Source of the DNA: Escherichia phage vB_EcoM-Ro157lw
Sequence record: MH051335.1
Strand: one strand, 5' to 3'
Length of the DNA stretch: 64,000 bases
Positions 1-64,000 of this stretch are shown here, piece after piece (positions within the stretch are counted from its first letter, which is position 1; every line of letters begins with the position of its first letter). The position numbers were made by a program, and so were the translations under genes. The notes below the pieces were generated by a model. The model saw only the letters and a program-made list of their open reading frames with translations. It made no database searches and was not told the DNA's origin.

Positions 1-135
1 ATTTTGAATTAATTTAAATTAATTTTTTCTACATCCTCATACTTATGTTAATTTATATATTTAACGTATTATCCGTAAGATATAAGTAAAAACAAAGACT
101 TGCGGCAATACGGATGATACGTCATGATACGCTTC
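1..135. repeat. AT-rich tract plus iteron-like decamer CGGATGATAC (111-120) with partial copies; inverted paralog of the element at 15866-15938
   Basis: Direct reading: 111-135 and flanks match the reverse complement of 15861-15885 (one mismatch over about 25 bp); shared AATTAATTTAAATTA-type AT tract. Confidence 0.5.
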
Positions 136-359
136 AACCAGCCAGCAGCGGCTAAGTCATTGATTTGCATAACACGCGGCGAAAGGGATGGATTTCTTTT
201 ATACGTATCAAACAGTACACCAAGCACCACGGTCCGCTATTCATTAAGCATTGTGATTTATGTACGTTTACAGCCAATTTGAACATCAATCTGCACTTGA
301 ATATAATGTTCAATCATTGTATAATTCACACTATTAATTTGCACTATGGGATTTGCACT

Positions 360-833
360 ATGAGTCAAGATTATGTAGCAATGCCTGAAGACTTTGAAGA
401 CCCGCGATTTGCAGAGCATAATCAGGCATTATTCGATGAGTTCATTGACCTTGTTATTCAGGGCCATGACATGCGCGCAGCTTTTGCACTAGTATTTGGC
501 ATGGAGGTTGCGACCGATAACTACACTGGCCAGCGAATCCTCTGCACGCAACGCAATCCGTACTACAAGATGCGCTACAAAAAGCGTATGGAAGAGATGC
601 CATTGAAGGAATTGTGGAGCGTAAAGAGTTCCATCCACAATTTAGTGAAGCTTGTGCGTGATCCAGAAGTCGCGGCATCAGCCAAGCTTAATGCCATTCG
701 TGAACTGAATATCATCTACGGCATTACGATGATTGATGAAAACGGCAATAGTAAAATGGGCCGTTCCATGGATGATTTCTACAAGGATTTTGGAGAGGCG
801 GCCAAAGAGGGTGAGCAATTCTCCCGCCACTAG
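360..833 (+). CDS. hypothetical protein (start uncertain; frame is open back to a TTG at 165)
   Basis: ORF track 165..833; first ATG-initiated stretch MSQDY at 360; region upstream is occupied by motif copies; no clear SD. Confidence 0.5.
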   Translation: MSQDYVAMPEDFEDPRFAEHNQALFDEFIDLVIQGHDMRAAFALVFGMEVATDNYTGQRILCTQRNPYYKMRYKKRMEEMPLKELWSVKSSIHNLVKLVRDPEVAASAKLNAIRELNIIYGITMIDENGNSKMGRSMDDFYKDFGEAAKEGEQFSRH

Positions 834-852
834 CCAATTTGCACTATAAAAC

Positions 853-886
853 GGCCCTAGAACACATTTTCTCCACTTCTAGGGCC
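853..886 (+). other. stem-loop (10-bp perfect stem GGCCCTAGAA/TTCTAGGGCC, 14-nt loop) downstream of CDS 360..833
   Basis: Inverted repeat read directly; no U-tract, so not a classic terminator. Confidence 0.4.
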
Positions 887-1261
887 ATCGGTAATACGAC
901 GGGGAAGGCTGCAACCATAAACGCGTTAGAAAGTGTATTATTATAAGTCATCTTTTAGTCACTTTACGTAACAATTTACGACCTTCAGCCGTCCAGTCGA
1001 ACGACTCCACCAGCAGATTTGCACTATAACCTAAGACGATGCGCCCTTTCTCGTTATCAACCCGCCAACAAGTCTCGAATAGCATTCGATTTGCACTATT
1101 AACTATCGCCGCAGCGCGCGTTGGGTAAGCGCAATTTGCACTATGGTCGTAAAGGGATAAGGTGCGACCACTTCCGATGGACAACGTAGCGATGAGAATA
1201 AGCGTATTCATAAGCCACCAATTTGCACTATGAAAAGCGACCCCGAAGGGCCGCCATTCGA

Positions 1262-1888
1262 TTAGATGATCTGGAAGGTGTAGGACTTGTTGCCGAACTC
1301 AAAGTTTAAGCGCCCAGCTTCCTTGAGCTTCATACGGAAGCGAATGTGCTTGCTATCCGGTAAGCCCAGCGCGGCGAACGCTACGCGGACTGATTTGAAC
1401 TCGCCTACACCCTCGACCATAACGGCGTTACGCGTGAGACGCTTTTGCGCCACTTCCTTGTTATCCCAACTTTTTGCAATACCTTCGCTATTCGAACGGC
1501 GATGGGAAGGACTGGCAATTTTATCCGCGCCAACCGGAGTATCATTCAGGCCGCTCTTGACGAATGCTTCATACTCTTCGTCGGTCATCGCGTCGAGTTC
1601 TTCCTGAGTCGGCTCGGCCTTTTTAACGACCGCACGCGCCTTATGCGTTTTTACATCGCTGGACACTTCCTCGCACGGCTTCGCGTCTGGAATGGGCGAT
1701 TCGTTGGACGGCTCATCGAGCGCGTTTAAGGACTCGATTAACGCGATGACGCGAGTCTCAGCGGTGCGACGGTCCGCAAACTTCTTAATCGGTTTTGAGC
1801 CGGAGTTAGCGTTATAGAACGCAACGAGGTCGGCGGTCTTAGTTGCGATAACGTCGCCGCTAGTAGAGAAACGATTCAAGCTAACCAT
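1262..1888 (-). CDS. hypothetical protein
   Basis: ORF track; ATG with AGGAG SD on minus strand; CpG-rich, CTG-poor codon usage; followed by a short UUCG-loop hairpin and T-run. Confidence 0.6.
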   Translation of the reverse strand: MVSLNRFSTSGDVIATKTADLVAFYNANSGSKPIKKFADRRTAETRVIALIESLNALDEPSNESPIPDAKPCEEVSSDVKTHKARAVVKKAEPTQEELDAMTDEEYEAFVKSGLNDTPVGADKIASPSHRRSNSEGIAKSWDNKEVAQKRLTRNAVMVEGVGEFKSVRVAFAALGLPDSKHIRFRMKLKEAGRLNFEFGNKSYTFQII

Positions 1889-2029
1889 AATAAACTCCTA
1901 GTTTGGGAGCGGCGTTAACGACCTATTCGCTAACTCATCCCGTCCCGATATGAGTACATTATAATATAGTGTAGAAAAAAGTAAAGCACTTTTTCGATAA
2001 AAATGCGATAAATTATTTTATCTTTTTTC

Positions 2030-2057
2030 TTTACTTCTTCGTACACTCGCGTATACT
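2030..2057 (+). promoter_or_regulatory. sigma70-like promoter TTTACT-N16-TATACT inside a conserved ~45-bp element
   Basis: Element CTTTACTT.TTCGTACACT...GTTTATATCGAGA repeated upstream of 2113 and 2523. Confidence 0.45.
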
Positions 2058-2112
2058 TGTTTATATCGAGACGGGCGATGGCCTTCCTTCTACTAGCATC
2101 GGGAGCTTTATT

Positions 2113-2415
2113 ATGACTACTTTAATCTCTTCCATCCTTACTTACGACGAAGACCGTTTAACCGTTCGCTCTCTTATCGCCGCCGTTAACGCGGAACTAG
2201 AATCCAGCGCCATTAAGGTCCGCGCGGTCGCCTTCGTCGGCCTCTCCTTCGACGAAATTAAATACGCCGAACGTAGCGCCATCCGCTTCGCGAAGACCGA
2301 CGACGAAGCCGTCACCCTTATCGAGACGGTTACGCCGCGCGACGAAGCGTTAATTATCGTCGAGTATATCGACGTAGAAGGCGATAATGCTTATAAATAT
2401 TTTATCGCAAAATAA
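2113..2415 (+). CDS. hypothetical small protein (acidic)
   Basis: ORF track; ATG with GGGAG SD; promoter-like element upstream. Confidence 0.6.
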   Translation: MTTLISSILTYDEDRLTVRSLIAAVNAELESSAIKVRAVAFVGLSFDEIKYAERSAIRFAKTDDEAVTLIETVTPRDEALIIVEYIDVEGDNAYKYFIAK

Positions 2416-2426
2416 CGAAAAAGTGC

Positions 2427-2455
2427 TTTACTTATTCGTACACTAAGACTATAAT
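2427..2455 (+). promoter_or_regulatory. sigma70-like promoter TTTACT-N17-TATAAT (second copy of the conserved element)
   Basis: Consensus -10 hexamer; leader contains an 8-bp stem hairpin at 2478-2498. Confidence 0.5.
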
Positions 2456-2522
2456 GTTTTATATCGAGAGGGGATGAGGTAGCGAATAGGTCGCTACCCT
2501 CCCGACTAACTAGGAGAATATT

Positions 2523-2813
2523 ATGATTACTTTATCCGCTATCCGTTCCGCTCGCGTCGAAACTTCCGAAAACTCTAACGTATTTGGCGAAACCTTAGAG
2601 AGCGTTTATCTCTCTAACGTAGACGCGATTATCGAGTCTATTTATGAGCCGATCAACTTTCTCGACCTTTACAAGTATCGCGACGAGGACATCGTATCCT
2701 ACCGCGTAACGATTAACGGCTTCGTCTATACGATTACCGAAATCGGCGGCGAATATATCGCTGTACCGCAACTCGGCGGCGAAGTAACTTACTTTAAAAT
2801 CGTAAGCCTTTAA
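2523..2813 (+). CDS. hypothetical small protein (acidic)
   Basis: ORF track; ATG with AGGAG SD. Confidence 0.65.
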   Translation: MITLSAIRSARVETSENSNVFGETLESVYLSNVDAIIESIYEPINFLDLYKYRDEDIVSYRVTINGFVYTITEIGGEYIAVPQLGGEVTYFKIVSL

Positions 2814-2824
2814 GGAGAAGAAAG

Positions 2825-3034
2825 ATGACTAATATGAATAACTCTCTTAACGCGCGCGCCCATCGCACCGCCGTAATCGATATGTTTCGCGAGCTTAAGG
2901 AATTATGCGATAATATGAACGCGATGTTATCCATCGGCGGCTGGGGATACGAAGAAGAAGTTAAATACGCGGTTATGCGTCGCCGTCGCGATAACGTCCT
3001 TGGGCAAATTAAACGCGCCGGATTATTCCTTTAA
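2825..3034 (+). CDS. hypothetical small protein
   Basis: ORF track; ATG with AGGAG SD. Confidence 0.6.
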   Translation: MTNMNNSLNARAHRTAVIDMFRELKELCDNMNAMLSIGGWGYEEEVKYAVMRRRRDNVLGQIKRAGLFL

Positions 3035-3060
3035 TTATAATCACCCACCGTTACTAATAG

Positions 3061-3082
3061 GCCGCGCTTAGTCGCGGCTTTT
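3061..3082 (+). terminator. intrinsic terminator (GCCGCG/CGCGGC stem, 6-nt loop, TTTT)
   Basis: Hairpin plus T-run 27 nt after the stop at 3034. Confidence 0.55.
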
Positions 3083-3204
3083 CTTCGTCCCTATCTCGAT
3101 GCGCTTCTCCTCGAAAACTCCTTTATCCTTCCCTTCTTCGTCGCATAATCTTCGTCGAGATGCGCCTTAGTTCGCATAACAGGTATTACGTTAAATGGAG
3201 AACA

Positions 3205-3278
3205 TCGCGTAAGTCGTTGTTTTATATAGACACCTATATCGGAACGTTAAGGCGGGTCGCGTAAGTCGTTGTTTTATA
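3205..3278 (+). repeat. 22-bp perfect direct repeat TCGCGTAAGTCGTTGTTTTATA x2 (3205-3226, 3257-3278)
   Basis: Direct reading, period 52 bp, non-coding region. Confidence 0.85.
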
Positions 3279-3402
3279 AAGGCGCAAAACTTTCCCTTCG
3301 TTCCGAACTAAAACGAGAAATATGCCGACCCTTCGCCCGAAAATAGTACGCATGCGAAATTACCGACATCTAGAATAATCCCCACCGATATTATTCTGCG
3401 CG

Positions 3403-3462
3403 CAATCATTCGCTTTCGAACTATTATGCTTCATATTATTATGCGTCGAATCATTCGCTTTC
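3403..3462 (+). repeat. 15-bp direct repeat (C/G)AATCATTCGCTTTC x2 (3403-3417, 3448-3462); adjacent 8-bp-stem hairpin at 3372-3397
   Basis: Direct reading, period 45 bp. Confidence 0.8.
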
Positions 3463-3555
3463 TAATTGTAACGCTGGAAACTGTAACGGCGATTGATTAT
3501 TGCGTTCGTGTGGTTTTTAGGGCATGGGTCTTTTGGTGCGTTTTGGTACTTGATG

Positions 3556-3668
3556 AAATTTGCAGTACACTAATCAAAATACGACACATTTGGCCCACTA
3601 ACTTTTCAAAGAAAAAGTCCTAGACAGTACCGTACTATTTTGTGCCCACAGTAAATTTGCAGTACACT
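3556..3668 (+). repeat. 16-bp perfect direct repeat AAATTTGCAGTACACT x2 (3556-3571, 3653-3668); shares the ATTTGCA core with the 337-1231 array
   Basis: Direct reading, period 97 bp. Confidence 0.85.
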
Positions 3669-3737
3669 CCTGCGCGGCAGGCAAAATAAAGGGCCGCCAC
3701 AGCGACCCACGATTCACGGTTAAATCAGCAACACCCA

Positions 3738-4133
3738 CTATTCACTCTTATGGGCATCACCAAAGCCATCCGCAATCTGACTGATCAATGATTCAATGGA
3801 CACAGTTTTACCAATTGATCGAGCGGTAATAGCAAGCATATTATCAATCAAACCATGATTAGACGCATATGGTCCAGGTTTTGAATCATCTTCAGGACAA
3901 CCAAAAAGCTGGTCGCGAAGACTTTCAAGAGAACGCTCAATATTTTCCAGCTTCTCTTCTAAATCGGATTGGCGACGTAAAACCCACGTTAAGTCGCGGT
4001 TGCCGACTTCCAATCCATCAGAATCGCAAGATGGAGCGTCAATTTTGATACTTCCACTAAAGGCCATTCCGCTGCCTTTAGTATATGTATTGTGAATAGA
4101 ATCATTTTTATTTGACATATCATTACCTTTCAT
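3738..4133 (-). CDS. hypothetical protein (alternative start at 4118 has the better SD)
   Basis: ORF track. Confidence 0.55.
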   Translation of the reverse strand: MKGNDMSNKNDSIHNTYTKGSGMAFSGSIKIDAPSCDSDGLEVGNRDLTWVLRRQSDLEEKLENIERSLESLRDQLFGCPEDDSKPGPYASNHGLIDNMLAITARSIGKTVSIESLISQIADGFGDAHKSE

Positions 4134-4213
4134 GAGGGTGATTAACTTGAATTATAATAAAGCCGCATAGCGCGACATTCAAATCGGTTTGTTAATTGTA
4201 ACGATTGGATTCA

Positions 4214-4408
4214 TCAATCGATACCAACTGAGCCGATGTGCTGAAAGAACTCTGAATAAACTTCCTTCCAGTATTTACGGGCTGCTTTCTGAGCCTGTCC
4301 TTTGCGCTTGAAGCTTTTACCTTGAAATATGAAGCGGTCTTTTGGTGCGTAATACTCCACCACACCTTCCAGCCATTGTAAGAACGCTACTGATTCATTT
4401 TTATTCAT
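4214..4408 (-). CDS. hypothetical small basic protein
   Basis: ORF track; ATG with GAGGT SD. Confidence 0.55.
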   Translation of the reverse strand: MNKNESVAFLQWLEGVVEYYAPKDRFIFQGKSFKRKGQAQKAARKYWKEVYSEFFQHIGSVGID

Positions 4409-4415
4409 ATTAACC

Positions 4416-4883
4416 TCAATATTTTAATAAGAAAGCGCCCAACCAACTCTCCTCAACCTCGCGGCCAGTAGCCACACGGTCGGTCTTTGCTATGGGCCTG
4501 GATTCGCCGCATGGCAATCCGTCTTGCAGTTGTGTACTATTGCCAATTCTCACCATGACCTTTCCATCAGGGTCGATATAAGCGCGACAACCCATTATTT
4601 CGAGTCGTTGTAGACACTGGCGAATCGTTTTCAGCCTTTCACCGGACCGGATAGAGCGCGGTCGCGACCTCTGACCGTTCTTATTCACTGTACGCTTGAA
4701 GACCGGAATCTCATTGGTGCGTTGCGCTTTCGGTCGGTAGTAGGCTTCCTCGCCAGGAGTCGCACCTGGTGTTAATTCTCGCTTGAGAGCCTTTTCAATA
4801 TCGATGATCATAATTATGCCGCTGCAGCGTAAACAATTGCATAAGCGATTCCAAACAGCGCGGCAATGCATACCGTGCCCCAA
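4416..4883 (-). CDS. hypothetical basic protein (start uncertain; TTG at 4883, ATG at 4871 or 4811)
   Basis: ORF track; no clear SD at any candidate start. Confidence 0.45.
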   Translation of the reverse strand: MGHGMHCRAVWNRLCNCLRCSGIIMIIDIEKALKRELTPGATPGEEAYYRPKAQRTNEIPVFKRTVNKNGQRSRPRSIRSGERLKTIRQCLQRLEIMGCRAYIDPDGKVMVRIGNSTQLQDGLPCGESRPIAKTDRVATGREVEESWLGAFLLKY

Positions 4884-4904
4884 AATGCAAAGCGTCGTGA
4901 CTCT

Positions 4905-5114
4905 TTATCCATTGTCCACCGCTCCAATATCCTTCAAGAACTTGTGCAAGTCGCCCTTCTTGTTAAGCTTTTGCATAGTTTTGATATCATCAAGTGATAT
5001 ACCTTGATCGCTTTGTTGTTTGTCAATGCAGACAATGCCGCCTTTCTTAGCCTTGATTGTCATGCCTTTGGCTTCAATACTTTTTACGAAATCGGACAAT
5101 AATTTAATTTCCAT
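4905..5114 (-). CDS. hypothetical protein
   Basis: ORF track; ATG overlaps upstream stop. Confidence 0.55.
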   Translation of the reverse strand: MEIKLLSDFVKSIEAKGMTIKAKKGGIVCIDKQQSDQGISLDDIKTMQKLNKKGDLHKFLKDIGAVDNG

Positions 5115-5395
5115 TAGAACCTTTCTCCAATATCCATAAAATTAAACACTAATTTGGCCATGTCATCTTGTGAAATCACGTTGTAGTGTTTAGGCAGATT
5201 GCTTTCTGACAATACTTTCTGGGCTTCTTCTGCTGTCTCAAACAAAGGGATACACCAATTAACTGCGTCGCCAGGATCATTGCTATCAACTTGTTTCAAG
5301 AAAACCAAGCGGTTGTCTTCAGGATCAATTCCGCAAATCACATATTTAGGCAGCGCCTTTGCTTTTTTGGCCTTATCGATGTCTTCAAATTTCAT
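5114..5395 (-). CDS. hypothetical protein (ATG at 5395 with GAGGTG SD; track extends to GTG at 5404)
   Basis: ORF track plus RBS inspection. Confidence 0.55.
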   Translation of the reverse strand: MKFEDIDKAKKAKALPKYVICGIDPEDNRLVFLKQVDSNDPGDAVNWCIPLFETAEEAQKVLSESNLPKHYNVISQDDMAKLVFNFMDIGERF

Positions 5396-5451
5396 TTCAT
5401 TCACCTCACTTGTTAACGTATAATGAGTATAACTTAATAGCGCATAAAGTA

Positions 5452-5471
5452 AAGGCGCTTTTCAGCGCCTT
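5452..5471 (-). terminator. hairpin terminator (8-bp stem AAGGCGCT/AGCGCCTT) downstream of the leftward tail-fiber gene
   Basis: Perfect inverted repeat 8 nt after the stop at 5479. Confidence 0.5.
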
Positions 5472-5478
5472 GAGTGAA

Positions 5479-7833
5479 TTATTTTGCTGATTTTAGCGCG
5501 GCTATCTCTGCCTTGAGTTCATCTATCTGATCCATCAATGCAAGAATAGCCTCGTGGTGCAGCGCCGCAGCCACTCCGTAAGTGTCGACTGATTTGATAT
5601 CCTCGACAATTGTGCCATCCTTTAGTTCCGTGTTTGAATATTTCAAAGTCTTTACTGCATCAGGGAATACGCCTTCTACGTCTTGGGCGATAAAGCCAAT
5701 TCCATTCGGTTTTTCTGATTTATCAAGACGCTCCCAAGTCACACCCTTGATCAACCTCATCTTCCCTAACGGGTCTGAAATCCTTTGAATGTTCGTCTTG
5801 ACCCTCTCATCAGACGTGCTAACCCAGTTCCCAGCACTGGCAGTCCCATCAGGGAAAAATCTGAAGTCAGCGGCTTGCCCTGCCCCGTTGTTGATTGATA
5901 TTTGCGCACGCTCTAAGGCTGTGCTGCCGCCGCGAACGCCGCCAAATGTATAGCTGCCATCATACCAATCTCCTGAAAAATATGACACATATCCAGGCGT
6001 TGATTGATTGAAGTTGACCATCCTCATGGCATTTCTTTCATGCGCTGAAACGCCTACTGAGTTCAACGGTTGCGCAACAAGGTCTTTTGGTCTGAGATAT
6101 GCATTAACAGTCAATGCGCCATCACTTCTCTGAGTCTCAATTTGCGTTATTGAGTCCGGGAAAGATAGTGCTCCATATTGGTTGAATGACCACTCTTGCA
6201 CACCATTTGAAACTATTGCTCCACATTCAGACGATGATCCATCAATCTTGCCGTATGCCTGCAAGAATGCTTGATACGCGATGTTCGTGCCAATCTTATA
6301 TTCAGATTTTACACTACCGCCTCTGACAAGCGTTCCGGTTGCAGGTTTTACTGCGTCGCCGTTGATAACGCTCCAAGACGTATTCGCGGCAACAAATCCA
6401 CCCGATGCACGAATCACCCAAACGCCTTCAAAGGCATTAGGTCGAACTTCATTTGCACCATCACGCCCATAAGCGCCATTGGAAAGGCTTGCATCAATGT
6501 TCAATCCGTTCCTATAGTTAAGGTTTGTTGCACCTCCGTCTGGACCAACTCTTAGGCCTGGAATAACAACAGGTGCTGGAACTATTGCCCCTGTCCCTGT
6601 GTTACCTGCCGTGTTATATTGCGTTGATATTGAAGTACCAATTGAACCGGTTATGTTTGGCGCTGCGTTTTGTCTTACGCGACCGTCAGAAGAAGACACT
6701 CCACCATCGCCTCGTCCAAATAAGCCTGGGATGGACCCCGCTTGGACACCGTTTCTGTCTGGTACGCGGAATGTTGTTGTTCCGTTGCCCAAAGAATATT
6801 TGCCGCGTTTTGCTGGGTCGGCAAGCCAGTCAGCATCGGCAATAGGGGAAAGCATTTGCGCATAAGCCCAAAGTTCAGGCCAGTCTGCACGATTTAACAA
6901 TTGTCCGTCAGAAACGACTTCATAAGGTTGAATATAAGCACGGCTGTCCCGTAAGTGGAAATCACCGACGCCATAGTTCATAACACCGTTCATGCTTGGG
7001 CCAACAGTTCCGGTGTTTACTAAGTTCTCAACCCAACGTTTAGTCGCGGCGTCATAATCATTTACAGGGTCGCCAGCAAGCGGAGTTGGGCCTATCGGTC
7101 GGATATTCAGCCATGCCTGCGCGTTATCACCTGATCCTGTGCCTCCCATCGAAGTAGGAACAATATTTTGATCAGCGACTTGCCCGAATCCAAAAGCGGA
7201 CTTCATCCCTTGGATGGTAGTTTGTCCTGTGCCGCCGTTGGCTACTGGGATGACAGATTCGCTGTTGTATATTTGCTCCCATCGACTCCAAACTCCATTT
7301 ACCGCGTTGTAAGTCCTTTGGTATGTAACATTGTTGTAGTATGTTGAGTATCTTTGTACACAACTTTCTATTGATGGTCCAGTTTTTAGAACTTCAAGGA
7401 CTCCTGCTTGTAAAACTGGGTAATTAAGAACAGGCTGAGCATCTGCATTGAAGTCTTGGAAATAATTTCCAAACCAAGAGCCTGTCAGAAAGTTGAGATT
7501 TATCCCAGAAGGAAGTTTGCCATAATTTCTTACAACCCCTGTTAAGGTCGCAGCAGTGTTACGAATGGAAAGCAGATCTCCAGTCGCCCATGCACGCGCT
7601 GCAGTCCCTTCCTGTGCACGCTGCACGGTCAGGACGTTCCCAACCACGGCTGTTACTGTGACGATTTCGAATTGAAGGCCTGTTGCAGCGTCAACGATTG
7701 TCGCCACTACGCTCTCGTTTGCGCCCAAGGTCGGAAAGTCCGACCCTGAGCGAATTGTGATTGTGGTGTCTGAAGTCGTCGTTGGTTGAGCCAGCGCGAC
7801 CTCAAAGTTGTTTTTGAATATTAGCCTTGGCAT
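5479..7833 (-). CDS. tail fiber protein with tail-collar domain and C-terminal intramolecular chaperone (peptidase S74-type)
   Basis: Collar-like motif LLNRADWPELWAYAQ...FRVPDRNG; C-terminal SDERVKTNI...GFIAQDVE plus terminal coiled coil typical of self-cleaving fiber chaperones; GAGGA SD. Confidence 0.75.
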   Translation of the reverse strand: MPRLIFKNNFEVALAQPTTTSDTTITIRSGSDFPTLGANESVVATIVDAATGLQFEIVTVTAVVGNVLTVQRAQEGTAARAWATGDLLSIRNTAATLTGVVRNYGKLPSGINLNFLTGSWFGNYFQDFNADAQPVLNYPVLQAGVLEVLKTGPSIESCVQRYSTYYNNVTYQRTYNAVNGVWSRWEQIYNSESVIPVANGGTGQTTIQGMKSAFGFGQVADQNIVPTSMGGTGSGDNAQAWLNIRPIGPTPLAGDPVNDYDAATKRWVENLVNTGTVGPSMNGVMNYGVGDFHLRDSRAYIQPYEVVSDGQLLNRADWPELWAYAQMLSPIADADWLADPAKRGKYSLGNGTTTFRVPDRNGVQAGSIPGLFGRGDGGVSSSDGRVRQNAAPNITGSIGTSISTQYNTAGNTGTGAIVPAPVVIPGLRVGPDGGATNLNYRNGLNIDASLSNGAYGRDGANEVRPNAFEGVWVIRASGGFVAANTSWSVINGDAVKPATGTLVRGGSVKSEYKIGTNIAYQAFLQAYGKIDGSSSECGAIVSNGVQEWSFNQYGALSFPDSITQIETQRSDGALTVNAYLRPKDLVAQPLNSVGVSAHERNAMRMVNFNQSTPGYVSYFSGDWYDGSYTFGGVRGGSTALERAQISINNGAGQAADFRFFPDGTASAGNWVSTSDERVKTNIQRISDPLGKMRLIKGVTWERLDKSEKPNGIGFIAQDVEGVFPDAVKTLKYSNTELKDGTIVEDIKSVDTYGVAAALHHEAILALMDQIDELKAEIAALKSAK

Positions 7834-7871
7834 TTTACGGTCCTCGTTTTGTCGACAACCGTATTATAACC

Positions 7872-8213
7872 TTAATTTCTTTTGAGAGGAATATGACGGT
7901 TGCTGTCATTATTTGGTTTAATAATGAGCATAAAAACGATTAGAAAGATGATGGCTGATATACTTAATTCAATCAGCGCCGCTTGAGATATGGATTGATC
8001 TTCATGATACTGCTTTTGCATTTCTGCTTTCTTCTGAGCGCAAACTTCAGGTGATATATAATCGCCTTTTGAGTTGCCATAATAAATCTCGCCATTCTCA
8101 GAAATAAGCCTGCCGCAAATATCCGTTTCAGCTTTTGCGCTTGAAATCATAATAACGGTGCCGATGATAGCGGCGATAGTCCAGATTAGCAGTTGTGATA
8201 AAGTATTGTTCAT
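7872..8213 (-). CDS. membrane protein (N- and C-terminal hydrophobic segments)
   Basis: ORF track; AGAGG SD. Confidence 0.55.
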   Translation of the reverse strand: MNNTLSQLLIWTIAAIIGTVIMISSAKAETDICGRLISENGEIYYGNSKGDYISPEVCAQKKAEMQKQYHEDQSISQAALIELSISAIIFLIVFMLIIKPNNDSNRHIPLKRN

Positions 8214-8408
8214 GATAACCTCTTTAATTCCCTTCCCATATCGGGAAGGGCAAATATTATTTTACGCGAAAGAATAGGCGCGTGCCACACAGCGAGTCCC
8301 AACGGCCCTCACCATCCCATATCGACCCAACACCAGCAGCGATTGGTCCAGCAGAATTGGCGGCATTGGCCCAGGCGAGTCGTTTAAGCTTCCAACTGCA
8401 CCAACGAT

Positions 8409-8642
8409 TCACAGTTCGCCTCCAGACTTCAAAATTAATCCCGCATAGATTATTGCCAGAGCTAAAGGCGCACCGTCGCCAGCCTCTCTATTCTCTTTGA
8501 TTTGAAGAGTATCTTTTAGGAATTGAAGCTGAACGTTGAATTCATTTTCAATTCCAAGCACTCCAGCTAATCCTTTTACAGAATCTGCATATGCCTTGTC
8601 TATCACTTCTTTTGGCACCGTTAAGGTTAATTCATTTGCCAT
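8409..8642 (-). CDS. hypothetical protein (ATG at 8642; track extends to TTG at 8660)
   Basis: ORF track. Confidence 0.5.
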   Translation of the reverse strand: MANELTLTVPKEVIDKAYADSVKGLAGVLGIENEFNVQLQFLKDTLQIKENREAGDGAPLALAIIYAGLILKSGGEL

Positions 8643-8853
8643 TTTCTTTCCACTCCACAAATGTACTGCTACTTGTTTCTCTATTTAGCAGGTATCTGCC
8701 GCGCATTCCACGAAGGCTGAATTCAACCGTCGATGGATTAGATTTTGAAAGCCACATCACTTGACCGTCGAACGGTCCGCCAACGCATGTGTATTTGGCC
8801 TTTGGCTCACTCCTTTTGGGCCTCTTTGCCCGCTCTTTGATTGATAGTCTCAT
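8632..8853 (-). CDS. hypothetical basic protein
   Basis: ORF track; AAGGTGA SD. Confidence 0.5.
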   Translation of the reverse strand: MRLSIKERAKRPKRSEPKAKYTCVGGPFDGQVMWLSKSNPSTVEFSLRGMRGRYLLNRETSSSTFVEWKENGK

Positions 8854-9068
8854 CAGTCTTCACCTTGAGATTCAAGACAAGTAAGAACAAGCCACGTCAT
8901 CGGAAGAATCAAAACCAGAGAAATAAGTGACCAAATGGACCAACACAAGATGACAGACTTGAATGTGTGAACGTCGCCAAACGCAGCAGTGAAACAAAAT
9001 CCCATTACGAAAGCAATCGCTGTGGAGTGATTATCAATGGCTTTGATGGCGCGGTCGATGAGTTTCAT
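8853..9068 (-). CDS. small membrane protein with two predicted TM segments (holin candidate, unproven)
   Basis: ORF track; GGAGGT SD; hydrophobic stretches. Confidence 0.5.
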   Translation of the reverse strand: MKLIDRAIKAIDNHSTAIAFVMGFCFTAAFGDVHTFKSVILCWSIWSLISLVLILPMTWLVLTCLESQGED

Positions 9069-9149
9069 ATTACCTCCGGTTTTGAGTTAATATGATTATA
9101 ATGCAGAATTTCAGAAAGGCAAACTTTTTGTGAATTTAAATTAAAAAAA

Positions 9150-9170
9150 TGGCCAGAAATAATCTGGCCA
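9150..9170 (-). terminator. minus-strand-oriented hairpin (7-bp stem, A7 before and A5 after on plus = U-tract on minus)
   Basis: TGGCCAG/CTGGCCA inverted repeat in the divergent region. Confidence 0.4.
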
Positions 9171-9246
9171 AAAAGATCACCCTTTATCCACTACTAAGCT
9201 GGAATCATAATTTTACTTGATATAGCTGTCTCAAGCAAACTATAAT

Positions 9247-10707
9247 ATGAATAAAATATTAACACATAATTGGAAAGTCATGTACCAGTTGAATCCTGCT
9301 TTAAGAGAAGTCTGGAAGACGAAAGCGCGATACAAAGTCATATACGGCGGTCGTGCATCTTCCAAATCGCACGATGCCGCTGGTTTTGCTATTTATTTGG
9401 CGGCAAACTTCAAATTAAAATTCCTTTGCGTTCGACAATTCCAGAACAAGATTTCTGAATCAGTATATACGCTATTAAAAGATAAAATAGAGATTTCTGA
9501 TTTTAAAGACGAGTTCAACTTATTAAAGAACTCTATTGAACACAAAAGAACAAAATCTGAATTTTTATTTTACGGTATCGCACGCAACGTTGACGAAATC
9601 AAATCAACAGAAGGTGTTGATGTTCTTTGGCTTGAAGAAGCGCATGCACTGACTGAAGAGCAATGGGACATCATTGAGCCGACAATTCGTAAGGAAGGGT
9701 CCGAAATATGGATCATATTTAACCCTGATGAAGAGGCTGATTTTGTCTACCAGAACTTTGTCATGCGACCGCCGAAGAATGCCATCGTTAAGAAGATTAA
9801 CTGGCAGGACAACCCATTCTTGTCGCAAACAATGCTGGATGTTATAGCTGGCATGTATGAGCGCGACCCGAAAAAGGCAGAACACGTTTATGGCGGAGTA
9901 CCGAAGACTGGCGGCGACAAGTCGGTCATCAACCGTGCATTTGTCAAGGCCGCGCTAAACCTCCACAAACACCCTACGCTGGGGTGGAGCTTGTCAGGGT
10001 CTAACCGTATAGGCTTCGACGTGGCGGACGACGGCGACGACTTAAACGCCACAGCGTTTGTCACAGGCAACGTATTACGTGGCATCAAGACATGGGAAGG
10101 TCTGGAAGATGAATTGCTTAAGTCCGCAAGCGGAGTTTGGAAAGACGCATTGACATTCGGCGCATCAATCACCTATGACGCCATCGGTGTTGGTGCATTT
10201 GCTGGTTCAAAATTTGATGAGCTTAATGAGTATGCAATCCATGAAAATCCAACATTCCCAAGAATCGAATTTAATGCGTTCAACGCGCAAGGTGCTGTTG
10301 ATGATCCTGATGACGTTTTCCTTGAGTTACCACACGTTGAAATACTCAATAAAGACCATTTCGCAAACATAAAAGCGCAAAAATGGACTGAGATTGCCGA
10401 ACGATTCAGAAAGACATATGAGTATGCGACAGGGCAAGCCGTATATCCGACCGATGAGTTGATTTCCATCGACACAGACGGCATCCCAGAACTTGGTATT
10501 CCCGCTTGGTCTGCCGAAGAAATTGAGACGTTTCTTTTTGAGATGTCAGCACCGCGCAAAGACACGTCTGTTCTTGGTAAGTTCAAAGTTGAATCGAAAA
10601 AAGATATGGCAAAGCGTGGAGTCAAATCGCCTAACAAAGCGGACGCAGCAATCATGGCATTGATGAAACCAATTGTTGCAGCATCCGGCTTCTTCTCTAA
10701 CCTTTAA
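9247..10707 (+). CDS. terL: terminase large subunit
   Basis: Deviant Walker A GGRASSKS, Walker B VDVLWLEEA; position ahead of portal. Confidence 0.8.
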   Translation: MNKILTHNWKVMYQLNPALREVWKTKARYKVIYGGRASSKSHDAAGFAIYLAANFKLKFLCVRQFQNKISESVYTLLKDKIEISDFKDEFNLLKNSIEHKRTKSEFLFYGIARNVDEIKSTEGVDVLWLEEAHALTEEQWDIIEPTIRKEGSEIWIIFNPDEEADFVYQNFVMRPPKNAIVKKINWQDNPFLSQTMLDVIAGMYERDPKKAEHVYGGVPKTGGDKSVINRAFVKAALNLHKHPTLGWSLSGSNRIGFDVADDGDDLNATAFVTGNVLRGIKTWEGLEDELLKSASGVWKDALTFGASITYDAIGVGAFAGSKFDELNEYAIHENPTFPRIEFNAFNAQGAVDDPDDVFLELPHVEILNKDHFANIKAQKWTEIAERFRKTYEYATGQAVYPTDELISIDTDGIPELGIPAWSAEEIETFLFEMSAPRKDTSVLGKFKVESKKDMAKRGVKSPNKADAAIMALMKPIVAASGFFSNL

Positions 10708-10710
10708 CAA

Positions 10711-10950
10711 TTAAAGCATTCCGTGCTGAAGGTCGAGCTTTCTTGCGGCAAACGACCTGGCACGGAATCGCTTACCCGCCCTTACTGCCTGTCGAATTTT
10801 CTTTTGCAAACACTTACGGTCAAAATCGTTGCGGTCGACGGCTTCGAGTAAATCGCGACGCAGTGCACCCAGTGTCGACTTATCGGAGACTTCGACGCCG
10901 AGCGCGGCTGCAACATCTTTCAAAACATCGAGTTCGGTTAAAGTTCTCAT
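10711..10950 (-). CDS. hypothetical protein with Rho-N/SAP-like N-terminus and basic tail
   Basis: ORF track; motif LTELDVLKDVAAALGV; AAGGGG SD. Confidence 0.5.
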   Translation of the reverse strand: MRTLTELDVLKDVAAALGVEVSDKSTLGALRRDLLEAVDRNDFDRKCLQKKIRQAVRAGKRFRARSFAARKLDLQHGML

Positions 10951-11363
10951 TTAATAATCCCCTTGATGTCTGATTCTGCCATGAAGATTGGAGTGCCGCC
11001 GCCAGGAACAATCGAGCGCGTAACTTTGTCAAACATATCGTTTTCTTCAACTTGAATACGATAAAATTTATTTTTGGATGAAGATGGGCACAATCCCATA
11101 AATTTGCCGATTCCGCGAACGCATTCATCTTCAAAGTATACTGTTTCACCTTGAATGGAGTCGATATTGTCTACTGGATAGACTTTGCGACCCAACAACC
11201 ACTCATCCAAAGTCGCCTGCAAGACGTTTCGCGCATCTAAAATCCACGGGTCAATAGTAGCACCTTCGTATCGCGCAGCAGTGGCCTTTGCCAGTTCTTC
11301 ATATTCGCATACGTTAACGACTTCGCCGTTGTGTAGGACGACAAATACAATTGTTGTGCTCAT
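10947..11363 (-). CDS. hypothetical protein
   Basis: ORF track; AGGAG SD; 4-bp overlap with downstream gene. Confidence 0.55.
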   Translation of the reverse strand: MSTTIVFVVLHNGEVVNVCEYEELAKATAARYEGATIDPWILDARNVLQATLDEWLLGRKVYPVDNIDSIQGETVYFEDECVRGIGKFMGLCPSSSKNKFYRIQVEENDMFDKVTRSIVPGGGTPIFMAESDIKGIIK

Positions 11364-11458
11364 TTCAATCTCCTTTCGTTTGGTTAACTAAAATATAACT
11401 CAAAATGATACAAAAGCAAAATATTTTATGAACTATTTATGATCACCATACATATCAT

Positions 11459-11487
11459 TTGCTTACAAACACATGAATATTTATAAT
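11459..11487 (+). promoter_or_regulatory. sigma70-like promoter TTGCTT-N17-TATAAT upstream of portal
   Basis: Hexamers read directly. Confidence 0.4.
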
Positions 11488-11525
11488 ATAGATTGATTCC
11501 CTTTCACTGTCAGGTGGCGTTAACA

Positions 11526-13901
11526 ATGAAAATTCTTGGCATAAAACTCTGGGAGAAGACGCAACCAGAAGCCGAACCAGCGGAGATGCCGCCAGGCGAC
11601 CCATTGGCACCGTTTGAACGCCTTGAAAGGCGCGGCAGCGGTCAACGCTGGGAAAAGACTGAAAGCAATCGACCGACCTTTAAAACGGTTGATGACTTCC
11701 CTTTATATGAGCCTGATATTAATGGCGATGGTGTTGCAATCATAAAAGGTCGTTCAGTCGATTCCGCAACAGTATCCAAAAAGGTTATGGATAATGCCTT
11801 AAAGAACATCAGTTCAGAAGGGCAAGTCAACCCATACACAGTACCTATTCAACTTCAAAACTGGTATTTGTCACAGTCATTCATCGGCTATCAAGCTTGC
11901 GCAATTATAGCGCAGCACTGGCTGGTGAACAAGGCTTGTTCCATGGTAGGCCGCGATGCGGTCCGTAAAGGCTGGGAAGTTAAATCCAGTTCTGAGTCAG
12001 AATTGTCAGTACAAGCCAGCGAACGCCTAAAGCAAATTGATAAAGAATTTAATATCAAAGAGCACTTAGTTGAAGCCGAACGATTCAAAAATATTTTTGG
12101 TATCCGCGTCATCATATTTGATGTGCGTAGCGATGACCCAGAATATTACAGCAAGCCTTTTAACATTGATGGTGTGACAAAGGGGTCTTATAAGGGAATC
12201 ATTCAGGTTGACCCTTATTGGATGATGCCATTTTTGACGTCTGAAAACACCGCCGACCCTGCATCACAGCACTTCTATGATCCAGAATACTGGGTGATCA
12301 GTGGACAACGTTATCATCGAAGTCACCTCATCATCTTGCGCAATGATGAGCCAGCTGATATTCTCAAGCCAACTTATATTTACGGCGGCATTCCTCTGAC
12401 TCAGCAGATTTATGAACGCATCTATGCCGCTGAACGTACCGCTAACGAAGCGCCATTGCTGGCGATGTCCAAGCGTACAACCACGCTGCGGACCGACGTT
12501 GACAAGGCTATTGCCAATGAGCGGTCTTTTGCAGAACGTCTGATGATGTGGATCAAGTACCGCGACAACTATGCAGTCAAAGTGCTTGGCCAAAAAGAAG
12601 AGATGGACCAGTTTGACATCAACTTGTCAGACTTCGACAGCATCATCATGAACCAGTACCAGCTTGTGGCCGCAATCGCAAAAGTTCCGTCGACCAAACT
12701 GCTTGGGACTTCGCCAAAAGGCTTTAACGCCACTGGTGAATTCGAGATGGTCAGCTATCACGAAGAGTTGGAAACGTGCCAGCAGCATGACCTGACAAAA
12801 ATTCTCGACCGCCATTACAAAATCCTTCTCAAATCAGAAGGGGTGGATGTCGATGTTAAGGTTGCATGGGAACCAGTTGGCTCACTTACTGCTACTCAAC
12901 TTGCAGAAATCAATGATAAGCGAGCCAACACTGGCAAAACTCTTATTGATGCTGGCGTCATTTCTCCTGATGAAGAGCGCGACCGCATCAAAGACGACAA
13001 AAACAGCGGCTACAACCGTCTGCCGGAAGACGCAGCAGAAGAAACCCCAGGGATGTCTCCAGAGAATATGGCATTGCTTGGCAAGTCTGCTGGTGAAGTC
13101 CTGCAAGGTAAGGCCGATATTGAACAGGCGAAAGCTGATGTCGTTAAGATGGGCGGCCAGTTCTATAGCGAAACAGGTATTATGCCAGAGGGTGCCGCGC
13201 GTGGTGAGTTGGCGGAAAACCCTGACAAGGCGCCTGTCGAAATCAACATGGACGATACCGATGATGAATCAAGCCATCAGGTTGATGTCCTAACGCAGTT
13301 GAAAGAAGGGCTGGAGGGTATTGCGGATTACTACCTGAAAGAAGGTCAGGATGTGGATTTTGACCCTCAAAAAGATTCACGGTCGGTGCAACCGTCTACC
13401 CTTCCAAGCGTTAAAGGACACGTCGTCAACTTACGCCACAACGTGGGTAAAATGGACGCAGCATCATTACCTAAGATGAAGTTGCACGGAATGATTCTTG
13501 GCATTGAGAATCCGCGAAACAGCATTCGTAGAGGAAACAGCCTTGACGGTGAATGGGCCGTGAAGATGCCGCACCACTACGGATTCATCAAGGGCACCAA
13601 GGGCGCAGACGGTGATGAAGTCGACTGCTTTGTGGGTCCAAATCTGAAGTCGCCGAAAGTCTTTATCGTGAACCAAAACGATAACTACTCTGGCGAGTTT
13701 GATGAACACAAGTGTATGCTTGGATTCGATTCAGCAGAAGAAGCGAAAGAAGCTTATCAAGCATCATTTGGTAACGGTTGGAACGGATTCGACTCAATCC
13801 ACGAATTAGATGTGAACTCATTCAAGGAGTGGTTGAAGGGTGATTGCTCTCAAGCATACGGAGCACTCAATAATCCTACTAATTCACCGAAGCAAGGTTG
13901 A
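11526..13901 (+). CDS. portal protein with ~250-aa C-terminal extension
   Basis: Position between terminase and MuF-like gene; portal-like N-terminal two-thirds; ATG at 11526 with AGGTGG SD (track extends to TTG 11493). Confidence 0.65.
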   Translation: MKILGIKLWEKTQPEAEPAEMPPGDPLAPFERLERRGSGQRWEKTESNRPTFKTVDDFPLYEPDINGDGVAIIKGRSVDSATVSKKVMDNALKNISSEGQVNPYTVPIQLQNWYLSQSFIGYQACAIIAQHWLVNKACSMVGRDAVRKGWEVKSSSESELSVQASERLKQIDKEFNIKEHLVEAERFKNIFGIRVIIFDVRSDDPEYYSKPFNIDGVTKGSYKGIIQVDPYWMMPFLTSENTADPASQHFYDPEYWVISGQRYHRSHLIILRNDEPADILKPTYIYGGIPLTQQIYERIYAAERTANEAPLLAMSKRTTTLRTDVDKAIANERSFAERLMMWIKYRDNYAVKVLGQKEEMDQFDINLSDFDSIIMNQYQLVAAIAKVPSTKLLGTSPKGFNATGEFEMVSYHEELETCQQHDLTKILDRHYKILLKSEGVDVDVKVAWEPVGSLTATQLAEINDKRANTGKTLIDAGVISPDEERDRIKDDKNSGYNRLPEDAAEETPGMSPENMALLGKSAGEVLQGKADIEQAKADVVKMGGQFYSETGIMPEGAARGELAENPDKAPVEINMDDTDDESSHQVDVLTQLKEGLEGIADYYLKEGQDVDFDPQKDSRSVQPSTLPSVKGHVVNLRHNVGKMDAASLPKMKLHGMILGIENPRNSIRRGNSLDGEWAVKMPHHYGFIKGTKGADGDEVDCFVGPNLKSPKVFIVNQNDNYSGEFDEHKCMLGFDSAEEAKEAYQASFGNGWNGFDSIHELDVNSFKEWLKGDCSQAYGALNNPTNSPKQG
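13476..13898 (+). other. inorganic-pyrophosphatase-like segment within the portal C-terminal extension
   Basis: KMPHHYGFIKGTKGADGDEVDCFV matches the family-I pyrophosphatase signature D-[SGDN]-D-[PE]-[LIVMF]-D-[LIVMGAC] and the preceding YPxNYGxI..T pattern (recalled, not searched). Confidence 0.4.
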
Positions 13902-13902
13902 T

Positions 13903-14754
13903 ATGGCTTTTAAAGCTTCGAAAAAACGTGAACGCCGCTCACCCGATAGAATCGGGCGCGGCAGTCCGATAATCCCATCAAACGCTATTGCGATGGCCTA
14001 CCGTCGTGAGATGAAAGGTCTTTGCTATGCGATGATTGATGACTATCAGGCAGGAATTTCAGAGTGGCTTGAAAAGAAGCAGGTGCAGAAGTTCTTTGCG
14101 CAAGACTCTGCTGATTCAACATTCCAAACTCTTATGAAACGTCTGCAGCTGAAATGGGCAAAGGCGTTTGCTCGTGTTGGGTCGAAGATTGCCGCTGATT
14201 TTATCAAGTCGGTTGAAAAGGGTGCTACTTCTGCTACATTCGCCAGCCTTAAGTCCGCAGGCATAGAAGCGCCAAAGGCCACATATAACAAATTCGTTGA
14301 GAACACTCTTAGAACAAGCGAGACGTTTAACACGACTCTAGTGACTAAGGTCGGCGAGGATATTCACAACAGAGTGTACGAAGCAGTCATGCTTTCGCTG
14401 ACTTCGCCCGACCCAGCCCAGCAAGGCACGTCAGGCATTCAGGCGGCGCTGCGAAACGTAAAACACTTCTCTGCAAAGAGAGTCGACTTAATCGCTAAAG
14501 ACCAGACAAGCAAATTGTATTGCGTTCTAAGCGATGAAAGGATGCGCCAGAATGGAGTTGAAGAATTTGAATGGGCGCACTCAGGAGCAGGAAAGGAGCC
14601 GCGAATCTCTCATGAACACGTCGACGGAATGAGATTTAAACTTGATGACAAGCGCCTATGGGAAGTTGGCGGAGAATTGAAGTTCAAAAAGGGTGACATC
14701 GGTCCTCCTGGATGGGCAATACACTGCAAGTGCAGGAAAATACCAATCATTTGA
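13903..14754 (+). CDS. head morphogenesis protein (MuF / SPP1 gp7-like)
   Basis: Position directly after portal; ATG at 13903. Confidence 0.55.
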   Translation: MAFKASKKRERRSPDRIGRGSPIIPSNAIAMAYRREMKGLCYAMIDDYQAGISEWLEKKQVQKFFAQDSADSTFQTLMKRLQLKWAKAFARVGSKIAADFIKSVEKGATSATFASLKSAGIEAPKATYNKFVENTLRTSETFNTTLVTKVGEDIHNRVYEAVMLSLTSPDPAQQGTSGIQAALRNVKHFSAKRVDLIAKDQTSKLYCVLSDERMRQNGVEEFEWAHSGAGKEPRISHEHVDGMRFKLDDKRLWEVGGELKFKKGDIGPPGWAIHCKCRKIPII

Positions 14755-14761
14755 GGTCATT

Positions 14762-15682
14762 ATGACGATACCAATCAGCACGTTTCCTATATCTGGACAA
14801 ACGCCAGTATTACCTGCTGTATATGCGAACGGTTTGGCGATTGTTTCAGAATTTACATCCGATAAAAATTTGATTGTTCCATTGAGTCCGCCATTGGCAT
14901 CTGGATACAATTCAGTCGGCCAATTCTTTATGATCGGTAATGATGGCGATTCTACCAGCAAGCCGAATCTGACACTTTCAGTTCCCAAAATGGACATAAC
15001 AGACGTGCAGACTGGTTTAACTGCATCTACAATCACCATCGCTTTTGGAGAAGCGGTGATTATAGGCATGGAGTCTGGAGGGTCCAAGAATGCTGTCGCC
15101 GTTAAGGTAGTCAAATCCAGCGGCAACCAATACACGTTACCAGCGGCAACGGCTTCTGTTCTCGGCGGCGTCAAGATAGGAAGTGGCATAAGTGTTGCAG
15201 GTGACGGTACAATTAGTGTTACTCAATACTCGTTACCGATTGCATCAGCATCAACCTTGGGTGGCGTAAAAGTAGGAACGACACTATCAATTGATGGTTC
15301 TGGCGTCCTTAATGCTGCTGCAAGCACTGTGCAGAACGCAAGCAACAGCGTAAGCAATCCTCCGACAACTCTGGTGAATCTGGCAACCTTAAACCTGCCT
15401 GCAGGGAAATGGCTTGTGACAGCAAGTCAGTTGACTGTCGCGACAGAAGGAGTTCAAGCGAATACCGGAATTACAGTAAAATTGTCAACAAGTAATTCAG
15501 ATATTACGGATGATGCATTCACGATGTCTGCTGGCATTCGGGCTGCAGGTCGTTTCGGCGGCAATATTCCAACAAAGATAATTACTCTTGCCGCGCCTGG
15601 CAACGTGTATCTAAACTATCAATGCACAGACGCATTGACATCTACCGTTTACGGACAGATCACCGCAATTAAGTTGAACTAA
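14762..15682 (+). CDS. fiber-like protein with tandem ~25-aa repeats
   Basis: Repeats ATASVLGGVKIGSGISVAGDGTISV / ASASTLGGVKVGTTLSIDGSGVL; ATG at 14762 with GAGGT SD. Confidence 0.55.
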   Translation: MTIPISTFPISGQTPVLPAVYANGLAIVSEFTSDKNLIVPLSPPLASGYNSVGQFFMIGNDGDSTSKPNLTLSVPKMDITDVQTGLTASTITIAFGEAVIIGMESGGSKNAVAVKVVKSSGNQYTLPAATASVLGGVKIGSGISVAGDGTISVTQYSLPIASASTLGGVKVGTTLSIDGSGVLNAAASTVQNASNSVSNPPTTLVNLATLNLPAGKWLVTASQLTVATEGVQANTGITVKLSTSNSDITDDAFTMSAGIRAAGRFGGNIPTKIITLAAPGNVYLNYQCTDALTSTVYGQITAIKLN

Positions 15683-15692
15683 AGAGGAAGTT

Positions 15693-15830
15693 ATGCAAAA
15701 GATTATTCAGTCACGTTACGTTAAAGTGCGAAATATTAATTGCAACTCTTTGCTTTCTTGGAAATGGGCTGTTTACGACTCGATGCTGATTGGCGTTTTA
15801 GTTGCTGGAGTGCTTTTTAATATTCACTGA
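15693..15830 (+). CDS. small hypothetical membrane peptide (45 aa); below ORF-track size cutoff
   Basis: ATG with AAGAGGA SD; hydrophobic C-terminus MLIGVLVAGVLF. Confidence 0.4.
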   Translation: MQKIIQSRYVKVRNINCNSLLSWKWAVYDSMLIGVLVAGVLFNIH

Positions 15831-15865
15831 ATCGCCTGGCAATGGATTGCCGCAGGATTTTACGC

Positions 15866-16136
15866 GTATAATGACGTATCATCCGTATCAAGTAAGTAGT
15901 TGTTTTCAAAAGAATCTTACGGATGATACGGATGATACGCGTTGCCGCGATAATTTATAGGAATTCAAATAAATTAATTTAAAATTATATATCTAATTTA
16001 ATTTTATTTTTTTATAAACTCTTATATATGAAAAGTATCCGTATCATCCGTATCATCCGTAGCACACCAGTGATAGCGCGGCTTATACACCGATACGGAT
16101 AAAAATACGCCTCATTTTATCCGTATCATCCGTATC
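15866..16136. repeat. iteron-like region: GTATCATCCG at 15876, 16041, 16050, 16123; inverted tandem CGGATGATAC at 15920 and 15929; ~90-bp AT-rich tract at 15951-16040
   Basis: Direct reading; coordinates anchored to ORF-track boundaries. Confidence 0.85.
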
Positions 16137-16194
16137 ACACTAATTAAGGCGCGGCTATATCGGTTGTTATACATATTCAAACCATAATTATTGT

Positions 16195-16223
16195 TTGCCT
16201 AAGTTTTTTTCATTAGATATAAT
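16195..16223 (+). promoter_or_regulatory. sigma70-like promoter TTGCCT-N17-TATAAT upstream of the scaffold/capsid genes
   Basis: Hexamers read directly, just after the iteron region. Confidence 0.4.
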
Positions 16224-16246
16224 ACACAATACTTATTTGAGGGTGG

Positions 16247-17665
16247 ATGCGAATGCAAACGGCACGCGAAATTGACAAAAATGGATTCTTGACGATTGTG
16301 GGTTGTCCCATTTCGTCATTTGGCATTTTTGATTATTCTGCAGGTCAGGTTGGACTTGATGGTGATCCGAATCGCATCGTAAAAGTTTATCGCCCAGAGT
16401 CAGCGGTGAAAGACCCCGAAGCGATAGATTCATTCAAAAATATCCCTTTCATCGACAATCACGAAATGCTTTCTGGATTCGAAGGTGATGAGGATAACAC
16501 AGCACCCGAAGAGTATGGCGTTGATGGCGTTCTGACTGGCAATGTTTATTATGACAAGCCATGGATGCGCGGCGACCTTAAAGTTTTTAGCCGTCGTCTG
16601 AAGAAGGCCATCGATTCTGGAAAGGTTGACTTGTCTTTGGGCTATGACTGTGAATTCATCATACAGTCTGGAGAGTTTGACGGGCAGCCGTATGAAGTGG
16701 TACAGACAACTCTTCGCGGCAACCACATTGCTCTCGTGGACGTTGGTCGAGTACCAGGTGCACGGGTGCTGGATGGTCGTTGCTTTGACCATCTTTGTTT
16801 GACGACTGTAACACCATCCAACGAGGATTTAGACATGCCAAAACCGTTAAAAGGTAAAGCGCGTGATAATGCTGTTGAACAGCTGAAATCACTGATCCCT
16901 GCGCTCGAACAATTTCTGAATGAAGAGAGCACCGAAGCTGCTCATCAGGACGAAGTTGAAGTGAAAGCAGAAGAGAAGGATTCAACCGAAGAACGTGAAG
17001 AAGTGATGGTTGATCCAGAAGTCAAAGCAGAAGCTGAAGAGACTCCAGAAGGTGAAGAGAAGTTTGAAGTTGAAACTGAATCTCACGCTGGCGGCGAGCT
17101 TCCGCAACTGATCAGCCAAATCGAAGCACTTATTGCAAAACTGAAAGGTGGCGCGGTAGGTGATGAAGAAGAAGTTGAAGCCGAAGTCAAAGACGAAGAA
17201 GTTGAAGTCAAGGCTGAAGATGTATCACCTTGCGACAAAGCTGAAGATGTGGTTAGCGGCCTGCAAAACAGCAACGTAAAGGGGGCTTCGGTCGAAAAAG
17301 ATGACAAACCGACAAAAGCGGCGAAAGCGTCGCCAGGTCCAGCAAAAGGGGAACACTCAATGGCATCTGATTCAGCAGTTGCTGCTTTCTACGCTGATTC
17401 TGCTCGTAAGAATAGCCTCTACCAGCGCCTGTCTAAAGTTGTTGGTGCCTTTGATCATGCAACTATGGACTCCAAGTCCGTAGCGAAATATGGCGCTAAA
17501 AAGTTAGGCTTGAAGTGCGTTGATGGTGCTGAGTTTGACGTGGTGGATAATTATCTGCGCGGCGTTGAACACGGTCAAAAACAGCGTGTAGTCGCAAAAC
17601 AAAAGGCCGCTGCGGATTCTGCAGCAACTGACGAAGCATTTGAAGCTTGGTTGAAAGGGGAATAA
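16247..17665 (+). CDS. capsid scaffolding protein (N-terminal domain possibly prohead-protease-like; acidic central region)
   Basis: Position before capsid gene; E-rich low-complexity centre. Confidence 0.5.
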   Translation: MRMQTAREIDKNGFLTIVGCPISSFGIFDYSAGQVGLDGDPNRIVKVYRPESAVKDPEAIDSFKNIPFIDNHEMLSGFEGDEDNTAPEEYGVDGVLTGNVYYDKPWMRGDLKVFSRRLKKAIDSGKVDLSLGYDCEFIIQSGEFDGQPYEVVQTTLRGNHIALVDVGRVPGARVLDGRCFDHLCLTTVTPSNEDLDMPKPLKGKARDNAVEQLKSLIPALEQFLNEESTEAAHQDEVEVKAEEKDSTEEREEVMVDPEVKAEAEETPEGEEKFEVETESHAGGELPQLISQIEALIAKLKGGAVGDEEEVEAEVKDEEVEVKAEDVSPCDKAEDVVSGLQNSNVKGASVEKDDKPTKAAKASPGPAKGEHSMASDSAVAAFYADSARKNSLYQRLSKVVGAFDHATMDSKSVAKYGAKKLGLKCVDGAEFDVVDNYLRGVEHGQKQRVVAKQKAAADSAATDEAFEAWLKGE

Positions 17666-17667
17666 AC

Positions 17668-18285
17668 ATGACTTTCCAAACTAGTGTAGGCCGTCAATAT
17701 ACAACTGGCTTTCCTGGCGACATCGTTCGCGACGGCCCACAGCGTGGGAAGCCAGGCCGAATTGCCAACGCTAACGAAGGCGCAAACGTAAACGCCATCA
17801 GCCGTGTGTTCGGTTTTAAGACTGACGTATCCTTAATGGGTACTGGTCAAACCAAAACTTTGGGCGCGCAGGACTTTGAAGTTGAGCTGGGCGGCACTAA
17901 CTACTACGGCATCCTCGGCAATAGCAAGCGTTACGCGCTGTATGGCAACTCTACTGGTCCTTTGGGTGCCAGCATGGTTCTGCCTCAATATAGCGAAGGC
18001 GAGTTCTATGATATGTGCACGGGCCTCGTAGTTGAAGTATTCAACCCAAGCACCAGTCCGCAGACGCTTAACTATGGCGACCTGCTTGCTTATGTACCTA
18101 AAGGCATTTCCAGCGGTAACAACCCGAACAACTTGCCTATTGGTGCAATTATCGCCTATACTGGCTCATTGCCAACTGGCATGGTTGCCATCCCAGGCGG
18201 TATTGTGATTGACCCGACGACTATTGCCCTTTCCGGCCCAAGCGTCCAGTCTTCCACTTATACCATTGTACAATTGACTCGTTAA
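17668..18285 (+). CDS. hypothetical head protein (decoration candidate)
   Basis: ATG at 17668 with AAAGGGG SD; between scaffold and capsid genes. Confidence 0.5.
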   Translation: MTFQTSVGRQYTTGFPGDIVRDGPQRGKPGRIANANEGANVNAISRVFGFKTDVSLMGTGQTKTLGAQDFEVELGGTNYYGILGNSKRYALYGNSTGPLGASMVLPQYSEGEFYDMCTGLVVEVFNPSTSPQTLNYGDLLAYVPKGISSGNNPNNLPIGAIIAYTGSLPTGMVAIPGGIVIDPTTIALSGPSVQSSTYTIVQLTR

Positions 18286-18299
18286 TAGGCAGGTGAATA

Positions 18300-19439
18300 A
18301 TGACTCGCATTAGCCAAACACACTCTCGCCTCCCAGCGAGCAAGGTGCGCCCTTTTGATATGCAATCCGTGACCGACGCGGCTGTTTCCCAGCTTGCGCG
18401 TATCGGTATTGTGTTTGATTCCGCGATTGTGCGTGATCAGATTGAGCACTTAAACCGTGCAGGCGCTTTCCGCGTAGGTGACGCCGCATTTACTGCGCCG
18501 CAGACCACGCCATCAATCCCGACCCCGCTGCAGTTCCTGCAACAGTGGCTGCCTGGCTTCGTCAAAATCATGACCGCTGCCCGTAAAATTGACGAGCTGG
18601 TTGGTATTGACACCGTTGGTCAGTGGGAAGATGCAGAAATCGTTCAGGGCATCGTTGAACCAGCTGGCACCGCAGTTGAATATGGTGATTTCACCTCTAT
18701 TCCTCTGGCAAGCTGGAACGTGAACTTTGAACGCCGTTCCATCGTTCGCGGTGAAATGGGCATGGCAGTCGGCATGCTGGAAGAAGGCCGCGCGTCTGCG
18801 ATGCGTCTGAACTCTGCAGAGACCAAGCGCCAGCAGGCTGCTGTATCTCTGGAAATCATGCGTAACGCAATCGGCTTCTATGGTTGGTATAACGGGAACA
18901 ACCGCACGTTCGGCTTCCTGAATGATCCAAACCTGCCAGCGGCAATGACTTCAAACACCACTTCCGGCTGGGCTACTGCGACCTTCCAACAGGTGACTGC
19001 AGACATCCGTTTGATGGTTCGTCAAATCCGTGTCAACTCTCAGGACCAGATTGATCCAGAGAAGGTTGATATGACTCTGGCGCTGCCGACCAACTCTATT
19101 GATTGGCTGTCAAACACCACCGACTTCGGTATTTCTGTACGTGACTGGATCACCCAGACTTATCCGAAGATGAAGATCAAATCCGCACCGGAACTCAACG
19201 GCGCACTTGGCAGTGACCCGACTTTCCTGAACGTGGCATATCTGTACGCTGATCACATCGATTCCTCAATTGATGGCTCAAGCGATGATGGTTCCGTATT
19301 CAGTCAGCTGGTCCAGACTAAGTTTATGACTCTGGGCGTTGAGAAACGCGCTAAGAGCTACGTTGAAGACTACGCAAACGCAACAGCAGGCGTTCTGCTC
19401 AAGCGTCCTTTCGCAGTCGTCCGTATGACTGGTATCTAA
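18300..19439 (+). CDS. major capsid protein
   Basis: Position, size 379 aa, AGGTGA SD, strong hairpin downstream. Confidence 0.55.
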
Positions 19440-19464
19440 TTGCTGTGATTACACAGTAAAACAC

Positions 19465-19494
19465 ATGGGGCGTGGTCGAAAGGCTTCGCCCCAT
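19465..19494 (+). terminator. stem-loop after capsid gene (8-bp stem ATGGGGCG/CGCCCCAT)
   Basis: Inverted repeat 26 nt after stop; weak U-tract. Confidence 0.4.
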
Positions 19495-19554
19495 ATCAAT
19501 AGACCTCAAGGGCTGTAGGGGCTTATCTGAGGCTTATATAAATAGGACTACAAA

Positions 19555-20019
19555 ATGCCAAAATACATCGTTTCAACTATGTCTATGTCAGTCAACTACA
19601 CTTTCTATACGGAAGTGAAAGAAAACCCGAATGCAAAAGCTGGTTCAGGCGCTCTTCCAAATATTCGCAAACAGATTCTGATCAAGGGCGGTGCTGGTCT
19701 TACTTCGGCAACTTCCGGCTTTGGTGAAATGGCAAAAGGCGCTGATGGTGCACCTTTGTGGACTCCTGAAGGAATCGTCACCGTTGTAAGCGATGCTGAT
19801 TTTGAACATTTAAAAGATCATCACGTATTCAAGCAGCACCTTGAAAAAGGTCTGGTTAAAGTGGTTAACCACGACATCGTTGGCAATCATAAAGCTGTCG
19901 CTAAAGAAGTGCGCGGCATGTCAGATGACCCGTTCGCACCTATGACGCGTGAGACGGCTGACAAGCGCATCAAGGTTAAATTGAGCGGCGAACAAGAAGA
20001 TGATTTGTTCCGCGTTTAA
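19555..20019 (+). CDS. hypothetical structural protein
   Basis: ORF track; AGGA SD. Confidence 0.55.
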   Translation: MPKYIVSTMSMSVNYTFYTEVKENPNAKAGSGALPNIRKQILIKGGAGLTSATSGFGEMAKGADGAPLWTPEGIVTVVSDADFEHLKDHHVFKQHLEKGLVKVVNHDIVGNHKAVAKEVRGMSDDPFAPMTRETADKRIKVKLSGEQEDDLFRV

Positions 20020-20033
20020 ATAAGGTGAATGCC

Positions 20034-20489
20034 ATGTCATTAGATTACGAAAAGTTCAGAATAAAATTTCCACAGTTTGCTGATCAGGTAAAATTCCCTG
20101 ACACAATGCTTCAAGTATTCTATGACATGGCATGTGAATTTATTGAATCACAAGACAGTCCTTGTCGTGTTTTAAATGGCAGTAAATTGGAGCTGGCATT
20201 GGAATATATGACGGCTCATCTTTTATGCATAGCCACAGACCAACAGGTGTCTGTGTCTTCTGGTGACGGAGTTGAACAAGGCGGCTTCGTGACTGGTGCA
20301 ACAATCGGTGACATCACCGTGAATAAGGTAGCGCCGCCTGCAAGTGATGGTTGGGAATACTGGCTTTCAAGCACTCCTTATGGCATGGCGCTTTGGGCGC
20401 TTCTGCAAGCACTGGCTGTCGGCGGCTTGTCGTTTGGCGGTCTTCCAGAGCGCGAAGGATTTCGTAAAATTGGTGGGGTATTCTGGTGA
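20034..20489 (+). CDS. hypothetical structural protein (head-tail joining region)
   Basis: ATG at 20034 with AAGGTGA SD. Confidence 0.55.
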   Translation: MSLDYEKFRIKFPQFADQVKFPDTMLQVFYDMACEFIESQDSPCRVLNGSKLELALEYMTAHLLCIATDQQVSVSSGDGVEQGGFVTGATIGDITVNKVAPPASDGWEYWLSSTPYGMALWALLQALAVGGLSFGGLPEREGFRKIGGVFW

Positions 20490-20872
20490 GGATTCCTGGC
20501 GTGAACTTATATCGAGTTGCGACAAAGGTCATCGGTCGCCAACCGATTCAATATTACATGTACAAGGGGCGCACTCTTGATAAAATGCGCAACTACGTTA
20601 CCACTTATGAAGAACCAATCACGCTACTTGCTTCGGTGCAGGCTGTTCTTCGAAATCAATACGTCGAGCTTGGATTGGAGCTTCAAAAGAACTATGTCAA
20701 AATCTGGGTAGACAAAGACATTGTTGACCTTGACCGCGACGCTTCCGGCGACTATTTTGTGTTTGGTGGGAAAACGTATAAAATGGAAGATGAAACGACA
20801 TGGTTTGACCAAGATGGTTGGACGACTTGCCTTGCCGTGGAAATAAAACAAAGCTTTCCAGTGTCTACTTGA
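20486..20872 (+). CDS. hypothetical structural protein
   Basis: ORF track; GTG start overlapping upstream stop. Confidence 0.5.
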   Translation: MRIPGVNLYRVATKVIGRQPIQYYMYKGRTLDKMRNYVTTYEEPITLLASVQAVLRNQYVELGLELQKNYVKIWVDKDIVDLDRDASGDYFVFGGKTYKMEDETTWFDQDGWTTCLAVEIKQSFPVST

Positions 20873-20879
20873 GGTGTAT

Positions 20880-21455
20880 ATGACAGATGTCGACCTGATT
20901 GACATGCTGGCAACGCGAATTGAAGAAGGTCTGGCGGCGTATAGTCGTGCAGACCTTTCTGCTGTTCCGGTCCAGAAAAAGTATCAACCGACTCAACAGG
21001 GTATTCCGACTGGTGACCAAATTTGGTTTAACCTTTTATTCTCAGTTCCGTTTGGATGGTCCATGAGGAAAAGTGAATTTGTCAATGATGAGTCTCAATT
21101 TGTAAACGGAAAATTCAAAGATATTGAAGATCAAATATACGCTACACGTTTTCAAATCAGCGGCTTATTTCCAGAAGTTCCTGGCAATCCAGAAAAGCCT
21201 ACTGCTAATGACGTATTGACTTATTTGGCAAGATTCATAACTCATAAAGCGAATTTGAGGGATTGGTTCAAAAAGCATCAGGCATCAGTATATCGAATCG
21301 ACATGAATAATAATGAAAAGTTTTATGATGACATGTCGCAATTTGAATCATTCCCTTCTTTTGATTTGGTAATACTTCACAGAAACGCAATTTCAATTGA
21401 TACTCCTGCTGTTGCAAGAGCTGTTAATAATGATTTGGGTGATATTCCGGTGTAA
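20880..21455 (+). CDS. hypothetical structural protein
   Basis: ATG at 20880 with GAGGTG SD. Confidence 0.55.
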   Translation: MTDVDLIDMLATRIEEGLAAYSRADLSAVPVQKKYQPTQQGIPTGDQIWFNLLFSVPFGWSMRKSEFVNDESQFVNGKFKDIEDQIYATRFQISGLFPEVPGNPEKPTANDVLTYLARFITHKANLRDWFKKHQASVYRIDMNNNEKFYDDMSQFESFPSFDLVILHRNAISIDTPAVARAVNNDLGDIPV

Positions 21456-21456
21456 T

Positions 21457-21942
21457 ATGACAAAATCAAAAATGATAGAAAAACAGATTAAGGCGCTTCA
21501 GTCTATGAAGGGTCTTACTGTTGAGGCAGGATGGTTTGATTCTACCAGATACCCTTCAGAAACTGGTGGAGAAGGAATACTGGTGTCAGAAGTCGCGCGG
21601 CTTAACGAGTTTGGTCACATAGCCGTTTTGAACTTTGGACAAGGCCCAGTCAGGGTAGAAGTGCCACCCAGACCATTCATGAGATATGCCTATGAATTAT
21701 TCGTTAGTGAGCGCAGTGAAATAGAGAATAAAATTGCTAAAAAGATTTTTTCCGGTAAAATAGACGCTAGACAGGCATTGGGTCAAATTGGGCTTGCGAT
21801 GGAAGCAAAGATTGTCGAATCAATTAAAAACGGACCGTGGCAACCAAATGCCAGATATACTGTACGTGTGAAGGGATTCGACAAGCCTTTGATTCACACT
21901 AGCCTCATGTGGCAATCTGTCAGCAGCCAAGTCATTAAATAA
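21457..21942 (+). CDS. hypothetical structural protein (tail completion candidate)
   Basis: ATG at 21457. Confidence 0.5.
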   Translation: MTKSKMIEKQIKALQSMKGLTVEAGWFDSTRYPSETGGEGILVSEVARLNEFGHIAVLNFGQGPVRVEVPPRPFMRYAYELFVSERSEIENKIAKKIFSGKIDARQALGQIGLAMEAKIVESIKNGPWQPNARYTVRVKGFDKPLIHTSLMWQSVSSQVIK

Positions 21943-21954
21943 GAGGACACCGAC

Positions 21955-23493
21955 GTGATCAGTCAATCTCGTTATATTAAAATTGTATCAGGGGTCGGAG
22001 CAGGCGCGGCTGTTGCAGTTCGCAAACTGTCGCTTCGCGTCATGACTTCTAATACAGTTCTGCCGCCGGGCATTGTAGCAGAATTTTCAACGGCTGATGC
22101 TGTTGGATCATATTTCGGTTATTCTTCCGAAGAATATAAGCGCGCAGCATTATATTTTGGATTCATCAGCAAGCAAATTAACTCGCCTGATTCAATCAGC
22201 TTCTCGCGTATTGTTTCAACTGCGATTCCAGCAATGGTAATCGGTGATACTGAGCCTAAAGTGCTTGCTACGTTTCAAGCATTCACTGGCGCTATTTTAA
22301 GCATCACTTATGATGGCACAGACTACCTGACTGACGCAATTAACCTTTCAGCGGCAACAAGTCTGGCGAATGTGGCTGAACTTCTGGAAACGGCAATCAA
22401 TACTAAATTTGCAGCAGAAGGTGGCACGTCGGTGCCTGCACTTGCTGATGCAGAAGTGTATTGGAACGCTAATACTCAGCAGTTCACGCTGGAAGCAGCG
22501 CCGTCGACCGCTGGCGCAGGCAACCTGTCTATCAACGTCACAGGCCAACCGACCGACCCGTCTCAAGCATTGGGTTGGACCACCACTGGCACCGTAACCG
22601 TTGCAGGCCAGGGCGTTTCAAGTCCGGTAGAAGCAATCGCAGCATCTGTGGAAATCTCCAACAACTTCGGCTCATTCCTTTTTGCTGGGGCTGACCGAAC
22701 TCTGGAAGAAATTACCGCTGTGGCAGCGTGGAATCATTCGCAGAATAATATGTACATGTATTTATTCTCGACTTCGTTCGCTAATATCGGGTCATACTAC
22801 ACCGCTCTGAAAGGGTACTCAGGCGTTGGCATGATGATTCGCGCCACTAACCTTGCAAACGATTACATCGACCAAGCGCCTGCTGAAATCCTCGCGGCGA
22901 CGAACTATAATACTGTGAATGCGACTCAAAACTACATGTATTATCAGTTTGATACTCGCAACGTGACTGTTTCAACTGACTCTCGCGCAGATACTGCTGA
23001 TCAAAATCGTGCTAACTACATCGGTGCAACTCAGCAGGCCGGACAAACCTTGGCATTCTTCCAGCGCGGCGTATTGATGGGCGGGTCTACCGCAGCAGTT
23101 GACATGAATACTTATGCCAACGAGATGTGGCTTAAATCTGCTATCACTTCTCAGCTGTTCAGCATGTTCTTGAATCTTGGTCGCGTGCCTGCAAACGAAG
23201 AAGGTAAAGCGACTGTACAAGCCATGATTCAAGTTGCTGTTGACAATGCGAAGGTTAACGGCACCATCTCTGTTGGCAAGGCGCTGACTGAGATTCAGAA
23301 ACAATACATCACGCAAACTTCCGGTGACAACACTGCTTGGCGGCAGGTTGAAACTATCGGTTACTGGCTGACTGTAGATTTTGATACTGAAACCACTTCC
23401 GATGGGCGCACCGAATACTATGCAACATACACGCTAATCTACTCTAAAGATGATGCTGTGCGTCGCGTTGAAGGTCGTGACGTCCTTATCTAA
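21955..23493 (+). CDS. tail sheath protein
   Basis: 512 aa, directly upstream of tube-like genes; GTG start with AAGAGGA SD. Confidence 0.5.
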   Translation: MISQSRYIKIVSGVGAGAAVAVRKLSLRVMTSNTVLPPGIVAEFSTADAVGSYFGYSSEEYKRAALYFGFISKQINSPDSISFSRIVSTAIPAMVIGDTEPKVLATFQAFTGAILSITYDGTDYLTDAINLSAATSLANVAELLETAINTKFAAEGGTSVPALADAEVYWNANTQQFTLEAAPSTAGAGNLSINVTGQPTDPSQALGWTTTGTVTVAGQGVSSPVEAIAASVEISNNFGSFLFAGADRTLEEITAVAAWNHSQNNMYMYLFSTSFANIGSYYTALKGYSGVGMMIRATNLANDYIDQAPAEILAATNYNTVNATQNYMYYQFDTRNVTVSTDSRADTADQNRANYIGATQQAGQTLAFFQRGVLMGGSTAAVDMNTYANEMWLKSAITSQLFSMFLNLGRVPANEEGKATVQAMIQVAVDNAKVNGTISVGKALTEIQKQYITQTSGDNTAWRQVETIGYWLTVDFDTETTSDGRTEYYATYTLIYSKDDAVRRVEGRDVLI

Positions 23494-23540
23494 ATAATTG
23501 CCGCCGTAACTGGCGGCCATCTCTCTGAGAGGAATCTGTA

Positions 23541-24008
23541 ATGATTAACGTTTCCGGTTTTGGCGCTTCGATTCGTTTAGTGGCATCAAACACTTTTCCA
23601 AATGGTGTAACTCTTTCTGATTTCGCAGATGATGCTGATCCGATTGACGCGCCTGATCTTCAAATCTCTGAAGCCGCAATGGGGTTGAACGGTGACCTGG
23701 TAGTCTGGAACCGTGCCAACCCTCTTGAAGTAGGCGTCAACATCATCCCTACTTCTGAAAGCGATGTAAACTTAGATGTTCTGGCAGCGGCTAACCGTGT
23801 AGGCAAGCGCAAGAACTCTGCGAAAGACGTGATCACCCTTATTCTGACCTACCCTTCTGGCATGGTCATCACACTGAACAAGGGAACTTTGACGACTGGT
23901 TCAGTGATTCCTGGCATCCAGTCTCAGGGTCGTGTAAAAACACGTCAATATCGCTTTAAGTTTGAGAACGTAGTCAAAACTGGCGTGAGCAACCAAGAGA
24001 TTTTATAA
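23541..24008 (+). CDS. tail tube protein
   Basis: 155 aa after sheath; paralog of 24959..25456. Confidence 0.5.
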   Translation: MINVSGFGASIRLVASNTFPNGVTLSDFADDADPIDAPDLQISEAAMGLNGDLVVWNRANPLEVGVNIIPTSESDVNLDVLAAANRVGKRKNSAKDVITLILTYPSGMVITLNKGTLTTGSVIPGIQSQGRVKTRQYRFKFENVVKTGVSNQEIL

Positions 24009-24337
24009 TGTATCAAATACCACTTGACAGCGTACCTAACCAGAATATCAGCTTTAACGTTGACGGTGCTTATTGGCAGCTGCACATATTCGCCGCAATT
24101 GAGCACATGTGCGCAGATGTTTACCGCAATGGCGAATTGTTGATTCAGGGGGTACGTTGTTTTGGTGGTATACCAATGGTGCCTTATAAATATCTCATGA
24201 TTGGGTACGGCAACTTTATTTTTGACAGCGTACCCGATTATGAGCATTTTAACTCTGGCGGCTGTAATTTATATTACATGTCAGAATCTGAGTTGGCTGA
24301 ATTCCAGAAAACTGCTGAAGCGGAGTTTGCAATTTGA
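24008..24337 (+). CDS. hypothetical tail protein
   Basis: ORF track. Confidence 0.5.
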   Translation: MYQIPLDSVPNQNISFNVDGAYWQLHIFAAIEHMCADVYRNGELLIQGVRCFGGIPMVPYKYLMIGYGNFIFDSVPDYEHFNSGGCNLYYMSESELAEFQKTAEAEFAI

Positions 24338-24690
24338 CAACTCTAACGATTGAAGTTAATGATAACAATGACCTGTTTCTGCCTGATGGAAGAAATTTGA
24401 ATATTCTGTCAGGAGAAAAGGCCATGGTACAAGTTATCAAGGCGGCGCATCAAATGCGACTTGGTGAAGACTTGTACGATGTTGAAAACGGAGTCGATTA
24501 TTTAGGCACTGTTTTCAAATCGCCCGTTGATGAAGACGGTGCGAGAAAGTCGATTGCAGATGCTATTCTGAAGAAAGCAGACGTTGCCGGAATCGACTCA
24601 TTGACTGTCACCATCCAAAACGGTATTCTTGGATTCACCGCTGAAGTGGTGACTATTTATGGCGAACGTATAAAGGTGAGTAATCAATAA
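24334..24690 (+). CDS. hypothetical tail protein (TTG start)
   Basis: ORF track. Confidence 0.45.
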   Translation: MTTLTIEVNDNNDLFLPDGRNLNILSGEKAMVQVIKAAHQMRLGEDLYDVENGVDYLGTVFKSPVDEDGARKSIADAILKKADVAGIDSLTVTIQNGILGFTAEVVTIYGERIKVSNQ

Positions 24691-24956
24691 TGGCACAAGT
24701 AATTCATTTTGCTAATGGCGTCATGAAATTTGGCGAAAAATTTGAAGACGCATCGGAATTATTCAAAAAGACTTCAAACCCTGTTGCGGAGAAGAAAGAA
24801 CAGGTTGAAGAGAAGGCAGTAGAATCGAAAGTTGATTTTGATTCAATGAGCGTCTCTGAATTGAAGGCTTATGCAAAGGAACATGAGATTGACATCAAAG
24901 GTCTTTCTTATAAGGATGAAATTCTTGCAGCAGTTAAATCTGCATCTGCGGAGTAA
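24690..24956 (+). CDS. hypothetical small acidic protein
   Basis: ORF track; AAGGTGAG SD. Confidence 0.5.
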   Translation: MAQVIHFANGVMKFGEKFEDASELFKKTSNPVAEKKEQVEEKAVESKVDFDSMSVSELKAYAKEHEIDIKGLSYKDEILAAVKSASAE

Positions 24957-24958
24957 AC

Positions 24959-25456
24959 ATGGTCAATATTAGTGGATTTGGCACAAGCATTAGAATTGTC
25001 GCTCTCCAATCTTTTCCTGTTGGGCTGAATATCAGTTCTTTGTCTGATGACCAGGATTCGCTAATTATTGAGGAAGTTGAATCAGTAGGCTATCAACTTA
25101 CTTATGACGGCGGCATTTGTATTTATGACAAGGCCGCCGTCGTTCGCGTATCCATTGCAGTGATCCCAAACACTGAAGACGACATAAACCTAAAGCTTTT
25201 GCTTTCCGCTCGTAAAGGCGGATTCAAGTGGCTTCCTATACAGGATGTCACATCAATGCTTATTACATATCCTGATGGCGGCAGAGTAGCATTTTCGAAC
25301 GGGACCATAATCAGCGGTCCGCTTGGCGACTCCATTGAGCAATCCGGTCGTCGTAAGACAAACAGATATACATTTGTGTTTGCCAGCTACGGCGGCGCAC
25401 AGAGCACATCACAAATTGCAAAAGGCGTGGTGCAGAGCATATTGGGGTCAATTTAA
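24959..25456 (+). CDS. tail tube protein paralog
   Basis: N-terminus MVNISGFGTSIRIVA versus MINVSGFGASIRLVA in 23541..24008; similar length and conserved blocks. Confidence 0.5.
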   Translation: MVNISGFGTSIRIVALQSFPVGLNISSLSDDQDSLIIEEVESVGYQLTYDGGICIYDKAAVVRVSIAVIPNTEDDINLKLLLSARKGGFKWLPIQDVTSMLITYPDGGRVAFSNGTIISGPLGDSIEQSGRRKTNRYTFVFASYGGAQSTSQIAKGVVQSILGSI

Positions 25457-25989
25457 TGGCTATCGATTTATTGTCATATAGTCTTTCCAACAGAAGCTTC
25501 ACAATAAGAAGCTTCAACCTTGGGGAAGTGTCAACGCTTGGTTGGGCGATTGTTAACGTTAAAATAAGACTCCAAGCAAAGATATTCAAGAACCAAAGGG
25601 AGGATGGAAGCTATATTGTCGATGGCAGGGTCAAAATGCCTAGAATATTGACTGTGACTGTAATAGCACAGACAAAAAGCGCGTCCGAAGCAATCGCAAA
25701 GATGCTGCAAAATAGGTCCACTATATACACAATAAATTCTCGTGGGCTAATATTTGAACGTATGGTGCTGCAAAATAACAATTTCAGCCAAGATGCTGAC
25801 AATATAACTTCACAACCCATACAACTGGTCTTCCACGAGATATTAACACAGCAGGATGTGTCTATTCAAACAGCGCAAGCAGCCGACTCCACTGTCATTG
25901 AGCGCGGCATCGCTTATATAAAAGAGACTACTGCCAGCGTCACTGGCGTTGCAACAAAGGTGATGAATGGCATCAAGGGGATGCTCTGA
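25456..25989 (+). CDS. hypothetical tail protein
   Basis: ORF track. Confidence 0.5.
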   Translation: MAIDLLSYSLSNRSFTIRSFNLGEVSTLGWAIVNVKIRLQAKIFKNQREDGSYIVDGRVKMPRILTVTVIAQTKSASEAIAKMLQNRSTIYTINSRGLIFERMVLQNNNFSQDADNITSQPIQLVFHEILTQQDVSIQTAQAADSTVIERGIAYIKETTASVTGVATKVMNGIKGML

Positions 25990-26549
25990 TGGACTTTGTT
26001 TCGATTCTGCTTTCTGGTCAATCTCTGACCATAACGAATGAGTCGACAGGGCTTCCTGTCTGGACAAGGCTTTCTCCAGTGTCTGCAGAAATAACATCAC
26101 CAGCAGAAACTACTCAATTTCCACTTGCTGGAACGGCGATGCAGGTGGTGGAAGTATCAAGCACATCCTCAGTAAGTAATTTACAGGCGGCAAAAGTAAT
26201 AATGCCAGCGCACATGGCGCTAAACGTAATTTGCAACGACCAATCGACTATTGAAAACATAATTAATACATTCGACAATGATGAAGTCACATTTTCAATA
26301 ACTTCTCGAAGCATAATTGCAAGCAAAATGTCGATGTCTGATGTCGAAATAACTCAGTCAGAAGAAAACCTGAATGGAGTCTCAATTGTAATAACATTTG
26401 AACAGACGTCATTTAGTATTCAAGGAAGCTTTGACCCTAAACAGTCCGCAGATGAATCGTCAAATGGCGTGGCTATTAAAGAGCCAGTCAGTTTGACTAC
26501 AACTGTGAGTTCGTTATATAATAAAATAAAATCAACAGTAGGAATATAA
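25989..26549 (+). CDS. hypothetical tail protein
   Basis: ORF track. Confidence 0.5.
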   Translation: MDFVSILLSGQSLTITNESTGLPVWTRLSPVSAEITSPAETTQFPLAGTAMQVVEVSSTSSVSNLQAAKVIMPAHMALNVICNDQSTIENIINTFDNDEVTFSITSRSIIASKMSMSDVEITQSEENLNGVSIVITFEQTSFSIQGSFDPKQSADESSNGVAIKEPVSLTTTVSSLYNKIKSTVGI

Positions 26550-26550
26550 A

Positions 26551-26967
26551 ATGAAGATCACCAATAAACAAACCGGTCGTAAAGTAGAAATTAAAATCAG
26601 CAAAATGACTGCGATGGAAGGCTGGAACATCCAGCGCCGATTTATCGAATTTGCAATGTCAAAAGACCCTGCATTCCGTTCAGAATACACAATGGAAGTA
26701 TTAAGCTTTGCAAAGGTTGAACTTGATGTCGGGCAAGAAATTCCGCTGAGCACTGGCGCACTTATTGACAACCATCTTGGCGACTGGGAAAACTTGAAAT
26801 TGGTTTTCGAAGCGGTGTTGATGGAAAACGGAATCAACCCAGAGACTCACGCTGAACGTGAAGGATACTGGGAACAAGCCGGCGGCGAAATGGCTGCAGC
26901 ATTTATTGGCGAATCGATGCGATTAATCGCGCCATTCCTCAGCGGCGAGACTCCAAACAAGGGGTAA
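26551..26967 (+). CDS. tail assembly chaperone candidate
   Basis: Immediately upstream of tape measure gene; AGGAA SD. Confidence 0.4.
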   Translation: MKITNKQTGRKVEIKISKMTAMEGWNIQRRFIEFAMSKDPAFRSEYTMEVLSFAKVELDVGQEIPLSTGALIDNHLGDWENLKLVFEAVLMENGINPETHAEREGYWEQAGGEMAAAFIGESMRLIAPFLSGETPNKG

Positions 26968-26970
26968 ACT

Positions 26971-29151
26971 GTGTCTGACTCATTAGAAAAATTTGTTCTT
27001 CAATATACGGTGGACTTGAAAGAGTCCATCAATCGTCTTGAGCAATTGCAAGATAAGGTTGATCAGACAAATAAAAAGGCAAAGGCCGCTGGTAAGGACT
27101 TCACCGGAGCATTCAAAGATGTGTTTGGTGAGCTGAAGCCTCTCACAGCTGAACTGGGGTCCATTGACGGAATCCTTGCGCGGCTTACTTACCGCTTTGC
27201 CGCGCTCGTTCCTGTTGTCGCAGGATTGGCCGTCGTCGTCAAATCCATTGTTGATGTTCGAAAAGAATATGAAGCGCAAAGGAAGCTGGGATTTGAAGCA
27301 GGTCTTTCACCAATTGGCGTGGAGCAATTACAGCGACAATTGAATGAAAGTTCAGGTGGCATTCTTGGTGCGCAGGGGTCAAGGGATTTGATCAGCAAAG
27401 CTTCTAATCTCGCATTCAACGCATACACCAACCCAGATGTGATGAACAAGGACAACTTGTTACTGAACAAGATGGGCACTAGTCCTTTCAACAGTAACGG
27501 CGGCATCAAAGACACAAACCAGCTTCTTGATGAAATTGGCACAAAGCTGAGAAGTGTGAATGAGCAAACCGCTCGTGCTATTGGTGCTCTGGCAGGTTTT
27601 ACCGCCGATGAAGTCCGTGCGCTTCGTGAGCGAAATCAATCAGTCAAAGAAAGCACCCGTATAAGCGACGAAGAAACCGCGAAGCTGCAAAGACAGCAGG
27701 CCGCTCTTGAAACGATACGAAACAGCATGGGCCAAATTCAAGAAGACTGGCGACGCATTGAACTGGTAATCGGTGAGAACGTGATGCCTGCATTCTCGAC
27801 GCTTGTCAGCAAAACCGCCGATACAGTCGAAGGATTCCAGATGATGTTCCAAAGAATGTCTGATGGATGGTCCGAATTTGTCGACAATTTCATTGCTGAC
27901 TTGAAGCACCCGTTTGATAAACAGGCGGCTGTCAACGAGCGCCACGAGCGTGCCGTTGACAGATGGATCACTCAGATGGCTGACGGCGATGTGAAACGCC
28001 AGAGGAATCAGGAGCAAAACGCGGCTGAACAACGTTCTGCGCAAGCACTTTTCACTCGCGATATAAACCTGTTTTCAAGCGCCGTTTCAACCTTTGCTGG
28101 TGTTATTGATGAGCGACAAGCGTGGGCTGCATGGGCTGGTGAGATAGGACGAAGCGCAGGCCAATCCGCAATGCCTGGCACGCCAGCACTAAGCACTGGT
28201 GCGACCGTAGGCAACAACTTGGGGTCAGGAAATCCGACTGCATATGACTCAATCTATGAGGAAGCCTCCAAGCGTTATGGAATCCCTGTTGCGATGATGA
28301 AGGCCGTCACAGAAGTCGAATCTGGATTCAACCCTAATGCCGTAAGCGGAGCAGGCGCGACCGGACTGATGCAAATAATGCCTTCCAACTTCAAGGGACT
28401 TGGTATCACAGACGGTAATGACCCAAGACAAAACATTATGGGCGGCGCTCAACTTCTCAAGGAATATTTAACTGCTGCCAATGGCGATTGGAATCTTGCA
28501 CTGACTATGTATCACGGCGGATATGACCGCAGCGGATGGGGAAAGAACACCCGTGCATACCCTGGCAAGGTGATGGCCGCTCTCGAACGACAGGCGAATG
28601 GAGAATACGCCACGGGAGCGCCGCAAGGTGCACCAGTTACTCCAGTGCTTAGCGGTAGCGGAGTAGAAGCGCCAAAAGGCAGCTACGCTCCAGTACAGGG
28701 CCAATCCCGCCAAACGGTGCAATACAGACAGTTGCAAGAAGCAATTGCAGGATACCTAAACGTGCCAGTTGAGCAGCTGATGCAAGGACAAGTCAACAAA
28801 GGTGATATTGACTTTGCTCAAACTTACCTTAAACTTGGAACGCAAAGGGATTATATTAAAAACATGCAGCTGGCTTCAACTCCAGGTGTAAGGCCGAACA
28901 TTCAGGCCGAAGCCATGAAGAATGCTCGTCTCGCGGCATTCCAGCTTGAAGCATTCCAGAAATACGGCGGCGACCTTTCCGCGAATAGTCGACCTGGTGG
29001 GCGTGATATTACTATGGGTCAGAAAAACGTTGTCATCAACGTCAACGGCGCTCAAGACCCAAGAAGCACGGCGATTGAGACTAAGCGTGTGCTTGAACAA
29101 GATGATATCAACGACATAAACAACCTTACTGCTACACCTTTGAAGTGGTGA
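26971..29151 (+). CDS. tail tape measure protein with C-terminal lytic transglycosylase domain
   Basis: Transglycosylase motifs AMMKAVTEVESGFNPNAVSGAGATGLMQIMPS; coiled-coil N-terminal half; GTG start with AAGGGG SD. Confidence 0.65.
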   Translation: MSDSLEKFVLQYTVDLKESINRLEQLQDKVDQTNKKAKAAGKDFTGAFKDVFGELKPLTAELGSIDGILARLTYRFAALVPVVAGLAVVVKSIVDVRKEYEAQRKLGFEAGLSPIGVEQLQRQLNESSGGILGAQGSRDLISKASNLAFNAYTNPDVMNKDNLLLNKMGTSPFNSNGGIKDTNQLLDEIGTKLRSVNEQTARAIGALAGFTADEVRALRERNQSVKESTRISDEETAKLQRQQAALETIRNSMGQIQEDWRRIELVIGENVMPAFSTLVSKTADTVEGFQMMFQRMSDGWSEFVDNFIADLKHPFDKQAAVNERHERAVDRWITQMADGDVKRQRNQEQNAAEQRSAQALFTRDINLFSSAVSTFAGVIDERQAWAAWAGEIGRSAGQSAMPGTPALSTGATVGNNLGSGNPTAYDSIYEEASKRYGIPVAMMKAVTEVESGFNPNAVSGAGATGLMQIMPSNFKGLGITDGNDPRQNIMGGAQLLKEYLTAANGDWNLALTMYHGGYDRSGWGKNTRAYPGKVMAALERQANGEYATGAPQGAPVTPVLSGSGVEAPKGSYAPVQGQSRQTVQYRQLQEAIAGYLNVPVEQLMQGQVNKGDIDFAQTYLKLGTQRDYIKNMQLASTPGVRPNIQAEAMKNARLAAFQLEAFQKYGGDLSANSRPGGRDITMGQKNVVINVNGAQDPRSTAIETKRVLEQDDINDINNLTATPLKW

Positions 29152-29155
29152 TAAT

Positions 29156-30028
29156 TTGAAAAAGAGAATCCTTAAGGTCACCTTATCTATGCCGGATGGC
29201 ACAAGCCAAGTTCTTGATGAAGGATTGATGCTCAGATGCCGAATCAAAAAGGCAGCACTTTCCGTTCAGAATAAGGCCACGATTGAAGTCGCAGGATTAA
29301 CAGGGTACTTGAGAGAGTACCTGCTTTCCAACTTCACGGCATTCAACAAACGTCTGCGTGATCAAGGTCAGTTGGCGGCGAACTACGTTAATGTGACTAT
29401 TGAAGCTGGATACAGAGAAGGGAGCGTAATCAGCAGCAACTTGGTATACAAGGGACAGGTGACTACGGTGGAGATAACAGCGCCGCCGCCGAATATCGTC
29501 ATCAGAATCACGTGTTATACAAACCAAATAAACAGAACGAAGTTCATAACTCAAGCCGCGCCATCCAACCCGACTTTCAAAGAGTTTGTGGAATGGTCTG
29601 CAAAGCAAATGGACATTGATACTGTTATTTGCGACACGTCGATTAACAATCAGCGCCTTGTAAACCCAGGAAGAACGACATATGTTGCTGCTGCGCTGCT
29701 GCTTGAGATCCAGAACTATCAACGCAACTCCATCGCGGCATACATTGATGACGATACGTTAATTGTTAAGGATAAAGACAAAATTCTAAATCCAGACCAG
29801 ATTACGGTCATTGAGGAATTTGTCGGAATACCGATGTGGAACGAGTGGGGTGCAGACTTCACTTGTATGTATAACGCAGATTTGAAGCTTGCACAAGGTG
29901 TTAAATTCAAATCAGTCTTAAACCCAAGCTTGAACGACACCACATTTGTCATCATGCAACTTGAATATGATTTAGCGAGTCGTGATGACATATTTACGGT
30001 GACGGGCGGCGTTGCACCATCGGCATAA
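29156..30028 (+). CDS. baseplate/distal tail protein
   Basis: Position after tape measure; TTG start (alternative ATG at 29189). Confidence 0.45.
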   Translation: MKKRILKVTLSMPDGTSQVLDEGLMLRCRIKKAALSVQNKATIEVAGLTGYLREYLLSNFTAFNKRLRDQGQLAANYVNVTIEAGYREGSVISSNLVYKGQVTTVEITAPPPNIVIRITCYTNQINRTKFITQAAPSNPTFKEFVEWSAKQMDIDTVICDTSINNQRLVNPGRTTYVAAALLLEIQNYQRNSIAAYIDDDTLIVKDKDKILNPDQITVIEEFVGIPMWNEWGADFTCMYNADLKLAQGVKFKSVLNPSLNDTTFVIMQLEYDLASRDDIFTVTGGVAPSA

Positions 30029-30030
30029 AT

Positions 30031-30552
30031 ATGAGAAAGAATAAAATAATCGACTTGTTTGGCGTAACTTATGAAATTCATCAATTCAGCGCAATAGATG
30101 CATTTGAAATGGTCGATGACATAAGTATATTAACCCCACTTGAATTATTGAGTGAATGTTATGTAATAAAATACGACGGGTCCAAAGTAAGGCTTAATTC
30201 TGAAAAAGTAATTAGTGAAGAAGTGAAAAGTATTCCTAATCACTTGCCGCCTAATCTTGTGTTGAAAGTGTTAATGGAAGCCGTTAAAAAGCACAACTTT
30301 GGATTCCTTAGCGATTGGAAAAGCACCAAAATTCCAAATAGATTCTTGGCGGATGCACCGACAGTAGAGCCTAATTATCTTGAGCCAATGGTTGCAAGTC
30401 TAATAAATAACGGCCTTGCATCTTTAAAGGAGTTGGAAGAATACTATTCACTGCGTGATGCATTTGCTATGTTTGATGGTTTAATAGCAAAATCACTTAA
30501 TGAAGCCTACTCAAACGAAGCTGCCATTAAAGAATCAAAGTCAAATCGCTAA
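30031..30552 (+). CDS. hypothetical baseplate protein
   Basis: ORF track. Confidence 0.5.
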   Translation: MRKNKIIDLFGVTYEIHQFSAIDAFEMVDDISILTPLELLSECYVIKYDGSKVRLNSEKVISEEVKSIPNHLPPNLVLKVLMEAVKKHNFGFLSDWKSTKIPNRFLADAPTVEPNYLEPMVASLINNGLASLKELEEYYSLRDAFAMFDGLIAKSLNEAYSNEAAIKESKSNR

Positions 30553-30556
30553 AATA

Positions 30557-30611
30557 TTGCTTATAGACTCCTTATAGATTATAATTTGTTGATCAGATAT
30601 AAGGAGTCTAT
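30557..30611 (+). promoter_or_regulatory. promoter TTGCTT-N17-TATAAT (30557-30585) overlapped by a 13-bp perfect inverted repeat ATAGACTCCTTAT / ATAAGGAGTCTAT (30563-30575, 30599-30611) whose right arm contains the SD and first A of the ATG
   Basis: Direct reading. Confidence 0.5.
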
Positions 30612-31338
30612 GATGGCAGAAAAGTTAACCCAACTTACAAGCCCCAACCAAACTGACAAATCAAGTATGTTTGCCGCGCTTCAGGGAATGCTGGACCGTG
30701 GCAAGTATACCACTGATGGCATGATTCCTGCGCAAGTAATATCTTATGACCGCAAGAAAAATTTAGCAGTCATAAAACCTGTTATTCATTTCGTAAGTCT
30801 TGATGATAAGCCAGTGGAGCGTCAACCTTTGGTGTCAATTCCGGTACTGGCAATCGGCGGCGGCGGATTCGTGATCAACTTCCCTTTGAAGGAAGGCGAC
30901 TTGGGCTGGATATTCGCTGGCGACCGCGAGTTGTCGACATTCCTTGAAGAATTGAAGCCGACCGCGCCTACCAATGGCCGTGTAAAAACTTTCGCTGATG
31001 GACTGTTCATACCGGATGTATTCCGAAAATACACCATAAGCGGAGAGGATGCAGGGTCAATGGTAATTCAATCCCTCAGCGGCGCTGTGAGAATTGCACT
31101 AAGCGATGACTCAATAAACATAACTGCGTCTTCTGGAGTAAACGTCAAGACCCCGATAACCACTATCGATCAACAACTGATAGTAAATGGAAAGGCAACA
31201 TTCAATGGTGGGATAGAAGGCAAAGAAGGAACGACGGCAACGCTTCCGACTGGCACAACGGTCGGCGGCATTGATGTATCCACTCACGGGCATATCGGTA
31301 ACGGGCCTGGAAACAGAACTGGGAATATGATAGAATGA
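30610..31338 (+). CDS. baseplate central spike protein (gpV/gp5-like)
   Basis: Spike-like size and a C-terminal His-rich tip (VSTHGHIG); ATG at 30610 with AAGGAG SD. Confidence 0.45.
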   Translation: MMAEKLTQLTSPNQTDKSSMFAALQGMLDRGKYTTDGMIPAQVISYDRKKNLAVIKPVIHFVSLDDKPVERQPLVSIPVLAIGGGGFVINFPLKEGDLGWIFAGDRELSTFLEELKPTAPTNGRVKTFADGLFIPDVFRKYTISGEDAGSMVIQSLSGAVRIALSDDSINITASSGVNVKTPITTIDQQLIVNGKATFNGGIEGKEGTTATLPTGTTVGGIDVSTHGHIGNGPGNRTGNMIE

Positions 31339-32606
31339 GTGCACAATATTCTTACATAGTAAGCACTGGTGTGATCACCATTGACACGGCAGATTTATTG
31401 GCTGATGTTCAAGGTGAATGGATTGAGTCTTTAGGGGTCGGGCTTGATGTTGATGCTTCGACGCCGCAAGGCACGCTAATCGCAACAGAGACGTTGGCAA
31501 GAACTTCAGTGATGAAGAATAATGCCGAATTGGGAAGTCTCATCAACCCTAACTACTCATATGGAGTATACCTTGATGCAATCGCGGCGCTTCTTGGCAT
31601 CGAGCGCACAAAGAATGTAAGCACAATGTTGAAAGGTGTGACTGCAGAGGGAACGCCGCTGCTGGAAATTCCTGCTGGAAGTCTTCTTACTGATTCAAAT
31701 GGTACATACTGGTATGTGCTGGAAGACGTTCAAATCACTTCGACTGGCAAGACAAGCAACATGACTCTTGCGTCAAAAGATTATGGCTCATTTACCGTTG
31801 CGCCTGATGAAGAGTTTACAGTGGTGCAAGGTTATGACGTCATCGGATGGTCAAGAACGTATTCAACATCAGCAACGACGACCGTGCCAGGCACCCAATA
31901 CATGGGCGACGGAGCATTAAAGGCCGCTCGCGTTAAGCGTCTTTACCAGCAGGGCATCGCATCACTTGGTGCCATCCGCGCTCGCGCCATGTCTGTCGAC
32001 GGTGTAGAGTCTGTGATGGTCGTGGAGAATGACACAGGAGCGCCTGGAACGGTGCGCGGCATTACCTTCTCAACGCCTAACGGTGTTTGGGTATGCGCAA
32101 GCGGAACATTTGACAAGCAAGTGTTTGCGGAGACGATATTCAAGGCGAAGATGGGTGGTCAACCTTGGGACTTTGGCGCTACTAATCAAGGAAATCCGGT
32201 AAACTCGCCTGATGGAATCGAAGTGGTCGATGCAGAATCACAGTTGTCTTATTTCGTCAAATTTAACACTGCAGTGATATATGATTTGTATGTTGACATA
32301 ACCGTTTCAAGAGGAACGGCGACCGCTGATGCAGAGTCCATTATTGCCGCTGTACTAAATTACGGAAATGGCAATTTTAACGGTGAGCAGGGATATACAG
32401 TAGGCCAATCTCAATCTTCTTTTGAAATTGCTTCGGCAGTATCCTGCGAATATCCAGGACTTTATATCAAAGATTGCAAAATTGCAGCAGTTAAAAGCGG
32501 ACAGGCAGCGCCAACTTATCCTTCCGATTATGGCAGCGAGTGGATTGCCAATCCTTGGGACAAGGCCAATACTATGCGCGGCTTCATCAACGTTAAATTT
32601 GTGTGA
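31335..32606 (+). CDS. baseplate wedge protein (gpJ-like by position)
   Basis: ORF track; ATGA overlap with upstream gene. Confidence 0.4.
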   Translation: MSAQYSYIVSTGVITIDTADLLADVQGEWIESLGVGLDVDASTPQGTLIATETLARTSVMKNNAELGSLINPNYSYGVYLDAIAALLGIERTKNVSTMLKGVTAEGTPLLEIPAGSLLTDSNGTYWYVLEDVQITSTGKTSNMTLASKDYGSFTVAPDEEFTVVQGYDVIGWSRTYSTSATTTVPGTQYMGDGALKAARVKRLYQQGIASLGAIRARAMSVDGVESVMVVENDTGAPGTVRGITFSTPNGVWVCASGTFDKQVFAETIFKAKMGGQPWDFGATNQGNPVNSPDGIEVVDAESQLSYFVKFNTAVIYDLYVDITVSRGTATADAESIIAAVLNYGNGNFNGEQGYTVGQSQSSFEIASAVSCEYPGLYIKDCKIAAVKSGQAAPTYPSDYGSEWIANPWDKANTMRGFINVKFV

Positions 32607-32612
32607 GGAACT

Positions 32613-35351
32613 ATGCAAAAGTTTGACACAAACCTGTTGCAAAACCTTAAGTGGATGCAGAACAACGCGCCAAACATCACATCTTTGGTTCAGAAGAAGA
32701 GTGATTGGTATGAGCGATATCAAGATCAGTTTTGGATTGACTGGTACAAAAACATATTCAACATTGATACTTGTGATGCAATGGGCATCTATATTTGGTG
32801 CGACATCCTATGCATACCAAGAGACTTTGTTGACTTAAGTAACTATGAGCACAACTGGGCATTCGGGCCAACACGCGACAACTTTGAAGGGCCGGACAAT
32901 ATCGGCGGCAACTTCTTTGGTGCTGGCGGAAAGGTTGTGAAAAACATTGAAGAAGCGCGCATCCTTCTGAAGCTTCGTTATCTGACGCTTACAAGTGATG
33001 GCCGCATCGAAAGCATCAACCGTATGCTTAAGTGGATTTTTAACCGTGGGGAAGCTTGGGATTACTCTTCATCCAGATACGCATATGTGACAGACAATAC
33101 TCAAGGCGCGGTGTCTTCTTCTGAATCAACAAACGGTTCATTCCTTCTGTATGACTGGCAGGGGTCGACTGAGATTCAGCACGATTATAAACAAATTCTT
33201 TTGAGTCACGGCAACAACGCAGGACTTACCATAAGTGGGGTGGCAGGGACTGTTTCGCGAATGGCACACCCAGACTGGTATTCATGGGGTAATGGCTCCG
33301 GCGCTGGTATTGTCGGCGGTGATACGCGCCAATATGGCGGCCCTGACTATTACGGCCAACTGTGTGGTGATTACCCAGGAGAGGCCATAGAGAATTTCGC
33401 CAACGCAGTACGGGTCATCAAGACCGCTTCCAGCGGCGAGCCTGTGTATTCTTTGGCCAGTAATCCAAGCGCCCAATCTATTGCGCTTCCTTCTCAGGCT
33501 GGTGTCAATGTTTGCTATAGCTTCTACATAAAAGTGCTTTCTGAAAACGTGGCTTCTGTTTCCGTAACAGAGAACAGTGATGCATCGAGTAATGGAAAAC
33601 TTTTCGACCCAGTGACTGGGCAGTTCAACCTTGACTCTTCTTTGAGTTATTTCATCACAGGCAAGTTCGACGGTGTGAGAAGGGAATCAAACCGTGGTGG
33701 CATCAAGGCAATCGGCGGCGATTGGTACAGAATCTGGATTGTAGAACAAACTGCGAACGCGACAGCTGGGGTAAACACAAGCTTTTCAATTGAGTTGAAA
33801 GCAACTGCCGCTGGATCAACTCAGACTCGCGAATTGCCTGAAGGGTCTGATGCGCTTCTTTTTGGATACTCAATTTGTGTTTGCGACCCTGTTCAGAATC
33901 CTAATGGGCCTGAGCCTTATTTCTATGGGACTCAAAATCCGCCTGCAGATGGCACAGCAATTTTGTCTGTTACGGCAGGAACGCTCAACAACATTTCTTG
34001 CGCAAACGGTCCGTTGACGACAAGAAATGGCGTGGTGGGCGAGTCATTTATGCAGCCTGGGTCATCACTTGCGTACTCTGGTTCAATCGGCGGCTACCCG
34101 TACCCAGGAAACGCCACTCTAATCGCAGAAACAGACGGAATCAGACGCTCATGGAACGTTAGCCGATTGGACGGAGTACCGCCGCCGCCGACCGCTGACT
34201 ATTACATGGAATATGTCATCGGGCCTTATTTCGCCAACAACTTGTCTGATAACTTTAAGACGCTAGTTGGCGACAGGAATGAAGGATTCTTGCCAGCCAA
34301 TGCCGGAATACGTTGGCAGCTTTACCAAGAAGTCGCAGACTTATCCGATATTGATTTGACTGTCAGCAACATAACAGACACGCGAGTAGGATTCGAAACG
34401 GAAGGTGTCGCATGGATTAACACTGACGGGATCATCAGAGTTGGCGGCATAAACGAGTGGCCGTTGAACAACTTTAATGGTGTTATAAGACAGCTTGAAT
34501 CTCTGAAAGGTGTGAACCAAGTCATCGACGGCGCACTTGTCAACGACTATTCAATCTCAAAAGCTTCAAGAGATGACTTTGGTCGTGAAATTCCACGCGC
34601 GGCAATCACTAACTACTGGCGATACACACAGCCCAATGACGGCACATCTTTTGGCAATATCGTCAAGGACGGAGCTAACACGGTAACGGCGACGCCAATC
34701 AGCGGTGTGCCCAACCAGTTCCCATCATTCAAGCTTTCCGCTACAATAGGGACTGTGCCAGCGTCCGGTTATGCACGCGCTGTACTTGCTACTAAATACA
34801 CTGGCACCTTGACTGGTCCTTTGTCATTTATCGCAATAGTTAAAAACAACACGGTAAACGGTCAAAAACTTTTCGTAACCGTACCGGATGGTATGGGCGG
34901 CTATATCCCTAAATTCTACAGCATAGGCGCAGGTGATTTGCAACGTATCGAAATTGACCTTGCTGCTGAGATTGTTGCAGGAACGACTTGGGATGGTTCG
35001 ACAGGTGGAATCAGCATTGGTTTGATATCAGGGAAAGACTTGCCGACCGAAGTTGGTACGACTCTTGAACTTGATATTTTAAGCTTGATGCTTGTTTCTG
35101 GTAATACGATGAATGCGCTTGCGATTTCAACAAGCGAAGACTTTACAAAGAAAACTGCAACTTCTATATACATCAAAAACCCAGGGTCACTGGCGACTGG
35201 AGTTCAATTGATAGCTTCGAATGGGGATGTTGTAGCGACAGTAAACTTTCCAAGAAGTGCTGCTGGCGGTTATGTTTCAAGCATGAATATAACTGACTTA
35301 ACTGGTGATTGGGCATCAACCCTTTTATCAAAAATTAAATACATCGTGTAG
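32613..35351 (+). CDS. large baseplate/tail fiber protein
   Basis: 912 aa; GAGGA SD; position in tail module. Confidence 0.5.
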   Translation: MQKFDTNLLQNLKWMQNNAPNITSLVQKKSDWYERYQDQFWIDWYKNIFNIDTCDAMGIYIWCDILCIPRDFVDLSNYEHNWAFGPTRDNFEGPDNIGGNFFGAGGKVVKNIEEARILLKLRYLTLTSDGRIESINRMLKWIFNRGEAWDYSSSRYAYVTDNTQGAVSSSESTNGSFLLYDWQGSTEIQHDYKQILLSHGNNAGLTISGVAGTVSRMAHPDWYSWGNGSGAGIVGGDTRQYGGPDYYGQLCGDYPGEAIENFANAVRVIKTASSGEPVYSLASNPSAQSIALPSQAGVNVCYSFYIKVLSENVASVSVTENSDASSNGKLFDPVTGQFNLDSSLSYFITGKFDGVRRESNRGGIKAIGGDWYRIWIVEQTANATAGVNTSFSIELKATAAGSTQTRELPEGSDALLFGYSICVCDPVQNPNGPEPYFYGTQNPPADGTAILSVTAGTLNNISCANGPLTTRNGVVGESFMQPGSSLAYSGSIGGYPYPGNATLIAETDGIRRSWNVSRLDGVPPPPTADYYMEYVIGPYFANNLSDNFKTLVGDRNEGFLPANAGIRWQLYQEVADLSDIDLTVSNITDTRVGFETEGVAWINTDGIIRVGGINEWPLNNFNGVIRQLESLKGVNQVIDGALVNDYSISKASRDDFGREIPRAAITNYWRYTQPNDGTSFGNIVKDGANTVTATPISGVPNQFPSFKLSATIGTVPASGYARAVLATKYTGTLTGPLSFIAIVKNNTVNGQKLFVTVPDGMGGYIPKFYSIGAGDLQRIEIDLAAEIVAGTTWDGSTGGISIGLISGKDLPTEVGTTLELDILSLMLVSGNTMNALAISTSEDFTKKTATSIYIKNPGSLATGVQLIASNGDVVATVNFPRSAAGGYVSSMNITDLTGDWASTLLSKIKYIV

Positions 35352-35361
35352 AGGAACGGCA

Positions 35362-37149
35362 ATGCCAACACTTATTAACAGACCTTTCGCGCAAAGCGGT
35401 GATGTATCCGTGGTGCCGGATGCAAGCCCAAGCGGTTATGTAAACTTCCAGCGCGGCTACACCCCTGACTATGCGCTTGCTCTGGAGGCCGGAAACGTCG
35501 CCGCGAAAGCTGTTGAGCGCGAATCGATGAACTGGTTGCTGAATTTGATTACAGACAACCTTATGTTTATTCAAGATCATGGTGCTCAACAATATTTCTC
35601 TTCTGACTTGAAGCCGGATGGATACCCGAAAAATGCCATTGTTGTCAGCAACTCTGGAACGCCTTCAGCGCCTGAGTGGCGCATCTTTCAAAGCGTGGTC
35701 GACGGCAACACAAGCGCCGTACCAGCTAACGGAGAAACGGAATCTTGGCAGGAATTAACGCTGCCCAGCGAAGCGCGAAAATACATTCCGATGCCTGCCG
35801 GAGGCGATGCGCAAAACCCGTACTTCGTTCGCGGATTGATTTCAAGCTTTGTGGACTTCGATAATATTACGACTTCCACAACTATCGTCATTCAATCCGA
35901 TGCCGTCGCCGCTCTGTGCTCTAACATCCCGAATGCGGTTGGCGCGACGAAGGTTGCAGGTCGCCTTCAGGTTTGCGCTTGGCAGGTCGATGCGCAAACC
36001 TTTGCCTTGCAGCAATATACATCAATGAATGGCTATTTGTTTACCCGCTCTTACACTTCTGGTGCTTGGAGTGCTTGGATTCAAAATGCCACTGTTCAAG
36101 ACGTGCAAATTGGAACGCCGAATCTTGCATCAGGTAAAGGAGCGCAAGACATAATCCTTACCGTCCCAGCAGGTTATTCATGGCCTCCGTCAGCAGGTAG
36201 TCGCCTGACAATCGTCAATGATGTAACGACTACCGGACCTGTCACCGTGACCATTGGTGTAAACAAAGTTGCCGTTCTTGGATTCGACGGCGGCGAGTTG
36301 CCAGCTGGCGCTATCGTAGGCTTGCTGCCATTCACCATCATTTATGACGGCACTGTTTGGCGTCTCCTTCAGGCGTTTGGCGCGGCGCAAATCGGCGTTG
36401 ATGCTACTGAGGCGCAACAGTTTGTTACAAAGCGCCAACTCGATGCTTTGGCTGCGAAATTGATCACTATGGGCGACGTATTCGAAGTCGGTGAGACTCG
36501 ATTCCTCACCAACGGAACAGACCCGAATACTAAACTGGGCGCTTACGGCCAGGTATGGACACGACTTCCTGATAACATGGTCATCAGAACATCTGGCACG
36601 GCGCGAAACGGTCTTGCCACTGGCGGCGCGGACTCTGTTACTCTCACCGCTGCAATGCTTCCTCTCCACAATCACAGCGTGAACATTACCACGCGACAAA
36701 GTGGTCCATGGTCTAATACCACTGGAGATGCTGGAAATCACAACCACACAGGTGATACAAGTCAAAACGGTGCTCACGTGCATGGAATGGATACGGCAGG
36801 CAACCATCACCATGACAGCAGCTGGGGTGAAGCCAATACTAGCGATGCGCGGTACGGCGTTTATGATGGGACACACAACAACTTCGGAAGTCGCAAAGGC
36901 GGCGACTGGGATAACTACAAATACAACACTTCGACTAACGGCAACCACGTCCATAATATTCAATCTTCTGGATCACACACCCATGGGTTGAATATAAATT
37001 ACGCTGGCAATCACAGCCACAGTTATACCCTTCCCGCTCACACTCATGATGTGGTCGGTAACACTGGCGATGCAGGACAGTCGGTGCCAACGGCTGTTGC
37101 GACTTTGCCGCGATACGTTGTTTTGAATGGCTGGTACAGAAGCGCATAA
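35362..37149 (+). CDS. tail fiber protein with His-x-His repeat tip domain
   Basis: Repeated HNH/HVH/HTH/HSH motifs in the C-terminal third, as in lambda Stf and T4 gp37-type tips; GAGGAA SD. Confidence 0.6.
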   Translation: MPTLINRPFAQSGDVSVVPDASPSGYVNFQRGYTPDYALALEAGNVAAKAVERESMNWLLNLITDNLMFIQDHGAQQYFSSDLKPDGYPKNAIVVSNSGTPSAPEWRIFQSVVDGNTSAVPANGETESWQELTLPSEARKYIPMPAGGDAQNPYFVRGLISSFVDFDNITTSTTIVIQSDAVAALCSNIPNAVGATKVAGRLQVCAWQVDAQTFALQQYTSMNGYLFTRSYTSGAWSAWIQNATVQDVQIGTPNLASGKGAQDIILTVPAGYSWPPSAGSRLTIVNDVTTTGPVTVTIGVNKVAVLGFDGGELPAGAIVGLLPFTIIYDGTVWRLLQAFGAAQIGVDATEAQQFVTKRQLDALAAKLITMGDVFEVGETRFLTNGTDPNTKLGAYGQVWTRLPDNMVIRTSGTARNGLATGGADSVTLTAAMLPLHNHSVNITTRQSGPWSNTTGDAGNHNHTGDTSQNGAHVHGMDTAGNHHHDSSWGEANTSDARYGVYDGTHNNFGSRKGGDWDNYKYNTSTNGNHVHNIQSSGSHTHGLNINYAGNHSHSYTLPAHTHDVVGNTGDAGQSVPTAVATLPRYVVLNGWYRSA

Positions 37150-37157
37150 GGTGATTT

Positions 37158-37802
37158 ATGATTAACGCAAACGTAATATCTAAAGGGACCGGATGCAGCA
37201 TGGATGTTGCAGAGAAATGGGTGGACCCTTTCAAGCAGGCTTGTGAGCACTACGGAATCAAAAGCAAGAGTGCCATCGCGGCATTCCTTGCAAACGTAGG
37301 AGTAGAGACAGGCAGCTTGAAAACATTTGTGGAAAATCTCAACTACTCTGCACAGGGTCTTGCCAACACGTGGCCTAGTCGTTACAGCGTCAACGGTCGC
37401 TCTGGAAGTTCCCCGAACTCATTGGCCCTGTCGATTGCCCGTAAACCAATGGAAATCGCCAATAATACATATGCAAACCGCATGGGAAATGGTTCGGTAG
37501 CATCTGGCGACGGCTGGAAGTACCGTGGCCGTGGTGCCATTCAGCTGACTGGCAAGGCGAACTATGCGGAATATACGCGCCAATCAGGCTATGATGCGTT
37601 GAACAATCCTGATATTCTGACTGAACCAAAATACATTGCCGACAGCGCGGCATGGTTCTTTAAGAATAGCGGTTGTATCCCTCTTGCGGATGCAGGAAAT
37701 TTTGATTCAACCGTTAAGCGAATTAACGGGGCCGCGCCGAACGCAGCAAACCACGGTGAGTTGCGAAGAAAGCGTTACAAAGATGCACTAGCAGTTATGT
37801 AA
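37158..37802 (+). CDS. endolysin, glycoside hydrolase family 19 (chitinase-like lysozyme)
   Basis: Motif YRGRGAIQLTGKANY typical of GH19 catalytic core. Confidence 0.7.
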   Translation: MINANVISKGTGCSMDVAEKWVDPFKQACEHYGIKSKSAIAAFLANVGVETGSLKTFVENLNYSAQGLANTWPSRYSVNGRSGSSPNSLALSIARKPMEIANNTYANRMGNGSVASGDGWKYRGRGAIQLTGKANYAEYTRQSGYDALNNPDILTEPKYIADSAAWFFKNSGCIPLADAGNFDSTVKRINGAAPNAANHGELRRKRYKDALAVM

Positions 37803-37805
37803 GAA

Positions 37806-37825
37806 AAAGGCCCATATGGGCCTTT
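37806..37825. terminator. bidirectional hairpin terminator (AAAGGCCC/GGGCCTTT, loop ATAT) between convergent genes
   Basis: Perfect 8-bp stem flanked by A-run and T-run. Confidence 0.6.
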
Positions 37826-37827
37826 GT

Positions 37828-38040
37828 TTATTTTACGGCTTCAACTTGGACGGGCGGAGCGGAACTTGTATCAATGTCTGGCAAGTCGAAGTAATACCCC
37901 GCCATACCAATCACACCCACAATCGCGGCCCGTGCCACCTTGCTGCTAATTGACTCCCCAATAAGCTTTACCAACAGGGATAAGATTTGAGACGTCAAAG
38001 CCTTTTTCAGCCTTTTGTTTTCTTCCAAATCTTTCTGCAT
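37828..38040 (-). CDS. small protein with C-terminal TM segment (ATG at 38040; track extends to TTG 38058)
   Basis: ORF track; GGGTGG SD. Confidence 0.45.
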   Translation of the reverse strand: MQKDLEENKRLKKALTSQILSLLVKLIGESISSKVARAAIVGVIGMAGYYFDLPDIDTSSAPPVQVEAVK

Positions 38041-38054
38041 AACTACCACCCATG

Positions 38055-38597
38055 TCAACGCACTTCCTGTGTCTTAACATTACCTGAAGCATCTCTCAAG
38101 GGCAGTGGATAGTAGGCCATTTGGTAGTCTGATACGCCTTCAATGTGATAAAACACGATTACGTCTTTGCTGTTGATGAGCATGTTAACGACATCTGATT
38201 TATCTTCTGGAGTGAGTATTAGTGCGCCGCCTGTCCTGCTGTCTACTGCAACAGGGTATGTCTTGTCGACAAGGCCGCTGTCCAATGTATTATACCTGAC
38301 AACGATTTCAGGGGCATCAACTTTTGCCATTGACATTCCGAACACAAACGACACTACTTGTCGACCGCGATCATTCATTACGCACATCTTTTCTTTGTCA
38401 AATCTTTCTTTTATTACGTCGTATTTGTTCCAGCAGAACTCAAAGGATTGCCCATTGTTGAAATATCTTGTCAAAACTTTTGCACTTCCATTCGGCGGCG
38501 TAAACATATTTTCAGCCGATGCAGTCTTGGTGAAGAATATAACTGTCAGCATAGCCATGATGATGATCAAAACAATCTTTAATTTGTTCGCTTTCAT
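38055..38597 (-). CDS. secreted/periplasmic protein (N-terminal signal peptide)
   Basis: Signal-like N-terminus MKANKLKIVLIIIMAMLTVIFFTKTASA; AAGGTGA SD. Confidence 0.55.
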   Translation of the reverse strand: MKANKLKIVLIIIMAMLTVIFFTKTASAENMFTPPNGSAKVLTRYFNNGQSFEFCWNKYDVIKERFDKEKMCVMNDRGRQVVSFVFGMSMAKVDAPEIVVRYNTLDSGLVDKTYPVAVDSRTGGALILTPEDKSDVVNMLINSKDVIVFYHIEGVSDYQMAYYPLPLRDASGNVKTQEVR

Positions 38598-38678
38598 TAT
38601 AATTCACCTTTTGATTATGAATATTAATAGTATAGGCTCAAGGTTTTGAAAGTAAATACGCCGAAAGTAAATAAAAGA

Positions 38679-38700
38679 AAAGCCGGAAATTTCCGGCTTT
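38679..38700. terminator. 22-bp perfect palindrome AAAGCCGGAAATTTCCGGCTTT, bidirectional terminator-like
   Basis: Direct reading downstream of ligase gene. Confidence 0.55.
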
Positions 38701-38772
38701 ATGTATACACTGTATATTAAATTCTAGAAAACAGCGCGATAGATTATACGCACCAATTATTTATCCAGTGTG

Positions 38773-39747
38773 TTAAAAATACTCCATATCGGTGATATCA
38801 CGGAAGCACTTATACAAGGCAGAGCGCGGCACGTCAACTATGCCAAAGTTAAAGAATTTATATGTCAGATACTTGTTTCGATAATTCTCGCGATTCTCCC
38901 AAAGCATTTTTCTCTCTGCCATAGGCATTGAACCAGCGGAGACGCGGAAGGGAATCATTTCACCTTTCTCATCAACATATTTTGGATTGACAACCACAAA
39001 TGATCCAAGGTATCCTTTTGCAACTAAGCCTTCAGCCTCTTTCGAACGCTTAGTGCGACCCAGCTCATCAATGAATGCTTCGTTGTTGTTCTCCATCATC
39101 TCAACGAAGTCTATGATCAGTCCTTCTTCATCGGTCCACGGCTTGTCCTTCCACACATCACGTGACTTTGGCGTCGCGCGGCCATGCTTGTATTTGCCCG
39201 TCCAAGACTTGCCATACAAGCCTTCATAGCCAAGCTGGTCTGCTTCGATTTGCATCGCCGCGTACTGTTCCATATTTTCGATGTTTCGATATTCGAGAGC
39301 GCGAAGGAATGGGCGTCGACCATGGTTGATGAGGTGCTGATTGACTTCAGCAACTCTAGCGCGATAGTTTGCATAACGTTTTTCAAAAGGCAAATCAGGG
39401 TCGCTGAAGTCATCAAACACCCACCATGTAAAGTTAGTGATTGCATCAGTGTTCATGCATGCAGTATAGGCCTGTTGCATGACGTTCTTGTCGTTCGGAT
39501 TGCCGTCAATTAGCTCTCCATCAAGGCCGTGAATCAATTCACCCAAAAAGAGGAACTCTTTCTTGATTTGAATGTTGCGCAACGCCATGCCGGACGTGCC
39601 CATTGGCAAATTGTCATATGCCATCGCGCGTATGCCATCGACCTTGAATGACAGTCCGCAAGGCAGCGGCACATCTTCGCCGCGCTCGATGATTTGTTTA
39701 CGCTGGCACCCTTTCATTGGTTTTAATGCTTTGATTTCTCCTGCCAT
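38773..39747 (-). CDS. ATP-dependent DNA ligase (small phage type)
   Basis: Motif I KVDGIR, motif III LDGELI, EGLYGK/EGLVAK motifs; ATG at 39747 (track extends to GTG 39750). Confidence 0.65.
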   Translation of the reverse strand: MAGEIKALKPMKGCQRKQIIERGEDVPLPCGLSFKVDGIRAMAYDNLPMGTSGMALRNIQIKKEFLFLGELIHGLDGELIDGNPNDKNVMQQAYTACMNTDAITNFTWWVFDDFSDPDLPFEKRYANYRARVAEVNQHLINHGRRPFLRALEYRNIENMEQYAAMQIEADQLGYEGLYGKSWTGKYKHGRATPKSRDVWKDKPWTDEEGLIIDFVEMMENNNEAFIDELGRTKRSKEAEGLVAKGYLGSFVVVNPKYVDEKGEMIPFRVSAGSMPMAERKMLWENRENYRNKYLTYKFFNFGIVDVPRSALYKCFRDITDMEYF

Positions 39748-40340
39748 CACTCAAACTCCTTATTCATCACTTGTTCCATTGCATAGGCGTAAGCCTGATC
39801 AGTCGATTTGATAAACGTTCCGTTGTACATCACTCCTTTACGGTCCTTGATGTCTTCATAGGCGGCTTGAGCGCAATCAGACAGTCGAAGTCCATAATCA
39901 TGCGCTACGCCGGAAAGATAATCGACTGCGGCCATGATGGTGACATCAATATCCATACTCTGATTTTTAGCAATGGCGTCACCAAGCCGTCCGAGAGTCT
40001 TTGCCAAGCGAAGGATAAACGAGTGAGGGTGGGCACCTTTGTCAGCGCAACCGCCGCCGTTGATGTCTTCGATTTTTGCACCATTTTGCGCGGCAAGAAT
40101 AGTTAACACAACAAGGCAATCGCCGATGTCATCCTTGATTGCGGCTTGTAAATCACAGATGGCCTGCTCTGTATATCCGATTTCAGGGTCAAAGAACACA
40201 AGGTCATGTAATTGATCAATGTGGTCGGTCAACTCCCCAAACTCGCTAATAAGCTTCGGGTATTGGTCCTTAAGGTCGCAGCCTTGGATGATGTTACGGT
40301 CAGAAGCCCACTGGCGAATGTTTGCATAAATCTGGTTCAT
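39747..40340 (-). CDS. MazG-like nucleotide pyrophosphohydrolase (tentative)
   Basis: Acidic helical motifs ISEFGELTD and DDIGDCLVVLTILA; AAAGGA SD. Confidence 0.4.
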   Translation of the reverse strand: MNQIYANIRQWASDRNIIQGCDLKDQYPKLISEFGELTDHIDQLHDLVFFDPEIGYTEQAICDLQAAIKDDIGDCLVVLTILAAQNGAKIEDINGGGCADKGAHPHSFILRLAKTLGRLGDAIAKNQSMDIDVTIMAAVDYLSGVAHDYGLRLSDCAQAAYEDIKDRKGVMYNGTFIKSTDQAYAYAMEQVMNKEFE

Positions 40341-40855
40341 TTATTTTCCTTTGATGCATTGAATTGATCGATTTTAATTTTAGCCTGATTATAAGTATCA
40401 ATCAAGCTATTAACCTTCTCTTTTAATCGGTTTGTTTCTGCGGCGAACTGAACAAGAAAACTGACATCTTCTTCTGATAGTCCACAGTTTCCTTCTGGGA
40501 TAGAGAGGCGTCCAGTGGTCGCAGAGTCGGGCATACTCCTGAGTAATTCACGGGAGCAGCTGAGTTGCTCGCGCAGCTTGATATTCCCAGACTTGTAACG
40601 AGCAATAGTGTCATCAGCAACCAGTTGCGCTTCCTGGCGACCCTTCTCATATGCCGATGCCGATTCAACCTGTAAAGATGCAATTTGCTCTTCGAGTGCA
40701 TTTATCTTGTCCTTACGCTCATTGAGCGATGTCAGATATTGATTATCCTTGGCCAGTGATGCGTTGGTTTGCTGAAGGTCTTCAACGTATGATCCAGCGG
40801 CGAACGCGCCAACAAGGGCCAGAATCTTCAGAAGCGGCACAATTCTTTCTATCAT
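40337..40855 (-). CDS. i-spanin (Rz-like)
   Basis: N-terminal TM then long coiled coil; contains an embedded lipoprotein ORF in another frame. Confidence 0.5.
   Translation of the reverse strand: MIERIVPLLKILALVGAFAAGSYVEDLQQTNASLAKDNQYLTSLNERKDKINALEEQIASLQVESASAYEKGRQEAQLVADDTIARYKSGNIKLREQLSCSRELLRSMPDSATTGRLSIPEGNCGLSEEDVSFLVQFAAETNRLKEKVNSLIDTYNQAKIKIDQFNASKENK
40423..40650 (-). CDS. o-spanin (Rz1-like lipoprotein) embedded in the i-spanin gene
   Basis: Alternate-frame ORF: MRRVARKRNWLLMTLLLVTSLGISS then Cys (lipobox-like ISSC); mature part has Pro and a second Cys. Confidence 0.45.
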   Translation of the reverse strand: MRRVARKRNWLLMTLLLVTSLGISSCASNSAAPVNYSGVCPTLRPLDASLSQKETVDYQKKMSVFLFSSPQKQTD

Positions 40856-40912
40856 GATGCACCAGATAAATAAAAGGCCGCCAATCGGCAGCCTTGTTGA
40901 TTTGATTGTCGA

Positions 40913-41773
40913 TTAAAACTCTTCTGCGTCGGTCGGAGTTTCATTAACAGGGCCAGCGGCACCGCTTGCTTCTTCCTGCTTGCTGCGGTCAATGTTAACG
41001 TTGCCGCCAACTACATCGTTGTGGAATGCTTTGGCGACTTCATACAGACCTTTGTCCTGCACCAGACCTTCCAGCTCAAACTTCAGAACTGACCAGGTGT
41101 TGCCATCTTTAGACTGAGACGCAGTACCCATGCGAACGATGTTCATGAAGGTCGGCGGAGTTTTCAGGCCCTGCGGAGTCTGAACTTTCTTCTGCTGCAG
41201 AGCGGTCATCAGCATGCGAGACGGCTTGATCATGGAAGAAGTCAGAGACAGCATTGCGCTACCAAATTCACCAGTTTCTTCGTTCAACAGGATCACAAAG
41301 TGGTTACGTGTATCTGCGTAGTAAGGTGATTTCTTCTCGTGCACCTTGCCGTTTTCGTCTGGCACAAACACCTTACCGTTGATTTCAACAGCGCGGCCTG
41401 CTGCGACTTCTGCATCAACGTGCTCTTTGGTGAATTCACCTTTAAAGCCTTTATCGTCGGACTCGCGACCGCCCCAAAGGATGAAGGTGCGTTTGAATGC
41501 GCAAGGGATGATCTGCACACCTTTCTTGCCGTCATACAATTCACCAGTAACGGTGTTGTACAACATACCAGCTTTTGCGCCAGGAACGTGTTTTGGATCA
41601 TCTTCGTCGACCATCGGAGACATCTTTTGCAGTACGACGATAAAAGGAATGGCATAAGCGTCGGCATCGGCACCTTCAAAGCCAGCGCCAAAATCGGTCA
41701 TGTCGACAAAATCAGCCATAGCGGACATCTGGGTGTTTTTCACTGCAACTTCGGTAGTTTCTTTCTTAGACAT
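40913..41773 (-). CDS. hypothetical protein with acidic C-terminal tail ending in Phe (SSB-like feature)
   Basis: C-terminus ETPTDAEEF. Confidence 0.4.
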   Translation of the reverse strand: MSKKETTEVAVKNTQMSAMADFVDMTDFGAGFEGADADAYAIPFIVVLQKMSPMVDEDDPKHVPGAKAGMLYNTVTGELYDGKKGVQIIPCAFKRTFILWGGRESDDKGFKGEFTKEHVDAEVAAGRAVEINGKVFVPDENGKVHEKKSPYYADTRNHFVILLNEETGEFGSAMLSLTSSMIKPSRMLMTALQQKKVQTPQGLKTPPTFMNIVRMGTASQSKDGNTWSVLKFELEGLVQDKGLYEVAKAFHNDVVGGNVNIDRSKQEEASGAAGPVNETPTDAEEF

Positions 41774-41832
41774 TTGATGTTTTCCTATAGTATCAAGTTT
41801 CGTGGCAACCTGATTTCAAGATAAAGGTTAAA

Positions 41833-42390
41833 TTACTTTTTGCTTTTAGGCAAGGTTATTTTAGCTTCTTTATACTCAAAAACGCTAATATCTTCACTAA
41901 CTGGATTACCCGCTTCCAGCTGTTCTTTTACAAATGACTTCAGTGTAGCAGAGTGAACGCCTTGTTTCAACGTGGCTTCAACACCATCTTCACGCAGCGC
42001 GGCAACAATCTCTTGCGCTTGCTCGATTTCTTCGCGACCGAACTCAGCCGTGACGCTGGACTTGATCAAGCCGCCGTAACCGTTGTTGACAAGCCAATCG
42101 AATACCTTCAATTCATTTTCTTTCTTGATTGAAGCATTGACTTTTGACTCGACCTTGATTTTGGTCTTGTCTTCAAGCTTGATTTCGGACACGCCAAGCT
42201 CATCCATGACGCCAGGAAGCAGAACAGTTTTGATTTCACTGATGCGCTGCTTTTGCATATCAGCTTCATCTTCAAGCTCTGTCAAAGCTTCTTGGCGCTC
42301 TGCCAATTCCGATACTAAGCGCGCAAGGCGCTCTTGGATGCTCTCAGGAGCGACCTGCGGCAAATCATCTTCCCAATTAATATTGCTCAT
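41833..42390 (-). CDS. hypothetical coiled-coil protein
   Basis: ORF track. Confidence 0.55.
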   Translation of the reverse strand: MSNINWEDDLPQVAPESIQERLARLVSELAERQEALTELEDEADMQKQRISEIKTVLLPGVMDELGVSEIKLEDKTKIKVESKVNASIKKENELKVFDWLVNNGYGGLIKSSVTAEFGREEIEQAQEIVAALREDGVEATLKQGVHSATLKSFVKEQLEAGNPVSEDISVFEYKEAKITLPKSKK

Positions 42391-42650
42391 ATTTTACCTT
42401 CTTGCATTAGCCCTTCAACACGGGTCATTTGATAACGTTCAGGTTTCCAAGCCGCCAAAGCCTTCTCAGCGCCTTTTAAGGTTTTATATGCCTTGATGCC
42501 AGGCATAATAACGGTATTCACCCCAGCACCGTTGCCATAATCAAACTCTTTTACAACGCGGAACATGCCGTCAATTTCTTTGACCAAAAGACGTTTGAAC
42601 GCGATTGCGCCAGTAGCTTCATTTTTGTAACGTTCAAGGATGCGTACCAT
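42387..42650 (-). CDS. hypothetical protein
   Basis: ORF track; AGAGGA SD. Confidence 0.55.
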   Translation of the reverse strand: MVRILERYKNEATGAIAFKRLLVKEIDGMFRVVKEFDYGNGAGVNTVIMPGIKAYKTLKGAEKALAAWKPERYQMTRVEGLMQEGKI

Positions 42651-42724
42651 TTTGTATTCCTCTATTTCGTTTCGATGAAGTAATTATGACTCATCTTCCG
42701 TGACAAGTCAAATTATTTTTGATA

Positions 42725-44248
42725 TTAATTCATCTTTTTGCCGTCGAGGATGTGATCAGCAAGCATTGACTTCATACTGAGTGAACGCTGAATTTCTTCG
42801 TCGATGGTATCAACACCAATAAAATCAACATACAACACGCTTGATTTGGTGCCGATGCGGTGATTTCGGTCTTCGGATTGCTTGCGCAACTCGTTATCGT
42901 AGTTGCAAGAATAATAAATTGCCAAGTCGGCGGCGGTAAGCGTGATGCCGATGCCTGCCGCTGCAGCGTGGCAAACCAAGACTTGCGTTCCGCCGTTCTC
43001 GACTGTATTCTTCTGGAAGTCATCAATTAAGAACTCTCGCTGCTCTTTGGACGTTTCACCATTGTATACACCAGTGACCACGCCTTCAGACTCAAGCCAG
43101 TCCTTAATCTGGTTCATCTCTTCCTTAAAGATGGCCCAAACGATGAATTTGCGCTCTGGGTCGTCTTCCAGCACACCTTCCACATAATCCTTAAAGGCCG
43201 TGAATCGTGGGTTGTCTTCCATGTAGACCATCTCATCATACACCTTAACAAAGCCGGATGTAACCTGCTTCATCTTAGTGCGAGACGCGATCATCTCAAA
43301 CTTGACGTTTTCTTCTTCGCCCTTGTATTCCATCAAATAGTTGTACTCATTCTTGAGTTCATCGTAAACATCACGTTGTTTAGGCGACAACTCGAAGTCG
43401 ATAAACTTGTACACCTTCTCTGGAAGGTCCGGCAAGTATTCCGCTTTTGTCGCACGAAAATAGTGCGGTTCCATCAGCCGGATAAGCTTGTCAAGGTTTT
43501 TGTACATCGGTCGACCAAACTGGTCTTTGCGCGGCACTTGCGGAATCCCATAACCATTGCCGCCGATTTTCTTGAGGATGGCTTGCATCTCTGGGTCGTG
43601 CGCTTCAAGTAGCACTGTAAATTCAGAGTTAAAGGCACGGAATGATTTGGTGCCGAGCAATCCTGCTTCAAGGAAGTGGTATTGCATGTAAATATCCGCA
43701 GGCGAGCGCGGCAACGGCGTGCCAGAAAGGATTCGACGGGCCTTTGCCAGCCGTCCCAATTCCACAACCTTGATGGAGCGTTTGGCTGTGTTATTCTTGA
43801 TGCGCGTTGATTCGTCGATGATCATCAGGCAGCGGTACTTCTTCAAGACCGACTCGATGTGTTGATAACCGACTGGTGTGTTGACAGTATCGATGTTGAA
43901 TGAGAAGATGCGCGCAGGCACTTCGCCTTCGGGGTAGTGATCAGCAAACATCTTCTCCCAAAGCGCCTTGCCCTTTTTAGTTTTCATCTTATCGTTGCCG
44001 CACCAGTAGTGCCCAATCCACTTGATGGAAAGGTGCTCTGGCGCTTCACGACGAATCCAGTTTGAGTGGACCCCGTTTGGAGCGATGACGACCATGGCGT
44101 CGAAAGCGCCAGCGGTGAAGTGCTTTTCAAACTCTGCCAAAGCGGTCCAAGTTTTACCAAGACCCTGTTCCATGAAATAGGCAAAGTATTTTCTGCGGCC
44201 TGCTTTATCAAGCGCCAGAAGCTGGTGGCGCATCCCTTGTGTTTTCAT
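42725..44248 (-). CDS. SNF2-family helicase
   Basis: DExx box MIIDESTRIKN, motif III ILSGTPL, motif VI QSEDRNHRIG. Confidence 0.8.
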   Translation of the reverse strand: MKTQGMRHQLLALDKAGRRKYFAYFMEQGLGKTWTALAEFEKHFTAGAFDAMVVIAPNGVHSNWIRREAPEHLSIKWIGHYWCGNDKMKTKKGKALWEKMFADHYPEGEVPARIFSFNIDTVNTPVGYQHIESVLKKYRCLMIIDESTRIKNNTAKRSIKVVELGRLAKARRILSGTPLPRSPADIYMQYHFLEAGLLGTKSFRAFNSEFTVLLEAHDPEMQAILKKIGGNGYGIPQVPRKDQFGRPMYKNLDKLIRLMEPHYFRATKAEYLPDLPEKVYKFIDFELSPKQRDVYDELKNEYNYLMEYKGEEENVKFEMIASRTKMKQVTSGFVKVYDEMVYMEDNPRFTAFKDYVEGVLEDDPERKFIVWAIFKEEMNQIKDWLESEGVVTGVYNGETSKEQREFLIDDFQKNTVENGGTQVLVCHAAAAGIGITLTAADLAIYYSCNYDNELRKQSEDRNHRIGTKSSVLYVDFIGVDTIDEEIQRSLSMKSMLADHILDGKKMN

Positions 44249-44667
44249 GACAATTCCTCTAAATACTTGATGATGTGATGGATGGACCCGCTCGCGGCGA
44301 CCATATCCAAAATCTCACCCTTAGTATATTCTTTTAATCGCAATGAAGGGTGAACTAAATAATAAGCCTTTTCAGAATCTACCTTCAGCAGCACAAATGA
44401 CGAGAACTTCCAATCATTCCAAGAAGTCAAAAAGCTTTGTTGGCCTTTCTCAAATGCACTTTTAAAAGGAAGAGTGGTGGCCCTTGCAGGCCACGATTCA
44501 AAAAACTTCATTTCAAGCCAAAAGCCGCGCCCTTTCCGGTTGGTGCCGATTACATCCGGCACACCATCACCCGTCATGGATTCGATTCTTTGAAGCTTCA
44601 GTACTGATTCTGAATGCTTCTTCAAAGGAACGAAAATGTATTTTTGTTCACGGTTATTTGTTGCCAT
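44245..44667 (-). CDS. VRR-NUC domain nuclease
   Basis: PD-(D/E)xK-type motif GVPDVIG...WLEMK; paired with SNF2 helicase. Confidence 0.6.
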   Translation of the reverse strand: MATNNREQKYIFVPLKKHSESVLKLQRIESMTGDGVPDVIGTNRKGRGFWLEMKFFESWPARATTLPFKSAFEKGQQSFLTSWNDWKFSSFVLLKVDSEKAYYLVHPSLRLKEYTKGEILDMVAASGSIHHIIKYLEELS

Positions 44668-45310
44668 CTGGATACACCTGTTTGATCACGTCGACTATAA
44701 ACATGTCAATGCCTTCAAGCTTTCGACCTTTCATCAGGAAGAATGCACCGTTCCCGACGTTCTCTGCAATGTATTTCCCGTATTTCTGGAACTTCTCTGG
44801 ACGAATCCTGAAGCGCATTGGCGAGTCGGTCGAGTCGTCCTTGCACATAAGGTCGATGAACTGAGTTTCAAGCTTGTTTCCATACTGATCAAACTCTGCG
44901 TAGCGGCCATCGGCCTGAAGACCCTTTTTAAGCTTGCCGTGCTTTGTATAAATGCCGCGCTCAAGACGTTTACGGATGCGTGTTGCTTCGTTCTCGTCAG
45001 CCAGCACTTTCTTGGTCAACTTGCCGATTACTATTGCACGCTCGTCATCGCCGACTTCCTTCATCTGACGTATTGAAGCACCGGAAGTAACGCCAATCAG
45101 ATAGGGGTCATTATACGCCCAGCCAAACTTGGTGTGCATCTCTGTAAGGTCGCCGTATTTGACTTCAGCATTGGCCAATGCATCCTTTTGTTTTTGCGTT
45201 AAGGTTCCGGCTTCACGTGCTTCGATGTACTTCATCGCTTTCACCATTCCGTACCCTTTAGCGTTCATGATGCCGCCAATTAGCTTTCCGTTAGCGATTG
45301 GCCAATGCAT
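44654..45310 (-). pseudogene. C-terminal fragment of the DnaE-like polymerase, separated from the main ORF by a frameshifting 127-bp tandem duplication
   Basis: N-terminus repeats the last 42 aa of ORF 45291..47678 (IANGKLIGGIMNAKGYGMVKAMKYIEAREAGTLTQKQKDALAN); no usable SD at its ATG. Confidence 0.65.
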
Positions 45311-45424
45311 CCTTTTGTTTTTGCGTTAAGGTTCCGGCTTCACGTGCTTCGATGTACTTCATCGCTTTCACCATTCCGTACCCTTTAGCGTTCATGATGC
45401 CGCCAATTAGCTTTCCGTTAGCGA
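45171..45424. repeat. perfect tandem direct duplication, 2 x 127 bp (45171-45297 and 45298-45424)
   Basis: Identical copies read directly; consistent with the ORF-track break. Confidence 0.9.
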
Positions 45425-47678
45425 TGGTCCAGTTCATTGAAGAGTGATCAGGGTCGATTGGCACATAATCCACGCCTTCCTTTGCAAGTTCACGTAATAT
45501 CGCAATCGTCTGGTCTTCGTCCTTGGCAGCGCGTAAGCAAGCAGCGGCAAATTCCAACGGATAGTGTCGTTTAAGCCACAAGGTCCAGTAGGTCACGACC
45601 GCGTATGATACGGAGTGTGACTTGTTAAATCCCCATGACCCGAACGTCGCCATTGCTTGCCAAAGCTTTCTTGCATCAGCTTCCGGTACGCCGTTATTTA
45701 TTGCGCCTGCAACGAAGTCTTCGCCAAGCTTGTTAAAGTATTCCTCACCCTTACGGCCTGACATCGCCTTACGTACAGCGGATGTCTTCGCCCAGTCAAA
45801 TGAACCAATCTCTTTAACCACGGCCATGATTTGCTCTTGGTAAAGAAACACGCCGTAAGTCTCTTTTAAGTACGGCTCAAGCTGCGGCACGTCGTACTCA
45901 ATCGGCGCACGTCCTGCCGCGCGTTCGATGTATTTCTGGGCCATACCGGATGACAACGGGCCAGGTCGGCCAAGTGCTGTCAGGTTATCGATTTTGTTAA
46001 AGTTATCAACGTGCACAAAGTTGGTTACTGAGCGTACAGCGTCGCCTTCGAACTGGAAGATTCCTGACATCTTATTTTCGTTAAGGATGTCAAGGACGCT
46101 TTGATCATTGAGCTTGATTCCGTACAGTGTTTCAGCATCTATCACGCCAGTATCAGAAATGATGCCGAGGGTACGAAGGCCCAATGCATCAAGCTTCAAA
46201 AGGTTAAGGTATTCGCTGTCAGGCTTATCAATTTGTGCAATCCCTTCCGCCGTTACCGTACAGTAATCAGAGATTGGATCATTACACACGATGATTCCCG
46301 CTGCGTGAACGCCAGTGTGGGAAGGGTGAATTTCAAGGTCACCCATGCATCGCGCGGCATCAGGATATTTAGCCACAAACTCTTGGCCCGTGGTCGTTGT
46401 TGCAAAGGTGTCCTCCAGGCCGTGGCCATAACGGGCGTCACCGGATGAGTATTCAAGCAATGCGTTTTTAATGTTGGCCGTTTCGTGATATCCAATGTTG
46501 AATTTCTTACCAACCTGAGCCATTACTGAGTTGGCCTTAAGCGTGTTGATGTTGCCAAGCTTTGCAACGTTCATTTCGCCGTATTTTTCTTTAAGGTAAT
46601 CAAACACCATATAGCGTTTGGTATCCTCAAAGTCAATATCAATATCAGGAAGGTCTGCGCGGCTTACGTCAATGAATCGGGCAAACAGTAGCTTATACGG
46701 GATTGGGTCAACTTCCGTGATGCCGAGGCAATAACAAACCAGTGAACCAGCCGATGAGCCGCGAGCGGGTCCGACGAGCATTTTTGTTTTTGCGAATCGT
46801 ACAAGGTCCGCTACCACCAGAAAGTATGAGTCGAAATCTTTCAGCTGAATCTGGTGAATCTCTTCGTTGAATCGGTCCTCATATTCCTGAGTCCATTCTT
46901 TGATGTGGCCTGCCTTAAGGCGGTACTCCATCCCCTCACGAGCAAGCTTTACCATGTCACCAGCAAGGTGGATAATCGGTGCCTTGCGCAGCTTCAGGTC
47001 AAGTCCCACGATTCCGTTTGCAATGTCAACTGCATTGGCCGTTGCTTGATTCAACTCATCTTCGGTCAATATTCCTTTAAGCTGTTTGCGCAAGTCTTCC
47101 GCGTCAACGATACAGTGCGGCTTGACCGTGTCGCGCACTTCCCAAGCATAAGCAAAGTCAACGTGCTCAGGTGAAGGCATGTGGTTGTATCCGGTTAAAA
47201 CCAGCGGCCTTCCGTTGCTGCGGTGAGCCAATACCTGGCGCTTGGCCAAAAGGAACGATGATGGGTTGACGTCTATATAATCGTAGTCCTCTGGCCGCAG
47301 CAACTCCACGGCCCCGCCACAGAATTTAACGACGCCATCGAGCGCCCCGAACTCTGCACGGGTCAGTCCGCCGCGCTGTGTTGCAAGCGTGGTCGCGTTG
47401 TAAAAGGATTTCAGGTCAAGCGCCAATATCCAAGCCTTCGGTTTGAATCCCTTTTTCGGGTCCGCATCAGGGTCGATGATTGGAATTTCCATGCCGAACA
47501 TAGGCTTAATATCATTTTTCTGGCACTCCTTTTCCCATCGAACGTGACCCCATGTATTGTTATCAACTAATGCCGCGACTTCGCAGCCCAACTCTTTGAG
47601 CCGTGCTATAATTTCAGGATGCCGTCCATATACTTCTTTGAACGTGTAACCGCTGCGAACTCTCAATTGTGGAAACAT
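45291..47678 (-). CDS. dnaE: DNA polymerase III alpha-like (DnaE, C-family) catalytic subunit, interrupted at its 3' end
   Basis: Motifs GPARGSSAGSLVCYCLGITEVDP, GIFQFEG, FNKSHSVSYA; PHP-like N-terminus. Confidence 0.8.
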   Translation of the reverse strand: MFPQLRVRSGYTFKEVYGRHPEIIARLKELGCEVAALVDNNTWGHVRWEKECQKNDIKPMFGMEIPIIDPDADPKKGFKPKAWILALDLKSFYNATTLATQRGGLTRAEFGALDGVVKFCGGAVELLRPEDYDYIDVNPSSFLLAKRQVLAHRSNGRPLVLTGYNHMPSPEHVDFAYAWEVRDTVKPHCIVDAEDLRKQLKGILTEDELNQATANAVDIANGIVGLDLKLRKAPIIHLAGDMVKLAREGMEYRLKAGHIKEWTQEYEDRFNEEIHQIQLKDFDSYFLVVADLVRFAKTKMLVGPARGSSAGSLVCYCLGITEVDPIPYKLLFARFIDVSRADLPDIDIDFEDTKRYMVFDYLKEKYGEMNVAKLGNINTLKANSVMAQVGKKFNIGYHETANIKNALLEYSSGDARYGHGLEDTFATTTTGQEFVAKYPDAARCMGDLEIHPSHTGVHAAGIIVCNDPISDYCTVTAEGIAQIDKPDSEYLNLLKLDALGLRTLGIISDTGVIDAETLYGIKLNDQSVLDILNENKMSGIFQFEGDAVRSVTNFVHVDNFNKIDNLTALGRPGPLSSGMAQKYIERAAGRAPIEYDVPQLEPYLKETYGVFLYQEQIMAVVKEIGSFDWAKTSAVRKAMSGRKGEEYFNKLGEDFVAGAINNGVPEADARKLWQAMATFGSWGFNKSHSVSYAVVTYWTLWLKRHYPLEFAAACLRAAKDEDQTIAILRELAKEGVDYVPIDPDHSSMNWTIANGKLIGGIMNAKGYGMVKAMKYIEAREAGTLTQKQKDALANR

Positions 47679-48220
47679 TATTTACTCCAGATGTCATATA
47701 CGCCAATTTGTTGGCAGACTTTGTGCAGTAATATTACGTCGTCTAATGCACGGTGCTTCTGTTCATATTTTCCGAAATATAATTCATACAGCTCTTGAAG
47801 CTTAACTCTTCGGCCAAAAATAGGCAAGGTTTGCTCGACTGTACAAATGTTTATTTCTGGAAAATTAACATCACCAAGTGTAAGACCTTCGCGCTGTAAT
47901 GCATAATCAAGGATGTTCTTATCGAATGCATGGTTGTGCGCGATAGTGGCATCAGTCTTCTTGAAGATGTCTTTTAGTTGCGGAACGAAATGAATAAAGG
48001 GTGGATTGCACTCAAGGTCTTCATTGGTTAATCCGGTAATCTTTGTGATGATTTCTTCAATCACAATTTCAGGATTAATTATGAACTCGAACGTTTCAAG
48101 AATCTCTTTGCCGTCCGTCAACAGGCCTGCAAATTCAATAGGGCGCGGCTGCATCCCAAGCGGTGCTTTCGGGTGCACGGTTAATCCGGTTGTTTCGAAG
48201 TCATAAGGGAGAAATAACAC
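47678..48220 (-). CDS. DnaQ-like 3'-5' proofreading exonuclease
   Basis: Exo I YDFETTGL, Exo II AHNHAFD, Exo III HRALDD; GTG start with AGGAGG SD. Confidence 0.8.
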   Translation of the reverse strand: MLFLPYDFETTGLTVHPKAPLGMQPRPIEFAGLLTDGKEILETFEFIINPEIVIEEIITKITGLTNEDLECNPPFIHFVPQLKDIFKKTDATIAHNHAFDKNILDYALQREGLTLGDVNFPEINICTVEQTLPIFGRRVKLQELYELYFGKYEQKHRALDDVILLHKVCQQIGVYDIWSK

Positions 48221-48273
48221 ATTGGCCTCCTACAAAAGGCCGCCCATTAGGACGGCCACAGATTCAAGATTCG

Positions 48274-48825
48274 TTATGCAGTGTACGGAGTACCATCTTG
48301 ATTCAACCGCACGATGAACTTAAGGTCGACGCCGATGATTTCACGCGTATCAAAGATCACATAGTTGTAACGACGCTGACCAGCAATATTTGGGTTGGTG
48401 TGAGAGTCAGTTACAACTTCCTGCGCAACCTGAATGCCTTCTTCTTTAAAGAACTTGCGCCATTCAGCGAGTTCAGCGGCAGTCACGTGCATACCAAGAT
48501 GGCTAACCTGATTGTCGTGTGCATCAATATATTCGATGTTTTCGTTAATCCAGTTGCGACCTTTCGTGTAGTCAAGAATTTCAAGTTCAAGAGGCTTACC
48601 AGCGCCGCCATCGGTGCCGTTGCCAGCTTGATAGTTGAAGCGCAAGTCAGCTTCGTTGGTGCAATCGCCGCGCTGACCTTTAAAGTCATCAGCTTCAAAT
48701 ACGCGACCAGTAGCAACAACATGATCATGGAACCATTCTGTCAGGCCGATTTTAGCCAGAAAATCCTGTGCGCGCTGAGCATCTGGAATTGACAGGGCGA
48801 TTTGTTCAATTTTAAAGTGTGGCAT
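48274..48825 (-). CDS. VOC/glyoxalase-fold protein (tentative)
   Basis: N-terminal pattern KIEQIALSIPDAQRAQDFLAKIGL. Confidence 0.35.
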   Translation of the reverse strand: MPHFKIEQIALSIPDAQRAQDFLAKIGLTEWFHDHVVATGRVFEADDFKGQRGDCTNEADLRFNYQAGNGTDGGAGKPLELEILDYTKGRNWINENIEYIDAHDNQVSHLGMHVTAAELAEWRKFFKEEGIQVAQEVVTDSHTNPNIAGQRRYNYVIFDTREIIGVDLKFIVRLNQDGTPYTA

Positions 48826-48845
48826 TTTGTTTCCTTAATTAAATA

Positions 48846-49016
48846 TTATTGATTAATTACTGTGTTGCCTTCGATGGAATAAGTCTCAATGGAACCGACG
48901 CGCTCGTGGTTAATCTTTGCGTTTTCGATTCTTATTACTTCAAATCCAACGCCTTCTTGATCAATCTTCACTTCTGCCACGTCGCCAATCACTTCTACAA
49001 CAACTTTGATAGTCAT
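48846..49016 (-). CDS. small hypothetical protein (56 aa); below ORF-track size cutoff
   Basis: ATG 3 nt downstream of SDR stop; GGGAAA SD-like. Confidence 0.35.
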   Translation of the reverse strand: MTIKVVVEVIGDVAEVKIDQEGVGFEVIRIENAKINHERVGSIETYSIEGNTVINQ

Positions 49017-49019
49017 GAT

Positions 49020-49703
49020 TTATTTCCCAAATGGAATATCAGTACCAGACATAAAGCGCCATGCGCCCGTAATTAAGATATGGCGAATGAAGTCAGCAAT
49101 TACTTGCGGCTCAGTCTCCAATCCGTTCATCAATGCCTTTTTCTGGTATTCAGCGGCATACTCAGGAGTCCAGCCGCGAGTCGCGCAAACAGCATCTTCA
49201 ATCTGTTTGGACATGCCAGTACCACGTAGCTTGTTAGGACTAATAGAGAATACCGTGATCCCGTATTTAGGCGTAAGCTCGTGAGCCATCTGCTTGCTAA
49301 TCATAAGCGCAGCAGCCTTGGATGCATTATAACACAAGCTGGACGTCATAGGAATATGCGCAGCATTAGAAACGATATTGATCACAAAACCTTTGTTGTC
49401 GATAAGACTTTTCAGCGCGGCCTGAGTCGTGTTGACGAAAGAGAAGGCGTTGGTGTGCATAACGCGATTGAACTCTTCGTAGTTAACATCTTCGAACCAG
49501 TTGTTGGAGTTGACGCCAGCGCAGTTGATCAAGCCTTCTACGTCGTATTGAGAGAGAAGCTCTTTCATCTGTTTCGCGTTACGGATGTCATAGCCGTTCT
49601 CCAAATCAATACCGACAACTTCATGACCGTAAGCGCCAAGGGTGTCAAAAATGGATTTACCAAGACCGGAATTGCAGCCAGTTACAACAATTACTTTTTT
49701 CAT
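49020..49703 (-). CDS. short-chain dehydrogenase/reductase (SDR)
   Basis: TGxxxGxG (VTGCNSGLGKS), NCAG, YNASK catalytic motif. Confidence 0.7.
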   Translation of the reverse strand: MKKVIVVTGCNSGLGKSIFDTLGAYGHEVVGIDLENGYDIRNAKQMKELLSQYDVEGLINCAGVNSNNWFEDVNYEEFNRVMHTNAFSFVNTTQAALKSLIDNKGFVINIVSNAAHIPMTSSLCYNASKAAALMISKQMAHELTPKYGITVFSISPNKLRGTGMSKQIEDAVCATRGWTPEYAAEYQKKALMNGLETEPQVIADFIRHILITGAWRFMSGTDIPFGK

Positions 49704-49724
49704 TTATTTATCCTTTTTGGACTT

Positions 49725-49758
49725 CGTTTCGATGAGATAAATATAACTCATCGAAACG
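49725..49758 (-). promoter_or_regulatory. 12-bp perfect inverted repeat CGTTTCGATGAG / CTCATCGAAACG with 10-bp spacer in the SDR gene leader
   Basis: Direct reading; 13-mer TTCGTTTCGATGA also at 42666-42678. Confidence 0.5.
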
Positions 49759-49768
49759 CACAAGTAAA

Positions 49769-50641
49769 CTATTTATTGAAATTAATATTATGGGTGTTAA
49801 CAAGACGTTCACACATGGCGCTGTAAACACCATCATCGTGTATAGAGTCTTCGTGCTTCAGGCCGCTGATTGCGAAGCGTGTAAGCTTGACAATCTTAAG
49901 CTCGAACAGATGCCACATGTGGTAGTCTTCCGGCGTTTTCAACGTCACGCCATTAGGGAAAAGCACTTGCATAACCTGACCTACCATCACAGCGTTATCG
50001 CCATAGACAGCGTTGCGCTCACGGAAGGTTGCTGCCATTGCATCAAGAATATCGGCGGCAGTTGCCGGAGATTGTTCAACTTCCACAGCCTTAGTCTCTT
50101 CTTGCCCTGTTGCGCTTGGATCAATTGCTAATTGTTGCACCACTTCACCTGCCTTGCAAAGATTAAATGTAAAAGCGATTTTATTTTGAGCAACGGAATT
50201 ATAATACAATGCTTCATCTTGCATCCGCGCGAGTACGTCTTGTCGGTCGTCGAATACATTGATGATTCGATAATCGCCGTGCCGCAATGCGTGCGATAGC
50301 CATGCAGATTTCATAATAGTTGATGGACGTTTGTCGCCATAGTCTCTCATCTTGATTGTAAATTCATCAAAAGGAAAAACATTATCCAGACGTTCAAAAG
50401 TCACTTGTCTGTATTTTTCTGGCCTTGCAGTCCAATATTCAACCGCCTCACCGCGAAGAGATGCCGACTCTACTGCTGATGCAATGTGAGGATAGAACTG
50501 ATCATAACCAATACCGCTGTGATAGTCATCATAGTCTGACGACGGACCTGCCACCTTTATGCGGTCTAAGCGCCAACGGTCATCAAACAGCGTTCCGTCA
50601 AGGTCGAATACATTTAAGATTTCGCTGTTTTTAATGCTCAT
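49769..50641 (-). CDS. HAD-superfamily phosphatase-like protein with extra C-terminal domain
   Basis: Motif I VFDLDGTLFD and later DD motif. Confidence 0.55.
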   Translation of the reverse strand: MSIKNSEILNVFDLDGTLFDDRWRLDRIKVAGPSSDYDDYHSGIGYDQFYPHIASAVESASLRGEAVEYWTARPEKYRQVTFERLDNVFPFDEFTIKMRDYGDKRPSTIMKSAWLSHALRHGDYRIINVFDDRQDVLARMQDEALYYNSVAQNKIAFTFNLCKAGEVVQQLAIDPSATGQEETKAVEVEQSPATAADILDAMAATFRERNAVYGDNAVMVGQVMQVLFPNGVTLKTPEDYHMWHLFELKIVKLTRFAISGLKHEDSIHDDGVYSAMCERLVNTHNINFNK

Positions 50642-51468
50642 CCTTTTGATACTCCATCTTTAGCAACTGGATTGTTGGTGATTGGCATCGCACTCCAAAA
50701 CTGGATGCGCAACTCTTCTTGCTGTGCCGTGGTATCCATCCAATCACGATACCAAGGGCAATGGGCTTTGCCATGACGAGGAAACGCGCATTTACCCATA
50801 CCGATGCATTGCGGCTGTAATAATGGATTTGCCCACGGGTGCACCTTGAGGACTTCCGCAACCATTGCGCGGAATACTTCTTGATACTCGCCTTGAGTGC
50901 GCGTGCACAAGCGGTTTGACGCCATCTGCTGCAGCGTGCGCAAGTTGAACTTTGCCATGATATGCGTTTGCATATTAGAAGGCAACACGGCACGTGCATC
51001 TTGAATCTCTGCGCCAGCCGCGCGAAGCTCTTGATACAAAGCATCGATAGTCGCCATCGCATCATCCCACTTCTCTGCTAAGTATTGCTTTTGAAGTAAA
51101 GATTGGTGCTCTTCATCAGTCCCAAACGCTTCACATTGATCAATCAACTCTGGATTTTGGTGTGAGAATGCCTTCGGACGAATCGCATCAAATGCAGACG
51201 ACTCCTGAGCGCGGCTGGTACGTTCTTGATATGCGCCTGTGCGTGTGCGCACCATCTGATGGGTCATGTTCTTTGAAACATCGGTGATGTCAAAGATATA
51301 GTCCACAAAGTCAAAAGGCGACTTGATTGTATCAAGCATGTAGCGCCAGTGCTCTTGCTTCTCTGATTCCGTCATCTCAGAGACAGGCTTGCCAGTCATG
51401 CGCGTGTTCTTTGTTTCCAGCAAAAGGTCAAGTGCATCTTGGGTGTATCGAATTAATTTAACTTTCAT
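50638..51468 (-). CDS. ThyX-like flavin-dependent thymidylate synthase homolog (divergent RTR in place of RHR)
   Basis: VRTRTGAYQERTSR aligns to the ThyX RHRxxxxxxxS region. Confidence 0.5.
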   Translation of the reverse strand: MKVKLIRYTQDALDLLLETKNTRMTGKPVSEMTESEKQEHWRYMLDTIKSPFDFVDYIFDITDVSKNMTHQMVRTRTGAYQERTSRAQESSAFDAIRPKAFSHQNPELIDQCEAFGTDEEHQSLLQKQYLAEKWDDAMATIDALYQELRAAGAEIQDARAVLPSNMQTHIMAKFNLRTLQQMASNRLCTRTQGEYQEVFRAMVAEVLKVHPWANPLLQPQCIGMGKCAFPRHGKAHCPWYRDWMDTTAQQEELRIQFWSAMPITNNPVAKDGVSKG

Positions 51469-51481
51469 TTTAATTATCCTA

Positions 51482-51928
51482 TTAACGGTAGTTCACTAGT
51501 TGCTGATCACCAGAGAAGGTGCAATGATAAACAAATTGTGCATTATAAAGCAACTGAAAACTTTTCTTTGGTTCACTATTAGCACTCATCGATGTGAATA
51601 CTTCTGCACCGGAACGGTTTTCACCGATTAAGTTGACAAAGCCGCCAGTTGTGCGAGGTTGAACGAAAGTGAAACGTTGCATCCACGGAGTCCGGTTGAC
51701 ACCTTTTCCGGTGAATCCTTGAATCTGAATATTCAGACCTTCTTGCTCATTCACACCGATGTAAGTGGTAATCTTCGCACCAGTCGTTGCTGCGGTCTTA
51801 CCGTCCATCGCTTCGCAATCATAAACAGCGATTGAATCGGAAGTACGGATGGCAGCTTCAGTCGCTTCCATATACATGGTGCCGAGAATAGCAGTTGCGG
51901 CAAGCGCGATTCCAGTGATTCGTTTCAT
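51482..51928 (-). CDS. secreted protein (signal peptide, two Cys)
   Basis: N-terminus MKRITGIALAATAILG. Confidence 0.5.
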   Translation of the reverse strand: MKRITGIALAATAILGTMYMEATEAAIRTSDSIAVYDCEAMDGKTAATTGAKITTYIGVNEQEGLNIQIQGFTGKGVNRTPWMQRFTFVQPRTTGGFVNLIGENRSGAEVFTSMSANSEPKKSFQLLYNAQFVYHCTFSGDQQLVNYR

Positions 51929-51993
51929 TTTCGTTTCCTCTATGAGTTCTGCTTCAATGATTAAAGTATACGCCCATTGAAGCAGAAAGCAAA

Positions 51994-52989
51994 TTATTTA
52001 TTAGCAATATAAGCAAATTTTTGATAGTTATTTGCTTTGATGAGTTTTTCAACTTCAACAAGATCATGAGCGACGTCATCAAGCAAAATGTTTCGCCAGG
52101 TAGCAAATCGACCGACACTAAACACGTTCAAATCCATAGTCAGCTGCAGGAGTAAGGCGTGTCGCAAGTCTTTCGGAATGTCGACAATCTTTCCATATTT
52201 CTGGTCGACCTTTTCAACTTCTTCAAGAGCGATGTCACTCCATGAGAGGCCAAATGCCGTCAGCACCTCGTCGACTTCTGCGCGCAGCTTGATGTCACGG
52301 TAACGAGTGATGCCGCCAGCGGCTTCAACTGCAGCTTCACTTACGCTGACCAAAGGAATTGTTTCAATGATAAGCGTGTCACCAGTAATTGATGCGCGGT
52401 AAGTTCTGACGGAGTAGTCAGGGAAGTAAATTGTCTGATACAAATCACACTTACGTTTAATCTTAAAGCGGTAAACACGAATGTTTGCTTTATCAAATGA
52501 GAAATCAAGCTTTTGATCAATCCCAGCCAGCTTCATCATGACTGGCAGCGGCGACGTGTTGATGATTGGCGTCTCGCTATAGCCGCAAAGAGTATCAACC
52601 GGAGTATTAAAGAATATGCGGTCACCCAGTTTGTCGACAAGCTGATCATAAAAGTCATCAGGCGCAATATAACGCGTTGCAGTCTTAAGATTCATGATTG
52701 AACGGCTGCCAAACTGATTGGTGACCTTCATGGAATACATATTGGCAAGGTTGATTGGGCAATGGTCGTGGTAGTAGTTGCCGCGAAAATACACAGCCTT
52801 GTCAACTGTCACTGCCTTAAAAGGGATTCCGGTAATACGGCTTACTTCTTCGCCACGGAAGCGTAGCAGCGCCTTGTGCTGTTGCGCTCGCTCCCCTGCT
52901 TCGTACACAACAGAGTTCGGGAAGTGACACGCTGTGATAAGTCCTGCCAATCCGCCGCCGATAATCATTACAGGTTGTTTCATGTTCAT
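51994..52989 (-). CDS. FAD/NAD(P)-binding oxidoreductase (possibly UDP-galactopyranose-mutase-like)
   Basis: N-terminal GxGxxG MIIGGGLAGL; C-terminal GRFATW motif. Confidence 0.5.
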   Translation of the reverse strand: MNMKQPVMIIGGGLAGLITACHFPNSVVYEAGERAQQHKALLRFRGEEVSRITGIPFKAVTVDKAVYFRGNYYHDHCPINLANMYSMKVTNQFGSRSIMNLKTATRYIAPDDFYDQLVDKLGDRIFFNTPVDTLCGYSETPIINTSPLPVMMKLAGIDQKLDFSFDKANIRVYRFKIKRKCDLYQTIYFPDYSVRTYRASITGDTLIIETIPLVSVSEAAVEAAGGITRYRDIKLRAEVDEVLTAFGLSWSDIALEEVEKVDQKYGKIVDIPKDLRHALLLQLTMDLNVFSVGRFATWRNILLDDVAHDLVEVEKLIKANNYQKFAYIANK

Positions 52990-53121
52990 TTGTCCTTTGT
53001 GGGTGATATGAGAAGTATAATAGCTAAATTATTTTACAGCAACAAGTCATTTTATTTAGTACAGATGAAAAAAGACCCACAACAAGTGTGGGTCAATTAC
53101 CGCTGCATAACCGTCCTAAGG

Positions 53122-53967
53122 TTATTCCGCTTGATCACCGTCTTCGGCATCTTCGTTGGATTCAACATCGACAAACTCGATGTGGCCCATCTCTTCCAGC
53201 TTGCTCAGGTAGGAGCGAACGGAAGCGCCAAACAGTTGATCTTTAACTTTTTCGCCCAGCTCATCGATAGACTGCGCCACGCCAACTTCGCCTTCTTTGA
53301 TCGCCGCCAGAACGCGTCCACGGGTGGAATGCTCTTGCGGCTGGCTCAGGCCATTGCCAGTGTAGATGAAGTGGGTTGCTTTTGCGCGACGCTGACCGTT
53401 TGCCTTTTTAGCAGCCTTACGTTCTGCGATGGCTTTGCGACGTTCTTCAGCTTCTTTCTTACGCTGTTCTTTCTGCTTTTCTGCAGCTTCTTTAGCCGCA
53501 ATCTTAGCAGCTTCACGCTCTGCCTTGCGTTTCGCTTTAGCTTCTTCTTTGGCCTTCTCTTTTTCGGCCTTCGCTGCAGCACGGGCTTGATCACGCTCTG
53601 CTTTCTTAGCAGCAGCTTGTTCAGCTTTCAGGCGCTTGGCTTCTTCTTTGGCCTTTGCCTTTTCGATTTCTTTTGCTGCTTTAGCGGCTTCACGCTCTGC
53701 TTTCTTAGCAGCTGCTTTTTCTGCACGCTCTTTGGCTTTCTTCGCTGCTTCTTCAGCACGTTTCTGTGCTTTCTCATCAGCGGCCTGCTTGCGTTTCAGT
53801 GCAGCTTCTTCACGCTTGGCTTGTTTTTCCTGCTCACGCTTCTGGCGTTTTTCTTCGGCTTCTTTCTTTTTAGCCAGGCGTTTTTCTTCAGCCACGCGAC
53901 GACGTTCTGCTGCAGCTGCTTGTTTTTCTTCTTTAGATAATACTTTGATTGCTTCGGCCATATTCAC
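53122..53967 (-). CDS. Lys/Glu/Ala-rich charged-helix protein with C-terminal globular domain
   Basis: ~190 aa of KAE-rich low-complexity sequence; AAGGA SD; same strand as all neighbours. Confidence 0.6.
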   Translation of the reverse strand: MNMAEAIKVLSKEEKQAAAAERRRVAEEKRLAKKKEAEEKRQKREQEKQAKREEAALKRKQAADEKAQKRAEEAAKKAKERAEKAAAKKAEREAAKAAKEIEKAKAKEEAKRLKAEQAAAKKAERDQARAAAKAEKEKAKEEAKAKRKAEREAAKIAAKEAAEKQKEQRKKEAEERRKAIAERKAAKKANGQRRAKATHFIYTGNGLSQPQEHSTRGRVLAAIKEGEVGVAQSIDELGEKVKDQLFGASVRSYLSKLEEMGHIEFVDVESNEDAEDGDQAE

Positions 53968-54120
53968 AGTCCTTAAATAAATTAGTTTATTTTATATTCC
54001 CCGTTTGGGATAACTTAATTATGCCTTCAGTCGCCGCCAGTAGCAACTAAAAACTCTGGCGGCAATGCCACTTTAATTAAACTGATTTTCAGTTTTATTT
54101 TTCGTAAATTTACGTCAACA

Positions 54121-55305
54121 TTAACGCGCTTTCAAATCACGGTACACAGTCAGATTCTTCTTAGCGCGGGTAATAGCTGTATACATCATCTTGGCATACG
54201 GAACGCCGCGCAAGATTTCTTCCAGCACGCACACATTGTCCCACTCGCTGCCTTGAGATTTGTGCACCGTTATGACATAGCCATAGTCCATTCCTCCAAC
54301 AGCGCGTTGGGCCTCTTTGCGCACTTCCTGATCAGTAGAGAAGGAAAGAGGATTTATCTTAACCTTTATATCTTTGCCATCGGTAAGCGAGCGCAAATTT
54401 ACATACATTATTTCATTGGACTCATCTTCATCCCTTTCAAAGTCCGGTACTGGCTCATAACTAATAACAATCCCTTGCTCGCCATTACAGAATCCTGGAC
54501 CGTGTTGGTTGAATGTACAAATAACTTTCTCGCCGATTCCTGGCATTGGCGTTATACGTCCGCTCACTTGTCGCAATAATGAATTCCATTTATCTTTAGT
54601 GCTATTATATGAGCAAATAATTTGATCATCTTCGCCCATGAATTTCTTCAGTGCGGTAACGCGCGGCGATTCAGCCAACACCTTTACGTCATCGTATTCA
54701 CGCGGAGGAAGTCGGTTGCCCTGTCGCACGAAGAAGGAAGCGCGGATTATGTTGGACTCTTTTCCCTGCCGCATGATTTCGGTTAACAGTACGTCAACGG
54801 CATCTTCAGTAAAGTAGGCGGCGGCTTTTACCGGAGGGACTTGCCCAATGTCGCCTAATGCCAGCACAGGGATGCGGTGATCAAGAAGGCGCTCTGTGTC
54901 CCACTCGCCAACCATTGAAGCTTCATCAAGGACTACAAGATGCGGCTTTTCGTCCAGCTTTGACTTTCTCGAAAATATTGGCTCATTGTCGTCATTTACG
55001 CCGCGAACGTTATAGATGAACTGGTGAAGGGTCTTCGCGCCACGACACCCTTTCTGCTTCAATCGGCTGGCGGCCTTTCCGGTCGGCGCAATATAAATGG
55101 CACCGTACTCACCGACACAACGGCGCACAATCTCACGCGCAATAGAGGTTTTACCTGTTCCTGCATAGCCAGCGATGAAAAACACGCGCTTCGTCGTTTT
55201 ACCGTCCTGCAATCGCTTGTACCATGCAACGGCCTTTTCGATGGCATCAATCTGTTGCGCGTTAAACTGAATCGCTGGCTCATTATTAAATTCTGGAATG
55301 TTCAT
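54121..55305 (-). CDS. Dda/RecD-like SF1 DNA helicase
   Basis: Walker A GYAGTGKT, Walker B VVLDEASMV, VHKSQGSEWDNV. Confidence 0.75.
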   Translation of the reverse strand: MNIPEFNNEPAIQFNAQQIDAIEKAVAWYKRLQDGKTTKRVFFIAGYAGTGKTSIAREIVRRCVGEYGAIYIAPTGKAASRLKQKGCRGAKTLHQFIYNVRGVNDDNEPIFSRKSKLDEKPHLVVLDEASMVGEWDTERLLDHRIPVLALGDIGQVPPVKAAAYFTEDAVDVLLTEIMRQGKESNIIRASFFVRQGNRLPPREYDDVKVLAESPRVTALKKFMGEDDQIICSYNSTKDKWNSLLRQVSGRITPMPGIGEKVICTFNQHGPGFCNGEQGIVISYEPVPDFERDEDESNEIMYVNLRSLTDGKDIKVKINPLSFSTDQEVRKEAQRAVGGMDYGYVITVHKSQGSEWDNVCVLEEILRGVPYAKMMYTAITRAKKNLTVYRDLKAR

Positions 55306-55631
55306 TATAACTCCACTACGCTTTCAAGGTCCAGATATACTGGAATAAAATGGCAATCTTCTTTTCGTTCAAACATCTCACCGTCAACGTGACTGAAGAA
55401 AACAGTCGTGTTTGGTATCTTCCACCCTTGCTCGTCTCGCACCAGGTACGCCATGGATTCAACAGGGATGTAAAGCGATACCGGATTTGCGGCAAAGATG
55501 AATTTGATTCTGTCTGGTTGACCCAGGAATCGCATAATTGTAAGACTTGAATTCAGTCTTGTATTAAGGAAGGACTCAACGATGCCGACGTGTGTTGCAC
55601 GTTCGCGTTGCTTCGTATCTTTTTCGTTCAT
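55305..55631 (-). CDS. hypothetical protein
   Basis: ORF track. Confidence 0.55.
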   Translation of the reverse strand: MNEKDTKQRERATHVGIVESFLNTRLNSSLTIMRFLGQPDRIKFIFAANPVSLYIPVESMAYLVRDEQGWKIPNTTVFFSHVDGEMFERKEDCHFIPVYLDLESVVEL

Positions 55632-55669
55632 TTCAGGCGACCTTTGTTAGTGCGGAAATATTTTTTGAT

Positions 55670-55698
55670 AGTATAATTGCAGATATAGTATAAAGCAA
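55670..55698 (-). promoter_or_regulatory. leftward sigma70-like promoter TTGCTT-N17-TATACT
   Basis: Hexamers read on the minus strand, ~30 nt upstream of the 55631 start. Confidence 0.4.
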
Positions 55699-55734
55699 AG
55701 TAAATCGAAATTGTGAACTAAATGGTAAATATTG

Positions 55735-55762
55735 TTGACTTTGCATCACTCAATATTATACT
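55735..55762 (+). promoter_or_regulatory. rightward sigma70-like promoter TTGACT-N16-TATACT
   Basis: Near-consensus hexamers upstream of 55792. Confidence 0.5.
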
Positions 55763-55791
55763 GCAGGTATTGATCACCGAAGGAAAGAAAG

Positions 55792-56874
55792 ATGGCTAGT
55801 TTAAGAGAAGAAGCAAAAATAATCGAAGAGTTTTTGACGGAACTCCAAAGAGGCATTCCAGAAGATGAACGCGTCATGACCGTGTTTGCGCCTGAAGCAA
55901 CGGTGCAGACCGACGAGCGCGGCAAAAAGATTAACAGCAGCTTCTGGCCTAAGCCTTGGAAGCTTGGCAAGCCGCTGATGCAACATCAGAACGGTTACGC
56001 CTGCATAAGTTCAATGCGTAAGTCTCCCAACCCAAAGACAGGCGAGATGCGATACTGGCGCACGGAATCGGCTTTCGGTCATGGCATGGCGATGATGGTC
56101 GACGACATCGGACACGGTAAAGGGTCAAAGGGCGATTTAGATTTGGAGTTCTTTTTCGAGCGCCTAAAACCAACCGTCATCGTCGAGACTTCGCCGAACA
56201 ACCATCAGCTGTGGTACTTCTTTAAAGAACCGATTGACCATCTTATTCAGTTCAAAGCATTCCTTGGGTCTTTCGTAAACATGGTACTCAAGAAGGGCGG
56301 CGACAACACGATTAAAGACGTGACGCGCGTGGGCCGTGTTCCTGGGTGCATCAACAACAAGCGTGTGACTCACGACGGCCCCTATAAATATGTCGATGAG
56401 AACGGCGACCCGTTCCGCTGCCGACTTGTCCATGCAGACTATTCCTTGCGCTACACAATCGAAGAGATTTGCCAAGCCTTCGGTTTCCACGTCGTTATGC
56501 CGCAAAAGCGTGAAATTCAAATCGACGTTGACGAATACAAATATGACGCTGTTTGGTATAAGATAGCCCAGCAAATCCTTGCGCGCAATAAGATGGGCGA
56601 AGGGTCAGATGGCGATGTGGTTGAAAACATGTCAGGTAAATGTCGCATCATCTGTCCTTGGGGTGAAGAGCACACCAACGGCGACCCATACGGCGCTTAT
56701 TTTCGCGGCCCAATCCCTGGCGCTGAACATGAATTCGTTTTCGGTTGCGCTCACGACTGTCACCGGAAAGGGGAAGGCAAGAAAGGATGGACCGCTTTTG
56801 TTGAAGCAGTAGTCATGCCTTATATTGAGAATCAACTTGATATGATAAATCGTCGCGCAGGTGGCATAAAATAG
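55792..56874 (+). CDS. primase-polymerase-like replication protein with Cys/His zinc-binding C-terminus (tentative)
   Basis: Acidic VDDIG and SPNNHQLWYF motifs; CPWGEEH...CAHDCH cluster; AAGGAAAG SD. Confidence 0.4.
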   Translation: MASLREEAKIIEEFLTELQRGIPEDERVMTVFAPEATVQTDERGKKINSSFWPKPWKLGKPLMQHQNGYACISSMRKSPNPKTGEMRYWRTESAFGHGMAMMVDDIGHGKGSKGDLDLEFFFERLKPTVIVETSPNNHQLWYFFKEPIDHLIQFKAFLGSFVNMVLKKGGDNTIKDVTRVGRVPGCINNKRVTHDGPYKYVDENGDPFRCRLVHADYSLRYTIEEICQAFGFHVVMPQKREIQIDVDEYKYDAVWYKIAQQILARNKMGEGSDGDVVENMSGKCRIICPWGEEHTNGDPYGAYFRGPIPGAEHEFVFGCAHDCHRKGEGKKGWTAFVEAVVMPYIENQLDMINRRAGGIK

Positions 56875-56875
56875 T

Positions 56876-56903
56876 TTGCTTTTATTTTTCTAGCAACTAT
56901 AAT
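56876..56903 (+). promoter_or_regulatory. sigma70-like promoter TTGCTT-N16-TATAAT
   Basis: Hexamers read directly. Confidence 0.4.
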
Positions 56904-56932
56904 CATTTTATGAACTGAAGCAGAGGTTATTT

Positions 56933-57079
56933 ATGCAAAGCGAAGAATTGAACATCGAGCTTGAAGGTCTGTTAAATTCGTTAGAACCTAAGCACGTAGA
57001 GCTTCCCACCCTTGAAGGTGTCATGGCTCACCACCAATCGGCTGCGGCCAAACAATACTCTGAATTTGTTAAGGAATAA
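56933..57079 (+). CDS. small hypothetical protein (48 aa); below ORF-track size cutoff
   Basis: ATG with AGAGG SD. Confidence 0.35.
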   Translation: MQSEELNIELEGLLNSLEPKHVELPTLEGVMAHHQSAAAKQYSEFVKE

Positions 57080-57081
57080 AA

Positions 57082-57372
57082 ATGAACGAACCAAAAATGA
57101 TGACCACTGAAGAAGCGCAAAAACTTCGCGTGGAGAACGAGCTGAAGCTTGTCAATGAAATTCTTCCTCTGTTTAAAGGCTATGCGGTTGAAGAAGTTGT
57201 TGGCGCAATCCTTAATGTTTCGACTCACGTGGCGATGAATCTGAATGCAGAGCGTTTCAATACTTTGCTGACGATTAACAACTTCACTGTCAGTGCAACG
57301 TTTACCGTTGAGCCAGTGAATTTTGAAGAAGCTGCAGCCGCGATTCAACAACGGCGAGATCAAGAGGTGTAG
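57082..57372 (+). CDS. hypothetical protein
   Basis: ORF track. Confidence 0.55.
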   Translation: MNEPKMMTTEEAQKLRVENELKLVNEILPLFKGYAVEEVVGAILNVSTHVAMNLNAERFNTLLTINNFTVSATFTVEPVNFEEAAAAIQQRRDQEV

Positions 57373-57373
57373 C

Positions 57374-57637
57374 ATGGGTGCTTTCCGCAACGAGTTTGTT
57401 TGGAACGTCACAAGCAGTCTTTCGACTTGTCCTAACTGTGCAAGCGATGTGATCAAGGTGCGGCAGCATCGCAATGCAGAGGAAGGTGCCTGGGAGGACG
57501 GCGACCTTGTAGAGTGCCAGTGTTGCTCTCACGAAGGCGTGGTGGAGCTTTACGCCGGAGAAGGTTGTCCACCAGCAGAACGTACAGCACGCGTTGAATG
57601 GGATGCGACAGACTCCATCGGTGATCCTCAACAGTAA
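57374..57637 (+). CDS. small Cys-rich (zinc-ribbon-like) protein
   Basis: CPNC...CQCC pattern; ATG at 57374 with GAGGTG SD. Confidence 0.5.
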   Translation: MGAFRNEFVWNVTSSLSTCPNCASDVIKVRQHRNAEEGAWEDGDLVECQCCSHEGVVELYAGEGCPPAERTARVEWDATDSIGDPQQ

Positions 57638-57649
57638 ATTTAGGTATAG

Positions 57650-57760
57650 ATGCATATGAAAGCCGTAAAGAAATACACATTAATCATTTCCCTTGTTATC
57701 ATCCTGGGGCTATTATATGTATTGGATATGGCATATTATTTGGCAGGGGTGAGTAAATGA
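57650..57760 (+). CDS. small hydrophobic peptide (36 aa, single TM); holin or membrane modulator candidate
   Basis: AGGT SD; hydrophobic core LIISLVIILGLLYVL; ATGA overlap with next gene. Confidence 0.3.
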   Translation: MHMKAVKKYTLIISLVIILGLLYVLDMAYYLAGVSK

Positions 57761-58047
57761 ATATTGTAATTCTTTATGGTGAGAATATCAGCGATGACGA
57801 CATCGAAGTTGCCGTTGATGTTTACGGTATCGATGAGGTGAAACGTGTTGAAGAAATTAATGGCTCAAATCTTAATGAGATTGCCAAAGAAGCTGGTTGC
57901 CCTTCGGAAGAGATTCTGGTGGTTACTAACGATGACCTGTCTTCTATGGATTGTTTGCGCCGCATCTTCACCGATTGCCAATACCTTCATTCTGTTCAGT
58001 CAGTAAACAAATTGAGAAAGGCATACGCTGACCAATTTCCTTGCTGA
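57757..58047 (+). CDS. hypothetical protein
   Basis: ORF track; GGGGTGAG SD. Confidence 0.55.
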   Translation: MNIVILYGENISDDDIEVAVDVYGIDEVKRVEEINGSNLNEIAKEAGCPSEEILVVTNDDLSSMDCLRRIFTDCQYLHSVQSVNKLRKAYADQFPC

Positions 58048-58097
58048 TAGTTCACCAGTTATATTGCTTTAAACTGAGTTTTACTATATTAATATAC

Positions 58098-58117
58098 AAC
58101 GCCAGATTTCTGGCGTT
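58098..58117 (+). terminator. intrinsic terminator (AACGCCAG/CTGGCGTT, loop ATTT, T-rich tail)
   Basis: Direct reading. Confidence 0.55.
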
Positions 58118-58183
58118 TATTTACCGCACCCTGAAAGGATATATCCATGCAACAATATAACAAAGCCGTATCAGGAGGATTAA

Positions 58184-59854
58184 ATGTCAATTGAACATGA
58201 CAATCTTCCAGAGGATACAGGTGATGAATTTGGTGCAATCTTTGACGAAATTCAAGACGCTGGTGTTTCAGAAGAGATGCAAGCGGCAGAGCAGCAAGGC
58301 ACCAGAGCTAAAATCAGCCTCCAGCATAAGGCTGTTGAGAAAGATGCAGAGCGCATGGAGTGCTACGGTGAAGAAGACTTGGTTGAAAGAGCACGTTTGC
58401 TCGCCTCACTTCAGGTAATCAAGTTCCCTCACTACAAACCGACGAAAGATGATTTTGTTCTTCAGGCGGACCGGACGAGTGACATGAACCGTTATGCGGT
58501 TTTCGACGCGTTGTTTGATAAGGGAAGCGGCATTGTCCCATTCCCTCACAAAGATACTTTTCGTGGACGCTTAGTCGACCATCGCGGCGAAACATTCACC
58601 GACCGGACGTTGGAAGTCACAGAGATAGTTGCCGCTGTAGACGCAGCAGGTCTGTCCAACCCAAACTCACGTCAGGTCGCTCAATCCTATAAGGAATGGG
58701 CTATGCGTTATCAGCGCGACGACCTGATGGACTTCTTCTACAAGAAGCTGCCTGAATGGGACGGTACTGCGCGCATTGAAAAATACCTTATCGAGCTATT
58801 CCGACCGTTCGATACAGAGTTAAACCGACAAATCGGTGTGTATTTTTGGCTATCGCTCTATAACCGCCTGACCAATCCTGGCTGTCAAGCGCCAATCTCC
58901 ATTGCGCTCATCGGCGGCCAGAACGCAGGGAAGAGTTATTTTAGTAAGCTGCTTTGCGAAGCTATTATGAACGACCGCCACGCAACACCGATTCCGTTGA
59001 ACTTGGCCGCGCAGAACTTCAACCCGTTCTTGCGAGCTATTACGGGTCGCTCAATTATCGCGAACGTTGGTGAGATGACAGGCTTTAAAAAGGCCGACAT
59101 CGAAAACATGAAAGCATTCCTGACTAAGACGGAAGATGACCTGGACTTCAAATTTGAAGATACGCAGGTTAAACCACGCCAGTGGATTGCTATCATGGAC
59201 GGCAACGAATACGCAGGCATGCAGCGTGACGATACGGGCAACCGTCGTGTGTATCCTATCTTTGTTGGCCAACTCGCCGACAAGGACGGGCAACCGAACT
59301 GGTCGAAAGACTTCCAAGCTGACCTTTCCACTTTGAAAGAAGACGTTTGGCAACTGATGGCTGAGTGTGCTGCGTGGATGGAGAAGCACGGCGAAGCAGG
59401 TTACAACGCGTTTGTCGGTGAAACATCTCGCATGCTTACTGAGTTCAGCAAGAACGAAATGGAACGCGCTCGCGGCGTTATCCGTGATGAGATGGTCGAC
59501 AACGACCTTGTTGAAGTCGTCATCACCGCGCCTTATGACCGACATCACAGCGGACGCTGGCACATCACCAGTGGTGCAATCGCTATGGGATTCAGAGCTA
59601 AGTGCGGCAAGTCGCCTTTCTCACGTACCCTTGCGCCGCACATGTCGAAGCTTGGATTTGAGCCTGCAACCTATCGCAACCAGCGTGGCTACTTTACGCC
59701 GCTGATTAAGAATGAAGCAGGGGAATACATTTCTGACTTGATGACTATCTTAGCGTATCTTATCCGCGACGAGTCTGACCCTGAAGATATTGAATTCTTG
59801 AAGAAGGTTATTGAACGCAAACGTTCTTTAGGAAGAGATAAGGATGAATTCTGA
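58184..59854 (+). CDS. VirE/D5-like P-loop NTPase (primase-helicase C-terminal type)
   Basis: Walker A GGQNAGKS; AGGAGG SD. Confidence 0.5.
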   Translation: MSIEHDNLPEDTGDEFGAIFDEIQDAGVSEEMQAAEQQGTRAKISLQHKAVEKDAERMECYGEEDLVERARLLASLQVIKFPHYKPTKDDFVLQADRTSDMNRYAVFDALFDKGSGIVPFPHKDTFRGRLVDHRGETFTDRTLEVTEIVAAVDAAGLSNPNSRQVAQSYKEWAMRYQRDDLMDFFYKKLPEWDGTARIEKYLIELFRPFDTELNRQIGVYFWLSLYNRLTNPGCQAPISIALIGGQNAGKSYFSKLLCEAIMNDRHATPIPLNLAAQNFNPFLRAITGRSIIANVGEMTGFKKADIENMKAFLTKTEDDLDFKFEDTQVKPRQWIAIMDGNEYAGMQRDDTGNRRVYPIFVGQLADKDGQPNWSKDFQADLSTLKEDVWQLMAECAAWMEKHGEAGYNAFVGETSRMLTEFSKNEMERARGVIRDEMVDNDLVEVVITAPYDRHHSGRWHITSGAIAMGFRAKCGKSPFSRTLAPHMSKLGFEPATYRNQRGYFTPLIKNEAGEYISDLMTILAYLIRDESDPEDIEFLKKVIERKRSLGRDKDEF

Positions 59855-60501
59855 TGAATAAAGCAATCAACATCGCTAAATTCTTTCAACATCTTGGTGA
59901 ACTGAACAAAGAGAGTGACGTTCACGGAGAAGAAATGAACCGGATGATTTCAACCGTGTTGCGTGGTTTTGGTTACGATAAGGACTCCATCAACTGTAAG
60001 CGCACGAAGCTTGTCGATGAGACATACCTTTACTATGTTGAATTGCGCGTAGGCAAAGATTTGATGATCATCGACCCAAAACTGGAAGGGGCGCACTGCT
60101 TTGGTGCTCACCCTCGTGCGAGTGAATTCAAGGGTCGCGGTCGCAACCGACTCCAGAAGCTTGATGATGCAGGCGACCTGAACATCTCGATGTTCCTCAA
60201 AGAGTTCCTTGCTCTGCCGAAGGTTGCATCTTCAACGGGCCGTGATGACCTGTGCAAGATTGGATTCAGAACTAAAGATTTGCGCAATGCGCTACGCAAG
60301 AAGGGATTTGTGCCTTCTTATGATAACGTCGCCGCGCTGATGGCTTCCATGGAGGAAGCTGAAGCAATGGACAAGGTGCGCGGCTATTTCCTGAATACAG
60401 GCTACACAATGTATGAGTGGCACACCAAAGGATTGACGGTCGCCGACTTCATCTATTCATTAGAGCAGAAGTATGTACGCAATATGCAGGCCACAGGATA
60501 A
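59854..60501 (+). CDS. hypothetical protein
   Basis: ORF track. Confidence 0.55.
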   Translation: MNKAINIAKFFQHLGELNKESDVHGEEMNRMISTVLRGFGYDKDSINCKRTKLVDETYLYYVELRVGKDLMIIDPKLEGAHCFGAHPRASEFKGRGRNRLQKLDDAGDLNISMFLKEFLALPKVASSTGRDDLCKIGFRTKDLRNALRKKGFVPSYDNVAALMASMEEAEAMDKVRGYFLNTGYTMYEWHTKGLTVADFIYSLEQKYVRNMQATG

Positions 60502-60540
60502 TTATCATCAAAATATTTGCTTTTCTGACGAGGTGATATT

Positions 60541-60765
60541 ATGATTAATTTAGACAGGATTGAGTTAGCACTTAGTACCTTAATCAAATATTACCAGTTT
60601 GCTTTTAAGGCTAGTTTGTTTGGCTTGTTCAATCCTCATCAAGCAGCAAAGGCGCGAAGCAATGCAAACCGTCTTCGCTGTGCTGGTATAGTCATCCACG
60701 ACCGGATATTGACAGAGGGTAGATTCAGCCATGAATACACAAGGGAGAATAACAAAGCAACGTAG
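60541..60765 (+). CDS. hypothetical protein
   Basis: ORF track; GAGGTGA SD. Confidence 0.5.
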   Translation: MINLDRIELALSTLIKYYQFAFKASLFGLFNPHQAAKARSNANRLRCAGIVIHDRILTEGRFSHEYTRENNKAT

Positions 60766-60940
60766 AGCTTTACAAGTTCTCATCCACTACCTGACACGCC
60801 TTTATCCAACGGCGCACGAGCAGAATCCATCAACGGGTCACCTGTTTAAGCGCCGTAACCTTTCGTTGAAAACATTCGCTTTAATCCAATACGACCGCTA
60901 CCTGGACGGGCGCTACTGCGGCCCGAAGGACTCACTATGA
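60731..60940 (+). CDS. hypothetical basic protein (overlaps upstream gene by 35 bp)
   Basis: ORF track; ATG with GAGGGT SD. Confidence 0.4.
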   Translation: MNTQGRITKQRRALQVLIHYLTRLYPTAHEQNPSTGHLFKRRNLSLKTFALIQYDRYLDGRYCGPKDSL

Positions 60941-61215
60941 TTACTACATACAAAGTGTTCTTTGTCAAGTGCACGTCATCGATTGATGACCAGTTTACTG
61001 CTGGAAAGAATTATCCCGTGATTTCTGAGTCAAGAATAGATATAATCTTGAACGATCATGAAATCTATGAGCCGATGCCAGCGACTGCGTTTGATGTTAT
61101 CGGTCACGTTCGGATTAAGACGAATGTTGAAACGATGCATGACCCGTTGTTCAAGAAGCAAATTAAGAATGCCATGCAGGACTTTTGCGCGGCTATGTTT
61201 AAATACTATAAGTGA
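60937..61215 (+). CDS. hypothetical protein
   Basis: ORF track. Confidence 0.5.
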   Translation: MITTYKVFFVKCTSSIDDQFTAGKNYPVISESRIDIILNDHEIYEPMPATAFDVIGHVRIKTNVETMHDPLFKKQIKNAMQDFCAAMFKYYK

Positions 61216-61222
61216 GTTGAAG

Positions 61223-61444
61223 ATGAGAAAGAAAACTCTTAAGGCTGGGGACCGCATCCGTTGGATGTCAGGACAGAATATGCGCGCAGGCACCATCCTT
61301 GAGCTGGATCAATACCTTACTGATTCGCGTGGTCGCAATCACTATCGCGTTCGAATCGATACGGTAAAAGAAGATGACAAGTCAATTGTTGGTGAAGTGG
61401 TCATCGTTACTCCACATCAAATTAAGGCGGCTTGTGAAGCATGA
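61223..61444 (+). CDS. hypothetical protein (ATG at 61223; track ORF extends upstream into previous gene)
   Basis: ORF track plus start inspection. Confidence 0.5.
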   Translation: MRKKTLKAGDRIRWMSGQNMRAGTILELDQYLTDSRGRNHYRVRIDTVKEDDKSIVGEVVIVTPHQIKAACEA

Positions 61445-61704
61445 ACAGCAAATTCGGAATCAAAGATAAATGCCAATTACTTTTTGAAATGAGAGTTGCT
61501 GAGAAAGAGCGTTTAGATTTTGAAGCAGAATTGAGAGAAGAGGAAGAGATGAATAAATTTCAGTTCAACGATAAAAAGATCAGTAAAGCAGACGCAATCA
61601 AGCAGCTTCGCCGCGTACTTGAAGCCAGCGGCCATACGAAAGAGCGTGCACGCGTCCTGGCCAAAGAACATTATAAACGTTTTGTGTCACAAATCAGAGG
61701 TTAA
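61441..61704 (+). CDS. hypothetical protein
   Basis: ORF track. Confidence 0.5.
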   Translation: MNSKFGIKDKCQLLFEMRVAEKERLDFEAELREEEEMNKFQFNDKKISKADAIKQLRRVLEASGHTKERARVLAKEHYKRFVSQIRG

Positions 61705-61706
61705 TT

Positions 61707-62198
61707 ATGATCATCCATCGCCCTTTAATGTTAAACAGAGAAGAGTGTGAAGAAATTTTACACGCATTGAGACGTGCAGAGGCAGATGTCAACATTCGTG
61801 TAAAGGTAAGAAACTTTATCATGAATGAGTTTAAAAGTGATGATGTTGGCTATGCCATCGATGAATTACTGAAGCGAAACGTCAAGGGTGCAACAAGACC
61901 TATTCACCATCAATCACGTTGCGTAAGAGTTCCTATTCAAACTTATGTTGATAAAAAGCCGCGCCTTAAGCCAATTGACATATTTGACATCAAGAACGGC
62001 GACTCAATCATAAGCAAGGACGCGGAAGAGGGCGCAATTCCTATTAATGGCCGGGTGATTTACGTGTCGCACGATGCTGACCAGACTTTAATTCAATGGG
62101 TAAGGTTTGATAAAACTGCCGGCGGCAAGTATCGCTACTATGGCGATGAGCGATTCACCACTAAATTCTATAAGGTACTCGATCATGGCTCATGTTAA
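61707..62198 (+). CDS. hypothetical protein
   Basis: ORF track; AGAGG SD. Confidence 0.55.
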   Translation: MIIHRPLMLNREECEEILHALRRAEADVNIRVKVRNFIMNEFKSDDVGYAIDELLKRNVKGATRPIHHQSRCVRVPIQTYVDKKPRLKPIDIFDIKNGDSIISKDAEEGAIPINGRVIYVSHDADQTLIQWVRFDKTAGGKYRYYGDERFTTKFYKVLDHGSC

Positions 62199-62532
62199 AG
62201 ATGAAACGCTGTATGGCGCAGAGATTAAGAAGCGCGTGCGTGAGATGGCTGAAGGCGGTACGTTGATACCGTCGCGAGTCCGTTGCGACCACGTGATTGG
62301 CGTATCCGGTACGAAGGAGATGGGTGTGTTGGTAAAAGACATTCGCGTTGGGGATGTCATGGTCATCGACCGACAAGCGCGAGTCGTTATCCAGGTGCAA
62401 CCGAACGATGATGAAGGATGTGTCCTATTGAAGCTGAAGAAGCTTTCATCCAGCCCAGCAAAAGCCGTCATCAAGAAGGTCTGGCCCGAAGGATTACGCA
62501 AACTCATTCGTCGACCCGTGGAAAATGTATAA
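62185..62532 (+). CDS. hypothetical protein
   Basis: ATG at 62185 with AAGGT SD. Confidence 0.5.
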   Translation: MAHVKDETLYGAEIKKRVREMAEGGTLIPSRVRCDHVIGVSGTKEMGVLVKDIRVGDVMVIDRQARVVIQVQPNDDEGCVLLKLKKLSSSPAKAVIKKVWPEGLRKLIRRPVENV

Positions 62533-62768
62533 TGGAAGATTATATCAATGCGATGTACATGGCATTCTATGTCGTGCAGCTTCCCAATGGCGCGGTATTT
62601 TATGGCGAGTACACCTTTGACGTTCAATATGACGTCTCAGAGCGTACAGTGTTAACAAGGGAGTTGATTGCGGACCTTAAGGACGACATCAAGCGCGTCG
62701 CGCGGCAGCAGTTCAATTTGGATGACACCGTAATTGTTCGCATCACCGGAATAACAGAGGTGCAGTGA
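62532..62768 (+). CDS. hypothetical protein
   Basis: ATG at 62532. Confidence 0.5.
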   Translation: MEDYINAMYMAFYVVQLPNGAVFYGEYTFDVQYDVSERTVLTRELIADLKDDIKRVARQQFNLDDTVIVRITGITEVQ

Positions 62769-63097
62769 TGACCCGTGATCAGATACTCGCCGCGCATGAG
62801 CGTGAAAAGGTTAAAGATATTTGTAAAAGGCACAGATTATTTGCTGACTCTTACGTCTTCTTAAAGTCCTGCATCAAGCAAAACGCAAGGATGGATAACA
62901 CCGTATTGACATTCAACCTTTTGTCTAACGGAGCAAAGCTTGATGCGATATGCGGATGCAGAATTGCCAGCAATAACTTCGCCCAAAGAGAGAGGAAAGA
63001 TGCATTCATCTACCGATTCTCTTACCGGATTGGAGACACAAAGATAACAAGGACAAGGCACGAGATAGAGATTGACCTACTCCACTATGTAAAATGA
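62768..63097 (+). CDS. hypothetical protein
   Basis: ATG at 62768 with AGAGGTG SD. Confidence 0.5.
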   Translation: MTRDQILAAHEREKVKDICKRHRLFADSYVFLKSCIKQNARMDNTVLTFNLLSNGAKLDAICGCRIASNNFAQRERKDAFIYRFSYRIGDTKITRTRHEIEIDLLHYVK

Positions 63098-63182
63098 ATA
63101 TCAAAAAGGTGAGCTAAATGCTTGCCTTTTCTTTTATCAATACTTATACTCTTTTCATCAAGACTGACAAGCGAGGTGAATT

Positions 63183-63500
63183 ATGATTTACTTAGGCATC
63201 GACAAGGAACAAGACGAGCGGTTAGGAAGCGTGTTAAACTTAGACTTGAACACAGCTGTACACACCAAGCCTTGGCCAGAGGCGCACCCCGACGTAGTTG
63301 TACCCGTTGCACCTTGGGCGCGTTACGTTGCCATTGACGATAACGGCCTTGTCCATTGTTATTCAGAAAGGCCAACGTATTTCGAGCTTCACCGCGAATG
63401 GCTGATGACTGGATGGGCAAAGGTGCGCTGCTGCGGCGAAGTCGGTCTGGAAGGATGGGGATTCAAGGCTAGTGAATCGTGTGTCGAGGTGCAATTATGA
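63183..63500 (+). CDS. hypothetical protein
   Basis: ORF track; GAGGTGA SD. Confidence 0.55.
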   Translation: MIYLGIDKEQDERLGSVLNLDLNTAVHTKPWPEAHPDVVVPVAPWARYVAIDDNGLVHCYSERPTYFELHREWLMTGWAKVRCCGEVGLEGWGFKASESCVEVQL

Positions 63501-63715
63501 ATGCCGCGCTGGGTAAGTTGTCTTTTAACAAGCGCAATGAGTTGCGCATGGTGTCTCGTTTTCAGTTTTTATTAAATGCTATGTCAAGCGTTGCCATAAC
63601 AATGCTTCGCGCCGATTGCCCTGCTGAAAAGCGTGAGACTTTATTTGAACGTCATAAACAATTACAAAAGGCTGCGTTTAAGCTGCAGCAATACGCTATG
63701 GAGTATGCAAAATGA
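63497..63715 (+). CDS. hypothetical protein
   Basis: ATG at 63497 with GAGGTG SD. Confidence 0.5.
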   Translation: MNAALGKLSFNKRNELRMVSRFQFLLNAMSSVAITMLRADCPAEKRETLFERHKQLQKAAFKLQQYAMEYAK

Positions 63716-63996
63716 AGGTGCAACGCTGCCCACATTGCTTGTTAACTATGCGACTTCCTGTTGAAGAATATTTACATCACGTTAATGTTTGTGAAGCTAA
63801 TCCTGAAAATTCGACGCGTTACTATTATCACTATCACGCAGAAGCGGAAGATGGATCAGGCGCAACAGGAATCGTTACCACGAAAGAAATGGTTATCACC
63901 AAAAAGGCGTATGAAAGCCTGCTGGATACAATAAAGGAAGTATCTGGAAAAGAAATAATCTGCATCAAATCTTTGTCTTTCTTACACGAGGTGTAA
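63712..63996 (+). CDS. hypothetical Cys/His-containing protein
   Basis: ORF track. Confidence 0.5.
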   Translation: MKVQRCPHCLLTMRLPVEEYLHHVNVCEANPENSTRYYYHYHAEAEDGSGATGIVTTKEMVITKKAYESLLDTIKEVSGKEIICIKSLSFLHEV

Positions 63997-64000
63997 AATG

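What the first reader, a model, noticed from the sequence alone, without database searches (positions are those of the whole stretch)
48274..52989. Leftward cluster of flavin and redox enzymes around a ThyX-like gene: candidate nucleotide-modification module
Seven co-directional genes encode a VOC-fold protein, a 56-aa protein, an SDR oxidoreductase, a HAD-like phosphatase with an extra domain, a ThyX-like protein, a secreted protein and an FAD-binding Rossmann enzyme. This is more than ordinary dTMP synthesis needs. Phages with hypermodified pyrimidines carry comparable add-on enzyme sets, though the known pathways use ThyA-type hydroxymethylases, kinases and PLP enzymes, which are not seen here, so this would be a different chemistry if real. 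A sugar-nucleotide or host-surface role is an alternative.
Basis: inference. Interest (0 to 1): 0.6.

Follow-up and report, generated by a model that had tools for sequence, protein, structure and literature searches.

The report
Conserved phage flavoenzyme module, likely thymidine hypermodification
A block of six enzyme genes built around two flavin enzymes sits unchanged next to the DNA polymerase genes of hundreds of phages, and it is the best candidate for making the sugar-decorated thymine recently found in the DNA of related Pseudomonas therapy phages, by a chemistry not used in any known pathway.

Summary
The window is a Wifcevirus (E. coli myovirus, 98% identical to FEC19). All seven ORFs exist exactly as listed and lie between two terminator-like hairpins.

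Six parts form a module conserved far beyond this genus:
- a UDP-galactopyranose-mutase-like flavoprotein
- a divergent ThyX-like protein
- a HAD phosphatase
- a four-helix domain
- an SDR
- a VOC protein

They occur in the same order and strand, upstream of the exonuclease and Pol III alpha genes, in 79 of 80 viral contigs. SDR and VOC are present together or absent together. The 56-aa and 148-aa ORFs are genus-specific fillers.

Pbunavirus relatives carry the short form (no SDR or VOC). A 2025 preprint showed that their virion DNA has about a quarter of thymidines replaced by sugar or polyol adducts at TG. The genes responsible were not identified. [quoted passage not shown] None of the known thymidine-hypermodification enzymes is present.

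The most likely reading (about 0.55) is a flavin-based pathway for sugar-type thymidine hypermodification. This is inferred, not demonstrated. The main rival is ordinary dTMP synthesis plus unrelated auxiliary genes.

The parts
53074..53094 (-). Terminator-like hairpin just upstream of the module. It ends the preceding Lys-rich gene.
   Evidence: 8-bp stem followed by TTTTTT. A terminator is annotated at the equivalent place in phage Mansfield.
51994..52989 (-). UDP-galactopyranose-mutase-like FAD protein (331 aa), the first gene of the module. It belongs to phrog_4828, 'unknown function'.
51482..51928 (-). 148-aa ORF with a signal-peptide-like N-terminus. It is a genus-specific insert and not part of the conserved module.
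   Evidence: No family hit. Found only in the three Wifcevirus loci among 80. Hydrophobic N-terminus.
50638..51468 (-). Divergent ThyX-like flavoprotein (276 aa). PB1-like lineages add a C-terminal extension with four conserved Cys (C188, C221, C227, C237).
   Evidence: Pfam Thy1 E 1e-29. TIGR02170 scores 79.8, below its cut-off of 87.9. Against T. maritima ThyX, Q75, R78, R80, R90, R147 and R174 are kept, while R74 becomes H, H79 becomes T/N, S88 becomes T and Y91 becomes A/I/V across the whole clade.
50132..50641 (-). HAD phosphatase domain (PNKP-phosphatase type), the N-terminal part of the 290-aa fusion protein.
   Evidence: HAD_PNKP E 5e-8 with a DLDGT motif. phrog_4889 E 1e-121. It is a separate gene in 40-47 kb phage contigs.
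49772..50086 (-). Four-helix domain of unknown function, the C-terminal part of the fusion protein. It is the most conserved part of the module.
49020..49703 (-). Classical short-chain dehydrogenase/reductase (227 aa), an optional sub-module paired with the VOC gene.
   Evidence: adh_short E 1e-31. The closest solved structures are FabG-type reductases at E ~1e-12. Present in 33 of 45 complete loci, always together with VOC. Absent from Pbunavirus.
48846..49016 (-). 56-aa ORF, a genus-specific filler between SDR and VOC.
   Evidence: No hits. Seen only in Wifcevirus loci. Not similar to the small ORF at the same position in Serratia phage Hera.
48274..48825 (-). VOC (glyoxalase/dioxygenase-fold) protein (183 aa), the last gene of the module.
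   Evidence: Glyoxalase_4 E 8e-4 for this protein. 17 of 36 homologues hit the same family. Q8, E82, H109, H142 and D167 are invariant. No solved relative was found by sequence.
48238..48257 (-). Terminator-like hairpin closing the module, upstream of the exonuclease gene.
   Evidence: 8-bp stem with 7 GC pairs. A terminator is annotated in Mansfield.
44654..48220 (-). DnaQ-like exonuclease (47678-48220) and DnaE-type Pol III alpha, the invariable downstream neighbours of the module.
   Evidence: RNase_T E 3e-21. The exonuclease and Pol III alpha follow the module in 44 of 45 complete loci.

Best explanation
The locus is the long form of a conserved phage biosynthetic module. Its products most likely make a sugar- or polyol-substituted thymidine (a C5-modified deoxyuridine) in the phage's own DNA, which protects it from restriction.

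Proposed division of labour (inferred):
- The ThyX-like flavoprotein handles the pyrimidine C5 and the one-carbon or exocyclic-methylene chemistry.
- The UGM-like flavoprotein activates or presents the sugar.
- The HAD phosphatase, with its tightly coupled four-helix partner, removes a phosphate from a nucleotide or sugar-phosphate intermediate.
- The SDR and VOC pair, present only in the long form, tailors the sugar chain by oxido-reduction and by isomerisation or epimerisation.

Shown: the gene content, the folds, the deviations in the ThyX motif, the strict co-occurrence and collinearity, and the absence of the known pathway enzymes.

Taken from the literature: hypermodified T in Pbunavirus and restriction resistance in Wifcevirus.

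Inferred: that this module is responsible, and every individual enzymatic step.
For: 1. Conservation.
- Among 45 viral loci with at least 6 kb downstream of the UGM-like gene, ThyX-like is present in 45, the four-helix domain in 44, HAD in 43, and exonuclease plus Pol III alpha in 44.
- Order and strand are identical in 79 of 80 loci, at only ~40-60% protein identity.
- Upstream genes vary: Dda is present in 21 and the Lys-rich gene in 22.
- The UGM-like, ThyX-like and HAD genes recur together in a 42-kb Cronobacter podovirus, and with the four-helix domain as well in 40-47 kb metagenomic phages and 206-kb Rhizobium jumbo phages.

2. SDR and VOC are gained and lost as a pair: both 33, neither 11, VOC only 1, SDR only 0.

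3. HAD and the four-helix domain are fused in some lineages and separate in others.

4. Tailoring-type genes are nested in the module in other lineages: radical SAM-SPASM plus an FkbM methyltransferase between SDR and VOC, a carbamoyltransferase, SAM methyltransferases, a second HAD, a T4 endoV-like DNA glycosylase domain in about 15 loci, and a weak Nmad5 hit.

5. The ThyX-like clade deviates from the family signature and misses the NCBIfam equivalog cut-off.

6. The closest solved fold of the flavoprotein is UGM, an enzyme whose reduced flavin N5 bonds to a sugar C1 (fold; chemistry: own knowledge).

7. Pbunavirus F8 and 14-1 carry the short module. Their virion DNA has about 1/4 of T replaced by nucleosides of 362 and 390 Da, read as a tetrose sugar-alcohol derivative and a cyclic pentose derivative, at TG. 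The genes are unidentified (PMC12191111). In the F8 annotation no other enzymes of sugar or pyrimidine chemistry are named, and the rest are replication, lysis and structural genes.

8. [quoted passage not shown] Yet Bas99 has 19 EcoRI, 4 EcoRV and 89 EcoP1I sites.

9. In the window 14 of 64 palindromic hexamers are absent. None of the 20 most depleted contains TG/CA (hypergeometric P = 8.5e-4). The 16 palindromes that contain TG sit near expectation (Mann-Whitney p = 0.014 with a first-order model, 4.5e-4 with a third-order model). Lambda shows no such contrast, and F8 shows only a weak trend.
Against: - No experiment links any of these genes to the modification, and no base analysis of Wifcevirus DNA was found.
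- The ThyX-like protein keeps the nucleotide-binding arginines, so it could simply make dTMP. About 75% of T in Pbunavirus is ordinary T and must still be supplied.
- All module-bearing phages share the same Pol III alpha replication block, so the collinearity may partly reflect common descent.
- TG-specific partial replacement implies a step on DNA. No protein of the short module has a recognisable DNA-binding or base-flipping domain.
- F8 and 14-1 make different adducts, yet their UGM-like (97%) and ThyX-like (94%) proteins are nearly identical. The determinant of the adduct may therefore lie elsewhere.
- EcoRI cuts F8 DNA, so a TG-only modification would not explain resistance to restriction systems whose sites lack TG, such as EcoRV, in Wifcevirus.
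- The palindrome signal is confounded by GC-rich (CC/GG, CG) avoidance, and the positive control F8 is not significant.
Confidence: 0.55

Rival explanations
1. Ordinary nucleotide supply plus passengers. The ThyX-like protein is a plain flavin-dependent thymidylate synthase that boosts dTTP for very fast replication. The HAD enzyme is a nucleotidase or end-healing phosphatase. The UGM-like, SDR and VOC genes are unrelated auxiliary genes that stay adjacent only because the whole replication block is inherited together.
For: The Thy1 domain hit is strong, and Q75, R78, R80, R90, R147 and R174 are conserved. The module lies inside the replication and nucleotide-metabolism block. All carriers share the Pol III alpha, exonuclease and helicase genes, so common descent is possible. 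Every public record annotates the gene as thymidylate synthase.
Against: It does not explain why a UGM-like flavoprotein accompanies this ThyX clade in 45 of 45 loci at ~40% identity while upstream genes change. It also leaves unexplained the paired gain and loss of SDR and VOC, the tailoring enzymes inserted inside the block, and the clade-wide loss of the RHR/Y91 signature with a sub-threshold equivalog score. Finally it gives no account of where the Pbunavirus sugar-thymidine comes from.
Confidence: 0.25
2. Sugar-nucleotide or host-surface role. The UGM-like enzyme, SDR, VOC and HAD remodel a nucleotide sugar (for example UDP-galactofuranose). This would alter host LPS, O-antigen or capsule during infection, or would supply a glycosyl donor for something other than DNA.
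For: The closest solved fold is UGM. Wifceviruses depend on the O16 O-antigen as receptor, and that O-antigen contains galactofuranose (own knowledge). SDRs and phosphatases are common in sugar pathways.
Against: No glycosyltransferase, nucleotidyltransferase or extended nucleotide-sugar SDR is present. The SDR is of the short classical FabG type. The module is the same in phages of Pseudomonas, Xanthomonas, Serratia, Rhizobium and Cronobacter, whose surface glycans are unrelated. It is invariably tied to ThyX and the polymerase. There are no Pfam GLF or NAD_binding_8 hits, and the Tyr that binds UDP in E. coli Glf (Y346) aligns by eye with an Asn.
Confidence: 0.07
3. Modification of a non-DNA target. 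The module makes a modified free nucleotide or nucleoside (a signalling or inhibitory molecule), or modifies RNA. The precedent is the ThyX-like UMP C5-methylase PolB of polyoxin biosynthesis (own knowledge).
For: The ThyX fold is known to act on mononucleotides, and the phosphate-binding arginines are kept. A HAD phosphatase could release a nucleoside. No DNA-binding domain is seen in the short module.
Against: The link to the replicative polymerase and exonuclease is invariable. Virion DNA of carriers of the short module does contain modified T. DNA-glycosylase-like genes are nested in the module in about 15 loci.
Confidence: 0.08

Closest known systems
Pbunavirus thymidine hypermodification (phages F8 and 14-1; END-nuclease preprint PMC12191111)
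   Same: These are related PB1-like myoviruses. They carry the UGM-like, ThyX-like and HAD/four-helix genes in the same place and order. Protein identity to the window is 40% (UGM-like), 48% (ThyX-like) and 27% (HAD fusion). Their DNA is experimentally modified on T with a sugar-like group.
   Different: Pbunavirus lacks SDR and VOC. The genes responsible were not identified in that work. No base analysis exists for Wifcevirus. F8 DNA is cut by EcoRI.
Known thymidine hypermodification pathways (phages M6, ViI, PaMx11, PhiW-14, SP10; PMC5889632, PMC8989533)
   Same: The biological purpose is the same: C5-substituted thymidine that blocks restriction. Both are organised as a conserved core with lineage-specific tailoring enzymes (radical SAM, flavoenzymes, transferases). 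In both, the chemistry passes through an exocyclic methylene on C5.
   Different: Those pathways start from a ThyA-type dUMP hydroxymethylase and use a 5-hmdU DNA kinase, aGPT-Pplase amino-acid:DNA transferases and PLP enzymes. None of these is present here. They append amino acids or polyamines, not sugars.
Flavin-dependent thymidylate synthase ThyX (T. maritima TM0449, PDB 1O26 family)
   Same: It shares the Thy1 fold. The FAD- and nucleotide-binding arginines and Q75 are conserved.
   Different: The RHR motif reads RTR or RNR. R74 becomes H, S88 becomes T and Y91 becomes A/I/V. The score is below the NCBIfam equivalog cut-off. PB1-like lineages have an extra Cys-rich C-terminal extension.
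UDP-galactopyranose mutase (Glf; PDB 4DSG, 1I8T)
Bacillus phage SP-15, 5-(4',5'-dihydroxypentyl)uracil (PMC5977210)
   Same: Here a polyhydroxy-alkyl chain is carbon-linked to uracil C5. The paper cites work reporting label incorporation from ribose and synthesis at the triphosphate level (titles in its reference list). SP-15 has an analogous gene set: FabG-like SDR gp129 abutting the divergent Thy1 protein gp130, with a HAD phosphatase gp135 nearby. A second atypical Thy1, gp9 (KYR in place of RHR, plus a 47-aa insert), lies next to a deoxynucleoside kinase and a sugar-phosphate isomerase. By my arithmetic, the 362-Da nucleoside of F8 has the mass of a tetrahydroxypentyl-dU, the fully hydroxylated analogue of the SP-15 base.
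   Different: There is no detectable sequence homology to the window's module, and no UGM-like gene was seen in the 90 kb examined. The SP-15 gene assignments are themselves hypotheses.

Membership tests
ThyX (flavin-dependent thymidylate synthase) | Thy1 domain (Pfam PF02511) above the gathering score | tested here: met
   103.9 bits against a cut-off of 24.8
ThyX (flavin-dependent thymidylate synthase) | Equivalog-level score (NCBIfam TIGR02170) | tested here: not met
   79.8 bits against a cut-off of 87.9
ThyX (flavin-dependent thymidylate synthase) | Signature motif RHRxxSxxxxSxRY | tested here: not met
   It reads RTRTGAYQERTSRA. H79 becomes T, S83 becomes A, S88 becomes T and Y91 becomes A. 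The same deviations occur throughout the clade.
ThyX (flavin-dependent thymidylate synthase) | Nucleotide- and FAD-binding residues Q75, R78, R80, R90, R147, R174 (T. maritima numbering; their roles are from own knowledge) | tested here: met
   All are conserved in alignments A2 and A6
ThyX (flavin-dependent thymidylate synthase) | Converts dUMP to dTMP and complements thyA | not testable with these tools
   Needs an enzyme assay or genetic complementation
UDP-galactopyranose mutase | UGM fold with an FAD-binding Rossmann domain | tested here: met
UDP-galactopyranose mutase | Sequence-family membership (Pfam GLF / NAD_binding_8) | tested here: not met
   No Pfam hit even at E <= 10. A profile search of PDB sequences matches only the first ~25 residues. 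hhalign against Glf aligns only 20 residues.
UDP-galactopyranose mutase | Conserved Arg and Tyr residues that bind UDP and the sugar | tested here: inconclusive
   Only the C-terminal GR[LF]A motif could be aligned, by eye. The Glf Y346 position is N300 here. No residue-level structural superposition was available.
Known thymidine hypermodification cluster (5-hmdU route) | ThyA-type dUMP hydroxymethylase, 5-hmdU DNA kinase, aGPT-Pplase / amino-acid:DNA transferase | tested here: not met
   None is found in the module or in the genome-wide annotation of Bas99 and Mansfield. Ten larger unannotated proteins gave no such domains.
Base-J-type route (TET/JBP oxidation plus glycosyltransferase) | TET_JBP dioxygenase and a glycosyltransferase | tested here: not met
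   Neither is annotated or detected. Small hypothetical proteins were not all scanned.
HAD phosphatase (PNKP-phosphatase type) | HAD_PNKP domain with the DxDxT catalytic motif | tested here: met
   33.7 bits against a cut-off of 27.6. The motif reads FDLDGTL.
Classical SDR | adh_short domain, TGxxxGxG cofactor motif and YxxxK catalytic motif | tested here: met
   110 bits. VTGCNSGLG and YNASK are present in the sequence.
VOC superfamily | Glyoxalase/dioxygenase-fold domain above threshold, with paired metal ligands | tested here: inconclusive
   20.1 bits against a cut-off of 27 for this protein. 17 of 36 homologues hit Glyoxalase_4. Invariant Q8, E82, H109, H142 and D167 could form a metal site. 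No structure was predicted for it.

The most novel reading that the evidence does not exclude
The module is a flavin-only route to sugar-substituted thymidine that no described pathway uses. There are two possible forms.

(a) The ThyX-like enzyme forms, or re-forms by oxidising T, the 5-methylene-uracil intermediate. That intermediate is then captured by a sugar or polyol hydroxyl instead of by hydride.

(b) The UGM-like enzyme's flavin-N5-sugar iminium is attacked by uracil C5. The thymine 'methyl' carbon is then C1 of a pentose or hexose. The products would be 5-(tetrahydroxypentyl)-dU (362 Da) or a C-hexosyl / 1-deoxyketosyl-dU (390 Da). Both masses match the F8 and 14-1 nucleosides by my arithmetic. 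The first would be the fully hydroxylated counterpart of the SP-15 dihydroxypentyluracil.

In the long form found in this window, SDR and VOC would tailor the chain further.
Probability: 0.22. Interest if true: 0.9.

Novelty: new variant of a known kind. Interest (0 to 1): 0.72.

Why it matters
- Pbunaviruses are among the phages most used in Pseudomonas therapy, and their DNA hypermodification was found only recently, without its genes. This locus supplies a short list of concrete candidates that can be knocked out or expressed.
- The same module occurs in E. coli, Serratia, Xanthomonas, Xylella, Pantoea, Rhizobium and Cronobacter phages and in hundreds of metagenomic contigs. The modification may therefore be widespread and currently invisible to annotation pipelines, which label these genes 'thymidylate synthase', 'FabG-like reductase', 'polynucleotide kinase' and 'hypothetical'.
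- If the chemistry is flavin-based, it would add a new enzymatic way of decorating DNA bases.
- It would also explain the unexplained restriction resistance of Wifceviruses.

Tried and rejected
- Profile-to-sequence comparison of the flavoprotein family with E. coli Glf aligned only the first 20 residues, so UGM active-site residues could not be checked. PDB sequence searches with the single protein and with the profile gave nothing beyond the GxGxxG motif.
- The VOC protein has no solved relative by sequence or by profile.
- I compared the F8 and 14-1 modules looking for the gene behind their different adducts. No gene content differs, and only the HAD-fusion linker is notably diverged.
- SP-15 shows no BLAST-level homology to the module, only an analogous domain set.
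- The AFDB Foldseek library was not available.
- Literature searches for restriction digests or base analysis of Wifcevirus DNA found none. Searches for any paper assigning genes to the Pbunavirus modification also found none.
- A clean TG versus non-TG dichotomy in palindrome avoidance is rejected. Many AT-rich palindromes without TG are also not avoided, and avoidance of GC-rich sites is the stronger signal.

Full report
**What the window is.** Megablast of 48274-52989 finds 28 phage records at 92-98% identity over 93-100% of the query. All are Wifcevirus myoviruses of E. coli or Shigella, and the best is FEC19 at 98%. The locus lies in the leftward replication block, in this order:
- RecD/Dda-like helicase
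- a Lys-rich protein
- the seven ORFs
- DnaQ-like exonuclease
- DnaE-type Pol III alpha
- helicases

.

All seven minus-strand ORFs are at the stated coordinates. Terminator-like hairpins on the same strand at 53094-53074 and 48257-48238 bracket them. The curated Mansfield record annotates terminators at the equivalent places.

The domain assignments are as follows:
- **SDR:** strong (adh_short E 1e-31).
- **HAD:** HAD_PNKP in residues 11-142, with an intact DxDxT motif.
- **ThyX-like:** Thy1 E 1e-29.
- **VOC:** weak for this protein (E 8e-4), but 17 of 36 homologues hit the same Pfam family.
- **148-aa ORF:** a signal-peptide-like N-terminus.
- **56-aa ORF:** no relatives outside the genus.

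**It is a conserved module, and its limits differ slightly from the finding.** The UGM-like family is large:
- 1986 proteins in the 5.8-billion-protein collection
- 361 phage records
- 480 confirmed stretches in IMG/VR

I fetched the 80 best viral loci and searched them with the window's proteins and with divergent homologues. Among the 45 loci with at least 6 kb downstream of the UGM-like gene, the counts were:

| Component | Loci (of 45) |
|---|---|
| ThyX-like | 45 |
| four-helix domain | 44 |
| HAD | 43 |
| exonuclease plus Pol III alpha | 44 |

Order and strand are the same in 79 of 80 loci. Protein identities are only about 40-60%. The upstream Dda and Lys-rich genes are present in only about half. 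SDR and VOC behave as a unit: both present in 33 loci, both absent in 11, VOC alone in 1, SDR alone in 0.

The 56-aa and 148-aa ORFs occur only in the Wifcevirus loci. The small ORF between SDR and VOC in Serratia phage Hera is unrelated.

The 'extra domain' of the HAD protein is an independent unit:
- It is a stand-alone ~100-aa gene, 60-70% identical, in 40-47 kb phage contigs.
- It is fused to HAD in Wifcevirus, Pbunavirus, Myosmarvirus (with a large insert) and Rhizobium jumbo phages.
- It is the most conserved component. It is a confidently predicted four-helix bundle with 15 invariant, mostly polar residues.
- I could not identify it.

The UGM-like, ThyX-like and HAD genes also occur together in Cronobacter podovirus Ss1, where HAD carries a DUF3310 domain instead of the four-helix domain. 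In 206-kb Rhizobium phages they occur with the four-helix domain.

**What varies inside the module.** I clustered the unassigned ORFs that lie between the conserved genes in the 80 loci and scanned them against Pfam. This gave:
- a T4 endonuclease-V-type pyrimidine-dimer DNA glycosylase domain (a cluster of 14 loci plus one more)
- a second HAD_PNKP (7 loci)
- a Zn-ribbon/HTH protein (7 loci)
- a carbamoyltransferase
- a radical SAM-SPASM enzyme and an FkbM methyltransferase, inserted exactly between SDR and VOC
- SAM methyltransferases
- homing endonucleases

One contig also has a weak Nmad5 ('nucleotide modification associated domain 5') hit next to ThyX. A fixed core with lineage-specific tailoring enzymes is the organisation described for phage hypermodification clusters (PMC8989533).

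**The ThyX-like protein is not a textbook ThyX.** I aligned it with T. maritima ThyX. The whole clade (Wifcevirus, Pbunavirus, Ss1, the Rhizobium phages and the metagenomic contigs) behaves the same way:
- Q75, R78, R80, R90, R147 and R174 are kept.
- The RHR signature is replaced by R(T/N)R.
- R74 becomes H, S88 becomes T and Y91 becomes A/I/V.

It scores 79.8 bits against the NCBIfam thyX equivalog, whose cut-off is 87.9. PB1-like lineages add a C-terminal extension with four conserved cysteines. The protein therefore probably still binds FAD and a uridine-type nucleotide, but the identity of its product is open.

**Experimental context from the literature.** A 2025 preprint on END nucleases studied virion DNA of Pbunavirus F8 and 14-1 (PMC12191111).
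- The DNA resists enzymes whose sites contain TG.
- It contains a novel nucleoside of 362 Da (F8) or 390 Da (14-1).
- T:A is below 1, with about one quarter of T replaced.
- The authors stress that no known modification genes are present.

F8 and 14-1 carry the short module: UGM-like, ThyX-like and the HAD/four-helix fusion, without SDR or VOC. In the F8 annotation these are the only named enzymes that could act on a sugar or on a pyrimidine base. The others are ligase, MazG-like, helicases, polymerase, exonuclease, primase, and lysis and structural genes.

[quoted passage not shown] Bas99 nevertheless has 19 EcoRI, 4 EcoRV, 5 EcoKI and 89 EcoP1I sites. I found no paper that assigns genes to the Pbunavirus modification or that analyses Wifcevirus DNA chemically.

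**An indirect sequence test.** If T in TG is protected, restriction sites that contain TG should escape counter-selection.
- In the window, 14 of the 64 palindromic hexamers are absent.
- None of the 20 most depleted contains TG/CA (hypergeometric P = 8.5e-4).
- The 16 palindromes that contain TG/CA sit near expectation. Median log2 O/E is -0.26 against -0.96 with a first-order model (p = 0.014), and 0.00 against -1.12 with a third-order model (p = 4.5e-4).
- Bas99 shows the same pattern.
- Lambda, the negative control, shows none (p = 0.6-0.9).
- F8, the positive control, shows only a trend (p = 0.06 to 0.4).

The signal is confounded by an even stronger avoidance of CC/GG- and CG-containing sites. 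I treat it as suggestive only.

**Most likely mechanism.** I commit to this reading: the module makes a sugar- or polyol-substituted thymidine in phage DNA.
- The ThyX-like flavoprotein provides the chemistry at uracil C5.
- The UGM-like flavoprotein handles the sugar.
- The HAD/four-helix pair removes a phosphate from a nucleotide or sugar-phosphate intermediate.
- SDR and VOC, an optional tailoring pair, do oxido-reduction and metal-assisted isomerisation or epimerisation on the chain.

Two chemical precedents make this reasonable. Both rest on established knowledge and on PMC8989533.
- ThyX, TrmFO and MnmEG pass a methylene from folate through a flavin-N5 iminium to uracil C5. This gives an exocyclic methylene that is either reduced to methyl or captured by a nucleophile, as with glycine in cmnm5U.
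- UGM uses reduced flavin N5 to attack sugar C1 and forms a flavin-sugar iminium.

By my arithmetic both observed masses fit two kinds of product:
- An ether or glycoside on 5-hydroxymethyl-dU: 258 + 122 - 18 = 362, and 258 + 150 - 18 = 390.
- A carbon-linked product in which the 'methyl' carbon is sugar C1. dU bearing a 1-deoxypentitol-1-yl group is 362, and dU bearing a C-hexosyl or 1-deoxyketosyl group is 390.

The carbon-linked option has a natural analogue in the 5-(4',5'-dihydroxypentyl)uracil of Bacillus phage SP-15. The reference list of PMC5977210 includes titles reporting that ribose label enters that chain and that the base is made at the triphosphate level. SP-15 has an analogous, non-homologous gene set:
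- a FabG-like SDR (gp129) abutting a very divergent Thy1 protein (gp130)
- a HAD phosphatase (gp135) nearby
- a second atypical Thy1 (gp9) next to a deoxynucleoside kinase and a sugar-phosphate isomerase

**What argues against it.**
- Nothing experimental connects these genes to the modification.
- The ThyX-like protein could simply make dTMP, which the phage still needs.
- All carriers share one replication block, so part of the collinearity may be inheritance.
- TG-specific, partial replacement implies a step on DNA, and the short module has no recognisable DNA-binding or base-flipping protein.
- F8 and 14-1 differ in adduct but hardly differ in the UGM-like (97%) and ThyX-like (94%) proteins.
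- F8 DNA is cut by EcoRI. A TG-only modification would therefore leave Wifcevirus resistance to systems whose sites lack TG, such as EcoRV, unexplained.

I put the hypermodification reading at about 0.55. The rivals are:
- 'ordinary dTMP supply plus passenger genes', about 0.25
- a sugar-nucleotide or host-surface role, about 0.07
- a non-DNA target, about 0.08

**Comparison with known systems and novelty.** The module works towards the same end as the known thymidine hypermodification clusters, but it fails their membership test. It has no ThyA-type hydroxymethylase, no 5-hmdU DNA kinase, no aGPT-Pplase, no PLP enzyme and no TET/JBP dioxygenase. Its two central enzymes resemble ThyX and UGM in fold, but each fails at least one defining sequence criterion.

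I rate it a new variant of a known kind: a phage DNA hypermodification cluster with different enzymology. It would be categorically new chemistry if a flavin-iminium or oxidative route is confirmed.

Its interest is high because it turns an open question, namely which genes make the Pbunavirus modified thymidine and why Wifceviruses resist restriction, into a handful of knock-outs and enzyme assays.

Noticed in passing
window 45170-45423: There is a perfect 127-nt tandem duplication (45170-45296 = 45297-45423) inside the DnaE-type Pol III alpha gene. Because 127 is not a multiple of 3, it splits the gene into ORFs of 795 aa and 218 aa that repeat the same ~42-aa peptide. Mansfield and Bas99 have one 965-aa gene. 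127 is the largest default SPAdes k-mer, so an untrimmed circular-contig overlap (an assembly artefact) is the likeliest cause.
   Followed up: partly
whole window: Restriction-site avoidance is very strong. 14 of 64 palindromic hexamers are absent, among them GGATCC, GAGCTC, GGTACC, CTCGAG, AGCGCT, CGATCG and GCTAGC. GATC occurs at 117 against about 260 expected, and BsaI GGTCTC at 1 against about 18. By contrast TGATCA, GTCGAC, AAGCTT and AATATT are over-represented about two- to three-fold over first-order expectation.
   Followed up: partly
window 53122-53967 (-): A Lys/Ala/Glu-rich 281-aa protein (phrog_4765) ends in a globular C-terminal domain. It is called a 'putative structural protein' in JG024 and Hera. 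It lies directly upstream of the module in the myovirus lineages (22 of 45 loci). It may be a DNA-associated virion protein.
   Followed up: no
window 50638-51468 (-), residues 188-237: The ThyX-like protein of Wifcevirus, Myosmarvirus and Pbunavirus has a C-terminal extension with four conserved cysteines (C188, C221, C227, C237). Ss1, the Rhizobium phages and the 40-47 kb contigs lack it. It could be a metal or Fe-S site.
   Followed up: no
L096 30026-36106 and L095 5512-7790 (Bacillus phage SP-15): SP-15, whose DNA carries dihydroxypentyluracil, has a FabG-like SDR abutting a very divergent Thy1 protein, with a HAD phosphatase nearby. It also has a second Thy1 with KYR in place of RHR and a 47-aa insert, next to a deoxynucleoside kinase and a cupin-type sugar-phosphate isomerase. 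The domain set is analogous to this module, but there is no sequence homology.
   Followed up: partly
L076 5179-6859; L093 10915-12627; L075 6401-6919; L086 12402-12974: In other viral contigs the module carries nested extra enzymes: radical SAM-SPASM plus an FkbM methyltransferase between SDR and VOC, a 570-aa carbamoyltransferase between UGM-like and ThyX, a T4 endoV-like DNA glycosylase between ThyX and HAD (about 15 loci), and a SAM methyltransferase in short-form modules.
   Followed up: partly
L002 31652-33129 (Bas99_0039, Bas99_0040) and L010 1544-2846: Pam3_Gp34 and DUF7307 (Pam3 gp33-like) proteins are shared between Wifcevirus and the 40-47 kb module-bearing contigs. The replication regions of these otherwise different phages therefore appear to have a common origin.
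   Followed up: no
L069 (IMG/VR contig, 55.9 kb): This is the one locus where UGM-like and ThyX-like are adjacent but HAD, the four-helix domain, the exonuclease and Pol III alpha do not follow within 10 kb. It is a possible independent transfer of the flavoprotein pair alone.
   Followed up: no

What the first reader, a model, noticed from the sequence alone, without database searches (positions are those of the whole stretch)
49723..49758. Shared TTCGTTTCGATGA hairpin element in the leaders of two leftward genes
The 13-mer occurs at 49723-49735 (as part of a perfect 12-bp inverted repeat with 10-bp spacer, upstream of the SDR gene) and at 42666-42678 (upstream of gene 42387..42650, with a weaker partner arm). 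Both lie 20-40 nt upstream of the SD on the minus strand, suggesting a common regulatory or RNA-processing site.
Basis: seen in the sequence. Interest (0 to 1): 0.35.

Follow-up and report, generated by a model that had tools for sequence, protein, structure and literature searches.

The report
Phage promoter start-site box, once hairpinned
The repeated 13-mer is most likely the transcription-start segment of two host-type (sigma-70) promoters in a Wifcevirus coliphage; the same "-10, four bases, box" unit recurs in unrelated enterobacterial phages, and at one site an upstream complementary copy forms a hairpin of a kind that evolves like an RNA stem in T1-like phages.

Summary
TTCGTTTCGATGA is exact at 42666-42678 and 49723-49735, and 49725-49736/49747-49758 is a perfect 12-bp inverted repeat with a 10-bp spacer. 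A shared 13-mer alone is not rare (about 46 chance pairs per window). The context is what is significant. On the minus strand both copies begin exactly 4 nt after the -10 box of a sigma-70-like promoter (TTTACT-17-TATATT; TTGACT-17-CATAAT), so they span about -2 to +11. The window is a Wifcevirus coliphage, and both modules are almost invariant in 28 genomes. The unit "-10, N4, TCATCGAAACGA, SD, ATG" also occurs in T1-like Drexlerviridae, a Klebsiella Jedunavirus and other viral contigs, in front of unrelated genes. It resembles the mapped starts of T7 promoters A1 and A3. It is not a hairpin shared by both leaders: only site A pairs the full box, and the 5' arm lies in the promoter spacer, upstream of the predicted start. 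In orthologous Drexlerviridae modules this hairpin shows compensatory and G·U changes and favours the sense strand, which points to RNA made by read-through. No transcript data exist. Verdict: a modular promoter/leader element; moderately interesting, mainly because it extends the unexplained 21-nt repeats of T1-like phages.

The parts
49763..49768 (-). Promoter A, -35 hexamer TTTACT. It follows directly after the TAG stop of the upstream phosphatase/PNK gene and is preceded by an AT-rich stretch shared with promoter B.
   Evidence: Consensus scan, (TTTACT-17-TATATT, 9/12); coordinates; alignment.
49740..49745 (-). Promoter A, -10 hexamer TATATT. It lies in the 10-nt loop of the inverted repeat.
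49723..49735 (-). The 'box': TCATCGAAACGAA on the sense (minus) strand, starting 4 nt after the -10. The predicted start is A at 49733, so the box spans about -2 to +11 and the leader is 30 nt.
   Evidence: Same register in 33 independent viral-contig modules. The mapped T7 A1 and A3 starts have ATCGA.. and AT-GAAACGA at +1.
49747..49758 (-). The 'anti-box': CGTTTCGATGAG, the 5' arm of the perfect 12-bp inverted repeat. It lies in the -35/-10 spacer (about -25 to -14).
   Evidence: RNA fold -22.1 kcal/mol, z -4.95. One genome (SP13) has C>T at the outermost base, which gives U·G in sense RNA.
49725..49736 (-). 3' arm of the inverted repeat, CTCATCGAAACG (about -3 to +9). It overlaps the box.
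49701..49715 (-). SD AAGGA (49711-49715) and ATG (49701-49703) of the FabG-like SDR gene (49020-49703).
42706..42711 (-). Promoter B, -35 hexamer TTGACT.
   Evidence: TTGACT-17-CATAAT, 10/12.
42683..42688 (-). Promoter B, -10 hexamer CATAAT.
42666..42678 (-). Second copy of the box TCATCGAAACGAA, 4 nt after the -10. The predicted start is A at 42676 and the leader is 26 nt.
   Evidence: The stretch from -10 to ATG matches T1-like phages at 87-89% and Klebsiella phage 1611E-K2-1 at 81%.
42690..42695 (-).
   Evidence: The predicted minimum-energy fold instead pairs TGACTTGTC with GAUGAGUCA across the -35/-10 region.
42648..42662 (-). SD GAGGA (42658-42662) and ATG (42648-42650) of the 87-aa gene (42387-42650; phrog_27467, no Pfam family).
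51947..51993 (-). Promoter C, with the same architecture but a different sequence: -35 TTTGCT (51988-51993), 13-bp perfect inverted repeat TTCTGCTTCAATG / CATTGAAGCAGAA (51975-51987 and 51947-51959) around -10 TATACT (51965-51970). The 3' arm starts at the predicted start site.
   Evidence: (-19.1 kcal/mol, z -3.57). One variable column in 65 across 8 genomes.
56875..56924 (+). Promoter D (rightward): TTTGCT-17-TATAAT, sharing TGAAGCAGA (56916-56924) with the 3' arm of C. Weak, possibly a second box type.
   Evidence: The 9-mer is generally over-represented in the window, so this is only suggestive.

Best explanation
The 13-mer (sense strand TCATCGAAACGAA) is the start-site and initial-transcribed box, about -2 to +11, of two sigma-70-type promoters read by the host RNA polymerase. 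PA sits in front of the FabG-like SDR gene and PB in front of an 87-aa gene, inside the leftward replication and nucleotide-metabolism block of a Wifcevirus.

It belongs to a modular unit, '-10 hexamer, 4 nt, TCATCGAAACGA, short A/C-rich leader, SD, ATG', that is shared among unrelated phages of enterobacteria. In that unit it would fix the start (C-1/A+1), supply a favourable initial transcribed sequence and give an unstructured leader. This last sentence is inferred, not shown.

At PA the promoter spacer carries the exact complement of the box, here called the anti-box. RNA that starts at PA begins inside the 3' arm and has no hairpin. RNA that reads through from the upstream promoter PC (no terminator lies between) contains both arms and folds into a 12-bp hairpin with the -10 hexamer in its loop. 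That hairpin would mark the junction between cistrons and mask the box. Whether it acts in processing, stability or attenuation is not known.

Shown: sequence, register, conservation, cross-phage distribution, and covariation in homologous modules. Inferred: the start sites, the RNA-level role at site A, and the function of the box.
For: Promoter reading:
- Both sites are called as -35/17/-10 promoters in short gaps directly upstream of SD+ATG.
- All regulatory gaps of the block are far better conserved (1.5-9% variable columns) than the coding flanks (12-17%). The box is invariant.
- In 242 independent occurrences of TCATCGAAACGA in viral contigs, a -10-like hexamer lies at offset 4 in 33 cases, against 2-8 at every other offset from 0 to 12.
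- 25 of 25 occurrences with SD+ATG downstream have offset 4.
- Of 13 modules without the T1-type repeat, 10 have a canonical -35, mostly at exactly 17 bp, against 7% of background hits.
- T7 promoters A1 and A3, with annotated mapped starts, begin ATCGAGAGGG and ATGAAACGAC. PA and PB would begin ATCGAAACGAA. A3 also has a dyad over its -10.

Modularity:
- The stretch from -10 to ATG of PB matches T1-like phages at 87-89% in front of an unrelated 61-aa gene. It matches a Klebsiella Jedunavirus in front of a truncated homologue of the 87-aa gene.
- There is no match in 5,426 E. coli genomes.

Hairpin as a sense-strand RNA structure:
- T1 modules chosen only by their 21-nt repeat fold with z below -2 in 15 of 18. 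The sense strand is more stable than the antisense in 17 of 18.
- Nine orthologous Drexlerviridae modules with the box as 3' arm and the -10 in the loop are 89.5% paired, against 25-55% with slid partners.
- Their covariation score is 0.185 against 0.127±0.017 in shuffles (2/500).
- They show one compensatory pair (G-C x5, U-A x4), a G-C/G·U/A-U series and invariant G·U pairs.
- In that set all changes are in the 5' arm and N4, while the box is invariant. This indicates a sequence-specific role for the box beyond pairing.
- At site A the only stem change seen (SP13) converts C-G to U·G on the sense strand.
Against: - No transcript 5' or 3' ends are available for any Wifcevirus, so the start sites are predictions.
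- Within Wifcevirus the stems do not vary, so the covariation comes from Drexlerviridae modules and is carried over by analogy of design.
- The stems of A and C are perfect Watson-Crick and fold equally well on both strands, so nothing in the window itself separates RNA from DNA.
- The covariation sample is small (9 sequences) and the structure was derived from those same sequences.
- The hairpin at A has no U-tract and is short for RNase III, so no concrete RNA mechanism is identified.
- In T1-type modules the TTGYTA of the repeat lies 22 bp from the -10, too far for a normal -35. Their promoter status is therefore itself unsettled, although many have a TGn extended -10.
- Hits to the box were collected with exact 14-mers, so the conservation of the box in those hits cannot be assessed from them. 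Only T1 gives an unbiased, more degenerate view: YCATMRAMAACGA.
Confidence: 0.55

Rival explanations
1. The inverted repeat at A is the operator of a dimeric DNA-binding regulator (phage or host) that covers the -10 box and shuts the promoter off. B would be a weaker one-and-a-half-site operator of the same protein, so the two genes are co-regulated.
For: A perfect 12-bp dyad is centred at about -8.5 with arms 22 bp apart centre to centre, flanking the -10. The inner GATGAG-N10-YTCATC is kept at both A and B. The dyad is invariant in 28 genomes. Promoter C has a similarly placed dyad whose arm resembles the box, TCATTGAAGC against TCATCGAAAC.
Against: - The same -10/N4/box unit occurs in unrelated phage families that are unlikely to share a regulator.
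- Homologous modules carry promoter-specific dyads of unrelated sequence in Myosmarvirus and T1.
- Those dyads evolve through G·U intermediates and favour one strand, which a double-stranded operator would not do.
- The degenerate half-site is not enriched in the window (22 hits against 24 expected), and the exact hits are the ones it was derived from.
- No DNA-binding domain was found in neighbouring proteins and no regulator is annotated in relatives.
- The module does not occur in E. coli genomes.
Confidence: 0.15
2. One reading: a hairpin in the 5' leaders of both mRNAs that serves as a common RNA-processing or stability site.
For: The site A hairpin is strong as RNA (-22.1 kcal/mol, z -4.95). 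Both elements lie just upstream of an SD.
Against: - Site B has only a 6-bp partner, and its predicted fold leaves the 13-mer unpaired.
- The 5' arm at A lies in the promoter spacer, upstream of the predicted start, so transcripts from PA would lack it.
- Leaders from the predicted starts are unstructured (z -0.66 and +0.07).
- No Rfam family matches.
Confidence: 0.1
3. The dyads act as DNA structures. One version is a supercoil-driven cruciform or non-template-strand hairpin that presents the -10 as single-stranded DNA. Another is a hairpin initiation signal for the phage's RepB'-like primase.
For: The -10 hexamer lies in the loop in A, C and many T1 modules. The sense-strand bias would also fit a non-template-strand DNA hairpin. 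The phage encodes RepB-like primases according to the annotation of relatives.
Against: - Most homologous stems are only 6-9 bp and include G·T pairs, which is poor for cruciform extrusion.
- The elements sit at fixed promoter and SD positions in front of genes, not at an origin-like region.
- No resemblance to known primase signals could be tested.
- The most origin-like region of the window is elsewhere (15961-16246).
Confidence: 0.1
4. The shared 13-mer has no function of its own. It is a remnant of a promoter duplication or gene conversion, and the inverted repeat at A is fortuitous.
For: About 46 exact 13-mer pairs are expected by chance in this window. A and B are similar over about 75 nt, as after a duplication.
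Against: - The box is invariant while adjacent positions vary.
- It has the same register in 33 independent modules of other phages.
- Perfect inverted repeats of 12 bp or more are expected about 0 times.
- The SD-proximal leaders of A and B are each orthologous to different MyoSmar leaders, so the promoters pre-date the A/B similarity.
Confidence: 0.07

Closest known systems
Phage T7 early promoters A1 and A3 (E. coli RNA polymerase)
   Same: They are strong sigma-70 promoters of a lytic coliphage. The mapped starts read C|ATCGAGAGGG (A1) and C|ATGAAACGAC (A3), against predicted C|ATCGAAACGAA at PA and PB. A3 has a small dyad (GGTAC-gat-GTACC) over its -10. The window's early promoters P1 and P2 carry ATCGAGAGGGG, the A1 start.
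   Different: There is no wider sequence homology. The T7 dyad is 5 bp, not 12. The distance from the -10 to the start differs by 1 nt. No function is known to me for the shared start sequence. The resemblance is short and could be convergent.
The 21-nt intergenic direct repeats of T1-like phages (aaATAGCACnnnTTGnTAAAA; TLS paper, PMC11447400)
   Same: The repeats lie about 76 nt upstream of start codons, in the direction of transcription. I find that they are followed by a dyad, a -10-like hexamer, N4 and the same box (or a degenerate YCATMRAMAACGA), then SD+ATG. So PA and PB share the downstream half of these modules.
   Different: The 21-nt repeat itself is absent from the window (6 hits against 7.4 expected). 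Wifcevirus uses an ordinary -35 at 17 bp instead. The paper describes only the 21-nt repeat and lists its function as an open question.
PeSL (promoter-early stem-loop) cassettes of T4-type phages (PMC2839356, PMC4122927)
   Same: These are small composite units of a stem-loop, a sigma-70-like promoter with an AT-rich upstream region, an SD and a start codon. They are found in front of diverse small genes and are proposed to mediate modular shuffling. The box module likewise precedes unrelated genes in unrelated phages.
   Different: In PeSLs the stem-loop lies just upstream of the promoter and acts as a terminator. Here the dyad brackets or fills the -35/-10 spacer, has no U-tract at A, and its 3' arm is the start-site box. 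No conserved start-site box is described for PeSLs in the passages I read. The phage group is different.
Sigma-70-like promoters of Pbunavirus 14-1, the nearest studied relative (ONT-cappable-seq, PMC10914365)
   Same: The phage has no RNA polymerase of its own. There are 26 mapped sigma-70-like promoters, many driving short overlapping transcription units, which fits internal promoters plus read-through.
   Different: The host is Pseudomonas. Its second motif class (CTGGG core) is unrelated. No box or dyad is reported. More distant relatives of the window lack the PA gap altogether.

Membership tests
Sigma-70-dependent bacterial/phage promoter | -35 and -10 hexamers close to TTGACA/TATAAT with a 16-18 bp spacer | tested here: met
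   A is TTTACT-17-TATATT (9/12) and B is TTGACT-17-CATAAT (10/12). Such matches are common by chance (19 found against 15 expected in the region), so this feature alone is weak.
Sigma-70-dependent bacterial/phage promoter | Placed in a non-coding gap upstream of an SD and start codon, co-oriented with the gene, and conserved | tested here: met
   The gaps are 65 and 74 bp. They have 4-6% variable columns against 12-17% in the flanking genes across 8 genomes.
Sigma-70-dependent bacterial/phage promoter | Experimentally mapped transcription start or promoter activity | not testable with these tools
   No Wifcevirus transcript data were found. The starts at 49733 and 42676 are predictions from the -10 position and from analogy with T7 A1 and A3.
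T1-like 21-nt-repeat module (Drexlerviridae) | The repeat aaATAGCACnnnTTGnTAAAA upstream of the gene | tested here: not met
   A pattern search of the window allowing up to 3 mismatches gave 6 hits against 7.4 expected, none at promoters.
T1-like 21-nt-repeat module (Drexlerviridae) | Downstream part: -10-like hexamer, N4, TCATCGAAACGA-type box, SD, ATG | tested here: met
   Blastn of module B against T1-like phages gave 87-89% identity over 46 nt.
PeSL composite promoter/terminator cassette (T4-type phages) | A stem-loop acting as terminator just upstream of the promoter | tested here: not met
   The dyad at A spans about -25 to +9 around the -10 and is followed by AAGTCCAAAAAGG with no U-tract. 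PeSL description.
PeSL composite promoter/terminator cassette (T4-type phages) | Association with gene shuffling: the same cassette in front of different genes | tested here: inconclusive
   The module precedes unrelated genes in Wifcevirus, T1-like phages and Jedunavirus. No recombination junctions were analysed.
Intrinsic (rho-independent) terminator | GC-rich stem followed by a U-tract | tested here: not met
   The terminator scan does not call 49725-49758 on either strand. There is no T run after either arm.
Operator of a dimeric repressor | The same dyad sequence at the co-regulated promoters, and a cognate DNA-binding protein | tested here: not met
   B keeps only 6 of 12 bases of the second half-site and C has different arms. 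No DNA-binding domain was found in 19 distinct neighbouring proteins, and none is annotated in Bas100.
Any curated RNA family (Rfam 15) | A covariance-model match | tested here: not met
   No hit at E up to 1 in window 41500-53000. No gathering-threshold hit in the whole T1 genome.

The most novel reading that the evidence does not exclude
A mobile 'promoter-in-a-hairpin' cassette shared across phage families. A host-type -10 hexamer sits in the loop of an RNA hairpin whose invariant 3' arm is the transcription-start box and whose 5' arm is a freely drifting anti-box. Each gene would then be made as two mRNA isoforms: an own-promoter RNA with a free box at its 5' end, and a read-through RNA with the box masked in a hairpin. 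The box would have a sequence-specific function of its own. The unexplained 21-nt repeats of T1-like phages would be the upstream end of the same cassette.
Probability: 0.3. Interest if true: 0.6.

Novelty: new variant of a known kind. Interest (0 to 1): 0.42.

Why it matters
For this phage group, it gives the first concrete promoter map of the replication block (PA, PB, PC, PD and others) with predicted start sites that one 5'-end mapping experiment can check.

More widely, a precisely positioned start-site box (-10, N4, TCATCGAAACGA) and its pairing partner form a unit shared by Wifcevirus, Drexlerviridae, a Klebsiella Jedunavirus and other contigs, in front of unrelated genes. [quoted passage not shown] The analysis shows those repeats are only the upstream end of a larger promoter/hairpin/leader module whose hairpin evolves like RNA.

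If the box proves functional, it is a compact, portable expression part for E. coli. It would also be a marker for annotating transcription units in many coliphage genomes.

Tried and rejected
- Rfam: no hits on the window region (E up to 1) or on the whole T1 genome.
- Host site: blastn of modules A and B against 5,426 complete E. coli genomes found no match. A host transcription-factor site copied from the chromosome is therefore unlikely.
- Trans factor: Pfam and PHROGs on 19 distinct proteins, mostly encoded in the replication block around promoters A-D, found no DNA- or RNA-binding domain. The Bas100 annotation lists no regulator.
- Degenerate half-site TCATYGAARC: not enriched (22 against 24 expected). 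The exact hits are the sites it was built from, so the test is circular.
- TGAAGCAGA: over-represented generally (41 against 21), probably codon bias, so the C/D link is weak.
- Covariation within Wifcevirus: not possible, because the stems are invariant in 28 genomes.
- Intermediate relatives: the metagenome scan gave one more Wifcevirus and one contig cut off before the upstream region. More distant relatives have no gap at PA.
- A broad scan for any hairpin ending in CATCGA was too noisy and was discarded.
- Alignment A2 contained a typing error of mine in one row and was replaced by A3.
- Complementarity of the box to 16S rRNA was considered, judged likely to be chance-level, and not tested.
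- Sense/antisense folding of the window's own modules is uninformative because the stems are perfect.

Full report
**What the window is.** The 10 kb around the finding is 94-97% identical to Escherichia phages FEC19, WFH, ECML-117 and the BASEL phages Bas98-101 (genus Wifcevirus, about 68-kb myophages). More distant relatives are Myosmarvirus (Serratia and Erwinia) and the PB1-like Pseudomonas phages. The two sites lie in a block of leftward replication and nucleotide-metabolism genes:
- Site A lies between a phosphatase/polynucleotide-kinase gene and a FabG-like short-chain dehydrogenase (the SDR confirmed by Pfam).
- Site B lies between an SNF2-type helicase and an 87-aa gene of unknown function (no family found for the 87-aa protein).

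**The observation.** The 13-mer is exact at 42666-42678 and 49723-49735. At A it is part of a perfect 12-bp inverted repeat, 49725-49736 with 49747-49758, with a 10-bp spacer. At B only GATGAG/TTCATC can pair.

A shared exact 13-mer is not rare: shuffles of the window give 46±10 such pairs. The significance comes from context:
- The two gaps align over about 75 nt. The local score is 31, against 9.1±1.4 in shuffles and at most 23 against other promoter gaps.
- Perfect inverted repeats of 12 bp or more with short loops are expected about 0 times.

**Anatomy on the sense (minus) strand.**
- Both sites are sigma-70-like promoters in short gaps: TTTACT-17-TATATT (A) and TTGACT-17-CATAAT (B). Each is preceded by a shared AT-rich stretch and followed by SD and ATG.
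- The 13-mer, read as TCATCGAAACGAA, begins exactly 4 nt after the -10 in both. With the usual 7-nt distance, the start would be the A of TC|ATCG, at 49733 and 42676. The box then covers about -2 to +11.
- The other arm at A (CGTTTCGATGAG) fills the promoter spacer at about -25 to -14, and the -10 is in the loop.
- Promoter C (51947-51993) has the same layout with unrelated arms.
- A transcript starting at A would therefore contain only the 3' arm. Leaders from the predicted starts are unstructured (z -0.66 and +0.07). The full A hairpin folds at -22.1 kcal/mol (z -4.95). The best fold of B leaves the 13-mer unpaired.
- The element is therefore not a hairpin shared by both leaders.

**Conservation.** Across eight Wifcevirus genomes, all regulatory gaps of the 18-kb block are much less variable (1.5-9% of columns) than the coding flanks (12-17%). 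The box is invariant at both sites while neighbouring bases change. The only stem change at A is C>T at the outermost 5'-arm base in phage SP13, which keeps a U·G pair on the sense strand. All 28 database genomes carry both modules at 95-100% identity.

This shows selection, but it leaves no variation for a covariation test within the genus. Myosmarvirus has promoters at the orthologous positions with homologous SD-proximal leaders, but each has its own GC-rich dyad in the spacer. Their stems are invariant between species while their loops vary. More distant relatives lack the A gap. The metagenome scan added no usable intermediates.

**The element is not confined to Wifcevirus.** Blastn with module B hit T1-like Drexlerviridae at 87-89% identity over the stretch from -10 to ATG, and a Klebsiella Jedunavirus at 81%.
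- In the T1-like phages the module precedes an unrelated 61-aa gene.
- In the Klebsiella phage it follows a helicase and precedes a truncated, unannotated homologue of the 87-aa gene.
- Scans of viral contigs for two 14-mers containing the box gave 242 occurrences with enough flanking sequence. A -10-like hexamer lies at offset 4 in 33 of them, against 2-8 at every other offset from 0 to 12.
- All 25 occurrences with SD+ATG downstream have offset 4.
- Twenty of the 33 unique modules carry the T1-type upstream repeat. Ten of the other 13 have a canonical -35, mostly at exactly 17 bp, against 7% of background hits.
- Neither module occurs in 5,426 E. coli genomes.

**Links to what is known.**
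- *T7 early promoters.* The T7 record, with its annotated start sites, shows A1 starting ATCGAGAGGG and A3 starting ATGAAACGAC. A3 has a small dyad over its -10. PA and PB would start ATCGAAACGAA. The window's early promoters near 2.0-2.5 kb carry ATCGAGAGGGG.
- *T1-like 21-nt repeats.* The TLS paper reports 18 intergenic 21-nt repeats (aaATAGCACnnnTTGnTAAAA) about 76 nt upstream of start codons in T1-like phages, of unknown function, and lists this as an open question (PMC11447400). In T1 itself, modules picked by that repeat alone continue with a dyad, a -10-like hexamer (often with TGn), N4 and a degenerate box YCATMRAMAACGA. The window lacks the 21-nt repeat.
- *PeSL cassettes.* The PeSL cassettes of T4-type phages are the closest described concept: a composite of stem-loop, sigma-70 promoter, SD and ATG, thought to mediate gene shuffling. 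There, however, the stem-loop lies upstream of the promoter and acts as a terminator (PMC4122927).
- *Pbunavirus 14-1.* The nearest studied relative uses host polymerase with 26 sigma-70-like promoters and overlapping transcription units (PMC10914365). I found no paper on Wifcevirus promoters and no relevant paper containing the box sequence.

**DNA operator or RNA hairpin?**
- T1 modules fold better than shuffles in 15 of 18 cases (median z -3.2). The sense strand is more stable than the antisense in 17 of 18 (mean 3.1 kcal/mol), which is the signature of G·U pairs.
- An orthologous series between a VRR-NUC gene and a 64-aa gene in Drexlerviridae has the A-type design, with the box as 3' arm and the -10 in the loop.
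- In nine distinct sequences, 89.5% of cells are paired, against 25-55% with slid partners.
- The covariation score is 0.185, against 0.127±0.017 in shuffles (2/500) and at most 0.052 when slid.
- One pair is fully compensatory (G-C x5, U-A x4), another runs G-C/G·U/A-U, and three pairs are invariant or near-invariant G·U.
- All nine are 5-10 kcal/mol more stable on the sense strand.
- All changes lie in the 5' arm and N4, and the box never changes.
- This favours a single-stranded, sense-strand structure, most simply RNA, over a protein operator. It also implies that the box has a sequence-specific role of its own.

The sample is small and the structure was derived from these same sequences. 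The window's own stems are perfect and say nothing about strand.

**Best explanation and its limits.** The 13-mer is most likely the start-site and initial-transcribed box of two host-polymerase promoters, and part of a modular promoter/leader unit exchanged among enterobacterial phages. At A (and, with other sequences, at C) the spacer carries the complement. RNA reading through from the upstream promoter would then fold into a hairpin with the -10 in its loop, while RNA started at A would not. No terminator was found between C and A.

The start sites, the RNA-level role at A and the function of the box are all inferred. What the hairpin does (processing, stability, attenuation or masking of the box) is unknown.

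Rivals:
- Repressor operator over the -10 (0.15).
- A DNA-structure role (0.1).
- A functionless duplication remnant (0.07).

**Verdict.** In kind it is a variant of known composite phage promoter cassettes. Its interest lies mainly in its distribution across phage families and its link to the unexplained T1-type repeats.

Noticed in passing
window 45170-45423: A perfect 127-nt tandem duplication lies inside the DNA polymerase III alpha gene. Relatives have a single 2898-nt dnaE, but here there are two overlapping ORFs (44654-45310 and 45291-47678). Since 127 is not a multiple of 3, this is either a real frameshifting duplication or an assembly artefact. The 10-kb query is about 126 nt longer than its match in FEC19.
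   Followed up: partly
window 15961-16246 (inverted repeat at 16092-16127): A 286-bp AT-rich gap is packed with ATCCGTATC iterons and contains the only other perfect long inverted repeat of the window (13 bp, GATACGGATAAAA). It looks like an origin or packaging region.
   Followed up: no
window 1889-2112 (both strands) and 2416-2522 (+): Three copies of an approximately 90-nt early-promoter module occur here: AAAAAGTGCTTTACTT...TATAAT...TATCGAGAGGGG. Its start region equals the T7 A1 initial transcribed sequence ATCGAGAGGG. It is followed by a conserved leader hairpin (GGGATGAGGTAGCGAATAGGTCGCTACC).
   Followed up: partly
L005 (MyoSmar) about 6620-6650, 9170-9200, 16055-16085; same places in L029 and L030: The orthologous Myosmarvirus promoters each carry their own GC-rich dyad between -35 and -10, for example TTGACG-ATGGCGC-tatta-GGCGCCAT-AAT. 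The stems are invariant between species and the loops vary.
   Followed up: partly
L332 (phage T1) and viral contigs L124-L317: In T1-type modules the TTGYTA of the 21-nt repeat is always 22 bp from the -10-like hexamer, too far for a normal -35. Many hexamers have a TGn extended -10. Some dyads coincide with terminators annotated in the T1 record (for example 39998-40024).
   Followed up: partly
window 48826-48845 and flanks: This is the only hypervariable spot in the 18-kb replication block among eight Wifcevirus genomes (88% variable columns). It reflects presence or absence of a small ORF downstream of the SDR gene.
   Followed up: no
window 49716-49722: The leader of promoter A has a poly-A length polymorphism (A5, A6 or A7) between the box and the SD among Wifcevirus genomes.
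   Followed up: no
window 42387-42650; L090 2558-2671: The 87-aa gene behind promoter B (phrog_27467, no Pfam family) is shared at about 81% nucleotide identity with unrelated siphophages such as CAjan. Klebsiella phage 1611E-K2-1 has an unannotated, truncated 37-aa homologue behind the same module and a helicase gene.
   Followed up: partly
window 53393-53900: A family of 20-35-nt direct repeats spaced at multiples of about 33 and 99 nt lies inside an ORF at 52876-53940, a stretch that some relatives annotate as a 'TolA'-like protein. This looks like a repetitive coding sequence.
   Followed up: no

What the first reader, a model, noticed from the sequence alone, without database searches (positions are those of the whole stretch)
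50638..51468. ThyX-like protein with RTR replacing the conserved RHR motif
The sequence VRTRTGAYQERTSR aligns with the ThyX signature RHRxxxxxxxS but has Thr in place of the His. Divergent thymidylate-synthase homologs in phages sometimes catalyse different pyrimidine modifications, so this may not be a plain thymidylate synthase.
Basis: partly seen in the sequence, partly recalled or inferred. Interest (0 to 1): 0.5.

Follow-up and report, generated by a model that had tools for sequence, protein, structure and literature searches.

The report
Divergent phage ThyX paired with flavoprotein
This phage gene is a real but unusual relative of the flavin-dependent thymidylate synthase ThyX that always travels with a second flavoprotein, and it is a leading candidate for making the recently discovered, genetically unexplained modified thymidine in the DNA of related phages.

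Summary
ORF 50638-51468 (minus strand, 276 aa) is a Pfam Thy1/ThyX protein. Three independent alignments put R74-T75-R76 on the RHR motif, and the signature Ser is also replaced, by Thr84.

RTR alone is not special. Among the 135 nearest 50%-identity representatives the middle residue is T in 69, H in 31, Q in 13, S in 8 and N in 6, and it switches repeatedly within clades.

What sets the subfamily apart is a suite of features:
- Ile and Phe replace His53 and His59, and Tyr91, His178 and Asn169 are also changed, while all dUMP-binding Arg/Gln residues are kept.
- In this branch there is a four-cysteine C-terminal extension.
- A UGM/amine-oxidase-fold flavoprotein (51994-52989) sits next to every such ThyX-like gene examined, in at least seven genomic backgrounds. 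A HAD phosphatase is usually adjacent too.

The window is a Wifcevirus. A 2025 preprint shows that its sister genus Pbunavirus, which has the same gene block and a 48% identical orthologue, replaces about a quarter of its thymidines with sugar-type derivatives. No known modification genes explain this.

Best reading: a partner-dependent enzyme that alkylates C5 of dUMP. I put about 0.5 on plain dTMP synthesis and about 0.35 on synthesis of a precursor of hypermodified thymidine.

The parts
50638..51468 (-). ThyX-like CDS (276 aa including Met; stop at 50638-50640)
   Evidence: ORF list. Pfam Thy1 at E 1.2e-29 and phrog_85 at 2e-38. Foldseek top hits of the AF2 model are all ThyX. NCBIfam thyX equivalog scores 79.8, below its cutoff of 87.9.
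51241..51249 (-). R74-T75-R76, occupying the RHR position of the ThyX signature
   Evidence: Alignments; codon coordinates; invariant in the family alignment A1.
51211..51219 (-). T84-S85-R86. Thr84 is at the signature Ser position (Tm S88) and Arg86 equals Tm R90, a dUMP ligand. The next residue, Ala87, replaces Tm Tyr91.
   Evidence: Census of that column: S 85, T 28, A 18.
50641..50907 (-). C-terminal extension absent from solved ThyX structures. It holds four invariant cysteines (C188, C221, C227, C237) and a conserved tail, NNPVAKDGxS. Probably a metal site.
   Evidence: Invariant in A1. Present in about 77 of 135 nearest representatives whatever the RxR residue. T. maritima has Asp at the C188 position and nothing for the other three. 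No paper on it was found.
51994..52989 (-). Partner flavoprotein (331 aa; GGGLAG dinucleotide-binding motif; phrog_4828; no Pfam family)
   Evidence: AF2 model with pLDDT 84.8. Foldseek top hits are UDP-galactopyranose mutases at E 9e-10, followed by amine oxidases, flavin monooxygenases and renalase. An HMM of this family hits every IF-type ThyX-like locus examined. In locus L011 it is 34% identical and ends 7 nt before the ThyX-like gene. Its distribution across phage records mirrors that of the ThyX-like gene.
49769..50641 (-). HAD phosphatase (DxDGT motif, PNKP type) fused to a C-terminal helical domain. Its ATG overlaps the ThyX-like TGA (ATGA).
   Evidence: Pfam HAD_PNKP at 4.7e-8 and phrog_4889. 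The overlap is seen directly in the sequence. The F8 orthologue gives a weak DUF6378 hit at its C-terminus. A HAD_PNKP gene lies beside the ThyX-like gene in L013, L016 and L018/19.
49020..49703 (-). Short-chain dehydrogenase/reductase (227 aa)
   Evidence: Pfam adh_short at 1e-31. An SDR also lies near the ThyX-like gene in Xanthomonas phage FoX6 and in the metagenomic locus L017.
48274..48825 (-). Weak VOC/glyoxalase-fold protein (183 aa); possible member of the module
   Evidence: Pfam Glyoxalase_4 at E 8e-4, below cutoff. A Glyoxalase_4 protein lies directly downstream of the ThyX-like gene in L017.
51482..51928 (-). 148-aa protein with a signal-peptide-like N-terminus, lying between the flavoprotein and the ThyX-like gene. 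It has no family and is probably not part of the module.
   Evidence: Other small ORFs occupy this position in Pbunavirus.

Best explanation
The gene encodes an active flavin-dependent enzyme of the ThyX fold that binds dUMP and adds a carbon unit at C5 of uracil. It belongs to a large, phage-borne ThyX subfamily that I call IF-type.

In this subfamily Ile and Phe replace His53 and His59. The RHR histidine is usually Thr, Ser or Asn. Tyr91, His178 and Asn169 are also replaced.

The enzyme does not work alone. It is one half of a conserved two-gene module with a UGM/amine-oxidase/renalase-fold flavoprotein encoded beside it, and a HAD phosphatase is usually adjacent as well.

The simplest product is dTMP. 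On this reading the module is a partner-assisted thymidylate synthase placed in the replication gene block to feed very fast phage DNA synthesis. The partner would take over a job, either flavin reduction or one-carbon supply, that the altered flavin/folate face no longer performs.

Shown: fold and family, conservation of the substrate-binding residues, and the gene partnership. Inferred: the product, the partner's role, and metal binding by the four cysteines.
For: - **Family and fold:**
- **Substrate ligands kept and invariant:** Q71=Q75, R74=R78, E82=E86, R86=R90, R159=R147 and R186=R174. The FAD ligands S50=T55, R76=R80, N175=N163 and R177=R165 are also kept.
- **The His position drifts freely:** T 69, H 31, Q 13, S 8, N 6, interleaved on the tree. 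This fits a role in binding phosphate rather than in catalysis.
- **Strong purifying selection:** 707 homologues, with 65% mean column identity in A1. Inteins are inserted in relatives.
- **Genomic setting:** the gene sits in the replication module with Pol III alpha, DnaQ, helicases and ligase. In a T4-like Rhizobium phage the same pair lies beside dUTPase and ribonucleotide reductase, which is the usual place for a thymidylate synthase.
- **Partnership:** the flavoprotein was found at every one of 14 IF-type loci, in at least seven backgrounds. It was absent from four loci with other ThyX types. In cultured phages it occurs in 361 records whose host distribution matches the IF-type ThyX-like gene.
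- **Canonical T remains:** about three quarters of thymidines in Pbunavirus DNA are still canonical T.
Against: - No member of this subfamily has been assayed. The characterised viral ThyX I checked, L5 gp48, has canonical RHR/SxRY.
- The protein scores below the NCBIfam thyX equivalog cutoff.
- His53, the folate/NADPH stacking residue (from memory of the T. maritima structures), and Tyr91 are lost.
- Nucleotidase-type genes (HAD_PNKP, YfbR-like HD) recur beside the gene. That is odd for a dTMP producer and typical of phages that swap a nucleotide pool.
- Near-canonical relatives sit next to FolD and a dNMP kinase instead.
- Pbunavirus DNA carries C5-derivatised thymidine with no known biosynthetic genes. 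Wifcevirus phages resist EcoRI, EcoRV, EcoKI and a type III system despite having 38, 8, 5 and 92 sites respectively.
Confidence: 0.5

Rival explanations
1. The ThyX-like enzyme and its partner flavoprotein are the missing early steps of thymidine hypermodification in Pbunavirus-type phages, Wifcevirus included. Instead of reducing the C5 exocyclic methylene to a methyl group, the enzyme would release 5-hydroxymethyl-dUMP, or a dUMP carrying a larger sugar-derived substituent. The adjacent phosphatases would trim the product or deplete competing dTMP. The modified nucleotide would then enter DNA and shield it from restriction.
For: - F8 and 14-1 virion DNA contains novel thymidine derivatives of 362 and 390 Da, replacing about a quarter of T. 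The authors stress that Pbunavirus lacks genes previously tied to hypermodification. Native Nanopore reads of Pbunavirus are degraded and PCR rescues them.
- The ThyX-like gene is the only enzyme recognised in these genomes that can form a C-C bond at uracil C5.
- The changes cluster on the flavin/folate face, while the dUMP ligands are untouched.
- Sugar-type neighbours recur. These are a UGM-fold partner, an SDR and a VOC protein, and, in L013, GT2, a true UGM, DUF4422 and PIG-L on the same strand.
- Nucleotidases and a kinase sit beside the pair, as in hmU phages (introduction of PMC8989533).
- Wifcevirus is unexplainedly resistant to restriction.
- The masses fit 5-hmdU plus a tetritol or pentose minus water. 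They fit equally dU carrying a 1-deoxypentitol or a hexosyl group at C5 (my arithmetic).
Against: - The modification was reported in a TG context, with 75% normal T. That points to a sequence-reading step on DNA, not to pool-level synthesis.
- No DNA glycosyltransferase, 5-hmU DNA kinase or dedicated dNMP kinase was found in the window.
- The same gene pair occurs in many phage lineages, including a T4-like phage where a thymidylate synthase is expected.
- No modification has been shown for any Wifcevirus, and F8 is cut by EcoRI whereas Wifcevirus resists it.
- No homologue of the 14-1 anti-END inhibitor candidates was found in the window.
Confidence: 0.35
2. The enzyme acts on a substrate other than dUMP. 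Candidates are dCMP, UMP (as in the polyoxin enzyme PolB), or uracil/thymine within DNA or RNA.
For: Divergence from canonical ThyX. The TG-context modification in Pbunavirus would be easiest to explain by an enzyme acting on DNA.
Against: - All residues that bind the uracil O4/N3/O2 atoms and the 5'-phosphate in T. maritima ThyX are invariant here: R186, R86, Q71, R159 and R74.
- A switch to cytosine would be expected to replace the Arg that polarises O4.
- No ThyX-fold enzyme is known to act on polynucleotides (my knowledge).
Confidence: 0.07
3. The protein is a decayed or non-catalytic ThyX relic, and the RTR change reflects loss of FAD binding.
For: Loss of several canonical His/Tyr residues; score below the equivalog cutoff.
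Against: There is very strong conservation across hundreds of phages, with invariant active-site arginines, an invariant RTR and an invariant C-terminal tail. The stop codon overlaps the start of the next gene, which indicates translational coupling. Most FAD ligands are retained.
Confidence: 0.03

Closest known systems
Canonical flavin-dependent thymidylate synthase ThyX (T. maritima TM0449, M. tuberculosis Rv2754c, T. thermophilus 6j61)
   Same: Same Pfam family and fold. The same dUMP-binding Arg/Gln/Glu set and most FAD ligands are present, and the core has the same overall length.
   Different: - RTRx7T replaces RHRx7S.
- Ile and Phe replace His53 and His59, Ala replaces Tyr91, Arg replaces His178 and Gln replaces Asn169.
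- There is an added C-terminal extension of about 65 residues with four Cys.
- It scores below the TIGR02170 equivalog cutoff.
- It is always encoded beside a second flavoprotein.

Phmmer E-values to PDB ThyX chains are only about 1e-3.
Characterised viral ThyX proteins (mycobacteriophage L5 gp48; PBCV-1 A674R)
   Same: Phage or virus-borne ThyX genes located in nucleotide-metabolism or replication gene blocks.
   Different: L5 gp48 has the canonical GHESVFEH, RHR and SQRY motifs and no Cys cluster. The statement that L5 gp48 and A674R have measured thymidylate synthase activity rests on my knowledge of the literature. No IF-type member has been tested.
ThyA-family dUMP hydroxymethylases of hmU phages (SPO1/SP8, M6, ViI, phiW-14)
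   Same: If the rival explanation is right, the role would be the same: making a C5-hydroxymethyl pyrimidine nucleotide that is later decorated. The accompanying dTMPase, dTTPase and kinase logic would also be the same (PMC8989533).
   Different: The fold and chemistry are unrelated: a cysteine nucleophile and folate as reductant versus a flavin N5 relay. No 5-hmU DNA kinase or aGPT-Pplase was found in this window.
UDP-galactopyranose mutase and GR2-fold amine oxidases/renalase (for the partner protein)
   Same: FAD-binding fold (Foldseek E 9e-10, TM 0.63 over the query) and an N-terminal GxGxxG motif. A C-terminal GRFATW..LLDD motif resembles the UGM FAD motif; this comparison is from memory. 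UGM, like ThyX, uses reduced flavin N5 as a nucleophile that forms an iminium adduct (my knowledge).
   Different: It is only 331 aa and has no Pfam GLF or Amino_oxidase hit. In L013 it coexists with a true UGM, so it is a distinct family (phrog_4828) of unknown reaction.

Membership tests
ThyX / FDTS (Pfam PF02511 Thy1) | Match to the family HMM above the gathering score | tested here: met
   103.9 bits against a cutoff of 24.8, covering residues 5-212 and profile positions 2-191 of 191.
ThyX / FDTS | NCBIfam TIGR02170 thyX equivalog cutoff (same function assumed) | tested here: not met
   79.8 bits against a cutoff of 87.9.
ThyX / FDTS | ThyX signature RHRx7S | tested here: not met
   The motif is RTRx7T (R74 T75 R76 ... 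T84). This is a subfamily-wide state, not a private mutation.
ThyX / FDTS | dUMP-binding and activating residues (Tm Q75, R78, E86, R90, R147, R174) | tested here: met
   Q71, R74, E82, R86, R159 and R186 align with them. All but position 82, which varies between E and Q, are invariant in A1, and they are at least 94% conserved in 135 representatives.
ThyX / FDTS | FAD-binding residues (Tm T55, R78, H79, R80, N163, R165, N169, R174, H178; list partly from memory, RHR role from PMC6514825) | tested here: inconclusive
   Kept: S50, R74, R76, N175, R177 and R186. Changed: H79 to T, N169 to Q, and H178 to R. The polar replacements could still bind FAD.
ThyX / FDTS | Folate/NADPH-face residues His53 and Tyr91 (roles from memory of T. 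maritima work) | tested here: not met
   Ile48 aligns with His53 in the profile alignment, and Ala87 aligns with Tyr91.
ThyX / FDTS | ThyX fold | tested here: met
   The first 50 Foldseek PDB hits are all ThyX (best E 3.5e-5). The monomer model is only moderate (pLDDT 71, TM 0.38-0.52).
ThyX / FDTS | dUMP to dTMP activity with CH2-THF and NAD(P)H; complementation of thyA | not testable with these tools
   No assay of any IF-type member was found in the library.
Known thymidine-hypermodification pathway (5-hmdU route of Lee et al.) | ThyA-type dUMP hydroxymethylase, 5-hmU DNA kinase, aGPT-Pplase/amino-acid:DNA transferase | tested here: not met
   None was seen among the window proteins scanned with Pfam and PHROGs. 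The END-nuclease preprint says the same for Pbunavirus. Not every small ORF was scanned.
UDP-galactopyranose mutase (for the partner, 51994-52989) | Pfam GLF domain / UGM sequence family | tested here: not met
   No Pfam hit even at E 10. The fold resembles UGM, but L013 carries both a true UGM and this protein.

The most novel reading that the evidence does not exclude
The IF-type ThyX-like enzyme and its UGM-fold partner form a previously unrecognised two-flavoprotein system that installs something other than a methyl group at C5 of dUMP.

Two products are possible:
- a hydroxymethyl group, made by hydrating the exocyclic methylene; or
- more radically, the C1 carbon of an aldose, carried as a flavin-N5 iminium adduct. 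This chemistry is shared by UGM and ThyX. It would give 5-(1-deoxypentitol-1-yl)-dU (362.33 Da) and 5-hexosyl-dU (390.34 Da), the masses reported for phages F8 and 14-1.

This would be the missing biosynthetic route to the hypermodified thymidine of Pbunavirus. It would also explain the restriction resistance of Wifcevirus, and it would be the first ThyX-family enzyme that is not a methylase.
Probability: 0.3. Interest if true: 0.85.

Novelty: new variant of a known kind. Interest (0 to 1): 0.6.

Why it matters
Pbunavirus phages are among the most used therapeutic phages against Pseudomonas aeruginosa. In 2025 their DNA was found to carry a new kind of sugar-type thymidine modification, and the genes that make it are unknown. 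This window shows that the 'thymidylate synthase' annotated in these phages and in their E. coli relatives is not a standard ThyX. It is a distinct subfamily locked to a partner flavoprotein and a phosphatase.

That gives a short, testable list of candidate genes for the modification: in F8, gp59, gp65 and gp57; in this window, 50638-51468, 51994-52989 and 49769-50641.

If the pair turns out to be only a thymidylate synthase, it would still be the first two-component form of that enzyme, with an undescribed four-cysteine site. It would also warn against transferring the ThyX annotation by homology across hundreds of phage genomes.

Tried and rejected
**Searches that gave nothing useful**
- A scan of one genome per bacterial and archaeal species for close relatives found none. 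The close clade therefore looks phage-only, although the scan used just two peptide patterns.
- Sequence searches of the partner flavoprotein against Pfam, NCBIfam and PDB matched only the GxGxxG motif. Its fold came only from AF2 plus Foldseek.
- The homologue search for the neighbouring 281-aa protein (53122-53967) was swamped by low-complexity hits. The sequence is a K/E/A-rich protein, not an enzyme, so I dropped it from the module.
- I found no window homologues of the 14-1 anti-END candidates or of F8 orf069-071.
- Two T. maritima mechanism papers (PMC3465422, PMC5939375) are not held. The roles I give for His53, Tyr91, Ser88 and Arg174 therefore rest partly on memory.
- Literature searches found nothing on ThyX in Pbunavirus or on a ThyX metal site.

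**Tests that were not decisive**
- Comparing F8 with 14-1 gene by gene did not single out the block. ThyX-like is 94% identical, the flavoprotein 97% and the HAD fusion 81%. The most diverged gene is orf070, at 57%, and it has no recognisable family.

**Ideas rejected**
- RTR as a marker of new function: the position is too variable, and RHR members share the same gene partners.
- dCMP as substrate: the uracil-reading residues are invariant.
- Site avoidance as the explanation for Wifcevirus restriction resistance: EcoRI, EcoRV and EcoKI sites are present (13, 7 and 4 in the window; 38, 8 and 5 in Bas99).
Full report
**What is there.** The window is a Wifcevirus, an E. coli myovirus. A 4-kb stretch around the finding (49000-53000) is 98% identical to phage FEC19 and 94-98% identical to 27 other Escherichia and Shigella phages. 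The finding is the ORF at 50638-51468 on the minus strand (276 aa). It has an AGGA ribosome-binding site, and its TGA overlaps the ATG of the next gene as ATGA.

It matches Pfam Thy1/ThyX at E 1.2e-29 and the phage family phrog_85, thymidylate synthase, at 2e-38. GenBank records call it thymidylate synthase or hypothetical protein.

**The motif.** VRTRTGAYQERTSR is residues 73-86. Three alignments put R74-T75-R76 on the RHR of the ThyX signature:
- phmmer against solved ThyX chains;
- a profile of 18 family members against the same chains;
- MAFFT with T. maritima ThyX.

RTR is invariant in the 18-member alignment, which spans Wifcevirus, Serratia, Erwinia, Pantoea and Burkholderia phages and Pbunavirus-like metagenomic sequences.

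**Is His-to-Thr meaningful in itself?** A search of 1.84 billion cluster representatives gave 1535 relatives at E≤1e-3 and 342 at E≤1e-10. I aligned the best 150, kept 135 that were long enough, and read off the key columns.
- The middle residue of RxR is T in 69, H in 31, Q in 13, S in 8 and N in 6.
- On a rough neighbour-joining tree, H, T, S, N and Q are interleaved within clades that are otherwise alike.
- Cultured examples: Rhizobium phage RHph_TM30 has RNR, mycobacteriophage Onyinye has RSR, and Clostridium phage phiCP9O and mycobacteriophage L5 gp48 have RHR.
- According to a review of ThyX structures, the RHR residues hydrogen-bond the phosphates and ribityl of FAD (PMC6514825). Thr, Ser, Asn and Gln can do the same.

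So RTR is the commonest state of a large clade. It is not a private oddity, and it is poor evidence for a new activity.

**What really distinguishes the protein.** Mapped onto T. maritima ThyX, the residues fall into two groups.
- *Kept, and almost invariant among the 135 representatives:* the residues that hold dUMP and polarise the uracil (Q71=Q75, R74=R78, E82=E86, R86=R90, R159=R147, R186=R174), and several FAD ligands (S50=T55, R76=R80, N175=N163, R177=R165).
- *Changed:* His53 to Ile48, His59 to Phe54, His79 to Thr75, Ser88 to Thr84, Tyr91 to Ala87, Asn169 to Gln181 and His178 to Arg190.

These changes lie on the flavin/folate/NADPH side. The roles of His53 and Tyr91 are from my memory of the T. 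maritima work, because the papers were not available.

I call this suite IF-type, after Ile48/Phe54. It covers most of the tree. The protein scores 79.8 bits against the NCBIfam thyX equivalog model, below its cutoff of 87.9. The AF2 model is moderate (pLDDT 71), and its Foldseek hits in the PDB are all ThyX.

The invariant uracil- and phosphate-binding residues argue for a dUMP mononucleotide substrate. They argue against dCMP or a polynucleotide.

**A four-cysteine extension.** C188 sits two residues after the catalytic Arg186, where T. maritima has Asp176. C221, C227 and C237 lie in a C-terminal extension that solved ThyX structures lack, and all four are invariant. The extension ends in a conserved NNPVAKDGxS tail.

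The four cysteines occur in about 77 of the 135 representatives, with RHR, RTR and RQR alike. They are also present in near-canonical sequences that keep His59 and SxRY, one of which comes from an archaeal MAG. They are therefore an old feature of a large ThyX clade, probably a metal site. I found no paper on it and could not check its geometry.

**The gene partnership.** On the same strand, moving upstream from the Pol III alpha and DnaQ genes and the weak VOC-fold gene (48274-48825) towards the Dda helicase gene, the window encodes:
- an SDR (49020-49703);
- a PNKP-type HAD phosphatase fused to a helical domain (49769-50641);
- the ThyX-like gene;
- a small secreted-type ORF;
- a 331-aa protein (51994-52989);
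- a K/E/A-rich protein.

The 331-aa protein has a GGGLAG motif and no Pfam or NCBIfam family. It gives a good AF2 model (pLDDT 85). The best structural matches are UDP-galactopyranose mutases (E 9e-10), followed by amine oxidases, flavin monooxygenases and renalase.

The order flavoprotein, ThyX-like, HAD fusion is kept in Pbunavirus (JG024, F8, 14-1) and in Xanthomonas phage FoX6. Those phages are related, so this alone proves little.

I therefore fetched contigs carrying distant IF-type ThyX-like proteins (36-46% identical).
- **L011:** a phage with a family A polymerase. The flavoprotein homologue is 34% identical (BLASTP 2e-60; hhalign probability 100%) and ends 7 nt before the ThyX-like gene. 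A YfbR-like HD nucleotidase and an AAA_28 kinase sit just upstream, and a dUTPase lies downstream.
- **L013:** one strand carries GT2, a true UGM, DUF4422, HAD_PNKP, the flavoprotein homologue, ThyX-like, a YfbR-like nucleotidase and a PIG-L deacetylase.
- **L015/L016:** flavoprotein, ThyX-like, HAD_PNKP and a methyltransferase.
- **L017:** an RHR-bearing IF member, with flavoprotein, ThyX-like, a Glyoxalase_4 protein and an SDR.
- **L018/L019:** a cysteine-less IF member, with flavoprotein, ThyX-like and HAD_PNKP.

An HMM of the flavoprotein family hit all 14 IF-type loci. These include the T4-like Rhizobium phage, where the gene lies 2.4 kb upstream of ThyX-like and near dUTPase and ribonucleotide reductase. 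The HMM hit none of four loci with other ThyX types. One of those four, a near-canonical four-cysteine ThyX, sits next to FolD and a dNMP kinase instead.

In cultured phages the flavoprotein occurs in 361 records: Pseudomonas 292, Escherichia 26, Serratia 9, Rhizobium 8 and Xanthomonas 6. This matches the IF-type ThyX-like distribution. It is absent from the Gordonia, Mycobacterium, Clostridium, Sulfolobus and Bacillus phages that carry other ThyX types.

The pair is thus a conserved module. It tracks the IF suite, not the His/Thr choice.

[quoted passage not shown] This holds although Bas99 has 38 EcoRI, 8 EcoRV, 5 EcoKI and 92 EcoCFT_II sites (PMC11990801). The window itself has 13 EcoRI, 7 EcoRV and 4 EcoKI sites.

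Wifcevirus is the sister of Pbunavirus. A 2025 preprint (PMC12191111) reports the following:
- F8 DNA resists five enzymes whose sites contain TG.
- F8 and 14-1 nucleoside digests contain novel thymidine derivatives of 362 and 390 Da, replacing about a quarter of T. These are interpreted as a tetrose sugar-alcohol derivative and a cyclised aldopentose derivative.
- Pbunavirus carries none of the genes previously implicated in hypermodification.

A 2026 preprint finds that native Nanopore reads of Pbunavirus are degraded and that PCR rescues them.

By my arithmetic, 362.33 and 390.34 Da equal 5-hmdU plus a tetritol or a pentose minus water. They equally fit dU bearing a 1-deoxypentitol or a hexosyl group at C5.

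The ThyX-like enzyme, 48% identical between Wifcevirus and Pbunavirus, is the only recognised enzyme in these genomes that can attach carbon to uracil C5. Its conserved neighbours are of the sugar and nucleotidase kind.

**Weighing the readings.** For plain dTMP synthesis:
- the substrate site is intact;
- the module is broadly distributed, including in the thymidylate-synthase slot of a T4-like phage;
- most T in Pbunavirus is canonical;
- the TG context implies that a DNA-level enzyme chooses the sites.

For a modified product:
- the flavin/folate face is remodelled;
- the flavoprotein partner is obligate;
- nucleotidases, an SDR, a VOC protein and glycosyl enzymes recur nearby;
- Pbunavirus has an orphan thymidine modification;
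- Wifcevirus restriction resistance is unexplained.

I put about 0.5 on a partner-assisted thymidylate synthase, 0.35 on a precursor synthase for hypermodified thymidine, 0.07 on another substrate and 0.03 on an inactive relic.

The gene-by-gene comparison of F8 with 14-1 did not discriminate. ThyX-like is 94% identical, the flavoprotein 97% and the HAD fusion 81%. The most diverged gene, orf070 at 57%, has no recognisable family and no Wifcevirus homologue.

**Verdict.** The motif observation is right. The gene is a member of an uncharacterised ThyX subfamily defined by an altered cofactor face, a four-cysteine extension in this branch, and an obligate UGM-fold flavoprotein partner. It sits in a phage lineage with newly found thymidine modifications whose genes are unknown. 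It is a new variant of a known kind, with a realistic chance of being the entry point to a new DNA-modification pathway.

Noticed in passing
window 50758-50907 (C188, C221, C227, C237 of the ThyX-like protein); also P0219, P0250, P0263-P0270: A four-cysteine site links the helix carrying the catalytic Arg to a C-terminal extension. It occurs in about 77 of the 135 nearest ThyX representatives, including near-canonical RHR/SxRY ones (one from an archaeal MAG). No solved ThyX has it, and no paper on it was found.
   Followed up: partly
window 1-64000: GATC is strongly depleted (117 observed against about 283 expected). BamHI and SacII sites are absent (0 against about 9 and 13 expected). EcoRI and EcoRV sites are roughly half of expectation.
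   Followed up: no
L008 17894-19090 (F8 orf070) versus L009 17997-19301 (14-1 orf070): This is the most diverged gene between F8 and 14-1 in the 22-kb replication block (57% identity, 398 against 434 aa; its neighbours are 92-99% identical). It has CxxC motifs and no recognisable family. It is a candidate for the difference between the 362 Da and 390 Da modifications. There is no homologue in the window.
   Followed up: partly
L008 9772-10836 (F8 gp57) versus L009 9940-10956; window 49769-50641: The HAD phosphatase is fused through an acidic linker to a helical C-terminal domain that gives a weak DUF6378 match (E 0.022). In F8 the linker is expanded as EDAA repeats. In other phages the HAD domain stands alone (139-191 aa).
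   Followed up: partly
window 53122-53967 (minus strand): A 281-aa protein that is almost entirely a K/E/A-rich, coiled-coil-like stretch with a small, winged-helix-like C-terminal domain. It is conserved next to the flavoprotein in Pbunavirus, where JG024 annotates it as a 'putative structural protein'. Its low complexity swamped the homologue search.
   Followed up: partly
L013 235-8386 (metagenomic contig SRR29371163_40644): One strand carries GT2, a true UDP-galactopyranose mutase, DUF4422 (glycosyltransferase-like), HAD_PNKP, the partner flavoprotein, ThyX-like, a YfbR-like HD nucleotidase and a PIG-L deacetylase. This is a sugar-handling set interleaved with the ThyX module.
   Followed up: partly
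P0160, P0168, P0261 (ThyX-like representatives): Inteins are inserted in ThyX-like proteins of this clade, splitting the Thy1 domain near profile positions 65-71, close to the RxR motif region.
   Followed up: no
L021 6259-8828: A near-canonical four-cysteine ThyX (RHR, His59, SxRY) lies directly after a FolD-type methylene-THF dehydrogenase/cyclohydrolase and a dNMP kinase. This classic thymidylate context contrasts with the flavoprotein/HAD context of the IF-type genes.
   Followed up: partly
window 51482-51928 (minus strand): A 148-aa ORF with a signal-peptide-like N-terminus and no family match lies between the flavoprotein and the ThyX-like gene in Wifcevirus. Pbunavirus has several unrelated small ORFs at this position.
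   Followed up: no
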